Shown: positions 1 through 63,593, counted from the whole stretch's first letter. The stretch: DNA of 63,593 bases, filler included, from Chthonomonadaceae bacterium (GCA_035650735.1; 5 parts of 5 records of this genome joined end to end with filler, not necessarily neighbours in it); one strand, 5' to 3'. Numbers and translations: made by a program. The notes: generated by a model not told the origin, from the sequence alone.

Positions 1-1056
1 GACCGGCTCCTCGATGGTCAGGATCTTCTTCTCCACGCTGTAGATCTCGTTGAGGCTGGCGTAGAGCGTGGTCGTCTTGCCGGAGCCGGTGGGGCCGGTG
101 ACCAGGATGATGCCGTGCGGCTCCTGGATCAGGCGGCGAAACTTGCCGAACATGAGGCTATCCATGCCCAGCTCGGTCAGGCCGAGCATGGCCGTCTGCT
201 TATCCAGAATGCGCATCACCACGCCCTCGCCGTAGAGCGTCGGGATCGTGGAGACGCGCAGGTCAATCTGGCGCCCGCCACTGCGGATGCGCATGCGCCC
301 GTCCTGAGGCAGGCGCCGCTCCGCGATGTTCATGTCGGAGAGAATCTTAATGCGGCTGACGATGGCCGGATGGAAGCGCTTGGGCGGCGCGTTGACCTCG
401 TGCAGCACGCCATCCACGCGATAGCGCACGCGCAGCTCTTTCTCGAACGGCTCCACATGGACATCCGAGGCCCGATCCTGGATCGCCTGGTTGATGATCA
501 GGTTGACCATCTGGATGACCAACTCCTCGCGGGCCATCTTCTGTAAGTCGGCGACGTCCAGGCTCTCCTCGTCCTCGGCGGCGCGCTCGGCCTCCTGCAC
601 GTCCTGGATCATCCGGGACATATAGAACTGCTCGCTGAGGCGGCGTATCTCCGTGGGGGAGGCCAGCATCGGCGCGATGTCGAGCCCGGTGAGCAGGCGC
701 AGGTCGTCAATCGCATGGATGTCTAGCGGGTTCGCCATGGCGACGGTCAGCGACTCGTCGTTCTGGCGCAGCGGGATCAACTGATGGCGCAGGGCGAACT
801 CGCTCGGCACGATCTCCAGGGCTTTCGGGTCGGGCGGCTCCTGGGCTAGGTCCACCACGGGACAATCCAATTGAATAGACAGAGCATGGAGCAGCGCCGG
901 TTCGGAGAGTAAGCGCAGGGAGACCAGAATTTCGCCCAGGCGTTTCTCTCCGTTGCCGCGCCGCTGTTCGGCAAGGGCCACTTCTAGCTGTTCTGGAGTG
1001 ATCAGGCCCTCCTCCATAAGGAGCGTGCCGAGGAGTGTCCGTCTGAGTTTCAGCAA
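1..1056 (-). CDS. GspE/PilB-family secretion/pilus assembly ATPase (3' end runs off the window)
   Basis: Own translation of the minus strand, absent from the ORF track: TTG start at 1056 after AGGAG, N-terminal LLGTLLMEEGL (MshEN-like), ASDVHVEP, Walker A GIILVTGPTGSGKTTTLY, LTIEEPV. Confidence 0.93.
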   Translation of the reverse strand, partial: MLKLRRTLLGTLLMEEGLITPEQLEVALAEQRRGNGEKRLGEILVSLRLLSEPALLHALSIQLDCPVVDLAQEPPDPKALEIVPSEFALRHQLIPLRQNDESLTVAMANPLDIHAIDDLRLLTGLDIAPMLASPTEIRRLSEQFYMSRMIQDVQEAERAAEDEESLDVADLQKMAREELVIQMVNLIINQAIQDRASDVHVEPFEKELRVRYRVDGVLHEVNAPPKRFHPAIVSRIKILSDMNIAERRLPQDGRMRIRSGGRQIDLRVSTIPTLYGEGVVMRILDKQTAMLGLTELGMDSLMFGKFRRLIQEPHGIILVTGPTGSGKTTTLYASLNEIYSVEKKILTIEEPV

Positions 1057-1524
1057 AGCACCGATCTCCTGTCCGGATCTGGATGAAGAACGCGCCGATA
1101 GGACCTCTCCCTCTTCCTGAGGAGCGGAACCGCGTCCCTTCCAGAAGCAAAACCGAGGGCATAGCAGGCGTTCCAGGCTTAAACAAGAAGGATACTTCGG
1201 GGCGATGGGGCAAACTGCTCTTTCGTTCCTTACGCCGTCATAGAATTAGACGTTGCGGAGGGTAATTCGTTTCGGAATTGGAAGATTCCTTTTTACCTGC
1301 TTCTTGGGCCTGCCGGCGCGGCCACATAAAGCAGACTTCCGCGTATAGGAAAGAGAAAGACGCAGGGGAAAGCCAGGGCCAGCGCGAAAATCAGATCAGC
1401 CCCCCATGCGTAGGGCGCACCACCGAGCATGAAAACGCCTCTCCCCTCTCCTTCTAAAGGAGAGGGGCCGGGGGTGAGGTCTATATTCACCTTCGTCTAT
1501 ATCGCTTGCTCAGGAGAAGGTTTC

Positions 1525-2004
1525 ATGTCCAAAATCACGGAACTGAACGTGAACGGCGCCAAGCGTCCGGTAGAGGCCGAGGGGGAGAGAAGCCTGCTCA
1601 GCGTTCTGCGGGACGACCTGGATCTAACCGGCGCCAAGTACGGCTGCGGCGAGGGCCAGTGCGGAGCCTGCACGGTGCTGCTCGACGGGCAGCCAACCCA
1701 TTCCTGTATTACGCCGGTAAGCCTGGCGGCAGGCAAACAGATAACCACGATCGAGGGATTGGAGAGGAACGGCCAGCTGCATCCGGTGCAAGAGGCGTTC
1801 CTGGAGGCCGGTGCGCTGCAATGCGGCTACTGCACGCCGGGCATGATCCTGACGGGCGTGGGCCTGCTGGCGCAGAACTCCGATCCCAGCGAGCAGGAGA
1901 TCATTCGCTATATGCAGGGCAATATCTGCCGCTGCGGCATCTATCCGCGCATCGTGGCCGCGATCCGCCGGGCCGCGCAGCAATCGAAAGGGGTCACCCG
2001 ATGA
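1525..2004 (+). CDS. (2Fe-2S)-binding small subunit of a xanthine/aldehyde/isoquinoline oxidoreductase (IorA/CoxS-like)
   Basis: GAKYGCGEGQCGACTV, QCGYCTPG and NICRC motifs; AGGAG RBS before ATG 1525. Confidence 0.93.
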   Translation: MSKITELNVNGAKRPVEAEGERSLLSVLRDDLDLTGAKYGCGEGQCGACTVLLDGQPTHSCITPVSLAAGKQITTIEGLERNGQLHPVQEAFLEAGALQCGYCTPGMILTGVGLLAQNSDPSEQEIIRYMQGNICRCGIYPRIVAAIRRAAQQSKGVTR

Positions 2005-4157
2005 TCCAGAAACCGTCAAACGCAACCGAATGGGAACCCGAGCGTTACGAATTGGCCGCCGAGCCGGCCTACCGCTTTGAACTGGCCCGGCGGGAGTTCT
2101 TCCGGCTGGTGGGCGGCGGCATCGTCGTGCTCCTGACGCTGCCGGAAACGGCCCTCTCGCAGGAGTCGGGGCGCAGGCAGCGCGGATTTGGCGGCGCGAT
2201 CCCCCAGGAGATCGGCGCGTGGCTGCACATCGGCGAGGATGGCAGCGTCACCGCCTACACCGGCAAGGTCGAGTTCGGCCAGAACGTGCGCACGTCTTTA
2301 ACGCAGGCCGTCGCAGATGAATTGCGCCTGCCCCTGGAGAGCGTGCGGCTCGTGATGGGCGATACGGAGCGGACGCCTTTCGACATGGGCACGTTCGGCA
2401 GCCGAACGACCCCGACCATGGCCCCGCAGCTTCGGAAGGCGGCTGCTGCCGCGCGGGAACTGCTGATCGGCCTGGCCGCCGCGCAGTGGAAGGTGGGCCG
2501 GGACGGCCTGACCGTCGCCGAGGGCAAGGTCACCAACCCGCAGACCGGGCAATCGCTCACTTTCGGGCAGTTGACGCAGGGCCAGAAGCTCCTGGAAGCC
2601 ATCGGCCCGGAGACGGCGACCACGCCGGCAGCGCAGTGGAAGATCGCGGGCCAGTCTGTTCCGAAGGTGGATGGCCGCGCGTTCGTGACCGGCGCGCACA
2701 AATATACCTCGGACATGAAGCTGCCCGGAATGCTCTACGGCAAGGTGCTGCGTCCGCCGGCGTTTCATGCCACGCTGGTCTCGCTGGGGTCGGACAAGGC
2801 GAAGGCCCTGCCCGGCGTGGTCGTGGTGCGCGATGGCGACTTTGTCGGGGTTGCCGCGCCCGATCCGCATACCGCCGAGCGCGCCGTGGCGGCGCTGCGG
2901 GCCGAATGGCAGACCACCCCGCAGCCCTCAGACAAGGAACTTTTCGCCTACCTGAAGGCCCACCCCGCCGAGGCGCAGGGCTTTGAGGGCGGCATGCAGC
3001 ATGTCCAGGGTTCCGTGGAGGAGGCGCGCGCAAAGGCCGACAAAACCCTGGAGGCTTCCTATACCGTCGCCTATATCGCCCATGCCCCCCTGGAGCCGCG
3101 CGCAGCCGTGGCCCAATGGGAGGGGGACAAGCTGACCGTATGGACGGGCACGCAGCGTCCTTTTGGCGTGCGCGGGGAGCTGGCGGCGGCCTTTCGGATG
3201 CCCGAAGAGCGCGTGCGCGTGGTCGTGCCGGACACCGGGGCCGGCTATGGCGGCAAACATACCGGGGAGGCAGCCATCGAGGCGGCGCGCCTGGCACGGG
3301 CCGCAGGCAAGCCGGTCAAGATCGTCTGGACACGCGAGGAGGAGTTCACCTGGGCTTACTTCCGCCCCGCCGGGCTGATCGAGATTCGCAGCGGCGTCCA
3401 AAAAGGCGGCGCGCTCACCGCCTGGGAGTACCATAACTATAACTCGGGCGCGGCGGCCATCCGCACCATGTACGACGTTCCCAACCAGCGGATCGAGTTC
3501 CATCCCTGTCAGACCCCTCTGCGTCAGGGTTCCTACCGCGCGCTGGCGGCAACGGCCAACCACTTCGCCCGCGAGAGCCACATGGACGAGCTGGCGCACG
3601 CCGTCGGCATGGACCCGCTCGCCTTCCGCCTGAAGAACCTGCGCGATGATCGCCTGCGGGCCGTCTTCGAGACGGCGGCACAGCATTTCGGCTGGGGACA
3701 GGCCAAAGCCAGGGCGGGACATGGCTTCGGTATCGCGGGCGGGTTTGAGAAAGGCGGCTATGTGGCGACCTGTGCGGAGGTGGCCGTGGAGCGCGGGCAG
3801 GTGCAGATTGTGCGAGTTGTGACGGCCTTCGATTGCGGGGCGGTGGTCAACCCGGATCACCTTCGCAGTCAGATCCAGGGCGCCAACATCATGGGCATTG
3901 GCGGCGCGCTGTTCGAAAGTATCGCGTTTGAGAACGGCGCTATTCTCAACCCGCATTTTTCCCGGTACCGCGTGCCGCGCTTCCGGGATGTTCCGGCCAT
4001 CGAGGTAGTGCTGATCGACCGCAAAGACCAGCCCTCTGCCGGAGCCGGCGAGACGCCCATTGTCGGCCTGGCCCCGGCGGTCGGCAACGCCATCTTTAAC
4101 GCGACCGGCATTCGCCTGCGCTCGCTCCCGATGGCCCCACACGGCCTGAAAGCCTAG
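2001..4157 (+). CDS. Molybdopterin-binding large subunit (IorB-like), probable Tat substrate
   Basis: ATGA overlap with the upstream gene; RREFF twin-arginine motif, KVEFGQ, GAGYGGK, GAGETP motifs. Confidence 0.92.
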   Translation: MIQKPSNATEWEPERYELAAEPAYRFELARREFFRLVGGGIVVLLTLPETALSQESGRRQRGFGGAIPQEIGAWLHIGEDGSVTAYTGKVEFGQNVRTSLTQAVADELRLPLESVRLVMGDTERTPFDMGTFGSRTTPTMAPQLRKAAAAARELLIGLAAAQWKVGRDGLTVAEGKVTNPQTGQSLTFGQLTQGQKLLEAIGPETATTPAAQWKIAGQSVPKVDGRAFVTGAHKYTSDMKLPGMLYGKVLRPPAFHATLVSLGSDKAKALPGVVVVRDGDFVGVAAPDPHTAERAVAALRAEWQTTPQPSDKELFAYLKAHPAEAQGFEGGMQHVQGSVEEARAKADKTLEASYTVAYIAHAPLEPRAAVAQWEGDKLTVWTGTQRPFGVRGELAAAFRMPEERVRVVVPDTGAGYGGKHTGEAAIEAARLARAAGKPVKIVWTREEEFTWAYFRPAGLIEIRSGVQKGGALTAWEYHNYNSGAAAIRTMYDVPNQRIEFHPCQTPLRQGSYRALAATANHFARESHMDELAHAVGMDPLAFRLKNLRDDRLRAVFETAAQHFGWGQAKARAGHGFGIAGGFEKGGYVATCAEVAVERGQVQIVRVVTAFDCGAVVNPDHLRSQIQGANIMGIGGALFESIAFENGAILNPHFSRYRVPRFRDVPAIEVVLIDRKDQPSAGAGETPIVGLAPAVGNAIFNATGIRLRSLPMAPHGLKA

Positions 4158-4352
4158 CGAACGGCAAGGAGAGGCCCTCACCCCCAACCCCTCTCCCGCA
4201 GCGCCGGGAGAGGGGAAACCCGGATAGCGGTGCAGGAAAATCAGCAAGGCGGCAAGAAATTAAATCCCAAAAGATTCACGCGCGGCCTGACACCGGGCAC
4301 GCCACGCTCACGTACTATAGTTGTATGCTGCGGAGCAACAAGGAGATAGGCG

Positions 4353-4622
4353 ATGGATATTATGGGGGTTGTCTGGCCGATCCTGGCCGGATGGGGGTTT
4401 TGGTGGTTTTCTGGGAAGTGCCGGGGCCGGAATGCGCGCAACGCCTTCCGCTATCTGGCCTGGGGGGCATGGCTGTGGCTGCTCGTGTTTATCTGGATGC
4501 CGATCCCCTTCTACTTTATTCTGAAATTCGTTCCCTCGCTGGTGTGCGTCTGGCTGGCAGCGCTAAGTATGCTCAAAGAGATGCGCGCCCAGCAGAAAGG
4601 TGAATACACGGACGCCGCCTGA
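4353..4622 (+). CDS. Small membrane protein, about 3 TM, hypothetical
   Basis: AAGGAG RBS; Trp-rich hydrophobic segments. Confidence 0.6.
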   Translation: MDIMGVVWPILAGWGFWWFSGKCRGRNARNAFRYLAWGAWLWLLVFIWMPIPFYFILKFVPSLVCVWLAALSMLKEMRAQQKGEYTDAA

Positions 4623-4700
4623 GCGCGCGGACAGTTCCGTAGAAAAGACGTGGCCCGCGCCCTTGCCAAACCCAGGAGCGCGGGCCGTTTGTATGGGACA

Positions 4701-5699
4701 TCAGTAGCCGCGCGCGGGATCGTAGAGGTTCTGGAGCGGCAGGCCGTGAAGATATCGCTTGAGGTTGTCGGCGAAGAGGGCGGCGGCGCGCGCGAAGTAG
4801 TGGGGCGTGATGCCGGCAACGTGCGGCGTGATGATCACGTTCTCCATCCGCCAGAGCGGACTCTCGGCAGGCAGCGGCTCCTCCTCAAAAACATCCAGGC
4901 CCGCGCCCGCCAGCCGGCCTTCCTGAAGCGCAGCGATCAGCGCCGCCTCGTCCACGATCTTGCCCCGCGCGATATTGTACAGGTACGCGGTCGGCTGCAT
5001 GTACGCCAACATCCCCGCATCGAACAGGTGGTGCGTTTCCGGCGTATAGGGCAGCGCGATACAGACGTGATCCGACTCGGCCAGCAGGCGCGGCAGTTCC
5101 TCCGGCGGATAGAGCGCATTCGGCACGACGGCGGCGTTGTAGCGCGCCTGTGGATTGCGCTTGGTCGCCACAACCCGCATTTCAAACGCCTTCGCCCGCG
5201 CCGTCAGCGCCTCGCCGATCCGGCCCAGCCCCACGATGCCCAGCGTCTTCCCGGTCAGCTCCTCCGCGCCGCCGCCGGCGCGCGAGCTCCCGAAATGCTC
5301 CCACCGGCCCGCCATCTGCGCCCGCTGGTAAAACGGCATCCGCCGCGTGAACATCAGCATGAAGGCCAGGACGTGCTCGGCGATGTTGGGGCCGTGGACG
5401 CCGCTGGCGCTGGTCAGCAACAGGCCGCGCGTCAGCAGCTCCGGCCTGGCCTTGCCATCCATCCCCGCGCTCCAGAAGCTTATCCAGCGCAGGTTCCGCG
5501 CCGCCGCCACCTGTTCTGCCGAGACGTTGCCGCAGGTAACGACCTCCGCATCCGTAATCGCCTCGCGCACGGCATCGCCTGTCGCAAAGCGCAGCGTCAC
5601 CCGCTCCCGTAACTCTGGATCGCCCTCCACCGCCTGCCGGTAGGCTGCCGCGTCCCCACTCTCCGGCGACAGCAGCACCAGCACAACCGTTCTCTTCAC
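4701..5699 (-). CDS. D-2-hydroxyacid dehydrogenase (NAD(P)-dependent)
   Basis: GIVGLGRIG, NIARG, GAGLDVFEEEPL, ITPHVAG; GTG start overlaps the stop of the upstream gene (GTGA). Confidence 0.92.
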   Translation of the reverse strand: MKRTVVLVLLSPESGDAAAYRQAVEGDPELRERVTLRFATGDAVREAITDAEVVTCGNVSAEQVAAARNLRWISFWSAGMDGKARPELLTRGLLLTSASGVHGPNIAEHVLAFMLMFTRRMPFYQRAQMAGRWEHFGSSRAGGGAEELTGKTLGIVGLGRIGEALTARAKAFEMRVVATKRNPQARYNAAVVPNALYPPEELPRLLAESDHVCIALPYTPETHHLFDAGMLAYMQPTAYLYNIARGKIVDEAALIAALQEGRLAGAGLDVFEEEPLPAESPLWRMENVIITPHVAGITPHYFARAAALFADNLKRYLHGLPLQNLYDPARGY

Positions 5700-6937
5700 G
5701 CGCCGTCCTCTCCCAGCAATCGCCACAGCGCTTCACGGCACTCCGTAAAGCTTATCTCCCGCACCATCGCCTTGGCCGCCGTCACCTGTCCCGGAAAGAC
5801 AATAATTCCGGAAACGCCCATCCCCACCAGAAACCGTACCGCCGTTTCCAGGGTATCCGCAGGGTACTCCTCCCCGCATAGGCTAAACATAGGGTGCGCT
5901 GAGGACGTGACCGGTAACAGGTTCGCTCCTGCCGCCGCCACCAACGCCTCCACGGGCGGCAAGGCGCCTTCATGCAGCCATGTCTCTCGCAGAGTGAGGA
6001 CAAGCCGGGTCGCGCCGCGCGCCGCCAAAGCCTCCACCCGCGCGCTGACTTGGTCTGCATCCGTCTGCTCCGGCACATACACAATATCCGCCGCCAGGCG
6101 CGGCAGGCTGCACACGACCTCATTCTCAAAACACTCCGCCTGCGCCGTCTCAAACTCCGCGCTCAACTCCGTCAGGCCCAGTCCCTCCAGTTCCTCTCTC
6201 GGCGGGACGGCAAGCGTGATGTCGGCGCGCGATGCCGCCTCCAGCACCGTCATCAAGGGCAGGGAATAGTCATCGGAGAGAAGAAGGGGCTTGCCTGCGG
6301 CCCTCTCCACCAGCGCGAAAAGGTTGCGCCGCTGGGCCGCATCGCTGGCGCTTGCAGGCAGCAGGGGAACATCAAAGGGCACGTAGAGCGCATCCGCGCC
6401 CTCCAGCAACGCGGTTTCAACAGCGTCCGCCGTTTCGACGCGTGCCAGAACCTGCACCGCACGGCCATCCAGCGTCTGCGCGGGCAGGTGTTCGCTCTCC
6501 AGGTAGAGGCGGCGCCTGGGGGCCAGGTTGGTATACTCCGCCTGGTATTGGGCGATGGCTAAACCATCGGGGTTGACCAGGACAACGCCGTGCGTGGCAT
6601 CCACCAGCATCAGCATATCGTCCTCAACCATCTCCATCAGGCCGGGCACATTGACGACGGCAGGAATGTCGGAAGCAGGCGCGTCCGGCTCGGCAGTTTC
6701 GGCGGCGATCCCTATCACCTTCGCCCAGGATAATCGCCCCGTCAGCGCCAGCGCGGTCCGATAGTCCTCGGCAACCAGCACGACCTCCGGCGTCTCCGAG
6801 GTGCGCCGAAACCCCGTGCGCGCGGCCAGGCGCGGCGGCGCCTCAGGAGCCATCGGGATGCCGCCGTGCGCGCGCACCACCGCCGCCGTTGCTAACGCTA
6901 TCCCTGCGCCCAATCCTCTGCCGCGCAGACGCGCCAT
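5696..6937 (-). CDS. Degenerate PTS Enzyme I / PEP-utilising enzyme-like protein
   Basis: LRGRGLGAGIALATA, IPAVV..LMLVDATHGVVLVNPD and PAQTLDGRAVQVLARV resemble EI segments; no SHxAIxAR phospho-His motif. Confidence 0.6.
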   Translation of the reverse strand: MARLRGRGLGAGIALATAAVVRAHGGIPMAPEAPPRLAARTGFRRTSETPEVVLVAEDYRTALALTGRLSWAKVIGIAAETAEPDAPASDIPAVVNVPGLMEMVEDDMLMLVDATHGVVLVNPDGLAIAQYQAEYTNLAPRRRLYLESEHLPAQTLDGRAVQVLARVETADAVETALLEGADALYVPFDVPLLPASASDAAQRRNLFALVERAAGKPLLLSDDYSLPLMTVLEAASRADITLAVPPREELEGLGLTELSAEFETAQAECFENEVVCSLPRLAADIVYVPEQTDADQVSARVEALAARGATRLVLTLRETWLHEGALPPVEALVAAAGANLLPVTSSAHPMFSLCGEEYPADTLETAVRFLVGMGVSGIIVFPGQVTAAKAMVREISFTECREALWRLLGEDGA

Positions 6938-6949
6938 CGCGCCCTCCGA

Positions 6950-7690
6950 TTATTGCTGCTCGCCTTCCATCTCGCCGATATGGAGTTCAATGTCGGCGCG
7001 CTCCTCGATTTTGGCGATTTTGCCGTCGCGGATCCAGACGATGCGGTCGGAGACGTCCACCATTTTGAGGTCATGCGTGGCCGAGATGACCGTCACGCCC
7101 TGTTCGCGGTTGAGGCGGCGCAGCAACTCGATGATCTCCGTGCCGGTCTTGAGGTCCAGGTTGCCCGTCGGCTCGTCGGCCAGGATGATGGAGGGGCGAT
7201 TGGCCAGCGCACGGGCGATGGCGACGCGCTGCTGCTGACCGCCGGAGAGCTCGCTGGGGCGGTGATGCAGGCGATGACCGAGGCCGACCAGGTTGAGCAG
7301 CTCAATGCCGCGCTCAATGCCCTCATCCGTCGGCATCCCCGCAAACACCGTCGGCAGCGTCACGTTCTCCAGCGCCGTCATCACCGGAATCAGGTTGAAT
7401 GTCTGGAAAATATAGCCGATGGTGTGGCAGCGCAGATAGGCCAGTTCCGCCGCGTCCAATTGCGCCATATCTACATCGTTGATAAATACCGAGCCTTCCG
7501 TCGGCTTGTCCAGCCCCCCGATAGCGTTAAAGAGGGTGGATTTGCCGGAGCCGGACGGCCCCATGATAGAGATATATTCGCCGCGCCGGATGTCCAGGTC
7601 CACTCCGTTGAGGGCGCGCAACGTCTGATCCCCCATCGTGAACTCTTTGACCAGTCCTTTGGTGCGGACGACGTATTCATTCGTTGCCAT
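6950..7690 (-). CDS. ABC transporter ATP-binding protein, LolD/MacB family
   Basis: GPSGSGKST, IGYIFQTFNL, LSGGQQQRVAIARAL, ILADEPTGNLD. Confidence 0.95.
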   Translation of the reverse strand: MATNEYVVRTKGLVKEFTMGDQTLRALNGVDLDIRRGEYISIMGPSGSGKSTLFNAIGGLDKPTEGSVFINDVDMAQLDAAELAYLRCHTIGYIFQTFNLIPVMTALENVTLPTVFAGMPTDEGIERGIELLNLVGLGHRLHHRPSELSGGQQQRVAIARALANRPSIILADEPTGNLDLKTGTEIIELLRRLNREQGVTVISATHDLKMVDVSDRIVWIRDGKIAKIEERADIELHIGEMEGEQQ

Positions 7691-7706
7691 TCGCAATCCT
7701 TTCTTA

Positions 7707-7803
7707 AGGGTATAGGGTGCAGGGTATAGGGTGTAGGGTATAGGGGGTAGGGTGTGGTGGGCAGCATCCGAAGGCTCTTCCTACACCCTATACCCTACAC
7801 CCT
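7707..7803. repeat. G-rich heptamer tandem repeat (AGGG-T/G-R-Y) x7 with 3 inverted copies
   Basis: 7707-7755 agggtat agggtgc agggtat agggtgt agggtat agggggt agggtgt; 7783-7803 acaccct ataccct acaccct. Confidence 0.9.
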
Positions 7804-7807
7804 GCTT

Positions 7808-8467
7808 TTAAATTTCTGAGCGCAGGGCGACCGCCGGGTGCATTTTGGCGGCGCGTATCGCGGGTGGGATGGCGGCAAAGAGGGTGATCGCCGCGCCGAT
7901 GCCCACCGATTGCAGCATCTGGAGCAGGGTGCCCACCCAGAACTCGCCGCCGAACGCTCCCAGGCCATCCGAAAAGATATGGATCAGAGCGATAATCAGC
8001 CAGCCGACAAACCAGCCGGCAAACGAAGCCAGCAGGCCCATCAGGATCGCTTCGATGAAGAAGAGCTTGACGACAAAGCTATCCAGCGCGCCGAGGCACT
8101 TCATCGTGCCGATCTCTTTGAAGCGCTCGGTCACCGACATCAGCATCGAGTTCATGATGCCCACAAAGCAGACCAACAGCGCCATCACGGCCAGCCACTG
8201 CTGACGGTGCGCGGCGGCGGTGATCTCGGCCAGCCGCTCCGGCGTCATGCCGGGGCCGATGTGGGGCGTAAAGAGCCCTGCCGTGCGCACCGAACTATAG
8301 AAGGCTATCCCTAGGAAGATACCGGCCGCCGTGATAAGCGAACGCGCCAGACGTATCTTGATGCTTTTGATGCTGATCTGCCACGCCTTGCTGAAGGGAA
8401 GCTGTATTTGCCGCTGCACCTTCATCGCCGCAGGACGTGTGGCTTGCTCTAGCTGCTCTGCGCTCAT
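7808..8467 (-). CDS. Small FtsX/MacB-type ABC permease (4 TM, almost no periplasmic loop)
   Basis: GIMNSMLMSVTERFKEIGTMKCLGA and C-terminal PAIRAAKMHPAVALRSE. Confidence 0.92.
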   Translation of the reverse strand: MSAEQLEQATRPAAMKVQRQIQLPFSKAWQISIKSIKIRLARSLITAAGIFLGIAFYSSVRTAGLFTPHIGPGMTPERLAEITAAAHRQQWLAVMALLVCFVGIMNSMLMSVTERFKEIGTMKCLGALDSFVVKLFFIEAILMGLLASFAGWFVGWLIIALIHIFSDGLGAFGGEFWVGTLLQMLQSVGIGAAITLFAAIPPAIRAAKMHPAVALRSEI

Positions 8468-8483
8468 AGCGTTGTCATCTCCC

Positions 8484-8924
8484 TCAGGATTTCTTGCCGA
8501 CTTTTTTATAGAACCCGATAAAATTGCGCTCGTGGAGCATCTGGAGAAACATGGTCACGGAGACTTCCGCCTCGCGCCGGTTCATCTTGTACTGCCGGCC
8601 CGTCTTCTGAACGATGGACTCAATGGTATGGTGCCCGTCGCACAGCTCCCAGACGTAGCCTCCGACCTCATCCAATTCCACATGCCGCGCGTTGGGCACG
8701 TTCATCCACTTAGCGAGCCAGCGCGTCATGCGGCCCACCTTCTGGTTTTGCGGCACGGTCAGTACCGTCTCACCGCTGTCGCGCTTTTCCCAGGACAGCA
8801 GGGAGTTGCGGCCCGGACGCAGGGTCAGCGCCGCCTGCCGGTCTACCTGCGGCGGGCGGATCTTCAGGAATGGCAGATGGCGGCCTATTCCATAGTAGAG
8901 CCGCATCTTCAGTGGCATACGCAT
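8484..8924 (-). CDS. PqqD-family (RiPP recognition element-like) protein
   Basis: ELDEVGGYVWELCDGHHTIESIV...FLQMLHERNFI fits the PqqD/RRE pattern (L..G..IW..CDG..T...I ... FL..L). Confidence 0.8.
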   Translation of the reverse strand: MRMPLKMRLYYGIGRHLPFLKIRPPQVDRQAALTLRPGRNSLLSWEKRDSGETVLTVPQNQKVGRMTRWLAKWMNVPNARHVELDEVGGYVWELCDGHHTIESIVQKTGRQYKMNRREAEVSVTMFLQMLHERNFIGFYKKVGKKS

Positions 8925-9991
8925 CGGTTCACAACCTCGGTCAAAAGCCCCTCCGTGCGCGCGCTGTGGAGCACCTGCAGGGCATAGATTTTATTCGATT
9001 CTGCGCATGCCCAAATGCTGCCCTCAAATCGGGTCGGGATGCGGCCCAGCGCGCCCAGCGATTCGCGCAAAGCCCGAATACGCGCAAACAGCGAAAGCCG
9101 CCCGGAATAGCGCTCCGCCTCATGCCCCTGCGGCGTGGTGAACGTCTCTTTTTGCAGGCCCTTGAGGCGCACGGCGGCGTTGTTGGCAAACCACTCCCCC
9201 AGGGTGAATTTCTTGAGGGTCATGTTCGCCAGCCCCCACCGATCCAGCAGAATCTTCTCGCCCCCGCGCGCAAACGCCAGATGGAGGTATCCGGAGAGCA
9301 GTTTCTGAGTCTCCAGCCGGAAATCCTGCGGTATCTGGGCCTGAAGGTCGTAGAGCGCCCAGAGGGTGTAGCCGTTGTCGGAATGGTCGTGCAGGGAGGC
9401 AAACAGTTGGGAGGCGATGTCGGCGATGGCGTGCTGGTCTTTGGCCGCGCCGACCACCTGCGCGATGACGACGCGGTTGCAGGTGGCGCAATGCCAGATC
9501 TTGCCCTGCCCGCGCCCGTTGCCGCTCCAGGTGAAATTGATCGCCATGCGCTCGTCGTGCTCGCCTTCGGTTTTTTCCGGCTTAATGCTGCTCTCGAACC
9601 TGGATTTGGCTTTTTTGGCCTGCCGGGCCGTCTCCTTGAGGACGCGCTCCAGGTTGCCCTTGAGATCGGGCTTGGGCGTGGGCGGTTCCGGGCGGCGCAG
9701 CAGCTTACGCACGCGCGACGCCAGCAGGTTATACAGCGTTGGTGCGTTGTTGCCCTGCGAGGCGGCGTCCATCCAGCGTATCTGCACGGTCAGGGCGCTG
9801 TTGCCGGGCGCATCCACGCGCAGATAACCGCTCTCATGCTCCATCGAGAAGCCGGTCACGTTCCAGTCCGGCGGCAGGACGCACCGAATGCCCTGCCATC
9901 CCACGACCGTGCGCGTCTGCGAAGCGGGAGGCGCCGTCTCGGTCTCGGCTAGAGATTGGGACGGTTGGTTGGTTTCAATTTCTGTTGGCAT
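8909..9991 (-). CDS. Hypothetical protein with two internal repeats
   Basis: 360-aa ORF overlapping the PqqD-like gene; repeated W..(L/I)P.D(W/F) and IWxCxx(C/S)N motifs. Confidence 0.75.
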   Translation of the reverse strand: MPTEIETNQPSQSLAETETAPPASQTRTVVGWQGIRCVLPPDWNVTGFSMEHESGYLRVDAPGNSALTVQIRWMDAASQGNNAPTLYNLLASRVRKLLRRPEPPTPKPDLKGNLERVLKETARQAKKAKSRFESSIKPEKTEGEHDERMAINFTWSGNGRGQGKIWHCATCNRVVIAQVVGAAKDQHAIADIASQLFASLHDHSDNGYTLWALYDLQAQIPQDFRLETQKLLSGYLHLAFARGGEKILLDRWGLANMTLKKFTLGEWFANNAAVRLKGLQKETFTTPQGHEAERYSGRLSLFARIRALRESLGALGRIPTRFEGSIWACAESNKIYALQVLHSARTEGLLTEVVNRCVCH

Positions 9992-10013
9992 ACCCTATAA
10001 TACGGATTTCAAA

Positions 10014-10850
10014 CTACTTTGGCGCGACGGCTTCCACCCGGCCATCGCAGTAGAGAATGTTATTGCGCCCGCCGTGCCGGCCCGGATGCGGCAGGCTGGT
10101 CACGGCATCGTGCGCGCTTGGAGCGAGATTGGTCGAGTCATAGAGCAAGGGCGTTGCCGCCGCGTCCGGCATCTCTTTGAGCGGCTTGCCGTTGAGCTTG
10201 CGCCCCGCCACCTGATCGTTATAGGCGTAGCCGTATTTGTCGTCGTGGCGGTTGGAGACGGCGGGACAGTGCAGCCACTCGTTCTGCCGCACTTTGGAGG
10301 TCAGGTCCTCGTTTTGCATCCAGTTGGCGGCAGGCGGCAGTGCGCCGTAGTCCTCGGCATACATCGAGAAGGCGATATACAGGCTCTTCAGGTTCTCCGG
10401 GCAGGCTTTGTTCTTCTCCGGCTCATACTTAGCCGTCTTTTGGTCCAGGCCCAATTGCTTGGCGACGCGGATAACCTCCGGGTGCTTGGCGAACGCGCTC
10501 TGCAAGATGCCCCCGACGGCCCCTGCGACCAGAAGCGCGACGCCCACAGTGGTCAGCAGCGTCGCCCGCTGCTTGATGACGCCGGCCAGGAACCCGCCAA
10601 GCAGCGCCAGCACCCAGGCCACGGCCACGCGCATCGCTTCCTGCGTGACAATCGGCCCGATCTGTCTTGCGGGGGCCCGGGCCCCCGCAAGCAGCCCGGC
10701 TGCCAGCAGCAACGCCACCGCAATGACCGTAATCGCCGCCACCGTTCGCCGGCGTGTCAGCAGGCCCACTGCAAACCCTGCAAGAAACACGCCAGCCGCC
10801 AGCACTATCGCGGCTATCTCAATGGTATGAAGAAGAGCCTCGATCTGCAA
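10014..10850 (-). CDS. Membrane-anchored DUF1559-like / H-X9-DG protein
   Basis: About four N-terminal hydrophobic helices; CPENLKSLYIAFSMYAEDY..LPP core; C-terminal H-GGRNNILYC-DG. Confidence 0.8.
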   Translation of the reverse strand: MQIEALLHTIEIAAIVLAAGVFLAGFAVGLLTRRRTVAAITVIAVALLLAAGLLAGARAPARQIGPIVTQEAMRVAVAWVLALLGGFLAGVIKQRATLLTTVGVALLVAGAVGGILQSAFAKHPEVIRVAKQLGLDQKTAKYEPEKNKACPENLKSLYIAFSMYAEDYGALPPAANWMQNEDLTSKVRQNEWLHCPAVSNRHDDKYGYAYNDQVAGRKLNGKPLKEMPDAAATPLLYDSTNLAPSAHDAVTSLPHPGRHGGRNNILYCDGRVEAVAPK

Positions 10851-10859
10851 AATGACCTA

Positions 10860-11430
10860 ACCCCCTATAGCGGCAGGCTGAACCCTGCCGCTGTGGGGCT
10901 CTGCTAGGGTCGGCGCTACAATGGTTCGCGCCTCCGCCTAGCGAGGCCATCCGCCCACCTGCGTGGGCGGGAAAAGCCGGTAAGATGCCAGGATCGCCGC
11001 CATCCCCTCTGTGGGTAATCCTGATGCCTACGCAGGCAGAGAGTCTCGCTCCCGCAGGTAGGTGGCACTCTAACCTCAAGGCGCTGCCTCGGACGCTTGA
11101 TCACACTTGCGCAGGCAGAACGTTTCGCCCACAAGGGTGTCGCCAGGTGTCGCTAGACGGAGGAACGAGCGAGCGCAGTTGCGACCCTCGCAGTGGCGCG
11201 AACCGTTGCAGCGCCGACCCTGGCAGTCGGCGGGCGTCTTGCTCCCCACAGCGGCAGGCTAAACCCTGCCGCTTGCCAACCGCCCGTCGTGGAGAGAGGC
11301 CAGGCGAACTTACCTGCCCCTCTAGCCCTTCCCTAGTGAGGAACGAACTATCCGCCGCTACGAAGAGGACTACCCAGTCCTAAAACCTCTAGCCCTTCCC
11401 TAGTGAGGAACGAACGGATAGGGAAGGGGG
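10860..11430. repeat. Composite intergenic cluster of REP-like palindromes
   Basis: GCGGCAGGCT(G/A)AACCCTGCCGC twice, CGCCCACCTGCGTGGGCG, GCCGACCCT(G/A)GCAG modules and a 30-nt direct duplication (11319-11348, 11386-11415). Confidence 0.8.
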
Positions 11431-11434
11431 CCAG

Positions 11435-13534
11435 CTAGAACGGCAAGTAGTTGACGGATTTGGCGATCAGCGCCAGCGCGATAGAGGCCATGGCAATCAG
11501 GCCCGTGCCGCAGGAGAAGCCCGCCAGCAGCACCGGCGTATACATGCGCCAGTTCTCCACGCCGAAGCGCTTGGAGAAGTACCGGCGGCCCAGCCACGCA
11601 CCCAGGAAGGTCGGGATGACATCGTGCGGGAAGGCGCCCGTGCCGCCGATGAACCCATAATAGAACAGCGCCGGCAGCTTGAACAGGCCGAATATCCAGT
11701 AGAGCGCCAAGCCGGCCCCGATCCCGCCCAGCACGCGCGGCCCGTTGATCGCCTCTTTGACCCAGGAGATGCCGCCGTCTTTCCGGTTGATCGTATTCCA
11801 CATCGCCTGGAACGTCGCCTGGATCGGCCAGAATTTCGCCGCATAGGGATGCTGCGACGAGGGAATCTGGCTCGTATGCCAGAAGAAGGCCCAGAAGATG
11901 AAGCTGGCCGGGAGCATGACAAACAGCATCAGGATCTCAACCTTGACCACGCTGACAAACTTGGTGCCCGTCAGCTCCACCTCCCGGAACTTCTGCGCCA
12001 GACCGCCGTAGTCGGATAGCGGGATGGGCATGTACCAGATGTCGGCGTAGGGATAGCCCGATTTCATAATCGACACTTCCTTGAGGAACGGGAAGGTCAC
12101 GCCGGAACCCGTCAGGCCCACCATACGCGCCGAGACATAGGAGTTGATCGGCGACCAGACCAGGCCGTAGAAGACCAGTAGCCAGGTCGGGAATATCATG
12201 TGGTTCTGGCCGGTGCGCACCGTCTCCACGTGCAGCAGGAAACGTACAAGCCCGATATAGAAGACGGTCACGCCAAGCCAGACCACCACCGGAATCCAGA
12301 GGGGAAGATCGCCGCGCCCCTTGGGAATCTGCATCTTCATCCCGCGATTGCGTGTCTGGTCACGCAGGCTCTTAAACGCCCTTCCCACGCTCCAGAAGCC
12401 GATAAGCGCTACCGCCACCTGCAAGCCGATACCGACCGATATCCAGAACTTGATGTCGGTGGCCTGCTTGGTGAAGATGGCGTCCATACCGCGCGCCCAC
12501 CCATTCGTGGCGGAGGAGCCGAACGCGCCCCAGTGATAGAGGATCGGCGCGGCGACAATGCGGCAGAGAACCGAGCCCCACAACGACCCATGCACGATGG
12601 GGTAGGGGATGACGAACCCGACCAGGATCTTGGTCAGGTCCCCGGAGATGCCCGTAATGGCGCCCGGAAGGATGGTCTCCGTATTCGTCGTCAGGTCGAA
12701 GAAGGGGATGGGGATCAGTGTAAAGGCTTTATTAAAGACGACGCCGGTAAAGACCGGGACGGCGATGTAGAAGAAGCCGAAGATCAGCCCGATAACCGTG
12801 CCGGTAGAGAAGACGCGCCAGCGCCAGGATTCTTCCTTGCTGGCCGCTTCCGCCAGCGCCGTCGCGCCGGAGGCGGCGACCGGGGCCATCGGGAACGGCA
12901 GCCGCTCGACATCGGAGGTGACGCGGAACAGGAAGTAGCCCGCGCTCATCCAGTTCAGGCGCCCCAGCACCTCTCCGACGACGAGCAGAACGATAGGCCA
13001 GAACCAGGCCATATCGAAGAAGGTGCGGTGCTGGAGGGCCGGTGAGCCGGCTGGCGGCACGACCCAGTGCGGGATGTCCTTGGCGACGATGCTGGCGGCA
13101 GGGCTCTGGATAAAGTATTGATTCCAGATAAGATAGCCGAACGGCCCGCCGGAGATGCCCTTTTCCGCCCAGATACCCGTCAGGGACGCCGCCACATAGT
13201 AGAGCATATAGATTTCCTGCTTCTTCATCGGCAGGAACGAACGGCGCATGATCTCGGCGAACAGGACGATGGTCACCCATTCCGCCGCCGGGCCCAGACC
13301 CTGTCCGGCCACCAGGCCCAGGTAGAGCGCGCCGGGCAGCATGATAAACCCGACGAAGAGCGCTCCGATGATGGTCTTGTAGCTGAAGCCGTCTTCGAAT
13401 TGGGTAGGCTGGCCTTCCTCGGTCGACTCCGCCTCGACTTGCTCCCGTATTTGCGCGATCTCTCTATCTTCCGCCACGCTACGGAGTTCTCCTTTCACGC
13501 ATATTAACACAGCGTGCGTTTTTGTTTTTAGCAA
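11435..13534 (-). CDS. OPT-superfamily-like putative peptide transporter
   Basis: Many TM helices; ERLPFPMAPVAA resembles the OPT L.FP..A motif; exact start uncertain. Confidence 0.72.
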   Translation of the reverse strand: MLKTKTHAVLICVKGELRSVAEDREIAQIREQVEAESTEEGQPTQFEDGFSYKTIIGALFVGFIMLPGALYLGLVAGQGLGPAAEWVTIVLFAEIMRRSFLPMKKQEIYMLYYVAASLTGIWAEKGISGGPFGYLIWNQYFIQSPAASIVAKDIPHWVVPPAGSPALQHRTFFDMAWFWPIVLLVVGEVLGRLNWMSAGYFLFRVTSDVERLPFPMAPVAASGATALAEAASKEESWRWRVFSTGTVIGLIFGFFYIAVPVFTGVVFNKAFTLIPIPFFDLTTNTETILPGAITGISGDLTKILVGFVIPYPIVHGSLWGSVLCRIVAAPILYHWGAFGSSATNGWARGMDAIFTKQATDIKFWISVGIGLQVAVALIGFWSVGRAFKSLRDQTRNRGMKMQIPKGRGDLPLWIPVVVWLGVTVFYIGLVRFLLHVETVRTGQNHMIFPTWLLVFYGLVWSPINSYVSARMVGLTGSGVTFPFLKEVSIMKSGYPYADIWYMPIPLSDYGGLAQKFREVELTGTKFVSVVKVEILMLFVMLPASFIFWAFFWHTSQIPSSQHPYAAKFWPIQATFQAMWNTINRKDGGISWVKEAINGPRVLGGIGAGLALYWIFGLFKLPALFYYGFIGGTGAFPHDVIPTFLGAWLGRRYFSKRFGVENWRMYTPVLLAGFSCGTGLIAMASIALALIAKSVNYLPF

Positions 13535-13674
13535 ATTACAATGAATTCACGGTAGACACTCCCAGCCGTGTGGATCAATCTCACGCAGCCTGCTGCTGAG
13601 GAGATACGTCAACACCGTTGGGAGGGATTACCGAATTCACGGGCAGGTGTCCTTTACCCGTCAGCGGGTTCAGA

Positions 13675-14303
13675 TCATTTCACGCCCGCTTGCTCCAGCG
13701 CTTTGCGAATCCCGTCCTCATCAAAACCGACAAAGCGGGCCAGAATTTTGCCATCGCTGCCGATCAGGTAATTGGTCGGGATGGCCTGCACTTTGTACTG
13801 GTCGGAGACCTTATCGCCGCTCATGGCGACGAGCATAGTAAACTTACTTTCCTTCCAGTATTTGGCGATCGTCTTCGCGTCGTCGCCCGCAACTGATTGA
13901 GCATATCGGGATTGAAGAAGACCGCACCCTCTATAGAAATGGTGCGCCCAACATTACCTCCGGTTGCGTCGGCAGCCTCGGTCGCGTATGTCTTCTCCGA
14001 ACGCCGATAGGTAGTGAGCGTCTTGCCATCCGAAGGAATAATCGTATTCATATCGGCAGCCGAGCTTGAGAGCGCTATGTGCGCCAGGTTAGGCTTTTTG
14101 AGCCGGAGAGTGCCCTGCGCCGTCTTAATAACCTGCCCGCCTTCTTTCACCTGCAGAATAATATGCGCCTGCAAGGTTCTGGCGCGGCTTTCGGCGGCGA
14201 CGCACTTTTGCAGGAGCGCATCCCCAGCCTTATCGGCTTGAGCGGCAGTCGGAACAAGTAAACAGATCCCTAGAAACGCCAGAAAGGGATTCGTGCGTTT
14301 CAT
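13675..14303 (-). pseudogene. LolA/DUF2092-like N-terminus joined out of frame to a TlpA-like redoxin C-terminus
   Basis: Signal peptide plus GTLRLKKPNLAHI..SDGKTLTTY; a second frame from 13890 gives AGDDAKTIAKYW..YKVQAIPTNYLIGSDGKILARFVGF..stop at 13675; no CxxC. Confidence 0.65.
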
Positions 14304-14392
14304 GGATGTAGCCCTCCCTCTGAGGACAGTCCCCAATCTCGGCCCCTACTGCTAGGGTTGGGCCTGCCGCTTTAGAGCCGAGGGGTGGGGGC

Positions 14393-17300
14393 CTACCCCG
14401 CTGGCGAGGGCTCCGGTCCCATCGCCGGCGGGGTCGGCGCGCTGACGGTCTGCGCCTTATTGTTCTCTGCTTCTAGCAGATAGCGCTCGCGCTCGGCCTG
14501 CTTGAGCGTACGCCAGATCAAGAACTGCTTGCGCAGCGTGTTCAGGAACCGGCGGTTGACCCGCTTCCAGTTGGAGATGTCGCCCGACTCGCGGTCGATG
14601 AGCAGGCGGATGTCGAACACGTCCGGCGTATCCGTCGGTGTCGTCTCCACGGCGACGCGCTGCGAAACGCCCAGGTCGAACGGGGCCAGCCACGTCATGC
14701 ATTTGATGCGGTAGCCTTTGCCGTTCTCATGCTGGAACTCTTCGGACTCCACGCCCTGGGTCACGAAGTCGCCGATGCTGTACTCCTCGTAGGCGGCAAA
14801 CCACTCGCCCAGGAAGCTGTTGAGGCCGGCAGCCTGCTCGCCCGTGACGGCAAACGGCAGCGGGATAACCCAGTGGTCGCCCTCCGGCTCCGGCACGCGC
14901 CATGTGCGGTCAATGGCGGGCGTCGCCACCTCCGCCGCCTTGCGCGCCGGATAGAGCGTGGAGAGCAGCACCACGCCGACCACGATCAGCGTCGTCATGA
15001 CCGCGCTCACGCTGGAGAAGTTCAGGTACAGGTCCGGCAGCCAGCCCGTCCAGACCAGTATCTTACTGGTGAATTGGCCCAGCAGATACCCGGCCACCGA
15101 GCCCAGGATGGCGTAGACCAGCGCCTCCGCGATGAACAGCATCCCGATATGGGACGGGGCGAGACCAATCGAGGAGAAGATATGGATCTCCTTGATGCGC
15201 TCGAACACCGACCCCAGCATCGTGTTCAAAACGATCAGCGAGGCGATCAGGATCGGGAAGAACACCAGCTCCAGGCCGCGCGAGGAGGTCGCCGCGATGG
15301 ACGAGTACCGCTCGATGTGGCCCCGGTCGCGCGGGTTGGGCGCGTTCGGGTTGGTGATCTGGCCGGCGTAGAGGTTGAGTCCCAGGCGATGCATCAGCGG
15401 GTCGAGGCGCTGCAGCACGGCCTTCGGGTCGCCGAAGTCAATGGCAATGGAGCGGATCTCCGCGCCAATGTTGACCGCCGTCTGGTAGGGGATGAAGAAG
15501 ACCATATCGGGCTCCAGGTGCGTGTACTCCTTGAAGCCCTGGTCGCCGCCGCCCTTGCCCTGCCGGTTGAGCTTGTTCATGGTGATGAAGTCTACCGGCG
15601 TCAGGATTTCGTTGTCGAGGTCGGCGAAATCCTTGAGTTTTTGCGAGTCGAGGATGCCGATGACCGTGTACTCAACGCCGCTGTAGGTCACCTTCGCCTT
15701 GCCCACGTCGGCGGGGTCAATGCGCAACTGGTTGGCGATGGCGTCCGGCAGAATCATCACATAGCGGTCGCCTGGCTGGAACCAGCGCCCGATGGGTCTG
15801 CCCTGGTTATCGGTCTCCAGCGCCTCCTGCGGACGGGTGATCTTGGCCTCGGCGGGCGACAGGCCGACCATCGCCTTCGCCTCATACTGCTTATCCGCGC
15901 GCTTCAAGGTCAGGAACGACTGCTCGCCAAGCTGCGTGCCGAAGTACCAGGCGCGCGGCGCGACGGCGTGCGTGCGCCCGTACTCGTCGGCCAGCAGGCG
16001 GTAGGCCGGCTCCTGGAGCGGGTCCCACATGGCCGTGCGGATCATGATGCCGTTGTAGCGCGGGCCGTGCTCGTTGGGCGCGGGGACCCGGTTGAAGCGC
16101 ATCGTCTGCACGACCGAGGTGAACGACAGCACCGTAAAGGTCAGCAGGATCAGGGTGATGCAGGTCAGGAAGGTGCGCGCCTTGCGCCGCCGCATGTTGG
16201 AGATGCCCAGGTTAAAGGCGGCCAGCGCCACCGAGACGCGCCCAATGTCGGCCTTGTGGATGCCGCTGACGCTGCGGTTGATCTCCTTGAGCTGTTCCTC
16301 GAACTTGCCCGCGATCATGGCGATCACGATGGAGGAGAGCGCCAGCATGACGAAGGCCAGCAGCACGATGATCGGGTTCATCGTGATGTCGAAGGCCGGG
16401 TGCACGAACCGGAAGCAGAGGAAGATCGCCAGGAAGATCAGGGCCGCGACGCTCAACTGCCGCTTCAGGTCGAAGAAGCCCCAGATCAGGCGCTCGGCGA
16501 AGTAGGCGAAGGGCAGCAGCAGAGCCAGGTAGAAAAGCACGCCCTGCACGACGTCAATCGCCGTCTGCTGCACGTCGGGATAGGCGCGGCTCTCGAAGCC
16601 CCAGGCGGCGCGCGAGGCGGCGTCGAAGGTCTCCCAGTCCTTGGCGTCTTTGGCCTTCTGCGCCCGCGCTATCGCCTCCGCCGCCCGCTTGTGCAGCCCC
16701 GGCACGCCCTCATCGCTGTTCATGTCCAGGATGCGATACTTGGCCAGGCGGCGCATGCGGAAGTCGTCGAGCTTCCACATGTCCTCGGCGACGTGGAGCG
16801 CCGTGTCGTAGATGGCCCCGGACTTGGCGATCTCTTTGGTCGGATCGTAGGAGACCTCTTTGGCGATGCCCATCAGGTCGGCGTTCTGCGCCTCGCGCGG
16901 GTCGCCCGCCACGAGGTAGCCGATGCCTTCGGGATTGTAATTGGGGTCATCCTTCTTATTGAAGGGGTCGCTGGGGTCGTACTGCGAGTTGATGAGCAGC
17001 AGGCGAGTGGCGCCGGGGCCGCTGTTCATCGAAATCTTCAGACGCGAGCCTGGCTGCGAGAACAGCACCGCCACATCCTCGACGTAGGAGCCGACCAGCG
17101 AGGGGTCCTGCGGGTCAATGGCGTAGCCGTACATGCGCGGCTCGCCGTTGGTCTCGCCATCGTAGACGTCAATGCCCGTGAGCGCGCGCAGCGACTGCTG
17201 GTCCACCAGGTCGTAGATGGCGGTGGGCACGCAGCGGAAGACGATGATCGGCGTCTCCTTGACGGCGGTGGTCACCAGCACATCCAGCGGGATGTATTTG

Positions 17301-19399
17301 GCGCCCGTCATGCCCAGGTCGGGAGCGTAGTCAATCTCGCCGCGCGCAGGGTTCGCTACCGGATTGCCCTGCGCGTCCTTGAGGATCGTCTTGCCTGTGC
17401 TGTCGATGGGATTGGTGCGATACTCCCGGTTATCGAGATGGTAGGCCGCCAGCAGCGCCGGCTTGTTGTAGCCGTAGGCGGTCAGCGGCGCGACGCCGTG
17501 GAAGGCGAAGAAGTTCTCGAAGGGCACGGCGCGTCCCTGCTTGTCCAGCGCCTCGCCTTTGGCGTTAAAGACGGTCGGGTGGTTCTCCGCGTCCGTGACC
17601 ATGTCGGCCATCCTCTCCGGCGTGGACCACTGCGAGCGCTGGATCATGTTGCCGCGCACGCCCATGAACGACTTGGTGCGGTTGCGCACGACCACCAGCG
17701 AGTCGGCCAGGCGCGGGTCGGAGCTGGCAATGAAGGATTTGCGCGGGTCAAACATCTCCACGCGGCCTTGCAGCGTGGAGAAGCCGCCCTGGAGGGCCAT
17801 CCGCGACCACTTGGAGGGGTCGGTGATGGGCATGCGCTGCGCGTTCACATCGCCCGGCGCATTGGTATCGGTGACGATGTGCCACATCAGGCAGGCGAGG
17901 AGCTTGACCTGCTGATCCAGGTTAGAGATATTGACCTGTCCGGCGCGGTCGAAGGGCGTATCCACAAGGGCGCGGCTGTCATCCGTGGAGGCGAAGGTGA
18001 CGCCGTTGCCGCCGGCCATCGTCACCGCCTCGGAGTCGAAGGCGGGCTTGCCGGAGATGTAGTTGCGCCAGTTCTTGCCGTCTACGGGGTTGATGCCGTC
18101 GTTGAAGAAGCGCTTGGAGTCGAAGCCCAGGGTGTTGCCGATCTTCTCGGCGTTCTCGCGGCAGACGCGGGCGATGTCGCTGAACTTGCCCTGGATGTCC
18201 TCGCGATAATCATAGAACCAGCCCTTGTAAAAGATGCCGACGGAGCGCGTCTGGCTGGTCAGGTCGAGCCCGCACCAGAGGTAGATGTCCTTGACGGGAT
18301 GCTTCTTCTCAAACCAGCCTGCCGGCGTCCACTCGTCCATGTGCGCGTTGATGTACTCGCGGATGCCCTGGAGGGCCTGGAAGTGGCCGCTGGTGGCGAC
18401 GAACATCATGGAGCGCTTGGGAGGGTGGGCCTTGAACGTGCGGGCTAGCTCCAGCAGTCCCGCCATGCCGCAGGCGGTGTCCGCGCCGGGCGCCAGCGCC
18501 GGCACGACCGAGATCGAGTCGTAGTAGGCCTGGACGACGATAATCTGGTCTTTGAGCTTGGGGTCAGTGCCCTGAATCCAACCGGTGATGTTGCGGGCCT
18601 TGCGGGTCTGCCAGGGCATATTACAGGTGAGCTTGACCGTGGGCGGGCGTCCGCTGGCGCAGGCGGCCAGCAGCGGGGCGGCGTCAGCCTTGGACATCCA
18701 GAAGCGCGGGATGGAGATGGGAATGGAGATAAACTTGGCTTCCGCCTCGCCGCGCATGGTGGTGGTGGGTGCCACGAAGATGACGGCTTTCGCGCCGAGC
18801 CGGGGCGCGTTGAGCCACTCTTCGGCGGAGTTGAAGTCCACCATGACAACGGAGCCTTCGACGTCCTTGCCGTTAAAGTTGCGCAGCTTGCCGTCCCCGA
18901 CATAGATCAGGGGCGCGGTGAGGCCGTCTACGGGCAGCGTGGAGGTGCGGATCAGGTTGGGCCAGAGCGGATACATCCGCAGCTTGGGGCTTGCGCCTGC
19001 GCTCGCCTCGCCGGATCGGGCTTGCAACTGAGCAAACGCGCCCTGATCCGGGTTATCCACGCCGGGATCGTAGGGGACGGTGACGGGAAACTCGTCTACC
19101 TGCACGTTGCTCAGGCCCAGCGTGCGGAACTGCTGCTCGACGTAGTCGGCGGCCTTCCTATCGCCGGGATAGCCCGCCACGCGCGAGCCGAAGCTCGCCA
19201 GCGTGTTGACGGTCGCACGCATCCGCGCCGGGTCAATGAACCCGCTGTACTCGCGATAGGCGTCCTGAAGCGGCTTGGGGACATCGGCTGCCCGTGCGCG
19301 CAGCATACAATAGGAGACGAGCAGCAGCGCGGCAGCGGCGACTATCTTAGGAAGATGGCGGTACGGGCTTCTCTGAAGGCTCTTCCACAGATAAGGCAT
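14393..19399 (-). CDS. Large membrane protein: PA/M28-fold ectodomain + multi-TM + MacB/FtsX permease domains
   Basis: SRVAGYPG, AYYDS..APGAD..GLLELAR; NMRRRKARTFLT; LNTMLGSVFERIKEIHIFSSIG; YPARKAA; GAAAGGGA RBS before ATG 19399. Confidence 0.88.
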   Translation of the reverse strand: MPYLWKSLQRSPYRHLPKIVAAAALLLVSYCMLRARAADVPKPLQDAYREYSGFIDPARMRATVNTLASFGSRVAGYPGDRKAADYVEQQFRTLGLSNVQVDEFPVTVPYDPGVDNPDQGAFAQLQARSGEASAGASPKLRMYPLWPNLIRTSTLPVDGLTAPLIYVGDGKLRNFNGKDVEGSVVMVDFNSAEEWLNAPRLGAKAVIFVAPTTTMRGEAEAKFISIPISIPRFWMSKADAAPLLAACASGRPPTVKLTCNMPWQTRKARNITGWIQGTDPKLKDQIIVVQAYYDSISVVPALAPGADTACGMAGLLELARTFKAHPPKRSMMFVATSGHFQALQGIREYINAHMDEWTPAGWFEKKHPVKDIYLWCGLDLTSQTRSVGIFYKGWFYDYREDIQGKFSDIARVCRENAEKIGNTLGFDSKRFFNDGINPVDGKNWRNYISGKPAFDSEAVTMAGGNGVTFASTDDSRALVDTPFDRAGQVNISNLDQQVKLLACLMWHIVTDTNAPGDVNAQRMPITDPSKWSRMALQGGFSTLQGRVEMFDPRKSFIASSDPRLADSLVVVRNRTKSFMGVRGNMIQRSQWSTPERMADMVTDAENHPTVFNAKGEALDKQGRAVPFENFFAFHGVAPLTAYGYNKPALLAAYHLDNREYRTNPIDSTGKTILKDAQGNPVANPARGEIDYAPDLGMTGAKYIPLDVLVTTAVKETPIIVFRCVPTAIYDLVDQQSLRALTGIDVYDGETNGEPRMYGYAIDPQDPSLVGSYVEDVAVLFSQPGSRLKISMNSGPGATRLLLINSQYDPSDPFNKKDDPNYNPEGIGYLVAGDPREAQNADLMGIAKEVSYDPTKEIAKSGAIYDTALHVAEDMWKLDDFRMRRLAKYRILDMNSDEGVPGLHKRAAEAIARAQKAKDAKDWETFDAASRAAWGFESRAYPDVQQTAIDVVQGVLFYLALLLPFAYFAERLIWGFFDLKRQLSVAALIFLAIFLCFRFVHPAFDITMNPIIVLLAFVMLALSSIVIAMIAGKFEEQLKEINRSVSGIHKADIGRVSVALAAFNLGISNMRRRKARTFLTCITLILLTFTVLSFTSVVQTMRFNRVPAPNEHGPRYNGIMIRTAMWDPLQEPAYRLLADEYGRTHAVAPRAWYFGTQLGEQSFLTLKRADKQYEAKAMVGLSPAEAKITRPQEALETDNQGRPIGRWFQPGDRYVMILPDAIANQLRIDPADVGKAKVTYSGVEYTVIGILDSQKLKDFADLDNEILTPVDFITMNKLNRQGKGGGDQGFKEYTHLEPDMVFFIPYQTAVNIGAEIRSIAIDFGDPKAVLQRLDPLMHRLGLNLYAGQITNPNAPNPRDRGHIERYSSIAATSSRGLELVFFPILIASLIVLNTMLGSVFERIKEIHIFSSIGLAPSHIGMLFIAEALVYAILGSVAGYLLGQFTSKILVWTGWLPDLYLNFSSVSAVMTTLIVVGVVLLSTLYPARKAAEVATPAIDRTWRVPEPEGDHWVIPLPFAVTGEQAAGLNSFLGEWFAAYEEYSIGDFVTQGVESEEFQHENGKGYRIKCMTWLAPFDLGVSQRVAVETTPTDTPDVFDIRLLIDRESGDISNWKRVNRRFLNTLRKQFLIWRTLKQAERERYLLEAENNKAQTVSAPTPPAMGPEPSPAG

Positions 19400-19572
19400 G
19401 GATATTTCCCTTTCATTGGGAAAACGAGCGAACACAGAGACACATGGGGGGACGTCTTGGTCGTTCGTTTTTGCTTACGGCGGTTTCAGCGCAGGGGTAC
19501 GTGCTATTCTGCGCTAGGATTTATGCATATCAAGGCAAATAGGAAAGTACAACGGGGCTTTTTGCACCCCTG

Positions 19573-19601
19573 ATCATAACATAAGGGCACGCAAAAATCA
19601 A
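19573..19601 (-). promoter_or_regulatory. Putative sigma70 promoter for the large minus-strand cluster
   Basis: Minus strand TTGATT-N17-TATGAT with an extended TG. Confidence 0.5.
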
Positions 19602-20088
19602 GCATCCCGGCAATCCGCCGCATCCACGCCTGGCATGCAGCGGAACGGCGCCCTAGGATTCGACACGGAGGGGTCTTCTTCCTCTTTGACGCTCAAAAGC
19701 CCCAAATGTGACAGTCCTGGCAGGCCCGGCAGGATGGCAACACAGAGGAGAACTGGATTGATTACTTTATGGAATTATTTTGCGTAGCGTGCAGGAATAC
19801 CAGGAAGTCACTGCGAAGTCAGGGGTAGGCCCGGCCTCACCCGGCCTTCAAAATCCCGCCCGCACGCTCCTGGCCGGCTTCGTCTCCTTAAGCCCCATCG
19901 AGAAGACGACGTTTCGCTCACCCAGGTAATCTACGACGCCGGGATTCCCTTCCATGCGGCCCGGCGCTGGCTTGCGCAATCCTCGTGTATCCGGCCGGGC
20001 GGGGTTGGCACGGCGGCAGCGCGCAGTCGTAGCACGCGCCGTCGCCTCTCTTTCAGTTGTACCTGCATCTGATAAGGAGAGACCCGTT

Positions 20089-20679
20089 ATGAAATGCCTT
20101 CTGCAAGCCATTCTTCTCACGGCGGCGATAGCGCTTCTCGCCCCGACCAGTCAGGCCCAGGCCTTCATGGCCGATCTTACCGGGGCAAGCGAATCTCCAC
20201 CCAACACCTCACCGGGAACCGGGCAAGCCCTCGTTATCCTCGATCCAGTTGCCGATACTATGCATGTGCAGGTGAGCTTTAGCGGCCTGGAGGGGACGAC
20301 AACGGCCTCCCACATTCACAGCGCGACGGCGGCTCCCTTTACCGGCAACGCGGGCGTCGCAACGACGGTTCCTACGTTTCCTGATTTCCCGTTGGGAGTG
20401 ACCAGCGGAACCTATGACCGTCTGTTCGACATGACGCAGGCCTCGTCGTACAACCCGGCGTTTATCACGGCGCATGGTGGGACGCCGGCCAGCGCGGAGG
20501 CGGCTCTTTTCGACTCGATCATGGCGGGGACGGCGTACCTGAACATCCACACCAACGTTCACCCTGGCGGCGAGATTCGGGGCTTCCTAGTCCCTGCCGT
20601 ACCGGAGCCAGGAGTCCTGGGCCTGCTGGGAGGGCTGGGTGTGTGCGGATCGCTGTTGGCCCGGCGTCGGCGCTGCTAA
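20089..20679 (+). CDS. CHRD-domain protein with PEP-CTERM sorting signal
   Basis: Signal peptide, LTGASESPP, SHIH, YLNIHT..PGGEIRG; C-terminal VPEP-hydrophobic-RRRR; AAGGAG RBS. Confidence 0.92.
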   Translation: MKCLLQAILLTAAIALLAPTSQAQAFMADLTGASESPPNTSPGTGQALVILDPVADTMHVQVSFSGLEGTTTASHIHSATAAPFTGNAGVATTVPTFPDFPLGVTSGTYDRLFDMTQASSYNPAFITAHGGTPASAEAALFDSIMAGTAYLNIHTNVHPGGEIRGFLVPAVPEPGVLGLLGGLGVCGSLLARRRRC

Positions 20680-20770
20680 GAGCCCCTAACAAAACCCGTT
20701 CTCCCTCTGCCTTGCACGGAGAGGGCCGGGGTGAGGGGAGAGCCTGACAGCCACGTTGTGTTAGGGGCTC
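20680..20770. mobile_element. 91-bp MITE-like element
   Basis: Perfect 12-bp terminal inverted repeats GAGCCCCTAACA/TGTTAGGGGCTC, flanked on both sides by TAA. Confidence 0.6.
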
Positions 20771-20819
20771 TAAAGCTCTCTCCTGAAGGGGGCGCATAAG
20801 GCCGCATGGAATTCGGTGG

Positions 20820-20850
20820 AGCGGGGCTGAGGTTTCTCAGCCCCGCTTTC
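20820..20850 (+). terminator. Probable intrinsic terminator
   Basis: AGCGGGGCTGAG-gttt-CTCAGCCCCGCT followed by TTC. Confidence 0.6.
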
Positions 20851-21057
20851 TCCGGTCTAGAAAGGTCGGGAATTTGCCCACTTTTTGCGGGCAGGGCTAG
20901 ACATTTACGCGCAAATTCGCTATACTGGCACTAATTCGGTGCCTGTCTATCCGGCCCTTATCAAGCGGGGGCCGCCTTGCCGCTGCCAGCCGCCTGTTCC
21001 ATTCCGCTCCGCCATTTCCGACGACCCTCAGCGTCCCAGATTTCCCGGCAAAGGTAG

Positions 21058-23082
21058 GTGCTTATGGTCCAACACATAACCTCTGACTCCGACTCCGCCA
21101 ACTTGCGCAAAGGACGCTCTCATACTGCCGTTTCTCCTTTGCTTCCCCGCTTTCTTCGCCTGGCGCTGCCGTTCCTTCTCGTCTGTCTGCCCTTCTCGGC
21201 TCGTGCTGATGACGGCCTCACTCCGGTTCATTTGCGGATAGCGGGCCGCGAGATTCGGGGCAAGACGGCCTCTCTCGCGGATGAGCGCGAGACGTATGTA
21301 CCTCTGGAGGCCCTGGAGGCGGTCGGGGCCACAGGGCAGATCAACCGGCGCGGCGATGCCGTTCTCGTCACGCTGACGCGCTCCCAGGAGCGCGCCGAGC
21401 TGGCGCTGGCCCAGATCAACGGCCAGCCCATGATCGCCCTCTCCGATCTGGCGCAGCTGCTCGATGCGGTGGTGGATCGGCCCGACAAGCTGGATGAGGA
21501 CGGCAAGCCGCTGGCAGGAACGCCGGGCGATACGGTCTACCTGTTGGCGCGCGTCACCGACGCCCGGCTGGAAAACGGCGTGCTGCGCGTCACCACGAGC
21601 TTCCCTGTTCCCTATCGTGCGCGTATGCTCTCGGAGATGAAGCCGCCGCGCGGACTGATTGACTGCGTCGGCGCGGCGGTCGGCAAGGATTTTCGTCCTG
21701 CCCCGCTGCCGGAGGGCGAGAGGCGCGCGCTGCGCCTGCGCGCCGGGCAGTTCACCGACGAGGTGGCCCGCATTGTTGTCGAGTTGAACGGCGGCTGCGC
21801 GCTCGTGCCCTCGACCTCGATCACCAACGCGCAGACGACCATCCAGGCGGCGCTGACGGGAACGGGCAGCGAAACGAAGGCGGCGGATGCGCGCCTACGG
21901 AGGCCCGGCGCGGTCGGCGCAACGGACGAGCGTGCGGCGGGCGAGGGGCAGCCGGAGCCCGATCCACGAAACCAGTCCGGCTCTCAAACCGTACCTCCTT
22001 CGGGGAGCGCCGCGCAGAAAGCGCCGAGCACTCCGAAGCCGCGCGGCAGGGGAGCGTGGGCGTCGCGCGGCGGCAAGGCTGTGCGCGCGCCCGTTGCCAT
22101 TCGCGCCCTGACGTTTGCCGAGGAAAATGAGACGCGGGCGCGGCTGGTGATCGAAACCAGCGGCAAGGCCAGCGCCTATGTCCATTATTTGCGCGGGGCC
22201 AAGCAGATGGCGGTGGATATTCCCAACGCTATCCTGTCTCTGGCCGCGCCCACGGGCTGCGATCAGACGTTCACGCACCCGCTGGTGAGCGCGCTGCACG
22301 CGGTCATGGCGCAGGAGGCGCCGCCCATGGCGCGCGTGACGCTGGAGATGAACCGCGTCGTCGGCTTCAGCCTGAACGCGCAGAACGATAAGCTGGTGCT
22401 GGAGCTGCGCCTGCCGCGCAGCGCGACCGGCGCGCTTGCCGGCAAGCTCATCGTCGTGGACCCTGGACACGGCGGCTCTTCTACCGGCGCGACCGGGCAC
22501 GGCGCGGGCTACACGGTCTACGAAAAGAACATTACGCTCGCTATCGCCCTCAAGCTGCGGACGGCGCTGGAGGCGTGCGGAGCGCGCGTAGTGATGACCC
22601 GCGAGCGCGATATGGACGTGCCGCTCTATGACCGCCCGCGCCTGGCCAACAGCATCGGCGCGGATCTGTTTATCAGCATCCATAACGACTCGAACGGCCA
22701 GCCCAATTCGGCCTCCGGCACCAGCACTTACTATCACATGGGCGATCCGAGCAGCCGCGCTCTGGCCGTCTGTGTTCAGGAGGCGGTCTGTGCGGTGACG
22801 GGCCTGCCCAACCGAGGCGCGCTCTCGGATGGTATACTGTATGCCAGCGGACTCGCCGTGCTGCGCACGAGCCGGATGCCGGCCGTCCTGTGCGAGGTCG
22901 CCTATATCAATAACGCTTACGACCGCCATAAGCTGATGGATCCAGAGTTCCAGCAGCGGGTGGCGCAGGCGATCTGCGACGGCATTCGCGCCTATATCGA
23001 GGGAACCAAGCAGGTCGCCAGCGCGCGCCCCGTCGGCCCGGAGGCGCGACTGTCCGAAACGGCTGGCTTTACCGGGCACTGA
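21058..23082 (+). CDS. N-acetylmuramoyl-L-alanine amidase (Amidase_3) with AMIN-like domains
   Basis: IVVDPGHGG, EKNITL, FISIHND, PAVLCEVAYINN; start uncertain. Confidence 0.92.
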   Translation: MLMVQHITSDSDSANLRKGRSHTAVSPLLPRFLRLALPFLLVCLPFSARADDGLTPVHLRIAGREIRGKTASLADERETYVPLEALEAVGATGQINRRGDAVLVTLTRSQERAELALAQINGQPMIALSDLAQLLDAVVDRPDKLDEDGKPLAGTPGDTVYLLARVTDARLENGVLRVTTSFPVPYRARMLSEMKPPRGLIDCVGAAVGKDFRPAPLPEGERRALRLRAGQFTDEVARIVVELNGGCALVPSTSITNAQTTIQAALTGTGSETKAADARLRRPGAVGATDERAAGEGQPEPDPRNQSGSQTVPPSGSAAQKAPSTPKPRGRGAWASRGGKAVRAPVAIRALTFAEENETRARLVIETSGKASAYVHYLRGAKQMAVDIPNAILSLAAPTGCDQTFTHPLVSALHAVMAQEAPPMARVTLEMNRVVGFSLNAQNDKLVLELRLPRSATGALAGKLIVVDPGHGGSSTGATGHGAGYTVYEKNITLAIALKLRTALEACGARVVMTRERDMDVPLYDRPRLANSIGADLFISIHNDSNGQPNSASGTSTYYHMGDPSSRALAVCVQEAVCAVTGLPNRGALSDGILYASGLAVLRTSRMPAVLCEVAYINNAYDRHKLMDPEFQQRVAQAICDGIRAYIEGTKQVASARPVGPEARLSETAGFTGH

Positions 23083-23239
23083 AAGTACCCGGCTCTAGGG
23101 CCTACGACCAAGCGTCCTGGCGGACGCCCCCTTGTGGCAAGGTCTGCCTGCCCTACGAAGGCAGCAACCTCCCGATAGGCAGGTGGTTCCGTCCGCAGGC
23201 ATAGCCGCCCCGGCACGCCGGGGGGTGAAAACCCCCGTC

Positions 23240-23339
23240 NNNNNNNNNNNNNNNNNNNNNNNNNNNNNNNNNNNNNNNNNNNNTTAATTAATTAANNNNN
23301 NNNNNNNNNNNNNNNNNNNNNNNNNNNNNNNNNNNNNNN
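23240..23339. other. Artificial contig linker
   Basis: N-run containing TTAATTAATTAA. Confidence 0.98.
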
Positions 23340-24088
23340 CGCAAGATATCGCCGAGCACGGGCGTCAGGGTCGTGTGGCGGATCTTTCCCGACTCCCCCT
23401 GCTCGATCCAGCTAGGCGTCATCGGCTGTTCGAGCGCGGCCAGATCGGTTCCCGCCGGTAGGAGCAGGCGGCTCTCCTCCCAGCCCTCTGTCTCCAGCTT
23501 CTTCATCTCTTGCAGGAACAGATCGGCGGTTGCCGGCTCCCAGACCCAGACCTTGACGACCTCCATCAGGCCCCGGCTGGCCACGATAGCATCCAGGGTC
23601 AGGCGGGCAGTGGTCGCGCCGGTCTCGCGGCGCTGCTCGTCGGTAATGACGGTCGGCTGGGTGAGCAGGTTCTCCGTCATATCCGGGACGATGATGGATC
23701 TGGCGCCTTTGCGGCGGGCCTGCTGCATGGCGTTGCGAATGGCCAGCAGGAAGTTCTGCGGGGTGACGCGCTTGAACTCGTCGAAGATGACCGCCAACAA
23801 GGTGTACTTGAAGCGGTAGCGCCCTCCGGTGCCCAGGAAGGCGGTGCCGGGCGGCAGCGGCGCGGCTTTGTTGGCCTCATACTGCGCGGCGTCGCCCCCA
23901 TAGTCGCGGATCATCTTGGCGATGCCGCTGACCATCTTCAGGTCAGGGGCGACCGGCGCGATGATGGCGTCGGCATGCATGAAGAAGGGGAGCTTGCGTT
24001 TCGTGACCCACAGCTCAATGGTCGTGTTCTCTACGGAGACACGATAGATCGGTCGGTAGAAGATACGCATTTTGGTCTCAATTCCCAC
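23340..24088 (-). CDS. Macro-domain-like protein (3' end lost in gap)
   Basis: ADAIIAP...LKMVSGIAKMIRDYGG..PLPPGTAFLGTGG resembles the macro-domain pattern. Confidence 0.6.
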
Positions 24089-24359
24089 TCGCCCTGCATA
24101 GCGGGCGCAGCTTCCCTCAAAGGCAACAGTGCGTTTACCGTCAGGCAGGATGCGCTTTGCGTTCGTGGCGGCGCGATGGAGCCCGGAGCGCCCTGTTATT
24201 GGAAGCTACTTGGTGATTATAGGTTCCGTATTTTCACCGCTCCGGCGCCCGCTTTCCCCATGCGGCCTTCATCCCCGATAGACCTCCCCCCCGGCCCCTC
24301 TCCTTCGTAAGGGGAGGGGAGAGGAGAAGCCAACTCTGCCTCTCCCCCTGTTCTTGGGG

Positions 24360-24465
24360 GTCGCCAGGTGTGGCCAGGCGGAGGCAAGGGCCGTAACCTT
24401 GCCGACCCTGGCAGTGGCGCGAACCGTTGAGCGCCGACCCTAGCAGTGGGAAGGGGGTGGGGGCC
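24360..24465. repeat. Modular intergenic repeat copy
   Basis: GCCAGGCGGAGGCAAGGGCCGTAACCTTGCCGACCCTGGCAGT core shared with copies near 27690, 34065, 51100 (inverted) and 63570. Confidence 0.85.
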
Positions 24466-24557
24466 AGAACGGAATAATCCTGTCTAAAGCCTTGCGCGGC
24501 CAGGAAAGCGGGCGGCAGCTAGGGAATTATAGCACATTTGCCCGGAGGAAACGCGCA

Positions 24558-25178
24558 TCAGAAAGTGCCGTAGAGGCGGTCTCCAAAATCGCCCAGGCCG
24601 GGGAGAATAAATTTGCGGTCGTTGAGGTCGCGGTCGAGGGAGGCGGCGATAATTTCGAGTTTTGGGAAGCTTTCGGCCAGGCGCGCTACGCCCTGGGGCG
24701 CGGCCACCACGCAGAGCAGCTTCACGCGCGCCGCGCCCGCCGCATAGAGCTGATTGGCCGCCCAGGCCGCCGAGCCGCCTGTCGCCAACATGGGATCGAG
24801 CAGCAAGGCCGTGCGGCCTTCGGTGGCAGGCAGCTTGCAATAGTAGGAGGAGGCGATGGCCGTCTGCTCATCGCGCTCCAGCCCCACATAGCCGACGACG
24901 GCTTGCGGCAGCAGTTCCAGTGCGGCCTCCAGCATCCCTAGCCCGGCGCGCAGCACCGGCACCAGCACCACCTGCGTATCTAGTTGACAGGCGGCGGTCT
25001 CCTCCAGGGGAGTGAGAACGGTGATCGGGCGGGTCGGCAGATCGCGGGCGGCCTCGACGACCAGGATCTGGGTCAGAGCGCGCGTCAGCGCGCGGAAGTG
25101 TTCCGGCGGCGTGGCCGTGGCGCGCAGTTGGGCCAGGATATGCGCGGCCAGGGCATGTTGTAAGACTGTCAGCGGCAT
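24558..25178 (-). CDS. upp: Uracil phosphoribosyltransferase
   Basis: VPVLRAGLGM, LDPMLATGGS, FILPGLGDFGDRLYGT. Confidence 0.96.
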   Translation of the reverse strand: MPLTVLQHALAAHILAQLRATATPPEHFRALTRALTQILVVEAARDLPTRPITVLTPLEETAACQLDTQVVLVPVLRAGLGMLEAALELLPQAVVGYVGLERDEQTAIASSYYCKLPATEGRTALLLDPMLATGGSAAWAANQLYAAGAARVKLLCVVAAPQGVARLAESFPKLEIIAASLDRDLNDRKFILPGLGDFGDRLYGTF

Positions 25179-25179
25179 C

Positions 25180-25998
25180 CTACCTTCTCCCGGAACCCCG
25201 ATTGGTGGGCTGCACGGCGGCGTTGCGCTCGATGCGGGCATCCTGCCCGGCAACCGTCTGCCCTGCGGCCCCTTCTGTGCTTGCGGCTTGCGGCTCCCGA
25301 CTGCCGACCGCCGGCGTCGGGGGCGAAGTGGGCCGGCCATTGGCGGTCATCAACGCGGCGATAGCGTCCATCACCGCCGTTGTGATCTCTTCTCGCGCCG
25401 CATCTGGCCCAAACCGCAGCGGCTTGCCGAACGCGATGGTAATGGGCACGCGCCGGATGGATTTTCGGTTGGCGGGCAGCATTTCGTAAGTGCCCAGGAT
25501 CGCCACCGGCACCACCGGAACGCCGCTTTTCTGGGCCAAGAGCGCGATTCCGGGCAGCGCCGGATGCAGCAGGCCGTCGCGCGTGCGCTCGCCCTCCGGG
25601 AACATCGCCACCGCCTCTCCCTGCGCCAGCCAATCGAGGACGCGGCGGAGGGTGGCCCTGTCTGCGGAGTGCCGCCTGATGGGAAAGCCCATGCAGCGGT
25701 CGCACAGGAATGCCATGAGACGGCTCTGCCAGAGCTCGGCTTTCGCCATGATCCAGAGACGCCGATACCCGTAGAGCGCCGCCCCGAGAAGCGGCGGATC
25801 AAGATAGCTGGCATGATTGGCTGCCAGCAGCAGGCCGCCCGTGCGCGCCACGTTCTCCAGGCCCACGACCTTCCAGCGCGCATACAGGCGAAAAAAGAGG
25901 CGCAGTGCCACCCCTACCAGATGATAGATGGGATTATATCCGGCGCGTGGATAGGGCTTCCATTCTTGCTCTTGCGACATCTCTATTCTCCGGGCCAT
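25180..25998 (-). CDS. plsC: 1-acyl-sn-glycerol-3-phosphate acyltransferase
   Basis: NHASYLD and FPEGER motifs; next to cmk. Confidence 0.88.
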   Translation of the reverse strand: MARRIEMSQEQEWKPYPRAGYNPIYHLVGVALRLFFRLYARWKVVGLENVARTGGLLLAANHASYLDPPLLGAALYGYRRLWIMAKAELWQSRLMAFLCDRCMGFPIRRHSADRATLRRVLDWLAQGEAVAMFPEGERTRDGLLHPALPGIALLAQKSGVPVVPVAILGTYEMLPANRKSIRRVPITIAFGKPLRFGPDAAREEITTAVMDAIAALMTANGRPTSPPTPAVGSREPQAASTEGAAGQTVAGQDARIERNAAVQPTNRGSGRR

Positions 25999-26167
25999 GA
26001 ATGACCCGTCTGGGTGGCTCTGCTAGGGTCGGCGCTGCAATGGTTCGCGCCTCCGCCTAGCGAGGCCAAGCGTCTTAGCGGACGCCCAGTAAAGCCAGGT
26101 TGTTCCGTCCGCAAGGACGGTTGGCGGCAAAGCCGCCCTCCAGACGGGTACTTTCAGTGCCCGGCTC

Positions 26168-26854
26168 TCAGTGCCCGGCGAAGCCCTGTCGGCAGAGGGC
26201 TAGGACGCGCGCCACCACCTCGTCAATGGCCAGGCCGTCGGTGTCCAGGATGACGGCGTCGGGCGCGGGCGCCAGCGGCGAGGTAGCGCGCAGGCTGTCG
26301 CGGGCGTCGCGCTCGATCATGTCGGAGAGCACATGCGCGTAATCCACGGCAAAGCCGCGCGTGCGCAGCTCGGCCAGGCGGCGTCGCGCGCGCTCCTCCG
26401 GGCTGGCCGTCAGAAAAACCTTTACCTGCGCGTTGGGGAAGACGACCGTGCCGATGTCCCGGCCTTCCAGCACGACGCCGCGCGGGGCCTGCTGCGCCAT
26501 CTGTCGCTGCTGGGCGACGACGACATTGCGGACGGCGGGAAAGGCCGAGATCGCGGAGGTCAAGTTAGAGACGGCGGGCTCGCGAATAGCCAGCGTCACA
26601 TCCTCCCCATCCACGCGAACGGCCTGCGTCCCGTCGGGGGTCAGTGGCCCGAAGGCGAGCCGCATCTGCTGCGCCAGGGCCGCCAGGGCCTCCGGGTTGG
26701 CAACATCCACGCCCTCCCGCAGCGCTTTCCAGGCGAGCGCGCGGTACATCGCGCCGGTATCTATATAGGTAAAGCCGAGGGCGGCAGCGACCCGCCGCGC
26801 CACGGTGCTCTTGCCTGCCCCGGCAGGCCCATCTATGGCGACGATAAACGGCAT
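26168..26854 (-). CDS. cmk: Cytidylate kinase
   Basis: AIDGPAGAGKST, DTGAMYR, EGRDIGTVVFP. Confidence 0.96.
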   Translation of the reverse strand: MPFIVAIDGPAGAGKSTVARRVAAALGFTYIDTGAMYRALAWKALREGVDVANPEALAALAQQMRLAFGPLTPDGTQAVRVDGEDVTLAIREPAVSNLTSAISAFPAVRNVVVAQQRQMAQQAPRGVVLEGRDIGTVVFPNAQVKVFLTASPEERARRRLAELRTRGFAVDYAHVLSDMIERDARDSLRATSPLAPAPDAVILDTDGLAIDEVVARVLALCRQGFAGH

Positions 26855-27177
26855 CCGTGCTTCTTTCCTTCCGACCTTGCGCCGCCCATTTTCGCCGCGC
26901 GGGGAGCGGTTTCCTGCCTCAATTTGCAGGCCGGTTTCCTCCGCAGGCGCGAGTAGTGGAAAAAAGTCCAACCCAGGTTCCAAATCCCGAAGGAAAAATG
27001 GTACTATAACAGAAACAGTAGGGCGCAAGCCCTGCTTTAATCTCGTATTATCACCTCACATTACGCATTCGGGCTATTCCTCAATCACACCCACCGCCTT
27101 GTTCAAGGCCGAAAATGGCTTGCTGGCTTGGGGAGAAAGCCTGGCTGGGTACGGTGAGTTATCAGGAGAACTTCTCA

Positions 27178-27438
27178 ATGCGGCAACTCCTTTCGCCCGC
27201 CCAGCGCGCCGCCAGCGCGCTGCGAAAGGCCGAAAAGGCCCTGCGCGACTGGCAGGATGATCCTGACAGCCCGCGCGCCGACGTGGATAAGATGCTGGCT
27301 ATCGTTGGCGACCTGCGCCAGTGGGTACAGGGCCACGTTCTGGCCGATATTGAGCGTACCGAGCGCCTTCTGCGCGAGCGGGCCGCCCGTACCGCCTCCG
27401 CTCCCAATCCCCCGCCATCTTCGCCGGGCGGCGACTGA
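27178..27438 (+). CDS. Small hypothetical protein
   Basis: AGGAG RBS; 86-aa helical-looking ORF. Confidence 0.5.
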   Translation: MRQLLSPAQRAASALRKAEKALRDWQDDPDSPRADVDKMLAIVGDLRQWVQGHVLADIERTERLLRERAARTASAPNPPPSSPGGD

Positions 27439-27544
27439 CTCGCCTCCCAGGGGCCTGCCGTTTTGGGCCGCGGGCGAATAAACTCGCGGCAACCAAGGCG
27501 CGAAGTCGCCCTGCGCGGACTCCAAACCTCACCCCCGGCCCTTT

Positions 27545-27805
27545 GTGTAGGGTGTAGGGTATAGGGTGTAGGGGGTAGGGGGTAGGGGGTAGGGCCGCCC
27601 TCATCCCCGGCCCTTCTCCCTTGCAGGGAGAGGGGAGAGCAGAAGCCGGATCACTCCCTTCCCTGCGAGGGTCGCAAGGCGGAGGGCTGTGGCAAGGCGG
27701 AGGCAGGGGCCGTAACCCTGCCGACCCTGGCAGTCCATTGCAGGCCCGACCCTGGCAGTCCGTTGTAGCCCCGACCCTAGCAGTGGGGGACGGGGGGTTA
27801 GGTGC
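27545..27805. repeat. G-rich heptamer tract plus modular repeat copy
   Basis: GTGTAGG/GTATAGG/GGGTAGG units at 27545-27594; three CCGACCCT(G/A)GCAGT modules at about 27720-27785. Confidence 0.85.
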
Positions 27806-27952
27806 TCTTGTTGCTGCGGCTTGAGCCACCCGAAAGGAAAATGGAATGCCCCTGTGAAACCGCCACACGTTGAAGACGTCTCGATTCCCAGGGCGCGGGC
27901 TGCCGCGCTCTGCCCTTCACCCTTCCTGACCCGGCACGGAGAGGCTTGGCCT

Positions 27953-28711
27953 ATGGATGCAGATGTCTTCGCGCAACAAGGGTATCGGTGCAAGCTGGAG
28001 TGGGGACAGCGCGGCGCACAGACGGCGGCAGAGCGCCGCGATATCCTGGTCGTCGTGGATGTCCTCAGCTTCTCCTCTGCCGTCGTCACCGCCGTGCAGC
28101 ACGGCGGCTTGATCTACCCGTGCGCCCAGGACGAGGACGCCACCGCGTTCGCCCGGCGCGTCGGCGGCGAGGCGGCAGTACACCGCCAGGGCGTACCGGA
28201 GATGGGACGCTTTTCCCTCTCGCCACTCACCTACCTGGGGCTGTCACCGGGAACGCGGGTTGTGCTGGCCTCTCCCAACGGGGCCACATGCAGCCGGTAC
28301 GCGCGCCAGGCCCCGTTCCTGTTCGTCGGGGCGCTGCTCAATGCGGATGCCGTCGGCGCTGCTGTCTCCCGCACGCTCGACGCCACCGACCTCGGCGTCA
28401 CGGTCATCGCCTGCGGGGAGCGCTGGCAGACGCCTTCCGAGGATGGCACGCTGCGCTTTGCCCTGGAGGACTATCTGGGCGCGGGGGCGATCCTGGCCGC
28501 GATAGAGCATGAGAAGTCCCCGGAAGCCCGCGTCTGTGAGGGCGCATTCCGCGCGGCTGCGGGCCAGCTTGCCGAGATCGTCTGGGAGTGCGGCAGCGGG
28601 CGCGAGCTCCGCGCCAAAGGCTACGGCGAGGACGTGTGGCACGCCGCGCAATGGAACGTATATAGCGCCGTCCCCCTAATGCAGGACGAATGCCTGCAGG
28701 CGGCAGGCTAA
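27953..28711 (+). CDS. 2-phosphosulfolactate phosphatase family (ComB-like)
   Basis: VVVDVLSFS, SPNG, ACGERW, EDYLGAGAI. Confidence 0.88.
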   Translation: MDADVFAQQGYRCKLEWGQRGAQTAAERRDILVVVDVLSFSSAVVTAVQHGGLIYPCAQDEDATAFARRVGGEAAVHRQGVPEMGRFSLSPLTYLGLSPGTRVVLASPNGATCSRYARQAPFLFVGALLNADAVGAAVSRTLDATDLGVTVIACGERWQTPSEDGTLRFALEDYLGAGAILAAIEHEKSPEARVCEGAFRAAAGQLAEIVWECGSGRELRAKGYGEDVWHAAQWNVYSAVPLMQDECLQAAG

Positions 28712-29730
28712 CTCCTGCTGCCTGCGCCGTCCCTTCTTTGCTGCCGTCCCAAAGCCGCCTCGCGCCGCCAGGTCAGCAGCATCCAGCCCGCCACCCCCAG
28801 CAGGATGAGCGGCCCGCCCAGGCGTGTCGCTGGCGGAATCGCCTCGCCAACGATCAGGTAGGTCCAGAGCGGATTGAGAACCATCTCCAGCAGCGTGATC
28901 AGCGCGGCCCGGTGCGCCTCCACCGATTGCAGCGCCAGCGAGAACAGCACATAGGGCAGAGCGAACTGCGCCACGCTCAGCAGCACCAGCAGCCCCAATT
29001 GGCCCGCCGTGAGATGAAACGTGCTCCAGAGGGCCACCGCCGGGGCCAGTAGGAGCCCCGATCCCAGCAGGTTGAGGCAGGTTACCACCGTCGGGTCCAC
29101 GCGGCGCAGGCCCCGCAGCACGACGATCAGGCTGCCGTAGCCCAGCCCGCTTGTCAGCGCCACCAGCAGCGCCGGCATATCGGCGGCGGGATGCCCGGCG
29201 AAGAGGACCGCCACGCCCGCCATTGCGATCAGGAGCACCAGCCCCTCCTCGCGTCGGGGCCGCTCCCCCAGGATCAGCGGCGAGAGTAGAAACACCCACA
29301 GCGGCGCGGTATATTGCAGGCTGATCGCGTTGGCGGCGGCCGTCATCGTGGTCGCCAGGACAAAGGTGACGGTCATCAGGGTGAAGGTCAGCACGGAGGC
29401 AGCGGGCCAAATGGGAGCGACCACCCGCAGCGTGCGCCGTCTCCGCCATGCCAGCGGCAGAAAGACCAGCCCACCGAGAAGCGAGCGGTAGCAGGCGATG
29501 GCCAGCCCCGATACGCCGCCGCCCTGGTAGTTGAGCAGCTTGATAAGTGGTCCACTCAGGCTCCAGAGCGCCGCGCACGCAATGAGCAGCAGCACGCCCA
29601 TCCAGACCGGTCGCGGCGGCGCGGGCGCGCGGCTTACGGCAAGCGCTGTTGTGTGCTCTCGCTGTTGCGTGGGTATGGGCCTGTTCTCCATCTCAAACCA
29701 CGGTTGCTGGGGGTGTTGTAAGACGCGCAT
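28708..29730 (-). CDS. EamA/DMT family transporter
   Basis: About 10 TM in two repeats; ANAISLQYTAP, LEMVLNPLW; start uncertain. Confidence 0.88.
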   Translation of the reverse strand: MRVLQHPQQPWFEMENRPIPTQQREHTTALAVSRAPAPPRPVWMGVLLLIACAALWSLSGPLIKLLNYQGGGVSGLAIACYRSLLGGLVFLPLAWRRRRTLRVVAPIWPAASVLTFTLMTVTFVLATTMTAAANAISLQYTAPLWVFLLSPLILGERPRREEGLVLLIAMAGVAVLFAGHPAADMPALLVALTSGLGYGSLIVVLRGLRRVDPTVVTCLNLLGSGLLLAPAVALWSTFHLTAGQLGLLVLLSVAQFALPYVLFSLALQSVEAHRAALITLLEMVLNPLWTYLIVGEAIPPATRLGGPLILLGVAGWMLLTWRREAALGRQQRRDGAGSRS

Positions 29731-29973
29731 CTTCCATAGTATAATCCATAATTCTGCGCGCTGTATGGATGGAGGTCAATATTTTAAAGCCGGCGAAAAA
29801 CGCGCCGAATCCGCCCGGCAGAGCCACTATATAAGGAATAGGATGCCTTCAAAGGTCGTGCCCAACAGAGCCGCTTGTTGCAACTCTTCCACGGGCCAAG
29901 CTGTCTCTGTAGGTATCCGCAACGCCGCCAGGCACAACCGCCGTGCGGCGCCAAGCACTCTATGAGAGCCGCT

Positions 29974-30684
29974 ATGTTCACCCAATCCGCCCGCTATTAT
30001 GATGCGATCTATAGCTTCAAAGACTATGCGCGTGACGCCGAACGCGTCCATGCCCTCATTCAGCAATATAAGCAAAGCGCGGGCTCAACCCTGCTTGACG
30101 TCGCCTGCGGTACCGGCGCGCATATTCCCTACCTGCGCCAGCACTATATGCCAGAGGGCCTGGACCTGGACGAAGGGATGCTGGCCGTAGCCCGCCAGCG
30201 CCACCCGGATATTCCCTTCCACCAGGCCGACATGGTCCACTTCGACCTCGGACGCGCCTTTGACGTCGTCCTCTGTATGTTCAGCTCTATCGGCTACGTC
30301 AAGACCGTTCCCCGCCTGCAATCGGCGCTCCAGAGCCTGAGCCGCCACGTCAAGCCGGGCGGGCTGGTCCTCGTCGAGCCCTGGCTCACGCCGGAGAACT
30401 ACCGTGGTGGCGGCGTGCACGCCCTGTTTGTGGATCAACCCGACCTCAAGATCGCCCGCATGAACCTCTCCCGACAGGAGGATCGCGTCTCGATCATGGA
30501 TTTTCACTATCTGGTCGGCACGCCGGAGGGCATCACGCACTTCACCGAGCGCCATGAGCTGGGGCTGTTTACACCGGGGGAGTATCGGGAGGCGTTTGAA
30601 GCCGCCGGATTGGAGGTGGTTTATCAGGAGCCCGCCCGGGAAAGGGAACGCGGGATCTATGTGGGTCGGCGGCCTCTGGCCTAA
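29974..30684 (+). CDS. Class I SAM-dependent methyltransferase (TylM1/DesVI-like)
   Basis: LLDVACGTGAH, CMFSSIGY, VEPW. Confidence 0.88.
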   Translation: MFTQSARYYDAIYSFKDYARDAERVHALIQQYKQSAGSTLLDVACGTGAHIPYLRQHYMPEGLDLDEGMLAVARQRHPDIPFHQADMVHFDLGRAFDVVLCMFSSIGYVKTVPRLQSALQSLSRHVKPGGLVLVEPWLTPENYRGGGVHALFVDQPDLKIARMNLSRQEDRVSIMDFHYLVGTPEGITHFTERHELGLFTPGEYREAFEAAGLEVVYQEPARERERGIYVGRRPLA

Positions 30685-30723
30685 GATTGCGGCATAAATT
30701 GGGGCTGTGCGCGGGCGCAAGGG

Positions 30724-30753
30724 TTGCGGCGGGCTGCTTCTCTGTGCTATAAT
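30724..30753 (+). promoter_or_regulatory. Putative sigma70 promoter of the rpmH operon
   Basis: TTGCGG-N18-TATAAT with an extended TG. Confidence 0.55.
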
Positions 30754-30815
30754 AGCCAGAATCTTTCACGGGAAAACCAGCCTTAGTTTGCTAATTTCAG
30801 GAGCGCTTTCTACCG

Positions 30816-30950
30816 ATGAAACGGACATACCAACCTCACAACCGACGCCATAAGCGCGTACACGGCTTCCGTAAGCGCATGCTGACCAACGATGGACGCA
30901 ATGTCCTGAAGCGGCGGCGCTTAAAGGGACGCCACCAACTGATTAAGTAG
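30816..30950 (+). CDS. rpmH: 50S ribosomal protein L34
   Basis: Own translation [44 protein letters not shown]; below the ORF-track length cutoff. Confidence 0.97.
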
Positions 30951-31057
30951 GAAACCAAGGCGCGAGGGGAAACCATTCGCGCCTTTCTTCCGTAAGGACA
31001 TGCGAGGCCCGAGCGGCCACGGGTACCTCGCGTGTGCCGGGAGACGCCTGTTGCGCC

Positions 31058-31510
31058 ATGCTGCCCGAGGAGCAACGCCTGCGGGATAACCGGGATTTCC
31101 GGCGCGTCTATGCGCGGGGCCGCTCCTACGCCAACGGCCTGGCCGTCCTCTATGTCCTGCGGCGGGACGCCGCCGACACTCCGGCGGTTCCCGGCCGGCG
31201 CATCGGCTTTGTCGTCAGCAAGAAGCAGGGCGGCGCCGTCGTGCGCAATCGCATCAAGCGGCGGCTGCGGGAAGCGGTACGTCTGCGCTTGCCGGCGCTC
31301 CGTGAAGGCCCGCTCGACATCATCTTTGTGGCGCGCGGGCGCCTGAAGGAGGCTTCCTGGCCTGAAGTGCAGGCCGCTGTGGATGACCTGCTCCGTCGGG
31401 GGCGCCTACTGCGAGCAGACACGCCGACGGCGATGGCCGAAGCGCCGCCAACGCACGCCGGCGCGGAGGCTTCTTCATCGGCCCACACGAAAGGAGAGAC
31501 GCAGGAGTGA
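31058..31510 (+). CDS. rnpA: Ribonuclease P protein component
   Basis: [21 protein letters not shown]; follows rpmH. Confidence 0.95.
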
Positions 31511-31848
31511 CTCCGTTGCAGCAGATCGGGAGCGCGCTGCGCCGCCTGGCCGACCTGAGCTCGTTCGGCGCGCGGTGGCTGGCCGTAGCCTGCATTCGCG
31601 TTTACCAGGCGACGGCGTGCGCGCGCCCGCGCATCTGCCGCTACGAGCCGACCTGTTCCGAGTATACCGCCCAGTGTATCCAGCGGCACGGCGTTCTGGC
31701 CGGCGTTGCGCTGGGCCTGCGGCGCATCCTGCGCTGCAATCCGTTCAGCCCCGGGGGCTACGATCCGGTTCCCCTGACCCTCTCGCCCGATGCCGCCAGG
31801 GGATCGGGCGTCGGCGGTCACCCTGAAATTATTGAGGAAAAACGTTGA
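31507..31848 (+). CDS. yidD: Membrane protein insertion efficiency factor
   Basis: [27 protein letters not shown]. Confidence 0.95.
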
Positions 31849-33185
31849 AATTTATATCGCGTACCCTTGCTCTCTTAGCTCTTGTCGTCCTGCTCGGCGG
31901 CGTGCTGTCCGGCTGTGTTCCTGGCAGCCAGGGTCCCTCCGGCCACTACACGCTGGATCAGGTCAAAGCCATGGAGACGACGGCGCCGGCCCATAAGGTG
32001 CTGGATGCCTATGCCGCCGTCAAACGAGAATACTCCGAGTCCGGCAAAGATCAGAGCGTTGCCGCCCAGGCGCTCCTGCGCGAAGCCGAGTTTGCCGCCA
32101 GCGACAACTACGGCAAAGTGGACGAGCAGCAGCTGCGAGAGCGCATTGATGTCAAAGATCCCAACCGCGTGCCCGATGCCGTGCGCGAGCAGCGCGAGCA
32201 GATGCGCTCTGAAGGCGACTATCGGGCCCATGACGCGCTCAAGCAGCTTTTCAAGGAGTATCCCAACTCGCAGGCGGCGGCCATCGCCCGCCAGGAAAAT
32301 CTGAAGCAGATATTGGAAGACCGCATTGACCAGCGCAACTCCACCGGCATCAGCTACAAGATCGTGGATGTGCTGGTGGCGGCGACGGGCCGTCTTCCTG
32401 CGTTCAGTTACTGGTTCGCGCTGGTCATCATCGCCGTGCTCGTCAAGCTGATCACGCTGCCGCTGACGCTGCGGATGTACCGCAGCCAGCGGGAGATGCA
32501 GCGCATCCAGCCGGTCTTAAAGGAGATCCAGGAGAAGTACAAGGGCAAGCCAGAGCTGAACGAGAAGGTGATGGCGACCTACAAGGAGCATGGGATCAAC
32601 CCCTTCGCCAGCTGCCTGCCGATGGTCATTCAGTTGCCCTTTATGATCTGGGTCTACAACATGATCCGCCAATACGAGTTCCATTTCTCGCACGGCAAGT
32701 TTCTCTGGATCGGCAGTGCGCTCTCGTTCAAGTTTCCCGATTATCTGGCCACCAACCTGGCCCAGTTCGACCTAGTACTGTTGCTCATCTACGCTGCCAG
32801 CAACTACCTGACCATGAAGCTGACGCCGCCCGCCGACCCCCAGCAGGCCCAACAGCAGAAGAGCATGTCGATCATGATGACCGGCATGATGATCTGGATG
32901 TTCCTGCTGTATCGCTGGTCCGCCGCCTTCATGCTGTACTGGCTCGTCCTGAACCTGATGTCGGCCTGGCAGCAGTACGTCTATATTTACAAGCGCAATA
33001 CCGGGCTGGCGGTCAGCGCCAACGGCACGATCACGCTCCCGGCTGAGCCGAAGGAGGCAAAGGAGACAAGCGAAAAGCCGCGCGCCACGGGAGGCGCCAG
33101 CGGTACACTAACGACCGCGCGTCCGGCGACTTCCACGGCGGGCGGCGATGGGATGCGTCCCCGCCCGCGCCGCAAGAAGCGCTGA
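31845..33185 (+). CDS. yidC: YidC/Oxa1 insertase with lipoprotein-type N-terminal extension
   Basis: [33 protein letters not shown] lipobox. Confidence 0.92.
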
Positions 33186-33388
33186 GCCTCTGGCACAAGG
33201 GAATCAATTCCCTCGCTCGGTGGCCTACGGCCCAGTGTCGGTCTACGCCGACACGACCTTTCGATAGGCTGTTTGGTGCCCGCGTAGGTGGGCAGCAGGC
33301 CGTAGGCCCCACAGCGGCAGGGTTTAGCCTGCCGGGGGGTTAGGCCAATCGGCAGGCCCCTGAGGGGCGAACAAGGAGAGAGCGAGCG

Positions 33389-33931
33389 ATGACAGACTTG
33401 CACGCAGGACAACCGGAGTCCGCCGCAGAAGGCACGCCGACAGGGGCAGCGGAATCGATGGCAGGGCCTGTCGATCTGAATGCGGATCAGGGCCAGGCAG
33501 TGACCGTTATGGAAGAGGTTTGCGCCGCCAGCGGCCTGGACATCCATCCTGTCGTGCGTGCCGTCCATGATCCCTACCTGGATATCGAGCTCGTCGGCAG
33601 CGACACGGCCATCACCTTCGGGCGGCTGGGACCGGCCCTGGATCAACTGCAATTTCTCGCCAATCTTATCCTGGCGCGCCGCATCCGCTCGGATGTGCGC
33701 ATCATCCTGGATGCCGCCAATTACCGGGAGCGGCGGGCCGAAGTCCTGCGCCGCCGCGCCATCGAACTGGCCAACGAGGTCAAGGCGCGTAACGAAGAGG
33801 CCGAGCTGGAGCCGCTGCCTCCCCACGAGCGCCGCATCATCCATAAAGCCCTCGCCGATGACCCCGATATTATGACTTACAGCGAGGGCGAGGAGCCGGA
33901 TCGTCGTATCGTTATTTCCCCCCGTCGGTAA
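33389..33931 (+). CDS. jag: Jag/EloR-type KH + R3H RNA-binding protein
   Basis: LDQLQFL, DAANYRERR, ERRIIH, SEGEEPDRRIVI; follows yidC. Confidence 0.9.
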   Translation: MTDLHAGQPESAAEGTPTGAAESMAGPVDLNADQGQAVTVMEEVCAASGLDIHPVVRAVHDPYLDIELVGSDTAITFGRLGPALDQLQFLANLILARRIRSDVRIILDAANYRERRAEVLRRRAIELANEVKARNEEAELEPLPPHERRIIHKALADDPDIMTYSEGEEPDRRIVISPRR

Positions 33932-33934
33932 GAA

Positions 33935-34160
33935 TACCTAACCCCCCCGGCCCCCTTCCCTAGGAGGGAAGGGGGTGACCCGGCTTTTCCTCTCCCCTCC
34001 CCTGTTCTTTTTGATCGCCAGGCGGAGGGGTGTGGCAAGGCAAAGCCGTGTCGCCAGGTGTCGCCAGGCGGAGGCAAGGGCCGTAACCTTGCCGACCCTG
34101 GCAGTGGGCCGAACCATGGCAGCCCCGACCCTGGCAGTCGGAGAAAGGGGTGGGGGCTGT
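33935..34160. repeat. Modular intergenic repeat copy
   Basis: CCCCTTCCCT-AGGGAAGGGG palindrome plus TCGCCAGG units and the GGCCGTAACCTTGCCGACCCTGGCAGT core. Confidence 0.85.
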
Positions 34161-34188
34161 TAGAGCCGGACTGTTCCCTAAATTCACC

Positions 34189-34217
34189 TTGCTTTTCTGC
34201 CAATTGTCGCGTATAAT
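34189..34217 (+). promoter_or_regulatory. sigma70 promoter of ssrA
   Basis: TTGCTT-N17-TATAAT, 11 nt before the tmRNA 5' end. Confidence 0.75.
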
Positions 34218-34228
34218 AAAAGTGCTAT

Positions 34229-34578
34229 GGGGGTGATTGGTGTCGACCTGGTGGATGCTGCCCCTAGTTGCAAGCCGAGGCGCCGCTGGCCTCGTAAAAA
34301 GCGGCAAAACAATAAACGCGAACACTCAACAGTACGCGCTCGCGGCCTAAGTGCCGTGCGTCTGACCCGCTCCTGTTGGCCGAGAGGATGTCAGGCGTAA
34401 CCTATGCCAACTAACCGCCTAAGGCCCGTTCGCCGCCTGTGGCGGGACACCTAACGCGATCTAGCGCTCCGCTAGCCTGGCCCCTGTGGCAGGCGGACGC
34501 GAAACCTAAACGGGGGCTACGCTTGTAGACGCTAGGGACAAGTCGCTGGGAACGGGAGTTCGAGTCTCCCCACCTCCA
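34229..34578 (+). ncRNA. ssrA: tmRNA; tag peptide ANTQQYALAA (34318-34350)
   Basis: 5' GGGGGTGA..TCGAC pairs with 3' CACCTCC-A; T-loop GTTCGAG; tag ends YALAA-stop; 3' CCA not encoded. Confidence 0.95.
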
Positions 34579-34740
34579 CTTTCTCTCTCTTTTACTGACG
34601 GGGCAGCGCCAGGCGCGCTGTCCCGTTCTGTCGTCTCAAGGCCATTTCCACGGGAACGGTCGAGATAGGCTTGCCTTTTTCATTTAAAACGCGCTACCAT
34701 AAAAGCGGCGCATCCAAGCCCAGGAAGGTTGGTGAGCGAA

Positions 34741-36102
34741 ATGCAATTTGTAGATGAAGCCCAAATTGAGGTGCAGGCGGGCAACGGCGGCAACGGCATG
34801 GTCACCTTTCGCCGCGAGAAGCATGTGCCCCACGGCGGCCCCAATGGCGGCGACGGCGGGCACGGCGGCAGCGTCCTCCTGGAGGTAGACCCGAACCTCT
34901 CCACGCTGCTGGATTTCCACTACAAGCGCAAATACAAGGCCGAGCGCGGCGGCGACGGCGGCAGCAAAGATATGTTCGGCAAGGACGGGGCCGACCTGGT
35001 GCTGAAAGTGCCCCAGGGCACCGTCGTCTACGACGCCGACACCGGCGAGCAGCTTGCCGACCTGGATACCCCTGACGCCCGCTTCGTCGTGGCGCGCGGC
35101 GGGGTCGGCGGGCGCGGCAACGCCCACTTTGTCACCTCCATTCACCAGGCCCCCAAGTTCGCGGAGAAGGGCGAGCCCGGCGAGGCCCGCCATCTGCGCC
35201 TGGAGCTGAAGCTGCTGGCGGATGTGGGGCTGCTCGGCTTTCCCAACGTCGGCAAGTCCACGCTGATCGCCGCCGTCTCCGCCGCCAAGCCCAAGATAGC
35301 CAACTATCCCTTCACGACGCTGGTGCCTAATTTGGGCGTCGTCTACCTCGGGCCGGAGCGCAGCTTCGTCATGGCCGACATTCCCGGCATTATTGAAGGG
35401 GCGCATCAGGGCGTCGGGCTGGGCCATCAGTTCCTGCGGCACGTCGAGCGCACGCGCCTGCTCGTCCATATCCTCGACGTCAGCGGCATGACCGGGCGCG
35501 AGCCGCTGCACGATTTTGAGGTTCTCAACCGGGAGTTGGCGCTTTACAGCGAGCGGCTGGCCCAACTGCCCCAGGTCGTCGCCCTGAACAAGATAGACGT
35601 GGCGGCAGACCCGGAGATGGTGGATAGCGTCGAGGCCGAGTTAAAACAGCGCGGCTATACGGTCTATCGCCTCTCGGCGGTCACGCGCGCTGGGCTCGAC
35701 CCGCTCATCTATGACATCATGAGCCGCCTGGAGCAGATACGCGCCGAGGAAATGGAGCAGGCGGTGACGCAGCCGCCGGCCCTGCGCATCACGGCCCCGC
35801 AGGAGGAGGATACGCGCCGCTGGGAGGTCCGTCAAGTAGATGCGACCACCTTCGAGGTCGTGGGGCGCGGCATCGAGCGCCTGGTCGCCATGACCGATCT
35901 GAACAACGAGTACGCCCTGCGCCGCCTGCAGCGGACGCTGGATAAGATAGGCGTCACGAACAAGCTCAAGGCGCTAGGCGCCAAGGACGGGGATACCGTG
36001 CGTATTCGGGACGTCGAATTCGAGTACGAGGACGAGGATAGGTGGGATCAGGAGAACGAAGGGGAGGAGACGCGGGGCAGCCGCCGCGCGGCGCGGCGCT
36101 AA
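34741..36102 (+). CDS. obgE: GTPase ObgE with C-terminal DUF1967-like domain
   Basis: FVDEA..AGNGGNG..FRREK, GFPNVGKST, DIPG, NKID. Confidence 0.97.
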   Translation: MQFVDEAQIEVQAGNGGNGMVTFRREKHVPHGGPNGGDGGHGGSVLLEVDPNLSTLLDFHYKRKYKAERGGDGGSKDMFGKDGADLVLKVPQGTVVYDADTGEQLADLDTPDARFVVARGGVGGRGNAHFVTSIHQAPKFAEKGEPGEARHLRLELKLLADVGLLGFPNVGKSTLIAAVSAAKPKIANYPFTTLVPNLGVVYLGPERSFVMADIPGIIEGAHQGVGLGHQFLRHVERTRLLVHILDVSGMTGREPLHDFEVLNRELALYSERLAQLPQVVALNKIDVAADPEMVDSVEAELKQRGYTVYRLSAVTRAGLDPLIYDIMSRLEQIRAEEMEQAVTQPPALRITAPQEEDTRRWEVRQVDATTFEVVGRGIERLVAMTDLNNEYALRRLQRTLDKIGVTNKLKALGAKDGDTVRIRDVEFEYEDEDRWDQENEGEETRGSRRAARR

Positions 36103-37391
36103 CCGGGGAGCGCCTTTCCCGGCTGGTCGTCAAAGTCGGCACCAGCACGCTGACCGACGCGCAGGGACGCCTGGATCGCGCCTTTATCGCCGATCTCACC
36201 GCGCAATTGGCCGCGCAGCGGGCGCAGGGACGCGACGTGCTGCTGGTCACATCCGGGGCCATTCGCGCCGGACGCGAGCGGCTCGCCTCCCGCCTGGAGC
36301 CGCGCGCGCCCTCTTCTCTGCCCCCTCCGCCCTCCGCCTCCCTGCCCTACAAGCAGGCGGCTGCCGCACTCGGACAGGGCCTGCTCATCCATACCTATAC
36401 CGAAGCCTTCGCCTGGCGCGGCGTGGACTGCGCCCAGGTGCTGCTCACCCGCGACGACCTCGGCGACCGCCGCCGCTTTCTCAACGCGCGCAACACGCTG
36501 GTGGCCCTGCTCTCGCTTGGGGTCATCCCGGTTATCAACGAGAACGATACCGTGGCCGTGGACGAGATCAAGTTCGGCGATAACGATACGCTGGCTGCGC
36601 TCGTCGCCACGCTCGTCGAGGCCGACCTGCTCCTGATCCTTTCCGACGTGGAGGGCCTCTATGAGCAGCCTCCCCTGGGGGAGCAGGAAAAAGAAACAGG
36701 GGCCGATGCAGAGCGGCAGCAGCGGTTTCTCAAAGCGAAGCAGGAGCGCAAAGAGGAAAAGGAAACAGCGCCCGGCGCAGAGGCCGAGTCCGGCGAAGCG
36801 TCCCCCCGCATTATCCGCACGGTCGCCTGCATTGATGAGACGATTGCGGCCCTGGCCGGCGACTCCGCGAGCGGGGTCGGCACCGGCGGCATGCGCACCA
36901 AGATTGAGGCGGCGCGCATCGCCGCGGCGGCGGGCATCCGCACCGTTATTGCGCCGGGGCGTCGGGAGCGCGTGGTCGCCGAAATCCTGGCCGGCGAGGA
37001 AGTCGGCACGACATTTTTGCCTCCTCCCCGCTCGGCACGCCTGCCCGCCCGCAAGCGCTGGATCGCCCACGGCGCTCGCCCGCGCGGCTACGTCACCGTC
37101 AATGCGCCCGCCAAAGAAAAGCTCATTGCCAGCGGCGTCAGCCTCCTGGCGGTCGGCATCGTCGGCGTGCATGGCGCTTTCACCAGTGGCGATCTGATCG
37201 AGGTACGCGATGAGGCGGGCCAGGTCTTCGCGCGCGGCATCACCAACTACGCCGCCGCCGAAGTGCGCCGCGTTCTGGGCCTGCGCAGCGAGCAGTTTGA
37301 GGCGGTGCTGGGATATCGCGGCTTTGAGGAGATCATCCACCGCGACAATTTGGTGGTAGACTGCCGGCCAGGAGCCAGAGGCAGCCAGTAG
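36042..37391 (+). CDS. proB: Glutamate 5-kinase with PUA domain
   Basis: VVKVGTS, NENDTV, FGDND, GTGGMRTK, IHRDNL; start uncertain. Confidence 0.93.
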   Translation: MGSGERRGGDAGQPPRGAALTGERLSRLVVKVGTSTLTDAQGRLDRAFIADLTAQLAAQRAQGRDVLLVTSGAIRAGRERLASRLEPRAPSSLPPPPSASLPYKQAAAALGQGLLIHTYTEAFAWRGVDCAQVLLTRDDLGDRRRFLNARNTLVALLSLGVIPVINENDTVAVDEIKFGDNDTLAALVATLVEADLLLILSDVEGLYEQPPLGEQEKETGADAERQQRFLKAKQERKEEKETAPGAEAESGEASPRIIRTVACIDETIAALAGDSASGVGTGGMRTKIEAARIAAAAGIRTVIAPGRRERVVAEILAGEEVGTTFLPPPRSARLPARKRWIAHGARPRGYVTVNAPAKEKLIASGVSLLAVGIVGVHGAFTSGDLIEVRDEAGQVFARGITNYAAAEVRRVLGLRSEQFEAVLGYRGFEEIIHRDNLVVDCRPGARGSQ

Positions 37392-37403
37392 AGGTCCGGC
37401 CCG

Positions 37404-38162
37404 TCAGCCGCGCTTGCCGAGCGCGACGAGGCCGCCGTCCACCACGATCTCCTCGCCGGTCAGCGCGCTGCCGTCTGTGACGAGGAAGCGCACCACGGCG
37501 GCCACATCCTCGACCGTCACCAACTGCCCGATATGGGTCTCCTGCGCTGCCTGCGCGATCATCTCACGGGGCCAGCCTGCAAAGCCCGTATCCACAAATC
37601 CGGGCGCGACGGCGTTGACCCGGATCTGCGGGGCGAAGGCGCGGGCCAGAGACTTGGTCATGGTGGCTAAGGCGGCCTTGGAGCCGGCATAGATGAGGGA
37701 ACTGCCGGTGCCCATGCGCCCGGCAATCGAGGTGATATTGACGATAAAGCCGCCCCCGTTCTGGAGCATATAGGGCACGGCGGCGCGGGCGCAGTAGATC
37801 GGGCCTTTGACGTTGACGGTCAGCGTCCGCTCCAGGACCTCCTCTGTCAGCCCGTCCAGATCGCGATGCGGCACGCGCTGAGTAAAGCCGGCATTGTTGA
37901 CCAGGATATCGAGCCGTCCAAATCGCTGCGCGGCAGCATCCATGAGCGCGCGGGCCTCGGTATCCCGGCTCACATCGGCGCGCACGGCCACCGCACGGTG
38001 CCCCTGGCTTTCTATCTGCTGGGCGACTGCCTCGGCCTCGGCCTGCGATTGGGAATAGTTGACCACGACGGCGGCTCCTTCCCCGGCCAGCGCCAGACAG
38101 GTCGCCCGTCCGATTCCGGTGCCGCCGCCGGTAACCACGGCGACGCGGTTGTCGAGTTTCAC
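37404..38162 (-). CDS. SDR-family oxidoreductase
   Basis: TGGGTGIG, NNAG, YAGSK, NAVAPG; GTG start after GGAG. Confidence 0.92.
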   Translation of the reverse strand: MKLDNRVAVVTGGGTGIGRATCLALAGEGAAVVVNYSQSQAEAEAVAQQIESQGHRAVAVRADVSRDTEARALMDAAAQRFGRLDILVNNAGFTQRVPHRDLDGLTEEVLERTLTVNVKGPIYCARAAVPYMLQNGGGFIVNITSIAGRMGTGSSLIYAGSKAALATMTKSLARAFAPQIRVNAVAPGFVDTGFAGWPREMIAQAAQETHIGQLVTVEDVAAVVRFLVTDGSALTGEEIVVDGGLVALGKRG

Positions 38163-38327
38163 GCTTTCTTCTCTCCTCCGACGTTCGATTGCTTGATACA
38201 AGTAGCCTTATCTTCGCCATTGGCGCGGATACTTCCTGATAGACAATCCAAAGAACTTCGCATCCTCGCAGGGTGATCTCCACCTGAGCCTGGTGCGGCG
38301 TCTGCCGGATGGCTCTATGAGGTCAGG

Positions 38328-38786
38328 ATGCATACGTCAAACTCGATTGACATACGCGGTGACGCCGAACGCATTTACGGGCGCATCTACCAGCTTGCCG
38401 CCGACATCCAGGACTGGCCGACTCTCCTGCCGCACTACCGCTATCTGCGCGTCCTGGAGCAGTCTCCCACGCACAAAATCGCCGACTTCGGCGCCTCCCG
38501 CGACGGCTTCCCGGTCAAATGGCGGGCGCAGCAGGAGCTATTTCCCGACGAGGGACGTATCACCTATCAACATACCGGCGGCATCACAAAAGGGATGCGG
38601 GTGGAGTGGCGTTTGCAGAAGCGGGGCGACCATGTCCACGTCGCCATTGACCACGAACTGAGCTATCCCGTTCCCGTTCTCGGCCCGCTGTTCGCGCACT
38701 ACATCGTCGGCAGCCTGTTCGTGCGCAATATTGCCGGGAAAACCTTGCGCTGCATCAAATCCAAAGTCGAATCCGAACTGGCCTGA
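38328..38786 (+). CDS. SRPBCC / polyketide cyclase-like protein
   Basis: AADIQDWPTLLPHY..., START-fold-type pattern; GAGG RBS. Confidence 0.8.
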   Translation: MHTSNSIDIRGDAERIYGRIYQLAADIQDWPTLLPHYRYLRVLEQSPTHKIADFGASRDGFPVKWRAQQELFPDEGRITYQHTGGITKGMRVEWRLQKRGDHVHVAIDHELSYPVPVLGPLFAHYIVGSLFVRNIAGKTLRCIKSKVESELA

Positions 38787-38928
38787 ACCAGTGAAGTGCA
38801 AGGAGATTATCGGCGCGTGGTGGAAACATCAGGCAGCGGCAAGCCGGTGTATGTCGTCGGAGTTTTGGGGGCAGAATAGCGAGTACAAAGTAACCCTTCT
38901 CTGTCTGATTACCGCAAGGAGGAACACC

Positions 38929-39162
38929 ATGACGGCCCAGCCGTCGCATTCCCAAGAGGCGTTCATCGGCCTCAAGCCGGACCTGGCAGCCGCTTACCAG
39001 CAGATGGCTGCGGAGGAAGAGCGGGAAGCCGAAGCCCTGGAATGGGCGGAAGAGACGCTGGAGGATATAACTAACTCAAGTTGCTACCTTGCCTCTTCGA
39101 GAAGGCAAACGGTGATGCAAAAGCCGGTTTCCAGAGCGATTCTCTCTCAAACGTGTTCCTAG
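38929..39162 (+). CDS. Small antitoxin-like protein, 3' end interrupted by a MITE
   Basis: AAGGAGG RBS; LAAAYQQMAAEEEREAEALEW recalls antitoxins found upstream of MazF/PemK genes (from memory). Confidence 0.45.
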   Translation: MTAQPSHSQEAFIGLKPDLAAAYQQMAAEEEREAEALEWAEETLEDITNSSCYLASSRRQTVMQKPVSRAILSQTCS

Positions 39163-39178
39163 GTAGCAACTTGGGTTA
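39072..39178. mobile_element. 107-bp MITE-like element
   Basis: 18-bp inverted repeats TAACTCAAGTTGCTACCT / AGGTAGCAACTTGGGTTA with one mismatch. Confidence 0.6.
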
Positions 39179-39209
39179 ACTAATCTGCCTGAAAGGAAAC
39201 GGGACTAAG

Positions 39210-39479
39210 ATGAGCAAAGCAACACTGGACAAAGTGGTAGAAGAACTCAAGGGCTTATCCCCTGAGGAGCAGCGGCAGGTGCGCGATCTACTCGACGCCT
39301 GGCTCTCCGTTCCCGCTTCCTCTGCCGGTGAGCAGGCCCTGGCTCAAGCACTCCTCAAGGCCGGGCTGCTCAGCCATATCCCGCCGCCGATTACAGACCT
39401 AACGCCCTATCCGAACCGAACTCCCATACCCGTACGGGGCAAGCTGGTCTCGGAAACCCTGGTGGAAGAGCAAGGATGA
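39210..39479 (+). CDS. Small hypothetical protein, antitoxin-like
   Basis: LSPEEQRQV N-terminus and GKLVSETLVEE C-terminus resemble proteins that precede VapC genes (from memory). Confidence 0.5.
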   Translation: MSKATLDKVVEELKGLSPEEQRQVRDLLDAWLSVPASSAGEQALAQALLKAGLLSHIPPPITDLTPYPNRTPIPVRGKLVSETLVEEQG

Positions 39480-39958
39480 ATAAATCTCAATTTATAGACA
39501 GGATACGCCGTACACGGGCAGAAGGGGACGCCTTGATTGCGCAGATGGATGATGCGCAGATGGTTCAAGCAGGGATCTCAGGGGAGTGGTCTGCGAAGGA
39601 TATTCTCGCGCATATCACCTGGCATGAGCGTGAGATGATCAAGGTATTGCAGGCGCGTGCCCTGATCGGCTCCGAACTCTGGGCGCTGCCCCCGGATCAA
39701 CGCAATGACACCATATACGAGGAGAATAAGGCGCGTCCGTTACAGGAAGTCCGCGACGAAGCGCGACAGGTGTTTGCTCTGCTTTGGTCGTTGCTGGAAT
39801 CGCTTTCAGAAGAAGATTTGCATGACCCATACCGGTTTGCGGAAATGCCCGTTGACTGGCAGCCCTGGCAAGTGATTGCCAGCAACACCTACGAGCATTA
39901 CGAGCACCATATTCGACAGGTCCGGGCATGGCTGACTCAAGAAATGCCCTCGCCTTGA
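39476..39958 (+). CDS. DinB/ClbS/DfsB-like four-helix bundle protein
   Basis: WSAKDILAHITW and HYEHH motifs. Confidence 0.82.
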   Translation: MNKSQFIDRIRRTRAEGDALIAQMDDAQMVQAGISGEWSAKDILAHITWHEREMIKVLQARALIGSELWALPPDQRNDTIYEENKARPLQEVRDEARQVFALLWSLLESLSEEDLHDPYRFAEMPVDWQPWQVIASNTYEHYEHHIRQVRAWLTQEMPSP

Positions 39959-40017
39959 GAGCCGGGGCACGCTGTCAGGGAAAACCACTACCCATTGCTC
40001 TTTTTATCTTACTTCTT

Positions 40018-41301
40018 ATGGCACAGTCTGATCCAACAAGAGCGCAGGCGCACACAGACTTCCGGCGCGTAGTCATCACCGGGATCGGAGCAATCACGCC
40101 TATCGGCAGTGGGCCGGACGGGCTGTGGGAGGGCGTGCGCTGCGCCCGCTCCGCCGTCGGTCCCGTGACCTGTTTCGACGCCAGCCCATTCGCCTGCCGC
40201 ATCGCCGCCGAAGTCCACGATTTCGATCCCGCCGACTACCTCGAAGGCAAGGCGCTCAAGCGCCTGGATCGCTGCTCGCAGTTCGCCCTTGCCGCCAGCC
40301 GGCAGGCCGTCGCCGATACGCGGCTGGATTTAGCGCAGGAAGAGCCGGGGCGTATCGGCGTGTGCATCGGCAGCGCACTTGGCGGGGCGGCCTGGGCCGA
40401 AGAGCAGCACGCCCTCTATCTCTCGGAAGGGCCGCGCGCCGTCAGCCCCATGCTGGCGCTGCAAATGTTTGTCGGCGCGGGAAGCTGCAACGTCGCCATC
40501 ACGCTCGGATTGCGCGGCTACAGCACCTCCAACGCCGACTCCTGCGCCTCCGGCGCTATCGCCCTCGGCAACGCCTGGCACGCCATTCGCCGCGGCGACG
40601 CCGACGTGATGCTTGCGGGCGGCGCAGAAGTCCCACTCGCCCCGCTCTGCTTCGGCGCGTTCTCGCTCATTCGCGCCATGTCCACCCGCAACGACGACCC
40701 TGCCTGCGCCTGCCGCCCCTTCGACCGCGACCGCGACGGCTTCGTGATGGGCGAGGGCGCTGCCGTTCTCGTCCTGGAGGAGCGCGAACACGCATTGCGG
40801 CGTGGCGCGCGCCTCTATGCTGAACTCGTCGGGTTCGCCTGCACCAACGATGCCCACCACATGACCTCTCCGCGCCCGGATGCCGCCAGCGCCGCCGACT
40901 GCATTCGCAAAGCCCTGGCGGTCGCGCAGGTAGCGCCGGAGGAAGTAGACTACGTGAACGCGCACGGCTCCTCCACGCCCCTGAACGATGTCACGGAAAC
41001 CCGCGCGCTCAAGCTGGCGCTGGGAGAAGCGAACGCCCGCCGCATCCCCATCAGCGCGACGAAGGCCATGCACGCGCACGCGCTCGGCGCAACCGGCGCG
41101 ATAGAGGCCGCCATCTGCTGCCTGGCCCTGAAGCACGACTGGATTCCGCCTACCATCAATCTGTTCACGCCCGACCCGGAATGCGACCTGGACTACGTTC
41201 CCCACGTAGGACGTGCCGCTCCACTGGACGTCGTGCTCTCCAACTCGTTCGGCTTCGGCGGCATCAACGCCGCCCTCGTCTTCCGCCGCAGCGGGGAGTA
41301 G
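40018..41301 (+). CDS. Beta-ketoacyl-ACP synthase II / type II PKS KS-like
   Basis: RRVVITGIG, catalytic Cys in DSCASG, HGSST, KAMHAH, SNSFGFGG. Confidence 0.9.
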   Translation: MAQSDPTRAQAHTDFRRVVITGIGAITPIGSGPDGLWEGVRCARSAVGPVTCFDASPFACRIAAEVHDFDPADYLEGKALKRLDRCSQFALAASRQAVADTRLDLAQEEPGRIGVCIGSALGGAAWAEEQHALYLSEGPRAVSPMLALQMFVGAGSCNVAITLGLRGYSTSNADSCASGAIALGNAWHAIRRGDADVMLAGGAEVPLAPLCFGAFSLIRAMSTRNDDPACACRPFDRDRDGFVMGEGAAVLVLEEREHALRRGARLYAELVGFACTNDAHHMTSPRPDAASAADCIRKALAVAQVAPEEVDYVNAHGSSTPLNDVTETRALKLALGEANARRIPISATKAMHAHALGATGAIEAAICCLALKHDWIPPTINLFTPDPECDLDYVPHVGRAAPLDVVLSNSFGFGGINAALVFRRSGE

Positions 41302-41482
41302 GCAGCCCTCAGCCGCAAGAGCCAGCAAGGTTCAGGAGGCTTTTGCGCACACGAGCCAAAAGGCGCTTCGCGTCGCTTACGCCCGGCTGCCGCCCTTCAC
41401 CCCGACACCTTTCGACTCAGTTAAAAACACTTAGACGCAGTTGGACTCAGTTTGCCTCACTCTTTAACAAAAAGATTGCTAA

Positions 41483-42551
<1,069 letters not shown>

Positions 42552-42651
42552 NNNNNNNNNNNNNNNNNNNNNNNNNNNNNNNNNNNNNNNNNNNNTTAAT
42601 TAATTAANNNNNNNNNNNNNNNNNNNNNNNNNNNNNNNNNNNNNNNNNNNN
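42552..42651. other. Artificial contig linker
   Basis: N-run containing TTAATTAATTAA. Confidence 0.98.
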
Positions 42652-42978
42652 CAGGGGAACGCCATCGGAGAGGATGCCGGCCAGCGGCTTGATGTAGATG
42701 GGAAAGTTGCCGGCGGCGAAGAACCAGGCGGTCGCATGCGGCGGCAGGCCCAGATGATCCTTGAGCAGATACCTGAGGGGCAGGTCGGCGATGCCCATTG
42801 CCAGCGCCGTTCCCAGCCAGCCCACGCCGATCAGCAGCGCATCGCGGCGCAGGCTATCTGACGCCTCCGCCCGATCTGGCGGGAGGGAGACGGCCGCCAG
42901 CGCCTCTTCATCGCTCTTGGTGTCGGTGCGCACCGTCTCCATCCGCAGCCTCCCGCCCGCGCCAGTATCCGTAGACAC
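42652..42978 (-). CDS. MFS/BT1-like transporter, N-terminal part only
   Basis: LRYLLKDHLGL..IKPLAGILSDGVPL resembles the folate-biopterin transporter N-terminus. Confidence 0.65.
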
Positions 42979-42980
42979 TT

Positions 42981-44324
42981 TCAGTCGGACAGGGCGCGTC
43001 CGCGCGTCTCAATGACCCAGGGCATAGCCAGCAGGCCGATCAGGGGCACGACGCCGACCCAAAAAAGAGTGGACATTACTGCATTGCTGCCCCGCGCGGC
43101 GATAGAGCCGACCAGGAACGGACCGATGGCCGCAACGATCCGCCCCACGTTATAGCAGAAGCCCGCGCCCGTGCCGCGCAAACGCGTCGGGAACAGCTCC
43201 GGTAGGTAGTAGGTGAAGCTGCCAAAGACGCCAAAGACCGTCAGCCCGATTGGGAAGTACATATACAGGCGCGTCACCGGGGATAGATCCAGCCCGAAGG
43301 CCGCCATGAGAGAGACCGCCGAGAGCAGGAAGTAGATGGCAAACATCGGTTTGCGGCCCAGGTATTTGGAGGCCGGCACGGTCAGCAGCGTCCCGATCAG
43401 CCCGCCGATATTGAAGCTGTTGGTCGCCAGCACCTTCCAGTTCTCGACCAGCTTGAGCGTGGCGGCCTTATCCAGGCCCTGAGTTGTGGCGCTTGTCTGG
43501 GCCAGCCCCGTCGCTACCGTCGGAATGAAGGCGTTGCAGCTCCACCAGGCGACGAGCGCCACCACGGCCATGCTGAAACCGCTGAACGTGATTGCGCGGT
43601 ACTCCGGCCGGAACAGCTCCGACACAGCCGGAGGAGCGACCCGCGACGCCGCATTGCGCCACCGCTCCGGCTCCTTGATAAAGAGACGCACCAGGAAGGC
43701 GACGGCCGCCGGGATCAGGCCGGACAGGAAGACGTAGCGCCAGGAGAGCTCCGGTTCCCCCTTCAGGTAGATGCCGGCTATCTGGAAGTTGACAAAGGTT
43801 GCCAGGAACAGGCCGAACGGCGCGGAGGTATAGAGCAGCGCTCCGGCCTCCACCCGCCGCTTCTCCGGCACGACCTCGGCCACCATGGACGCTCCGGCTG
43901 CCCACTCGCCGCCAATGCCGAGGCTGGCGACGATGCGGCAGAGCATCAATATCCAGATATTGGGGGCCAGCGCGCAGGCCGCCGTGCCGAGCGCATAGAG
44001 CGTCATCGTCAGCATCAGCGTTTTCGTGCGCCCGATATGGTCGGCCACCTTGCCAAACAGGATGCCGCCAATGGCCCATCCCACCAGCAGCACGGAGGTG
44101 AGCAAGCCTCCCCATTGCAGCGTCGCCGCCTTGGCGGCGGGCGAGCCGATGGGAAGATGCAGCAGCGTCGGCACGCAGTTGGGCGCGACGTAATTGAAGA
44201 GCAGACCATCAAAGACGTCGAAGCCCCAGCCGAGCCAGGCCGCAAAGAGCACCGTCCACTGGTAGGCGTTCATATCGAGCAGTGTGCGGCTTCGGGCGCC
44301 CGCAACGCTCGTTGGTGTGCCCAT
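42981..44324 (-). CDS. MFS transporter
   Basis: GWGFDVFD, ADHIGR, GIGGEW, ELFPTRLRGTG. Confidence 0.93.
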   Translation of the reverse strand: MGTPTSVAGARSRTLLDMNAYQWTVLFAAWLGWGFDVFDGLLFNYVAPNCVPTLLHLPIGSPAAKAATLQWGGLLTSVLLVGWAIGGILFGKVADHIGRTKTLMLTMTLYALGTAACALAPNIWILMLCRIVASLGIGGEWAAGASMVAEVVPEKRRVEAGALLYTSAPFGLFLATFVNFQIAGIYLKGEPELSWRYVFLSGLIPAAVAFLVRLFIKEPERWRNAASRVAPPAVSELFRPEYRAITFSGFSMAVVALVAWWSCNAFIPTVATGLAQTSATTQGLDKAATLKLVENWKVLATNSFNIGGLIGTLLTVPASKYLGRKPMFAIYFLLSAVSLMAAFGLDLSPVTRLYMYFPIGLTVFGVFGSFTYYLPELFPTRLRGTGAGFCYNVGRIVAAIGPFLVGSIAARGSNAVMSTLFWVGVVPLIGLLAMPWVIETRGRALSD

Positions 44325-44340
44325 AAAGTCCTCCCTAGGC

Positions 44341-45312
44341 TCAGCGGGTTACGATCTCGCCCATACGAACGACCTCAAAATCCCGGCCTTTAACCCGCTT
44401 CAGCGTCGCCAACTCCTCATCATTCCAGCGCGGATCGGGCGCCCCGCTCACAAACCAGTCGCCGCCGTTGTCGGCCACGATCATGCCGTATTTCTTCAGC
44501 GCCGTCAGAATCACGCGCGCCGCCGACGGAAACTGGGAGATATCGTAGGAAGCCTTCAGCCGCACGCGCATTCCCATCGGCGGCAGGTTGGGATCGGTGC
44601 GGGAACTGGCGTAGTGCCGGGCGGGAAAGACGTAGGCGCGGCGGGAGCGCTCCACCGTAAAGCGCAGGGCGTGTCGGATCGCCTTCTGCTCGAATACCTC
44701 GTCGTAGCGCACCAGGCCGGGAAAGATGGGCAGGCCCGCCGCGTCTGCCGACGTCCAGCCTGCCGGGCGCAGCGTGTTAGCGTTCAGATCGAAAATCGCT
44801 CCCGAACCCGCGCGCCAGCCGTTGCCCTCGGGAGCGGCGGCAAAGAGCTCGTAGAGCTTCCAGTGGTCCCGGTCTATCACCAGCACGTGCCGATCTCCCT
44901 CGGAATGCGGCCCTCCCTCGATGGGAGCGTTGGGAGGGATAGGATAAGGGCCGGGATCGCTCTCGTCGGGGTAGGCGAAGCGCACCGGCACCTTCGGCTG
45001 TGTGCCGGGCACAACCACATAGGGGATACCGCTGGGAGCGCCGTTGTAGACGGTGCCGAAGTCGGGATGCAGGCTCTTATCCAGGCCGATGCTGGCGATC
45101 AGGGCGTCCGAGTTGGGGTCAACCGGCAACCGAGAAATATCCTGGTTCCAGGGATTATCCTCAGGAAAAACCCGCTTCCCATGCAGGCTTGCGCCGACGC
45201 CCAGATCCGGCGTTCGCTGCGCAGCATGTCGCCCTGCCGACCGCGCGCATACTCCCCAGAGCAAACTCACACCGAACAATCCGGCGCAGAGCGCCCACTG
45301 ATACCGTGTCAT
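44341..45312 (-). CDS. Secreted hypothetical protein
   Basis: Signal peptide; motif-like DESDPGPYP, GDRHVLV, GWTSADAAGLP, ALKKYGM..ADNG; AAGGA RBS. Confidence 0.8.
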   Translation of the reverse strand: MTRYQWALCAGLFGVSLLWGVCARSAGRHAAQRTPDLGVGASLHGKRVFPEDNPWNQDISRLPVDPNSDALIASIGLDKSLHPDFGTVYNGAPSGIPYVVVPGTQPKVPVRFAYPDESDPGPYPIPPNAPIEGGPHSEGDRHVLVIDRDHWKLYELFAAAPEGNGWRAGSGAIFDLNANTLRPAGWTSADAAGLPIFPGLVRYDEVFEQKAIRHALRFTVERSRRAYVFPARHYASSRTDPNLPPMGMRVRLKASYDISQFPSAARVILTALKKYGMIVADNGGDWFVSGAPDPRWNDEELATLKRVKGRDFEVVRMGEIVTR

Positions 45313-45360
45313 TCGTATTTTCCTTACTCCTCTGACGCAACACCCAGGATTTGCCGGATA

Positions 45361-47616
45361 CTATCCCAATCGAGCCCTTTGAGAAGGGAGCCAACGGGCC
45401 AGCAGGTCATGGCAGTTTAAGACCTTCTCCGCCAGATCGATGGGCAGGTAGCTGTATTGATTGGACGCCTCAAAGCCAAGGCGCGAGTCCTGCGCTTGCA
45501 GGGCCGCCAGACGACGCGCCAACGCCATTTCCATAGGGAGCACGTTCTCTAATTCGACAAGATGCGGGCGGGCTTCCTCCTCGGTTCTGGCAGAGGCCAG
45601 GGCACGGCGCGCCAGGACAAACCGGGCCTGGTTGGCGACGCTGCGAAAATGGATTGCGGCAGCTTCGGCTACGCCGATCTCCTCCTTGAGAGCCGCTTGC
45701 TCCTCTGCTGTAATGCGCCCCTGTTGGGCCGCAAGGGCGCGCTGCAAATCGGTTATCGCGCGCTCAAAGCCATCGGCGACTTTCTCGAACTGCGCAATGA
45801 AAACTTCGGGCGGGTAGATGGCACGCCAGGAATCCAGGTCATCGTAGGGGAAGCCGACCATGGTGGCCTTGTAGCCAGTCGGCTCACCCCAGAGCAGATT
45901 GGCCGGGCCGACCTGGAGCGGCGCGTTGTAGACCAGGCTGCCATGGTACGGAAACTCGCGGAAGGCCGCACTGAAGCCGCGCCATGCCTCCACGACCGCC
46001 GGAGCCAGCGCCGCCCCAAACCGCGTTTGCGCCACGACCCGCAGGGCTTCCTGTGGGGTCGGCGGCTGTTCCTCACTGCGGCCCATCTCCGCAACGACCT
46101 CCAGATTGGGCGAGGGGTAGCCGCCCAGCGTCCAGCCCAGCATCAGGCCGTCCACCTGCGCGCTGCGGAGGTTGGCCGCGTGCTGCGCAACGTTCTCCAG
46201 GGCCGGGATGTAGGGCACGGTGGAAAGCTCCCAGGTATTCGAAGCCTGGATTTTGGCGAGGGTCTTCAGGCCGCGCTTGCGGGCCAGCTCCCAATGGCGC
46301 AGGGCGCGTGGGCCGGGGCCGATAGCCGAGAGGGAGTACTCCCCGACCGTGCTCTCCACGCCGCCGCGCTGTATCGGCAGGCTCCACTCGCTGACGCTCA
46401 TGAAGGCGGCCTCTGCCGGGAGCCGATGGATGGCCGGCTCCGCCCAATCGTCCGGCCAGCCCCAGTCCCAGACGATCAGCCGCGCCTTGCTGCCCGCGCG
46501 CCGGATACCCTCCTGGAAGAGCGTATTGACTTCCGCCGCCACCTCCGCGCCAGAACGCCGACCGCAGCGCGGGCAGTTGGCCCCGCCGAAGTGGGACCAG
46601 CAATGGGTGAAGTTCTCCGAGGCGGTGATGGTGAAGAAACCTGCCAGTTCGCGGACGGCGCGGCAGAGAGACGCGATGGAGTCGGTAAGATATTCCTGCA
46701 CGGCGGGCTGGCTGGTACAGAGCGCGGCGTGGTCGCCCTCCACCACACCCTTGAGTTCCGGACGTCCCTCGTAGAATGCAAGGGGCATGGCGCGCGGCTC
46801 GTTCAGATAGAGATAGACGCCCATGCCGTGATTGCGCGCCCGCGCCACCAGCGCGCGTAAGTTTTTCAGACGCTGCTCGTAATGCAGGCTGAGATGGGCG
46901 TCCCAGGGAAACGGGGCCAGCCTAAACAGCACCGCCTGCATCCAGACGCCATCCACCCCGGAAGCGGCCAGCCGGGCCAGGTAGCCATCGGGATAGGGAT
47001 CGGCCTGCGTCTCCAGCAGCGGGTCGCCGTAGAGGGCGAAATAGGAGTAGCAGAAGCGCGGGGAGAAGCGGGACGGCGTTGGTTTGGCCTTGCGCTTCCC
47101 CGGCGGACGCGAAAGGCGCTCCACGAAGGTGAAGGGTGGGTCATGCATCGCGCCGACGCCCTCCGGAAACTCCGCCTGCATCCGCGCCGCTATCTCGCGC
47201 TCGCGCTGCCGGGTCCGCGCGTCCGGCGCACGGTAGGTCAGCGGCACGCACTGCGGCTTGAGATTGCCCAGCTTGACGAACAGAAAATCGTCCTCTCGCA
47301 GCGTGTAGGCCATCTCCTCCGGCGTCCAGCCGAGAAGCTGAAGGAGCTGGTCATAAGGCAGGAGATGCCAGTTGCGCCGGATGACGGTCAGATAGGCCCG
47401 TCGGCGCTGCGCGTCTGTCAGACGGGGCGGATCGGGCAGGCCCATCGCCCTGCCCATCTGTAGGATCTCCTCTGGCCTGGCGCCCACAACCTGCGCCAAA
47501 CGCTCTATCGGCACCAGCGGCCAGTTCCGCCAGACAAAGGCGTGCAGACGGTCCGGGAAGTGCGGCAGCGCTACCGGCGCGGGCGCGGAACCCACAGGCA
47601 GATCGGTCATTCGCAT
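45361..47616 (-). CDS. Large hypothetical protein, possibly glycoside-hydrolase-like TIM barrel
   Basis: GAGGAGG RBS before ATG 47616; YLNEP, SEN.T.C and WDWGW motifs. Confidence 0.75.
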   Translation of the reverse strand: MRMTDLPVGSAPAPVALPHFPDRLHAFVWRNWPLVPIERLAQVVGARPEEILQMGRAMGLPDPPRLTDAQRRRAYLTVIRRNWHLLPYDQLLQLLGWTPEEMAYTLREDDFLFVKLGNLKPQCVPLTYRAPDARTRQREREIAARMQAEFPEGVGAMHDPPFTFVERLSRPPGKRKAKPTPSRFSPRFCYSYFALYGDPLLETQADPYPDGYLARLAASGVDGVWMQAVLFRLAPFPWDAHLSLHYEQRLKNLRALVARARNHGMGVYLYLNEPRAMPLAFYEGRPELKGVVEGDHAALCTSQPAVQEYLTDSIASLCRAVRELAGFFTITASENFTHCWSHFGGANCPRCGRRSGAEVAAEVNTLFQEGIRRAGSKARLIVWDWGWPDDWAEPAIHRLPAEAAFMSVSEWSLPIQRGGVESTVGEYSLSAIGPGPRALRHWELARKRGLKTLAKIQASNTWELSTVPYIPALENVAQHAANLRSAQVDGLMLGWTLGGYPSPNLEVVAEMGRSEEQPPTPQEALRVVAQTRFGAALAPAVVEAWRGFSAAFREFPYHGSLVYNAPLQVGPANLLWGEPTGYKATMVGFPYDDLDSWRAIYPPEVFIAQFEKVADGFERAITDLQRALAAQQGRITAEEQAALKEEIGVAEAAAIHFRSVANQARFVLARRALASARTEEEARPHLVELENVLPMEMALARRLAALQAQDSRLGFEASNQYSYLPIDLAEKVLNCHDLLARWLPSQRARLG

Positions 47617-47782
47617 CGGAACGCCTCCTCTGGTATAAGCCAGGATCCTTGCGTTCTGGCCCTCACCCCCTGTCCCCTCTCCCACGCTGCGGGAGAGGGG
47701 AGGATTTAGTCGCCGAAGGGCGACTTTGTGCTTTTGTTGCTGCGGCTTGAGCCGCCCGAAAACCTGGTGGTAAGCCGAGTTC

Positions 47783-48141
47783 CTAATGCCCTCGCGCATC
47801 TTCTCTCCAATGCGGGAAGTCCCGGTGATAGAGGCGGAGAAGGCGCGGGATGTCGTTATTCATCCAGTAGAGCCTGCCATGCCGATGCTTGGTTTCGCCA
47901 GGCTGCAACCCGCCAATGTGAAAATCGGCGTGCATACAGGTAATCACGCCCTGGAAGAGTTCCTGCAGAATGCCTCCAGATACCAGATTTCCACTTTGCC
48001 GCCGGGCAGGCGCGGCGAAAGGACGGCCAGCCGGTTATCCTTCCAATCCAGCAGGATTCCTGTCTCGGCGTGCGCCACGCCGGAGGAAGCCAGCGCCAAC
48101 AGCCCAATACAGAAACCGGAGAGCAGACCGATCATATCCAT
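47783..48141 (-). pseudogene. Disrupted secreted-protein gene
   Basis: GGAGG RBS, signal peptide and ..IWYLEAFCR; a second frame from 47965 gives QELFQGVITCMHADFHIGGLQPGETK..RDFP..stop. Confidence 0.5.
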
Positions 48142-48482
48142 GCGTACCTCCAAAGTTTCGGGCATAGAACGTACCCGTCTCGATGGCGTGCCGCTGCGCC
48201 GGGATGAAAAATACAAGAACGCGCCTGCATAACAGGAGCACAAAAAAACGAGCAAGGCTGCAACTAATCCTGTCGCCGCGCTGTCAAGATAATTTGGTCT
48301 GGCGCAGGCAGGTCCCTCCGACGCCCTTAGCGCCGTCCGATCCGTCTCCTCCCTATCCTGACAACCGCCATACCACTATTCTACTTGGGTCTAATTTCCT
48401 CTCAGCGCCTCCGGCTGCGTGAGGTAGCGCAGAGCGCGCCCCGTATGCTATGCTGGAAGAGCTACTTTCAGAAAGGAAGAGC

Positions 48483-49466
48483 ATGTCCCAGATCGTCGTC
48501 GAGAACCTGGTCAAGACGTTTCGCGTCGCCGAGCGCCAGGCAGGCACCTGGGGCGCAGTGCGCGGCCTGGTACACCGCCGCTACCGCACGGTGCACGCCT
48601 TGAACGGCATCTCGTTTGCGCTGGAGGCCGGCGAACTGGTCGGCTATATCGGGCCGAACGGGGCCGGCAAATCCACGACCGTCAAGACGCTGGCCGGAAT
48701 CCTCGTTCCCGATTCGGGCCGATGCGAAGTGCTGGGGCGCGTGCCCTGGAGGGAGCGCCTCGCCCACGTCCGCCACATCGGCGTCGTCTTTGGGCAGCGC
48801 ACCCAGCTCTGGTGGGATCTGCCCGTCATCGAGTCGTTTGACCTGCTGCGCGACATCTACCGGGTTCCCAAGGCCGACTATGCGCGCACCCGGGAGGAAC
48901 TGATCGCGCTCCTAAACCTCCAGCCGCTCCTCGATGTCCCCGTCCGCCAGCTTAGCCTCGGCCAACGGATGCGGTGCGATCTTGCCGCCTCTCTCCTTCA
49001 TGCTCCGCCGCTGCTGTTTCTGGATGAGCCTACTATCGGCCTGGATGCCGTCTCGAAGCTGGCCGTGCGTGACTTCGTCAAGCGCCTCAACCGTGAGCGG
49101 GGCGTCACCGTCATCCTGACCACGCATGACATGGATGACATTGAGGCGCTCTGTACGCGGGTTATTCTCATCGGGCAGGGTCAGATCCTCTCTGACGGCA
49201 CGCTGGAGGACCTGCGCGGGCGCGTTACGCGGGAGCGCTGGCTGATTGTGGACCTGGTGGACGCCGACGAGCCGGTCTGTGACCCGGACGCCGACGTGCT
49301 GCGCCGCGAGGATCACCGCGTCACCCTGCGCTTCGACCCGGCCTGCGTCTCCTCGGCGGCGCTCATCAGCCGGATCACGGCCCGGCACGCCGTCCGTGAC
49401 CTTTTTGTGCAGAACCCGCCCATCGAAGAGATCATCGCCCGCCTCTATGGAGACTCCTACGCATGA
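48483..49466 (+). CDS. ABC transporter ATP-binding protein
   Basis: GPNGAGKST, LSLGQRMR, FLDEPTIGLD. Confidence 0.94.
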   Translation: MSQIVVENLVKTFRVAERQAGTWGAVRGLVHRRYRTVHALNGISFALEAGELVGYIGPNGAGKSTTVKTLAGILVPDSGRCEVLGRVPWRERLAHVRHIGVVFGQRTQLWWDLPVIESFDLLRDIYRVPKADYARTREELIALLNLQPLLDVPVRQLSLGQRMRCDLAASLLHAPPLLFLDEPTIGLDAVSKLAVRDFVKRLNRERGVTVILTTHDMDDIEALCTRVILIGQGQILSDGTLEDLRGRVTRERWLIVDLVDADEPVCDPDADVLRREDHRVTLRFDPACVSSAALISRITARHAVRDLFVQNPPIEEIIARLYGDSYA

Positions 49467-50254
49467 GCGCCTACATGGCCATCCTCAGTGCCCGGTTCCG
49501 GATGCTGCTCCAGTACCGCGCGGCGGCGTTTGCCGGGTTTGCCACGCAGCTTTTCTGGGGCTTGATCCGCGTCATGATCTTCGAGGCGTTCTATCGCTCC
49601 ACCACGCAGCCCCAGCCCATGCAGTTCAGCCAGGTCGTCACCTATGTCTGGCTCAGCCAGGCGCTTTTGGGGATGATCCCCTGGAACGTGGATTCGGAAG
49701 TGCGCGGCATGATCCGCACCGGCACGGTGGTCTACGAGTTGGCGCGTCCGCTCGACCTCTACGCGCTCTGGTATACGCGGGCCATCGCTCAGCGGTCGGC
49801 ACCGACCGTGCTGCGCGCCATTCCGATGTTTATTGTCGCCGGGCTTTTGTTGGGTATGCAGCCTCCGCCTTCGCCGGCATCCGCCGCCGCCTGGGTCGTG
49901 GCGACCGTAGGCGCGCTGCTTTTGAGCGCGGCGCTCACGACACTGATGACGCTCTCGCTGCTGTGGACGATCTCCGGGGAGGGCATCGTCCGGCTGATGG
50001 CCGCGCTGGTGACCATCTTTTCCGGGCTGGTGCTGCCGCTGCCCCTCTTTCCCAACTGGGCGCAGCCGGTCCTCAATTTTCTGCCCTTCCGGGGGATAAT
50101 TGACGCGCCGCTGCGGGTCTACATGGGCCATATTCCGCCTGCACAGATCGGCGCGGTCCTGGCCCATCAGATCGGCTGGACGCTGGCGCTGGCGTTGCTG
50201 GAACGGGCGCTGCTGGCGCGGGGCACGCGCCGCCTCGTGGTGCAGGGAGGATGA
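49463..50254 (+). CDS. ABC-2 type permease (DUF990-like)
   Basis: LQYRAA N-terminus, about 6 TM, VVQGG C-terminus; ATGA coupling. Confidence 0.88.
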   Translation: MSAYMAILSARFRMLLQYRAAAFAGFATQLFWGLIRVMIFEAFYRSTTQPQPMQFSQVVTYVWLSQALLGMIPWNVDSEVRGMIRTGTVVYELARPLDLYALWYTRAIAQRSAPTVLRAIPMFIVAGLLLGMQPPPSPASAAAWVVATVGALLLSAALTTLMTLSLLWTISGEGIVRLMAALVTIFSGLVLPLPLFPNWAQPVLNFLPFRGIIDAPLRVYMGHIPPAQIGAVLAHQIGWTLALALLERALLARGTRRLVVQGG

Positions 50255-50261
50255 AGCCGGC

Positions 50262-51065
50262 ATGGGAGATGCACTCCGCCTCTATTTCCGCTATCTGGGC
50301 CTGTCGCTGCGCGGCCAGATGCAGTACCGGGCCTCGTTCTGGATGCTGACGCTGGGCCAGATGCTCATCACCGGCATCGAGTTTTTGGGGATCTGGGCGC
50401 TCTTTGACCGCTTCGGCAGCCTGCGCGGCTGGAGTCTGCCGGAGGTCGCGCTGCTCTACGGCATCGTCAACTGCGCCTTCGCGCTGGCCGAGGGAGTCGG
50501 GCGCGGGTTCGACATCTTCCCGGAAATGGTCAAGAGCGGGGACTTCGACCGCCTGCTCTTGCGTCCGCGCAGCACGGCCCTGCAAGTGGCCGGGCTGGAG
50601 ATGCAGCTTATGCGCATCGGACGGCTCGTGCAGGGATTGGCCGTCCTGCTCTGGGCGGCCTCCGCGCTGCACGCCCTCTGGACGCCCGCCCGCGTCGCGC
50701 TCTTGCTTTTTGCCATCTGCGGCGGCGCGTGTCTCTTCTACGGCCTGTTCATCCTGCAGGCCACCCTCTCGTTCTGGACGATTGAGACATTGGAAATCAT
50801 GAACACGGTGACCTACGGCGGCACGGAGACCGCGCAATACCCGATGACCATCTATCGCCCGTGGTTCCGGCTCTTCTTTACCTTTGTCGTTCCGCTGGCC
50901 TGCATGAACTACCTGCCGGCCAACGCCATCCTGGGCCGTTCTCCCCTGCCGGGCCTTCCCCTCTTCGTGCCCTGGGTCGCGCCTGCGGTCGGGATTATCT
51001 TCCTGGCGCTCACCTTGCAGATATGGCGGCTCGGCGTCCGCCACTACCGCTCTACCGGGAATTGA
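50262..51065 (+). CDS. ABC-2 type permease (DUF990-like)
   Basis: QMQYRASF, GDFDRLLLRP, YRSTGN C-terminus. Confidence 0.88.
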   Translation: MGDALRLYFRYLGLSLRGQMQYRASFWMLTLGQMLITGIEFLGIWALFDRFGSLRGWSLPEVALLYGIVNCAFALAEGVGRGFDIFPEMVKSGDFDRLLLRPRSTALQVAGLEMQLMRIGRLVQGLAVLLWAASALHALWTPARVALLLFAICGGACLFYGLFILQATLSFWTIETLEIMNTVTYGGTETAQYPMTIYRPWFRLFFTFVVPLACMNYLPANAILGRSPLPGLPLFVPWVAPAVGIIFLALTLQIWRLGVRHYRSTGN

Positions 51066-51079
51066 CTCAACTGCCCAGT

Positions 51080-51362
51080 TAAGGCCCCCACCCCTTGATC
51101 CCACTGCCAGGGGCGGCAGGGTTACGGCCCCTGCCTCCGCCTGGCGACAGTCGCCGTTGAGATGCGCGACGATGTGCTGCGGAGGACGCGGCCGTTACGG
51201 CCCCTGCCTCCGCCTTGCCACAGCCCTCCGCATTGCTATCCCCAACAACAGGGGAGGGGAGGCCCCCCACTCCTTTCTCCCCTCCCCAAGAACAGGGGAG
51301 CGGAACAGAGAAGCCGGGTCACTCCCTTCCCTAGAAGGGAAGGGGGCCGGGGGGTTAGGTAA
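51080..51362. repeat. Modular intergenic repeat copy (inverted)
   Basis: Two GTTACGGCCCCTGCCTCCGCCT modules plus a CCCTTCC..GGAAGGG palindrome. Confidence 0.8.
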
Positions 51363-51369
51363 GGAGCCG

Positions 51370-52191
51370 TCAGGATTTCGGAGGCGTATAGCGGGTCAAT
51401 TCGTCCAGCATGTCTTCGATGACCAGGGCCGTGGCATCCAGCCAGTCAGCAAGCAGGTATTCACGGCTGCCGATGCGCGAGAGCGGCTGCAGCGCCTCCA
51501 CGTAATCATGCAGGACTTCGGTGCCATCGGCCAGCATCACGAAAAAGCCCGCCTTGCTGCGCACGTGTGCGCTCTCATAATTGATGATATTATACGGATC
51601 AAAAAAGTATCGGCGGTTGGTACGGCGGGGCTCGTCCATCGTGCCAAGCAGGACGGCGTCGGCGTGCAGGTAGGAGGCCAGCTTGCGCACGGCCTCCGCA
51701 TCCGGCAGGGCAAAGCGGGAATCGCGGATGCGCCCTCTGTTCTGGAACAGGCTGGCGGGCGTCAGATTTAACTCTTTGAACGCCTTTGCCAGCTCTGCGG
51801 CCAGCACGACCTCGAAAGGCGTGCGCGCCGCCACGCGCTTGGGAAGCAGAGTCCGGGCATGTTCTTCCAGCTTGCGCAGTTGTTCGGCGTACTCTTTCAG
51901 GCGCGGGTCCGGCTCGGCGGGCTTCCTGGAGGGCGGTTTCGCCCGGTTGGATGCGTCTGCTGGTTTCTCCTCCTGCTCCGGGCCGAAGGCTTTTTCCAGA
52001 GTATCCGTGCCGAAGAAGGGCGGCACAACTACAATGCGTCGAACATGGGCCAGCAGGGTACGTTTCCTCTCGCCAGCCGCATCGGCGTGGGCCGTCTGCG
52101 CGCTCCCAAAGCTCGCCCCACAGAGGGCCAGAGCAAGCCATAAAAGGGCACATTTGAGCCCGCGTTTATCAAGGCCAGCCGTTCTGCTCAT
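51370..52191 (-). CDS. Secreted hypothetical protein
   Basis: GAGGA RBS; signal peptide ending AHA; RIVVVPPF..ADAVLLG pattern. Confidence 0.7.
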   Translation of the reverse strand: MSRTAGLDKRGLKCALLWLALALCGASFGSAQTAHADAAGERKRTLLAHVRRIVVVPPFFGTDTLEKAFGPEQEEKPADASNRAKPPSRKPAEPDPRLKEYAEQLRKLEEHARTLLPKRVAARTPFEVVLAAELAKAFKELNLTPASLFQNRGRIRDSRFALPDAEAVRKLASYLHADAVLLGTMDEPRRTNRRYFFDPYNIINYESAHVRSKAGFFVMLADGTEVLHDYVEALQPLSRIGSREYLLADWLDATALVIEDMLDELTRYTPPKS

Positions 52192-52618
52192 ACTTACTTC
52201 CCTCGCTCCCCGGAAGGCTCCGGTTCACTCTCTTATCCGAGCCCTTTGCAGGCTGCATGCCATTGCCGGAGCGCAAGCGGATTTTTGCCGTGAACTGTGT
52301 AAAAGCACAGTCTCAACTGTGCTTTTCTCCATTTTGCGACCGCCAATTCCCCCGGAAAGGAGCGTGCGAAACCTCCTGGATTCCTACGTCGTTTCACAGC
52401 GAAATGTGCCGATTAAGCCCTTCGCGCTCGCCTGGCAAGTCGGTTATACTATGGCCGTAATCGCATTGCAGGCCGATGCCCCAGCGCAGCCGCAGGAGAC
52501 GGTCGGAATCGGCCTCAAAGGGAGCCTGGCAATCCGGTATCCGATTTCCGGTAAGTCATCCTAGCCTTTTCAAAGCGCAAATCACCACTCTTTTCCACAC
52601 TCAAGGAGGAACGTCGCT

Positions 52619-53041
52619 ATGTATCGCACCTTCTCTCGCAAAGGCCGCAAAGGCTTCACACTCGTCGAACTGCTGGTTGTCGTCCTGATCCTGGCGATCT
52701 TGATGGCCGTCGCCATTCCGGCGTATCTCGCCGCCGTGCGCGAGTCGCGCCGCCGCACCTGCCGCGCCAACATGCAGACCATCGCCCACGCCGAGCAGGC
52801 CTTCCTGATCAAGCATCCTGCCGGTTACGAGCCCAACCTGCAGAACCTGGTAGGCAGCAATCCGGATGGCACGCCCCGTGACCTGCAGGCCATGCCCATC
52901 TGCCCGGAGAACGGCCAGTACAGCGTGGATACCGGTACCAACAACCAGGGGCCGATCACCATTCACTGCACCATCCCGGATCACGACAAGACCGACGATG
53001 GCAACAACACGGGCTATCAGCCTGGCCGCGATGCCTCCTAA
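52619..53041 (+). CDS. Type IV pilin-like protein
   Basis: Class III signal KGFTLVELLVVVLILAILMAVAIP; AAGGAGG RBS; C-terminal Cys pair. Confidence 0.93.
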   Translation: MYRTFSRKGRKGFTLVELLVVVLILAILMAVAIPAYLAAVRESRRRTCRANMQTIAHAEQAFLIKHPAGYEPNLQNLVGSNPDGTPRDLQAMPICPENGQYSVDTGTNNQGPITIHCTIPDHDKTDDGNNTGYQPGRDAS

Positions 53042-53077
53042 TGTCCCTGGTGGTTTCGGCCCTTCCGCCTTCGTCTG

Positions 53078-53177
53078 NNNNNNNNNNNNNNNNNNNNNNN
53101 NNNNNNNNNNNNNNNNNNNNNTTAATTAATTAANNNNNNNNNNNNNNNNNNNNNNNNNNNNNNNNNNNNNNNNNNNN
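53078..53177. other. Artificial contig linker
   Basis: N-run containing TTAATTAATTAA. Confidence 0.98.
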
Positions 53178-53179
53178 AG

Positions 53180-54553
53180 ATGACCGAGGGAGGGCTGGGA
53201 GCCAGCTTCTTCAGCAACCGGCTGATGTGGGCCGGGTTTGCGATAGCGGCCGGGTTGAACCTCTGGAACGGGATTGCCTTTCTCTATCCTTCCCTGCCCT
53301 CCCTACCCCTGGGCATCACCGACCTGAAGCCCTATTTCACGACCAAGCCCTGGAGCGGCATTGATTGGCTGCCGGTCACGCTCTATCCCCTGGCCATTGG
53401 GTTAAGCTATCTGCTGCCTCTGGATCTCTTGTTCTCCTGCTGGTTCTTCCTCCTCTTCTGGAAGGCGCAGATGGTGGTCTCCACGGCGATGGCCTGGGAC
53501 GCCACGCCGGATTTTCCCTTCATCAAAGAGCAGGGGTTCGGCTCGATTCTGGGCCTGTTCGTCTTCTATCTATGGACGGGCCGCCGTTACTATCGGGAAA
53601 TCGGGCGCCGGGTCTTTAGTGCCGGTAAGAGAGAAGCGGAAAGCGGGCAAGGAGGGCGGCAGGTAGGCCAGAAGTCCCCGCCTCCCGTCGAAGGCTTGAG
53701 CGAGCGGGCGGCGCTGGCCGGCCTGATCCTGGGAACGCTGGGGCTGGCAGCTTTTTGCATGGCGGCGGGCGTGGCCTGGTGGGTAGCAGTGGGGTTCCTG
53801 GCTATCTACCTACCGACGATCCTGATCGTGACTCGTATCCGCGCGGAGTTGGGGGCGCCGGTGCATGATTTCCATTTCATGGGGCCGGACACCATGATTC
53901 CCCGTGCTGTCTCCACCAGCGCACTGCGCCAGAGCGATCTGGCTTTCTTCACCTTCATGTTCTCTCTGACTCGCGCCCACCGCAGCGATACCATGCCCGT
54001 CGGCCTGGAAGGATTGCAGATGGCGCGTCTGCGGGCGTTGGAGGCGCGGCGGATGTTCGGGGCGATTATGCTGGCGACAGTGCTCGGGACGCTGAGCGCG
54101 TTCTGGGCCTTTGAGCATCAGGCGTATGTGCTTGGTGCGGCGGCCAAGTTTAACGCGGGCTACAATCACGCGGAGCAGGCATTCGACCGCATGAACGAGT
54201 GGGTGGGCGGCACGCTGGATAGACGCCCCAACCTTCCCGCTGTCACGGCCATAGGCATCGGTTTTCTGACGACCTGGGTGCTGCTCTTCTTCCGGCTGCG
54301 CTACTTCGGCTTCCCGCTCCATCCCATCGGTTACGCCATCTCCTCTTCCTGGTCTATCCACCTGCTCTGGGTGCCCATGCTGATCGCCTGGACGCTCAAA
54401 GGGTTGACAATGCGCTACGGGGGCCTGCGTGCCTACCGCCGGTTCCTGCCCTTCTTCCTGGGATTGATCCTGGGCGATTGCGTGCTGGGCAGCTTCTGGG
54501 GACTGATGAGCCTGCTGCTCAACATGCGCACCTACAACTTCTTCGGAGGCTGA
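53180..54553 (+). CDS. DUF6785/DUF6784-like multi-TM putative peptide transporter (5' end lost in gap)
   Basis: RIRAELG, FPLHPIGY, RYGG..YRR..PFFLGLILG motifs. Confidence 0.75.
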   Translation: MTEGGLGASFFSNRLMWAGFAIAAGLNLWNGIAFLYPSLPSLPLGITDLKPYFTTKPWSGIDWLPVTLYPLAIGLSYLLPLDLLFSCWFFLLFWKAQMVVSTAMAWDATPDFPFIKEQGFGSILGLFVFYLWTGRRYYREIGRRVFSAGKREAESGQGGRQVGQKSPPPVEGLSERAALAGLILGTLGLAAFCMAAGVAWWVAVGFLAIYLPTILIVTRIRAELGAPVHDFHFMGPDTMIPRAVSTSALRQSDLAFFTFMFSLTRAHRSDTMPVGLEGLQMARLRALEARRMFGAIMLATVLGTLSAFWAFEHQAYVLGAAAKFNAGYNHAEQAFDRMNEWVGGTLDRRPNLPAVTAIGIGFLTTWVLLFFRLRYFGFPLHPIGYAISSSWSIHLLWVPMLIAWTLKGLTMRYGGLRAYRRFLPFFLGLILGDCVLGSFWGLMSLLLNMRTYNFFGG

Positions 54554-54568
54554 TGAGAAAGCGGAATT

Positions 54569-54655
54569 AGGGTTCTGAGGGTGCTAAGGGTTCTAAGTAC
54601 CTAGAACCATCAGAACCTTTAGAACCTTTAGAACCTTCAGAAACCTAGAACCCTA
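54569..54655. repeat. Degenerate 9-mer tandem and inverted repeat (AGAACCTTY)
   Basis: agaaccatc agaaccttt agaaccttt agaaccttc preceded by inverted ggttct copies. Confidence 0.75.
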
Positions 54656-54667
54656 CGGAGTAATGAA

Positions 54668-55297
54668 ATGGACGATCAACTCGATCCACTACAGAAGGTA
54701 GAACTGGCGCTGCTGCGCGCCGAACACCAGAAGCGGTTTCAGGTGATGATCGAGTACATCAAGGAGAAGGTCGGCGCGGGCGTGGAGTACCGCAACGCCC
54801 TGGTGCGGGTCGTTCTCTCCGAAAACGGCGCCTACTATGAGTTACTGGATCTGCCGGAAGAGTTCGCCGGCGCGGTCGGCGAGCCGGTAGAGGCGCACTT
54901 TATCACCGAGGATGAGGCCGTGTCCCTGCTGACCCGGACGGTGGAGGCGACCCAGCGCGCCGACCCGGAGAATACGCGCCAGTTCTCCGTGCTGGTACTC
55001 TACACCCGGCGCGGCCTGGTAGATAGACGCAACTGCTATGTCTTTGACTACCGGCCCGAGGATCAGGCGCCGCGCCGCGAGCCGTTGATCATCGGGCAGT
55101 TTCTGCCCGGAGTAATGCCCCTGTTCTATAAGATCAAGCTGGATGCCGAATTCGCCCAGGAGGTCCTGGACATCCCGCGCGGCATTGTCTTTTGCATGGC
55201 AAACGCCGGAGAGCGGCACCTGATGGTGCGCATTCCCTATCAGGGGGATCAGGTAATTGACCTGGGCAACCTGCCCACCTCCCAGACGATCCAGTGA
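54668..55297 (+). CDS. Hypothetical protein
   Basis: GGAG RBS; 209-aa ORF with host-like codon usage. Confidence 0.75.
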   Translation: MDDQLDPLQKVELALLRAEHQKRFQVMIEYIKEKVGAGVEYRNALVRVVLSENGAYYELLDLPEEFAGAVGEPVEAHFITEDEAVSLLTRTVEATQRADPENTRQFSVLVLYTRRGLVDRRNCYVFDYRPEDQAPRREPLIIGQFLPGVMPLFYKIKLDAEFAQEVLDIPRGIVFCMANAGERHLMVRIPYQGDQVIDLGNLPTSQTIQ

Positions 55298-55383
55298 GCG
55301 CGCCCGCCCGCAGCCGAGTTTCCACCCACGGCACGACGCGGCGCAGATCGCAAAAAACGAAACGCGCTTGACGAAAAAGACCA

Positions 55384-55410
55384 TCAAGTTTACCTGCTTT
55401 CTGCCGATAA
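55384..55410 (+). promoter_or_regulatory. sigma28 (FliA)-type promoter
   Basis: TCAAGTTT-N11-GCCGATAA versus consensus TAAAGTTT-N11-GCCGATAA. Confidence 0.8.
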
Positions 55411-55527
55411 ACTACGCGGAATAACGAAGGCGTGCCTTCCCCTACCCGACGCAGGTATCCTGCCGGGAAGCGCCACCCTTCACCTTCGCTACAGCAGCGC
55501 TTTCAAAAGCAGAAAGCAGGGTTTATC

Positions 55528-55734
55528 ATGAGGATTAACGCAGTTAGCTTTGTCCCGACGACGCCGCAGACCGATATCCAGATCAATTCCCTTGCAGCCC
55601 CTTCCGACACCCAAACGCAAGCCGGCACTACGGAGGGCGTCTCGCCGGCAGCCAGTCTCAGCATCAGCCAGGCGGCCCGGTCTCTGGCGCAGCAGTCCGG
55701 AACAGGCAGCGCGGCACAGACGGCCCACGCCTAG
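55528..55734 (+). CDS. 68-aa Ser/Thr/Gln/Ala-rich hypothetical protein
   Basis: Directly downstream of the sigma28 promoter; SLSISQAARSL segment. Confidence 0.55.
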   Translation: MRINAVSFVPTTPQTDIQINSLAAPSDTQTQAGTTEGVSPAASLSISQAARSLAQQSGTGSAAQTAHA

Positions 55735-55840
55735 CGGGAGGAACCAGGCATAGCCGCTTGCAGCCTGGCCGTCCACTCCTGAACAGCTAGACAACTTTAG
55801 GGTCAGGCAGCGCTGTTTTTGCCACTCCCAGAAAAACAAA

Positions 55841-56598
55841 CATGAGTCATCGCGAATTTTAGCATGACTCGACACAAGCGACCTCCTGCGGTAGATGTGA
55901 GTTACCAGGCTCAATTACCCGTAAGGAGGTCGCTTGCACATGCATCCGGATTATGCCCCAATCCAAGCCCAATTGCAAGCCGCTCCGACGCTTTCGGCGC
56001 ACCTGCGTCAGAGACTGGCTGGCTTTGTCGCCCCGCTGTTGGTCTCGCTGGATCGCCAGATCGACGCCCGGCTAGTACGCACCTTCCTGGCCACCCTCGA
56101 AGTCATCCTCTGCTTTCGCAATCGGGCACAGGGACTGCTCTTAGCGGAGTTGGGCAGCTTTCTGCTTTCCCCTGAGCGCGCCCCCGCCGGCACCAAGCGC
56201 CTTTCGAACCTCCTCCGCTCCAAGGAGTGGACAGCAGGAGTGCTCTCGGCCTTTCTCTGGCAGCAGGCCACCGACCATCTGCAAGAGTTGGAGGCGGCGG
56301 GGGAAGAGGCGCTGCTGTTGTGGGAGGAGAGGGTGCAAGAGAAGCCCGAGAGCTTGGCTGCCGAGGGGTTGTGCCCGGTACGAAGCAGCAAGGGCCAGCG
56401 CCTCACCCGCATCAAACCGGGCTACTACCACCCGCCTGAAGGCCGAAAGCCCATCTTCGTGCCCGGCTTGCGCTGGCTGTGCCTGCTGGTCTGTGGCAGG
56501 CAGGGTAGGCCGCATGGGGCCTGCATGCGCTGGTTTAGCACAAGGGGCCCGCAGGCTACAAAGGCCCGCACCGTCCAGGAGGGCTTGCTCCGGGAGTG
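55841..56598 (+). mobile_element. IS element, left part, with IS4-like DDE transposase (CDS from 55940, cut by gap)
   Basis: LDRQIDARLVRT, APAGTKRLSNLL, EKPES..EGLCPVRSSK; candidate left end CATGAGTCATCGCGAATTTT; contig ends inside it. Confidence 0.75.
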
Positions 56599-56698
56599 NN
56601 NNNNNNNNNNNNNNNNNNNNNNNNNNNNNNNNNNNNNNNNNNTTAATTAATTAANNNNNNNNNNNNNNNNNNNNNNNNNNNNNNNNNNNNNNNNNNNN
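56599..56698. other. Artificial contig linker
   Basis: N-run containing TTAATTAATTAA. Confidence 0.98.
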
Positions 56699-57508
56699 CC
56701 CCCAGCAGCAAGCCCAGGGCACACAGCAGTGGCATGAGGAAGCGCTCACATACAACGGTTCGCATGTTCTGGTTCCAGCCTTTCTAAAGAAAATAAAGGA
56801 CAATGCGCGCTCTGTGAGCCAGGCATCCGAGGGCGGGACAGCAGGAGCAGCGGGAGCGCACCGAAGCCGGGAGGCTCACTAGGGCTTTCAGGCAGCCTGG
56901 ACGACAAACCAGGTTGTCAAATAACAATCAACCGCTATTCGCAACAGCACAACCACTTGGAGATTGGAGCGCCCAGGGAGGGGCAGGAGGATAGACTTCA
57001 GGATCTATCTAGGGACGTACAGAAGTAAAAGCAGAGGCAAAATTGCAGTTTAGCAGCTGAACAAAAAAGGCAGCTATCTCTTATCTCATGGCAGGAGAAG
57101 CCGCGGAAACGTGGGCAGATCGCCTGCAAGAAACCTTGGATCGTTGCCAAGAACGCCCTGCAACCTCAAGATTACCGGGCGTATTGTAACAAATAAGCAA
57201 GCGAATAGTCAATCGTTTTCTGGCAATCAAGCAAAAATTTTTCCCTTTATTCTGGAAAATAGAATCACCGTAGCCATCTGACAGATAGCCGTCGCATCCC
57301 AGGCGCCGCCTATCTGCCTTTGGCGCGGTGATTCGGCTCATCCGTCTTCCAGCCGACCTGGAGGCATCTGCCGGAGGCAACACGCGCGCAGGACTTCCTT
57401 TTGCTGCGGAGCGAAATCAGGCTGCCAGAAGAGCGGGTGCCAGTCGAATATCTAGTCAATCAGGCGAGCTTGCAAGATACGTGCCAATCGGGCCGTGACA
57501 CTAAAAAT

Positions 57509-58903
57509 TTATCGTTTTTCTTTAGTTGCGCGCTCTTCCAGAGTGATCAGGAGGACGCTGTCGGCAGGGCAGTAGATCTGGCAGCGGAACGCCGCCTCCG
57601 TATAGACCTCGCGCTGCTCTGCTGGAAGCAACTCTAACAGCTCGGCGGACCAGCGGCGCTGCGCGTCTATGCGGTAGGTCGTCAGGAGTTTTGGGCCGGG
57701 AGTCAGGCCGGCGAACTGGGCCGTGACGGTCATATCATGGGACTCGTACAAGTTGAAGTTGACCAGAAGGGCCGCAATTCGGCCCTCGCTGCGGCCCGCC
57801 AGCGTGCTGAGGTCCGGATGGTCGGAGCGCACCGCGATTCGCTCCCCTCCTAATCGGCCCAGCATCTGGTACACGAAGTACTGAGGGCGCACCTCTCCCC
57901 CGACGCCGAATAGGCCGAAGCGGTGGGGCACCTCGTTCCAGTGGCGTTCCATCAGTTCCAGGCCCGCCGGCGAGAAGAAGGGCCGGAAGGGATCCGGGTA
58001 GAACACCTGATCCCAGAGGTGGTAGTAGAACGACCAATCCAGCCCGGCCTCCTGCATGGCCAGCAGCACCGCCGCCGTGTTGGCCGCCCGACGCGCAACA
58101 AACGCCTCTTCCTCTACGGAGACGGCGGGGAAGCCCTGGTTCCACTCCGTCACCAGCATTTCCGGGCGCGGGCCGGGGAAGCCCTGTAGCGCGGCCTTCA
58201 CCGCTTCCACCCCGGCGACGTGGCGGCGCGGGTCGTCATGGTAGAGGTGCCAGGAGACGAAGTCCAACTGCGTTCCTGTCTGGCGGCAGCGGGCAATAAA
58301 GCCGGGCAGCGGCTCATTGGCGACGGACGCCGCCGCCGGCCCGCCCACTCTGGCCGCTGGAAACGTCTCCAGGATCGGTTGGATCGTCATCTGGTAGTAG
58401 GCAAGATAGTCTTCGGGGCTGCGAATGAGGTAGGGACAGCCGCCCGACTCGCCGATGTCCGGCTCGTTGCCCACCTCCCAGTGCGTGACCAGCGGCCGCT
58501 CCACCGAGTAGCGCCGGACGAGCGCCGCGATCATCTGCTGCCACGCGCGCACGTCGCCGGGCTGCCAGAGAGCGTGATCCACCTGCGGAAACAGGACGGG
58601 CGGCTTGAGGGTGATGGCGGCTACGAGTTTGGCGCCCGTCTGCGCAAACGCCTCCATATAGGGGTCGAGCCGGCTCCAGTCGAAGCGCCCGCGCGCCGGA
58701 TAGACGGCAAAGCACTCCTGAAGGAAGATGCGTATCAGGCGCGGTTGCAGCTTGCGCGTTCCCGCCACGACATGCTCAGGCAGGGGCAGGGTGTTGATGC
58801 CGCCGTGGCCGATGGCGTGCCGCCACCACTCCAGCGGCCCCGCGGATTCGCCGCCCTCTATCGTGACCTGGGCGCGCGGCAGCGCCCCGAAATCTGGTTG
58901 CAT
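57509..58903 (-). CDS. GH39-like (clan GH-A) glycoside hydrolase
   Basis: WEVGNEPD, VGGPA, DFVSWHLY, VTEWN; GAGGA RBS before ATG 58903. Confidence 0.85.
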   Translation of the reverse strand: MQPDFGALPRAQVTIEGGESAGPLEWWRHAIGHGGINTLPLPEHVVAGTRKLQPRLIRIFLQECFAVYPARGRFDWSRLDPYMEAFAQTGAKLVAAITLKPPVLFPQVDHALWQPGDVRAWQQMIAALVRRYSVERPLVTHWEVGNEPDIGESGGCPYLIRSPEDYLAYYQMTIQPILETFPAARVGGPAAASVANEPLPGFIARCRQTGTQLDFVSWHLYHDDPRRHVAGVEAVKAALQGFPGPRPEMLVTEWNQGFPAVSVEEEAFVARRAANTAAVLLAMQEAGLDWSFYYHLWDQVFYPDPFRPFFSPAGLELMERHWNEVPHRFGLFGVGGEVRPQYFVYQMLGRLGGERIAVRSDHPDLSTLAGRSEGRIAALLVNFNLYESHDMTVTAQFAGLTPGPKLLTTYRIDAQRRWSAELLELLPAEQREVYTEAAFRCQIYCPADSVLLITLEERATKEKR

Positions 58904-58969
58904 CGGTGCTATCCTCAGTTCCGTAAGCAGCCGTGCCGGATCTGCTCGTTGTAGCGTGAGAGGGAGATG

Positions 58970-59120
58970 CCGCCCGGCCCTAAAGGACCGGGCTGCGGAC
59001 GGCAAAAGCCCCGTAAACGGGGCTGTGTCGTGTGGAGCGGTTCCTAAAGGCATCCAACCTCTGGCAGCCTGCTTGAGCGAGGCTCAGCGTCCGCAGCCCA
59101 CTCCTTCAGGGGTGGGCTGC
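58970..59120. repeat. REP/BIME-like palindrome cluster
   Basis: GCCCGGCCCTAAAGGACCGGGC, AGCCCCGTAAACGGGGCT, GCAGCCCACTCCTTCAGGGGTGGGCTGC. Confidence 0.7.
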
Positions 59121-59225
59121 CAGAAGGTGCCGCAGACGCTCTTAACGGACCCTCAAGCCTGGCTGCCTGCAACATTCGGCAAAACCGGACGATCTCCTGC
59201 CGCTGATTAGGAAGAAAGGAGAAAA

Positions 59226-59858
59226 ATGGCACGCGACCTGTTGATTCTTGGCGCGGGCGTTCATAGCGCCGAAATGGCCGAGATCGCCGAGCGGATTAAC
59301 CGGGTGGAACCGACCTGGAACCTGCTCGGCTTCCTCTCTCCCGACGCGGCGCAGCAGGGCACGCTGCGCAACGGCTACCCGGTGCTGGGGCCGCCGGAGG
59401 CGCTGGCCGCGTACCCGTCGGCTTACCTGGTGCCGGATAACGAATGGCCGCGCGCGCTGCCTGTGCCTTACGAGCGGCTTGTCTCGCTGATCGATCCCAG
59501 CGTGTTTGTCTCCCGCACGGCCCGGATCGGTAGGGGATGCGTGATCTATCCGCATAGCTATATCGGTCTGAACGCCCGGATAGGAGATTATGCCTTCTGC
59601 CTGAGCGGCTGCGTGATCAACCATGACGACGTGCTCGAAGACCGGGTGGTGCTTGCCAGCGGCGTCAGCCTGGCCGGCAGCGTGCATGTGGAGGCTGACT
59701 GCTATCTGGGGCAGGCGTGCACCATACGGCAGTACGTGCGGATCGGGCGCGGAAGTTTGATCGGGATGGGAGCGGTGGTGGTCAAGGATGTCGCGCCTAA
59801 CAGCGTCATCGTCGGCAATCCGGGCCGCAAGCTCCGGGATCGAGACGAGAGCGGATAA
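59226..59858 (+). CDS. NeuD/PglD-like sugar acetyltransferase (hexapeptide repeat)
   Basis: LLILGAG, LIDPS, INHD, VGNPGR. Confidence 0.87.
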   Translation: MARDLLILGAGVHSAEMAEIAERINRVEPTWNLLGFLSPDAAQQGTLRNGYPVLGPPEALAAYPSAYLVPDNEWPRALPVPYERLVSLIDPSVFVSRTARIGRGCVIYPHSYIGLNARIGDYAFCLSGCVINHDDVLEDRVVLASGVSLAGSVHVEADCYLGQACTIRQYVRIGRGSLIGMGAVVVKDVAPNSVIVGNPGRKLRDRDESG

Positions 59859-59877
59859 CCCCGCCCCCGCTGGAGGG

Positions 59878-61035
59878 TCAGGCATAGAGCAAATGAGGGC
59901 GACGACGCCTGCGGAACGCCTCGATGTCTTTCTGCCAGGAGCGCGTCAGCGTCTCTGCGGACTCCCCCGCCAGCAGCGCCTCCTGCGCCGCCCGGTTTGC
60001 CAGCAGCCGGATGAAGCGTGCCGCCTCCCACTCCTGCGGATAGAGGCGGCGCAGCGTCTCCGCAATGACCAAACCCGTATAGACCGGCACAAAACGGTGT
60101 CGGGCCGTGATGAGGACGTTGACGCCGCCGCAGGCCTGCCCGGCATAGACGCTGGACTTCGGGGTGAAGCGCACCGGCACAAAGCGAACGCCGGGCGCCT
60201 CACGCGCGTTCAGTGCGGCGGCCAGGCGGCGGCCATCTAGCCAGGGAGCACCAAAAATCTCAAAGGGCGTGTCCGTGCCGCGCCCGACCGAAATGTTGGT
60301 CGTCTCCAGCAGGCCGATGCCCGGATAGAGCAGGGCTTCCGTGAGCGAGCGCATATTCGGCGAAGGGTTCACCCAGGTCAGGTTGGTGGCGTCCCAGAAG
60401 TCGGCGCGCCGCCAGCCCTCCACCAGAATCACTTGCAGATCGGCCCCCAGCTTCTTCTCTGCATTGAACAGCCGCGCCAGTTCGCCGACCGTCATGCCGT
60501 GTCGAATCGGGAGGCGATGGTAGGCGGTGAAGCTGAGTTGATCGGCGTCGGCGAGCGGTCCCTCTACCTCCAGGCCGCCGAGCGGGTTGGGCCGATCCAG
60601 AACGACGTAGCGTAGGCCGTGCTTCGCCGCTTCCTCCAGCGTCAATCCCAGCGTGCTGATATAGGTATAGAACCGCGTGCCGATGTCCTGAATGTCGAAG
60701 ACGAGCGTATCCAGCCCGGCCAGTTGCTCGGCGGTGGGACGGTTGCGTGCTCCGTAGAGGCTGTAGACCGGTAGGCCGGTGGCCTCGTCTTTCATATCGG
60801 GAACGTGCTCATCCAGCGCGCCGCGAATGCCGTGCTCCGGGCCAAAAAGCGCGGCCAACTGGAGGTTCGGCGCGGCGTGCAGCAGATCGGCAGTGGCGTG
60901 TCCCTCCCGGTTCAGGCCGGTGTGATTGGTGATAAGGCCGACACGCCGCCCGCGTAGCGGGACAAAGCCGCCGCGCTGCAACACATCTATGCCTGTGGAA
61001 ACAGGGTTCATATCCATCGGTTGCGGAGCAGACAT
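59878..61035 (-). CDS. DUF1343 / NamZ-family exo-beta-N-acetylmuramidase
   Basis: GLITNHTG, LFGPEHG, DIQDIGTRFYTY, DRPNP, RHGMT.GELA, PSPNM. Confidence 0.92.
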   Translation of the reverse strand: MSAPQPMDMNPVSTGIDVLQRGGFVPLRGRRVGLITNHTGLNREGHATADLLHAAPNLQLAALFGPEHGIRGALDEHVPDMKDEATGLPVYSLYGARNRPTAEQLAGLDTLVFDIQDIGTRFYTYISTLGLTLEEAAKHGLRYVVLDRPNPLGGLEVEGPLADADQLSFTAYHRLPIRHGMTVGELARLFNAEKKLGADLQVILVEGWRRADFWDATNLTWVNPSPNMRSLTEALLYPGIGLLETTNISVGRGTDTPFEIFGAPWLDGRRLAAALNAREAPGVRFVPVRFTPKSSVYAGQACGGVNVLITARHRFVPVYTGLVIAETLRRLYPQEWEAARFIRLLANRAAQEALLAGESAETLTRSWQKDIEAFRRRRRPHLLYA

Positions 61036-61072
61036 AAATTCGTCATCCAGTATGGAATTTCACGCCAGGCTA

Positions 61073-61138
61073 TTGACAAAGGCAACGCGCTATGTTACAT
61101 TATTACCTAGTTACATACCAACCAGTGTAACTAGGTAA
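61073..61138 (+). promoter_or_regulatory. sigma70 promoter with downstream palindromic operator
   Basis: TTGACA-N17-TACATT; perfect 13-bp inverted repeat TTACCTAGTTACA (61103-61115) / TGTAACTAGGTAA (61126-61138). Confidence 0.7.
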
Positions 61139-61166
61139 CATGCTCTTAGACGAAAGGAGCGTTCCA

Positions 61167-61493
61167 ATGTCTGAGCCATCTGAGCCAACCGAGAAAGTTT
61201 CGGTCGAGCGTGTGCAGCTTGGCGTGCGCATGGAGAAGCGCATGGTAAAGGTACTCAAGGGCCTGGCGGAATTTAAGAACATGACGCTCGGCCAACTGCT
61301 GGAAGAGATCGTGCTGCACTCCTTTGAGCCGGTGGCCGGCCATGAAGGGCAGATGTGCGCCAGTCCCCACGGCAAGCGGTCGCTGGAAGCCATCGCCGAG
61401 CTCAAACGCATCTACGGCATGGACTATGACACCCATGCCAGCTATCGCTTCCAGGATAAAGGGGCCAAACCGGAACCGGAAGCGGAAGCCTGA
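61167..61493 (+). CDS. Small protein, possible ribbon-helix-helix DNA-binding protein
   Basis: AAGGAG RBS; RVQLGVRMEKRMVKVLKGLAEFKNMTLGQLLEEIV has strand-helix-helix spacing. Confidence 0.7.
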   Translation: MSEPSEPTEKVSVERVQLGVRMEKRMVKVLKGLAEFKNMTLGQLLEEIVLHSFEPVAGHEGQMCASPHGKRSLEAIAELKRIYGMDYDTHASYRFQDKGAKPEPEAEA

Positions 61494-61635
61494 CCCTCAA
61501 GATTCGGTTTCGGTAACAGCCTGATGCGTCAGGATAAGGCTTCGCGCGTCAGGCTGTTCCTAACCTCCTCCTTACGACGCTCGATTTCCTCCTTGTTTCT
61601 TGGTTCGCTTCTATTTGCCTGGAAGTAGGGAACCT

Positions 61636-61962
61636 TCAGCGCAGGGTGATGGACTGCGTCCAGATCGTCATGCCGGGGTTGCGCCGATAGGATCGCTGCA
61701 GGGCGCGCAGGCCAGCAATGACGCGCTCGGCCTCGGCTTCCTCCAGCGCGATATAGAGCAGGTTGACGGTGCCGGGCCAGATGGGGGTGTCCAGCTTGCG
61801 GCCCGCGCCGCCGAAGCCGTGCGCGCCAAATAGCTTGGTCCAGCCGGTGACGCCCAGGTCGTCGAGCGTTTCCGTTACGCGCTCATCCATGCCGCTATCA
61901 TAGAGGACGGTCAGGAGAAGGCAAGCCGTCGGTGCGTTGTAGGGGTCTTCTGAATCGGGCAT
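61636..61962 (-). CDS. P-II-like small protein (PG0541-type)
   Basis: LDDLGVTGWT..HGFG.AG..IWPG. Confidence 0.65.
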   Translation of the reverse strand: MPDSEDPYNAPTACLLLTVLYDSGMDERVTETLDDLGVTGWTKLFGAHGFGGAGRKLDTPIWPGTVNLLYIALEEAEAERVIAGLRALQRSYRRNPGMTIWTQSITLR

Positions 61963-62122
61963 TGCGCTGCTGTTTTGGAGCCCTTCTGCCGGGCCAGGAA
62001 TATGCTAGTGGAACGTGTATTTTCCGCGCCCGTGCCGTGTTCAGTATAGATACCGCCGTCGGGCCGTGCCTCTTGACAGGCTTCGGCCCGGCGTGCGACA
62101 ATGAGGGCACGGAGGAGACGTT

Positions 62123-63409
62123 ATGCTGGATATACGCCTATTTCGTGAACAGCCGGAACTGGTCAAAGAGGGCCTTGCCAAGATGGGCACGCCGCCCGAA
62201 ACGGTGGATCGGGTGCGCGAGATGGATGCGCTGGTGCGCTCCCTCAAGACCGATGCCGAAACCAAAAAGGCCGAGATGAACGCCGCCTCAAAGGCGCTGG
62301 GCAAGGCCAGCCCGGAGGAGCGCGAGGCCAAGCGCGTCGAGCTGCGCGCCCTGGGCGACCGCATCAGCGAGCTGGATGCCCGCCGCGCCGAAGTGGAGCA
62401 GGAGCTGCGCGAGTTGCTGCTGCGGCTTCCCAATCTGCCCGACCCGCGCGTGCCTATCGGCAGCAGCGAGGAGGATAACGTCCTGGTGCGCTCGTGGGGC
62501 GAGCCGCGCAAGTTTGATTTTCAGCCGAAGCCCCATTGGGAGATCGGCGAGCAACTGGGCATTCTGGATATCGAGCGGGGCATCAAGATCAGCGGCTCGC
62601 GCTTCTACGTGCTGTGCGGGCTGGGTGCGGCCTTGCAGCGCGCCCTGATTGCCTGGATGCTGGACGTTCACATCCAGAAACACGGCTACACCGAGGTCTA
62701 TCCGCCCTTCCTCGTCAAAGGGGAGTGCCTGGTGGGAACGGGCCAACTTCCCAAATTCGCCGACAACCAGTACCACGACGCCGAAGAGGACTTCTGGCTG
62801 GTGCCCACTGCCGAAGTGCCGGTGACCAACCTGCATCGCGACGAAATTTTACCGACAGAGAAGCTGCCGCTGCATTACGTAGCCTATACGCCCTGCTTCC
62901 GCCGCGAGAAGATGTCGGCGGGGCGCGACGTGCGGGGCATCAAGCGCGGCCACCAGTTCGATAAGGTGGAGATGGTCAAGCTTTGCAGGCCCGAAGAGTC
63001 CGAGGCCGAGCTGCAATCGCTGGTGGACAATGCCGAGGACATCTGTCGCGGCCTGGAGCTTCCCTATCGCGTCATGCTGGTCTGCACGGGCGAGAAGGGG
63101 GATTTCAATTCCATTCAATACGACCTGGAGATGTACGCGCCCGCGAGCAAGGGCGAAGAGGGCGGCGAGTGGCTGGAGGTCTCCTCCTGCTCGAACTTCC
63201 GCGACTACCAGGCGCGGCGGGCCAATATCCGCTATCGCTCGGAGAAGACCGGGAGGCCGGAGTTAGTCCACACGCTGAACGGGTCGGGGCTGGCCCTGCC
63301 GCGCGTGGTGATCGCCATTCTGGAAAACTACCAGAACGCCGACGGCAGCGTGACGATCCCGCGCGTTCTGCGGCCCTATCTGCATGGACGGGAAGTGATT
63401 ACGCGGTAG
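62123..63409 (+). CDS. serS: Serine--tRNA ligase
   Basis: MLDI, PHWEIG, TGQLPKF, PTAEVP, CFRRE, HQFDKVE, EVSSCSN, HTLNGSGLA. Confidence 0.97.
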   Translation: MLDIRLFREQPELVKEGLAKMGTPPETVDRVREMDALVRSLKTDAETKKAEMNAASKALGKASPEEREAKRVELRALGDRISELDARRAEVEQELRELLLRLPNLPDPRVPIGSSEEDNVLVRSWGEPRKFDFQPKPHWEIGEQLGILDIERGIKISGSRFYVLCGLGAALQRALIAWMLDVHIQKHGYTEVYPPFLVKGECLVGTGQLPKFADNQYHDAEEDFWLVPTAEVPVTNLHRDEILPTEKLPLHYVAYTPCFRREKMSAGRDVRGIKRGHQFDKVEMVKLCRPEESEAELQSLVDNAEDICRGLELPYRVMLVCTGEKGDFNSIQYDLEMYAPASKGEEGGEWLEVSSCSNFRDYQARRANIRYRSEKTGRPELVHTLNGSGLALPRVVIAILENYQNADGSVTIPRVLRPYLHGREVITR

Positions 63410-63429
63410 CCCGCATTCCCGGTGGACCT

Positions 63430-63593
63430 AACCCCTAGCGGCAGGGTTTAGCCTGCCGCTAGGGGGCGCTTTGCGCCCGTCGCCCACCTGCGTGGGCGAA
63501 ACATTCTGCCTGCACAGGCATCGCAAGGCGGAGGGCTGTCGCAAGGCAGAGCCGTGTCGCAAGGTGTCGCTAGGCGGAGGCAAGGGCCGTAAC
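63430..63593. repeat. Modular intergenic repeat copy
   Basis: CCCCTAGCGGCAGGGTTTAGCCTGCCGCTAGGGG, CGCCCACCTGCGTGGGCG, TCGCAAGG units, GGCGGAGGCAAGGGCCGTAAC. Confidence 0.85.

Follow-up and report, generated by a model that had tools for sequence, protein, structure and literature searches.

A conserved, uncharacterized membrane gene set of several bacterial phyla encodes a giant MacB/FtsX-type permease, a predicted OPT-fold protein, and a putative ABC motor

The type VII ABC systems, which include MacAB-TolC, LolCDE, FtsEX-EnvC, YbbAP-TesA, YtrEF, and HrtBA, are the nearest described relatives of the permease and ATPase genes analyzed here. The known systems (MacB, LolCDE, HrtBA, YbbAP, and FtsEX) expel or extract, and none is known to import. 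Members of the OPT family (TC 2.A.67), among them barley YS1, are stand-alone secondary carriers, while ECF transporters combine a shared energizing module with exchangeable S components. An M28 fold without peptidase activity is found in nicalin, nicastrin, and the transferrin receptor. Here, we describe a locus that we compare with these systems.

The window, by which we mean the whole stretch of DNA that was analyzed (63,593 nucleotides, including filler between joined parts of one genome), comes from a Chthonomonadaceae bacterium (Armatimonadota). It carries eight co-directional genes at positions 6950-19435 on the minus strand, in the order G, a decayed LolA-like gene (L), O, H, U, P, F, and A, listed here with one downstream neighbor (E) and the basis of each description.

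14393-19435, minus strand: G, giant PA/M28-like and MacB/FtsX permease protein, 1680 aa (Pfam, PDB sequence hits, hydropathy, conservation profile)
13678-14336, minus strand: L, remnant of a decayed gene for a LolA-like and thioredoxin-fold protein (comparison with the L023 homologue)
11435-13534, minus strand: O, polytopic membrane protein with a predicted OPT fold, 699 aa (AF2 model and distant relatives)
10014-10850, minus strand: H, protein with four TM segments and the H-x9-DG motif at its C terminus, 278 aa (hydropathy, motif)
8909-9991, minus strand: U, cytoplasmic protein with two predicted PsbP/Mog1-like domains and conserved Cys/His, 360 aa (AF2 model, alignment)
8484-8924, minus strand: P, PqqD/RRE-like protein, 146 aa (Pfam)
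7808-8467, minus strand: F, small permease of the FtsX type that lacks a periplasmic domain, 219 aa (Pfam, hydropathy)
6950-7696, minus strand: A, LolD/MacB/FtsE-family ABC ATPase, 248 aa (Pfam, NCBIfam, motifs)
5696-6937, minus strand: E, truncated Enzyme-I-like (PEP-utilizing) protein 12 nt downstream of A, non-core (profile hits)

All the genes named in the initial annotation were found in place on the minus strand, and its OPT-like, pseudo-peptidase, PqqD, and loop-less FtsX identifications were upheld by Pfam, the OPT-fold match, hydropathy, and active-site counts. Its author knew of no characterized system with such a composition, which agrees with our literature searches, in which no published description of a G/O/U/P/F/A system was found. 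We conclude that G-O-H-U-P-F-A in the window is an intact copy of a conserved, uncharacterized membrane system whose gene set is known from several bacterial phyla.

The length of G is counted from the first GTG; the database protein record begins at residue 13, which corresponds to window position 19399, and this is the likely start. In Pfam searches, G matched Peptidase_M28 at residues 282-366 (38.4 bits against a cut-off of 21.3, with the match confined to the first 81 of 193 profile positions), MacB_PCD at 1088-1282 (35.6 bits against 27), and FtsX (PF02687) at 1392-1501 (55.4 bits against 25.5). From the N terminus, the protein comprises an anchor (27-45), the PA/M28-like head, an ectodomain of about 600 aa without an assigned family, three additional TM helices that are conserved (about 962-1040), a module of the MacB type (TM1, periplasmic core domain, TM2-4), and a cytoplasmic tail of 180 aa that is likewise conserved. 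In the conservation profile, the extra helices and the tail reach the level of the FtsX core. Sequence searches of the PDB matched the head to the PA-domain aminopeptidases 2ek8 and YwaD (E 4e-23); further matches of G were the transferrin receptor (E 1e-7) and nicalin (E 2e-7). Among solved structures, MacB, YtrF, LolF, and LolC come closest to the permease part.

To describe the active-site region of the head, we counted residues in 63 G sequences. The first zinc histidine position holds Tyr in 51, Phe in 8, and His in 3, and the Glu-Glu positions hold His in 60 and Phe, His, or Tyr in 55, with Glu in none. The replaced site is itself conserved (D306 in 62/63, E/D319 in 60/63, and H351 in 60/63). 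The head probably folds like a PA/M28 aminopeptidase, but the catalytic Glu-Glu is missing and, in most sequences, so is the first zinc histidine. This loss of catalytic residues is shared with nicalin, nicastrin, and the transferrin receptor, but unlike those proteins G is bacterial, is fused to an ABC permease, and has conserved residues in the replaced site.

The second permease, F, consists of an FtsX domain alone (66.7 bits against a cut-off of 25.5), and about 35 residues separate TM1 from TM2. The ATPase A matches ABC_tran in Pfam (121 bits) and has intact motifs, with Walker A, Q-loop, signature, Walker B, and H-loop all readable. It is 82 to 91% identical in 19 of the 20 relatives' loci described below, which are all of those whose sequence reaches A. 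The best NCBIfam models for A were LolD, MacB, and YbbA, all under their equivalog cut-offs (for LolD, 236.9 bits against 307.75), and the LolC/LolE equivalog TIGR02212, with a cut-off of 362.45, gave 18.2 bits for G and 37.9 for F. Elsewhere, the window genome encodes six further FtsX permeases of MacB or LolC size and an FtsX-domain ORF of 307 aa, the canonical FtsX size.

These proteins resemble type VII ABC systems in the FtsX-type 4-TM domains of G and F, the MacB periplasmic core domain of G, and the LolD/MacB/FtsE-family ATPase with intact motifs, and by analogy mechanotransmission would be expected. Unlike those systems, G has about 1,050 extra N-terminal residues (head, ectodomain, and three extra TM helices) as well as the 180-aa cytoplasmic tail, the partner permease lacks a periplasmic domain, the constant OPT-fold partner and the pair of PqqD and tandem-PsbP proteins have no counterpart there, and all equivalog models score far below cut-off. 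In its asymmetry, the F and G pair may resemble BceAB-type permeases, whose single chain combines an FtsX half lacking the loop with another that bears a large extracellular domain. In contrast to BceAB, the halves are separate genes here, a BceS-like kinase is missing, and both heads and partners differ.

The start of O is probably at 13477, because the database gene call is 680 aa long. Pfam searches that included OPT (PF03169) gave no match to O itself even at E ≤ 10, but 4 of 20 distant relatives of O passed the Pfam OPT cut-off, P0243 at 56.5 bits. When the AF2 model of O (pLDDT 84.7) was compared with the PDB by Foldseek, the structures of the barley OPT-family protein YS1 were the only matches at E ≤ 0.001 (7wst, E 1.2e-9, TM 0.57/0.65; 7wsr, E 1.9e-9; TM range 0.57 to 0.66, probability 1.00), and the next match had an E of 0.012. 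On the evidence of this model, O adopts an OPT fold. It differs from the family in its lack of a Pfam OPT score, its identity of only 13 to 14% to YS1, and its co-inheritance with an ABC permease. Some O homologues carry PDZ or beta-propeller inserts. Between G and O, a 171-aa ORF at 13821-14336 belongs to the remnant of a 399-aa LolA-like/thioredoxin gene. The full-length L023 homologue has AhpC-TSA/Redoxin domains, and the remnant retains its residues 13-158 and 330-399 in different frames; the LolA/DUF2092 matches of the remnant are weak. This gene is present in close relatives only and is a non-core, lineage-specific addition.

Although Pfam and NCBIfam searches found no sequence family for U, its AF2 model (pLDDT 92.1) matched PsbP in Foldseek searches (from E 3.8e-6). 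Structure comparison aligned residues 26-203 with 2xb3 (Z 14.0, rmsd 3.0, 141 aligned) and residues 205-360 with 3hlz (Z 12.5, rmsd 3.4, 123 aligned). Both halves of the model thus fit the PsbP/Mog1/DUF1795 fold, and U is, as modeled, a tandem PsbP-like protein. It has no hydrophobic segment, and its alignment shows conserved C168, C171, H203, C329, C359, and H360. The first 16 nt of P coincide with the end of U. P is a PqqD protein (PF05402, 50 bits against a cut-off of 23.4) that scored under the cut-off of the lasso, PQQ, Scm, and GeoRSP PqqD models (lasso, 40.3 bits against 80).

We examined 20 Chthonomonadales loci, chosen from 39 genomes with an O match, and 80 loci of other species, 79 of them with a called O and at least 5 of them from genomes already among the 20. 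The order G-O-H-U-P-F-A was kept in 19 of the 20 Chthonomonadales loci, the sequence of the 20th having been retrieved in part. The arrangement is far beyond chance, because the same order recurs in other genomes. The gene set, which is located among housekeeping genes, was present in all 32 high-quality Chthonomonadales genomes, whereas E is a neighbor in 7 of the 20 loci, in the family Chthonomonadaceae only. Among the other-species loci, which span several phyla, G is the gene immediately upstream of O in 44 of the 61 with at least 5 kb of upstream DNA, and U-P-F-A lies downstream of O in 28 of the 58 with at least 4.5 kb of downstream DNA. G and O lie apart in Fimbriimonadia and, in part, in other phyla. 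All 10 genomes without U next to O had a U homologue elsewhere, which in L103 and L104 lies within a U-P-F-A module.

Across 201 Planctomycetota genomes, O was found in 32, with at least three matches in each, and G (E ≤ 1e-60) was found in the same 32 (32/32 versus 0/169). U was found in 17 genomes, all inside this set of 32 (U versus O, Fisher P = 3e-16, with related genomes not independent). At E ≤ 1e-10, U-P went undetected in 15 of the 32. Four of these 15 were inspected; two had no U, P, or F in the stretch examined, and in a third, which had no U or P, an F of 530 aa and A were located upstream of G. Thus, U-P is absent or has diverged past detection in part of the G-O-bearing genomes.

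H has four hydrophobic segments, compared to one in prepilin-type proteins, and its C terminus carries the H-x9-DG motif; it lacks a prepilin-type N terminus by the test applied and scored below the cut-off for DUF1559 (17.3 bits against 23.3). It was seen in 20 of 20 Chthonomonadales loci. Outside loci of this type there were weak matches in three loci, not at the H position, and one more just upstream of U in L104. H is a lineage-specific accessory and not core.

Natural fusions were found within the downstream genes, namely a PqqD-FtsX (P-F) ORF of 378 aa in L057 and U-PqqD (U-P) ORFs of 469 aa in L108 and 538 aa in L110. Our search for longer proteins found no G-O, O-F, or O-U fusions, which is weak evidence. 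The O tree agrees with taxonomy. When 28 adjacent G-O pairs, taken from 18 genomes, were compared, the distance matrices of G and O correlated with an r of 0.83, the top value of 1,024 within-genome swap arrangements, and swapping all pairs lowered r to 0.42. Adjacent G and O paralogues have been co-inherited and have diverged as cognate pairs. G and O are both present in three copies in G044 and in four copies in G048, and F was single copy in all five genomes searched, also where G and O have several copies.

The initial annotation had placed these genes in one machine and proposed profiling their co-occurrence. Order-wide synteny, cross-phylum G-O adjacency, co-occurrence, and the U-P and P-F fusions show that they are a conserved unit and not chance neighbors. 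The profiling itself bore out the co-occurrence: G and O had identical distributions in Planctomycetota, U was nested within them, and the order was kept across Chthonomonadales. The proposal as a whole is supported in part; U-P was undetected in part of the genomes, and the H-x9-DG gene, which had been counted as a part of the common machine, dropped out as lineage specific.

We propose that a MacB/FtsX-type ABC motor acts with O as an OPT-fold carrier and U-P as a cytoplasmic adaptor, and that the system may take up peptides or similar oligomers. With cargo and direction as we infer them, we put this reading at somewhat short of an even chance. The predicted assembly would contain G, F, and two copies of A, with G and F paired like the asymmetric halves of BceB or like LolC/LolE. 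By analogy to MacB, LolCDE, and FtsEX, ATP binding by A would move the periplasmic parts of G; the head would catch a ligand and pass it to O, which would carry it inward. U-P may be tethered to the cytoplasmic N terminus of F, where it would bind cargo or the cytoplasmic face of O and gate the motor. Where a genome has several G-O receptor-carrier pairs, one F-A(-U-P) motor could be common to them. A peptide theme was counted for uptake: the PA/M28 head, the OPT fold, PqqD, the PDZ and beta-propeller inserts in O homologues, and flanking peptidases. The peptidases are 7 of 77 flanking ORFs (Tricorn/S41 in three loci, an M16 pair in one locus, one M28, and one M24), a count that is small, comes partly from kin, and has no background rate.

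The outward or extracting action of the known type VII ABC systems counts against an uptake reading. It is an unlikely alternative that G:F:A2 extracts or exports in the manner of LolCDE, HrtBA, or YbbAP-TesA, drawing a component of the envelope that is hydrophobic or lipid-linked (a lipoprotein, lipid-linked peptide, or glycan) from the outer leaflet and moving it outward via the G head, with O as a feeder or flippase and U-P delivering or sensing a cytoplasmic precursor. All type VII ABC systems characterized so far act outward or laterally, and MacB, YtrF, LolF, and LolC are the closest solved relatives of the G permease part. Close relatives have the LolA-like/thioredoxin gene between G and O, and the PsbP/DUF1795 fold includes SciW (Z 9.2 to U), which we take to be a chaperone for hydrophobic segments. 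However, the LolA-like gene is limited to one family and decayed in the window genome, the LolC/E scores of G and F are far under the cut-off of 362, the OPT-family members characterized to date are importers, and the six other MacB/LolC-sized permeases could cover Lol or efflux roles.

It is distinctly improbable that the dead M28 head instead switches on a periplasmic hydrolase in an ATP-dependent manner, with O importing the released peptides and U-P sensing them. Such a role would parallel FtsEX and the dead LytM domain of EnvC in placing a degenerate peptidase domain on an FtsX-type motor; the conservation of the remodeled site (D306, E/D319, and H351) and the active peptidases that adjoin the genes in some loci are also consistent with it. 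Against it, the conserved neighbors include no hydrolase gene, the AMIN-amidase upstream in the window is missing from 20 of 20 relatives' loci, and the genome has the separate 307-aa ORF of canonical FtsX size. The FtsEX reading, like the RiPP and defense readings below, does not fit the data.

That the genes are conserved neighbors working separately (an orphan ABC system, an OPT transporter acting alone, and cytoplasmic proteins unrelated to these) is disfavored and very improbable: G, O, and U-P-F-A are indeed unlinked in some lineages, but they co-occur even when unlinked (10/10 genomes; 32/32 versus 0/169), and there are natural fusions and cognate G-O divergence. We give hardly any credence to a RiPP or bacteriocin export or immunity cluster, with P as the leader-binding RRE and G/F/A as a MacB-type exporter of the modified peptide. 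The PqqD domain of P and the under-cut-off resemblance of A to DarD and bacteriocin-export ATPases would suit it, but a scan of the nine proteins found neither a precursor nor a maturase family, there is no conserved small ORF (the O-H gap is 585 nt in the window and 13 nt in L005), P reached only 40.3 of the 80 bits of the lasso-PqqD cut-off, and the set is in 32/32 Chthonomonadales genomes of high quality, among housekeeping genes. Similarly far-fetched is an anti-phage or CRISPR-ancillary membrane effector, suggested by the PADLOC profile PDLC01991 ("CARF_m8--CARF_LolE_TM"), which matches G residues 962-1586 (E 2.5e-52, profile positions 73-633 of 810; extra TM helices, MacB module, and first half of the tail) and weakly the cytoplasmic tail alone (E 0.0022), since the profile lacks the head, Pfam and PDB sequence profiles recognize no CARF domain in G, no further PADLOC system protein was matched except for generic ABC ATPase similarity, and the set is core, vertically inherited, and universal in Chthonomonadales, with an O tree that tracks taxonomy. 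The name of this profile, we believe, comes from Makarova et al. 2020.

The uptake reading can be carried one step further, to a new class of primary active importer in which a shared F and A motor (with U-P) would serve interchangeable G-O pairs and periplasmic mechanical work would load an OPT-fold carrier; we regard this wider claim as doubtful. The likeness to ECF transporters is one of logic only, one F-A motor per several G-O pairs; the folds are unrelated, and we infer the coupling of F-A to G-O. If the claim is true, the system would be the first of the MacB type to work inward, O would be the first ATP-coupled OPT protein, and the modular logic would be ECF-like.

We found that the gene set in the window forms a genuine system, intact, conserved and so far uncharacterised, which is a variant among type VII ABC systems. 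It lies in a 6.5-Mb host genome of the Armatimonadota that is 97.6% complete, on the single contig (C149) that makes up positions 1-23239 of the window, the remainder being other contigs joined via runs of N. Eight genes, all on the minus strand and with small gaps between them, form the locus, and their positions and those of their neighbours are as follows.

Features of the locus and of the window
14393-19435, minus strand: G, giant PA/M28-like and MacB/FtsX permease, 1680 aa, start likely at 19399
14393-16552, minus strand: G residues 962-1680, covering the PADLOC match and the tail
13678-14336, minus strand: remnant of a LolA-like gene between G and O, including a 171-aa ORF
11435-13534, minus strand: O, OPT-fold membrane protein
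10014-10850, minus strand: H, H-x9-DG protein
8909-9991, minus strand: U, tandem PsbP-fold Cys/His protein
8484-8924, minus strand: P, PqqD protein, overlapping U by 16 nt
7808-8467, minus strand: F, loop-less FtsX permease
6950-7696, minus strand: A, LolD/MacB-type ATPase
5696-6937, minus strand: truncated Enzyme-I-like (PEP-utilising) gene, 12 nt past A
4701-5726, minus strand: 2-hydroxyacid dehydrogenase, next after the Enzyme-I-like gene
19954-20679, plus strand: CHRD-domain PEP-CTERM protein, upstream and divergent
21058-23082, plus strand: AMIN and Amidase_3 cell-wall amidase, upstream and divergent
23240-23339, 42552-42651, 53078-53177 and 56599-56698: runs of N

Between G and O lies the remnant of a gene that in relatives encodes a 399-aa LolA-like plus thioredoxin protein (CxxC, AhpC-TSA/Redoxin). 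Two pieces of this protein, residues 13-158 and 330-399, survive in the window, each in a frame of its own, and residues 159-329, including the CxxC, are gone. The Enzyme-I-like and dehydrogenase genes are found at the same position in 7 of the 20 loci from relatives, each of the 7 belonging to the family Chthonomonadaceae, and a PqqD protein beside a PTS-like protein is an arrangement that we take to resemble other PqqD cassettes. The divergent amidase was ruled out as a partner of the system, as it is missing near the cluster in all 20 relatives' loci. A promoter scan of the locus gave four candidates, no better than the 3.8 expected from shuffles.

Conservation of the set was examined at several depths. 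O was found in 39 of 41 genomes of the Chthonomonadales, including 32/32 of the high-quality ones, and the order G-O-H-U-P-F-A is kept in 19 of 20 loci hand-picked from genomes of this order with O, the 20th being incomplete in the stretch covered. When one genome per species was scanned, O relatives turned up at no fewer than 550 loci. The best 80 of these, at least five of which lie in genomes that also supplied one of the 20 loci, span Armatimonadota, Abditibacteriota, Planctomycetota, Gemmatimonadota, Latescibacterota, Omnitrophota and Desantisbacteria. Within these best 80, G lies directly 5' of O in 44 of the 61 loci with room for it, and U-P-F-A lies 3' of O in 28 of the 58 with room for it. 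A U homologue was present elsewhere in all 10 genomes without U beside O, with U-P-F-A modules in two of the loci (L103 and L104). Of 201 evenly sampled Planctomycetota genomes, 32 have O, exactly the same 32 have G (at E<=1e-60), and 17 have U, every one within the 32; the Fisher P value of 3e-16 for U versus O is too strong, since related genomes are not independent. The initial annotation had proposed these genes as one undescribed peptide-handling membrane system, and the co-occurrence across phyla that this entails is borne out by the presence of G and O in the same Planctomycetota genomes and by the order kept in the Chthonomonadales; we set these results beside the rival reading that the genes form no joint system.

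Four of the Planctomycetota genomes scored as lacking U were inspected. One holds the entire cassette with a divergent U; the second has F-A-G-O, a variant without U-P whose F-like ORF of 530 aa is incomplete at the stretch edge (L115:3-1592); the third has G-O-A; and the fourth has only G-O within the stretch covered. In GC-rich loci generally, our ORF calls have over-extended starts. The contents of these genomes point to a core of G-O with A (and F), to which U-P is a frequent, not universal, addition.

G and O are also linked by their divergence. At least three O matches occur in all 32 O-bearing Planctomycetota genomes, and F is single copy in 5/5 genomes, two of which carry 3 to 4 copies of G and 3 to 4 of O. 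Distance matrices built from the last 760 aa of G and from O, for 28 pairs that lie side by side in 18 Planctomycetota genomes, correlate with an r of 0.83, the top value among 1,024 arrangements that swap O partners within ten two-pair genomes; each single swap reduces r, and swapping all lowers it to 0.42. This correlation indicates that the pairs stayed together through old duplications, which fits G and O being cognate partners; a pattern of this kind could, however, also begin with nothing more than joint duplication. Natural fusions tie together other members: PqqD and FtsX in one 378-aa ORF (L057:13433-14566), and U and PqqD in one ORF each at L108:15824-17230 (469 aa) and L110:6337-7950 (538 aa), so that U, P and F appear chained on the cytoplasmic N-terminus of F. 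No fused form of O scored among longer proteins, which is weak evidence, and the O-U and G-O fusions hinted at by long open frames were rejected as artefacts, since reading frames overlap in DNA this rich in GC.

G runs from an N-terminal anchor through a PA-domain, M28-aminopeptidase-like head, about 600 aa of further ectodomain and three extra TM helices to a MacB-type module (TM1, MacB_PCD, TM2-4) and a 180-aa cytoplasmic tail. The Pfam M28 match in the head is partial, and the G profile matched PDB sequences of 2ek8 (E 4e-23) and YwaD (E 1.5e-19), as well as transferrin receptor and nicalin. Among 63 G-homologue sequences, the position of the first zinc histidine is Y in 51, F in 8 and H in 3, that of the catalytic Glu is H in 60, and that of the zinc-ligand Glu is F in 42, H in 8 and Y in 5, while D306 is D in 62 and position 319 is E in 44 and D in 16; D306, E319 and H351 make up a conserved site. 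Judged from these residues, the canonical M28 site is absent from G, and the counts argue for a site that has been remodelled, which is more than mere decay. In an Armatimonas locus, the gene after the ATPase (L045:14725-16218) encodes a distinct 498-aa protein whose M28 match is full-length (profile 1-190 of 193).

Conservation in the three additional TM helices of G (mean top-residue share, 0.64-0.81) and in its tail (up to 0.87) is on a par with that of the FtsX core. The mid-ectodomain (profile positions ~350-1170) had no PDB sequence relative in the profile search, nor did the tail, for which the best Pfam match was E 0.059 in a search at E<=1; the ESM Atlas gave unnamed clusters only, or no usable match, for both regions. 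The PADLOC profile "CARF_m8--CARF_LolE_TM" matched G over residues 962-1586 (E 2.5e-52); with the isolated tail the match was weak (E 0.0022), and a CARF domain in the tail was not recognised by Pfam (E<=1) or by PDB sequence profiles. The profile match indicates that a headless form of the G-type permease is already catalogued; we weighed a defence effector as a rival reading. Ligand sensing is a possible role for the tail.

O itself had no match in Pfam, and 4 of 20 scanned members of its family, which comprises 919 representative clusters, passed Pfam OPT. The sole matches of the O model (pLDDT 84.7) at E<=0.001 were barley YS1 structures (E 1.2e-9). Three O homologues of 950-1080 aa (P0139, P0133 and P0127) have an insert near query residue 580-590, which is a PDZ domain or a set of Reg_prop beta-propeller repeats. 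O and G are unlinked in the Fimbriimonadia, with a Tricorn-like S41/PD40 peptidase immediately 5' of O (L038:6615-9872, L046:5625-8951 and L047:5281-8856) and, in the latter two loci, a GH5 gene following. DUF6785/DUF6784 polytopic membrane proteins adjoin two G genes without a neighbouring O (L075:1476-3410 and L111:14369-16441) and may be a second type of carrier partner for G; aligned to such a neighbour with hhalign, the O alignment gave a probability of 1.7%, which is not significant.

The remaining proteins were assigned as follows. F is an FtsX domain of four helices, in which some 35 residues stand in place of the MacB periplasmic domain, and all ATPase motifs are readable in A. FtsEX replacement was rejected as a role, as a 307-aa FtsX-domain ORF lies elsewhere in the genome. 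The U model (pLDDT 92.1) has two PsbP/Mog1-like domains, with fold matches at Z 14.0 (rmsd 3.0, 141 aligned) and, for the second domain, Z 12.5 (rmsd 3.4, 123 aligned), also seen with Foldseek; its conserved residues are a CxxC, a His, a Cys and a C-terminal Cys-His, and hydropathy gave no hydrophobic segment. P is a PqqD domain by Pfam, and H has four TM segments with H-x9-DG at its end and falls below the DUF1559 cut-off.

Type VII ABC systems are known to do mechanical work outward or laterally, and OPT proteins to act as stand-alone secondary carriers. In the working that we propose, G would pair with F, and A would drive movement of the periplasmic parts of G, whose head would capture a ligand for O to carry across. 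On the cytoplasmic side, U-P would gate the motor and bind either the cargo or O, and a single motor could be common to several G-O pairs. A new type of importer would be a plausible reading. To our knowledge, every type VII system described so far either expels or extracts. Rivals to the importer reading are an extraction or export machine and a hydrolase regulator coupled to recycling. Peptides are our first guess for the cargo because of the PA/M28 fold of the head, the OPT fold of O, the PqqD domain, the PDZ inserts in some O homologues and the peptidase neighbours, which account for 7 of 77 flanking ORFs. A RiPP exporter was rejected, as the nine proteins scanned include no precursor or maturase and the set occurs throughout the order.

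None of the equivalog models of the LolC/E, MacB, FtsX, LolD and PqqD types reaches its cut-off in this set. For E. coli, the number of type VII systems is given as four (PMC12646458), none of which has the make-up of this gene set. A literature search, mostly of listings and abstracts, found no description of the set.

Presence in every high-quality genome searched in the order makes the set likely core physiology in the poorly cultured phylum Armatimonadota. An obligate, co-diverging G-O pair, found in several phyla together with one common motor and a cytoplasmic adaptor of its own, would link the type VII ABC and OPT worlds and could prove to be a new way to couple ATP to uptake or envelope handling.
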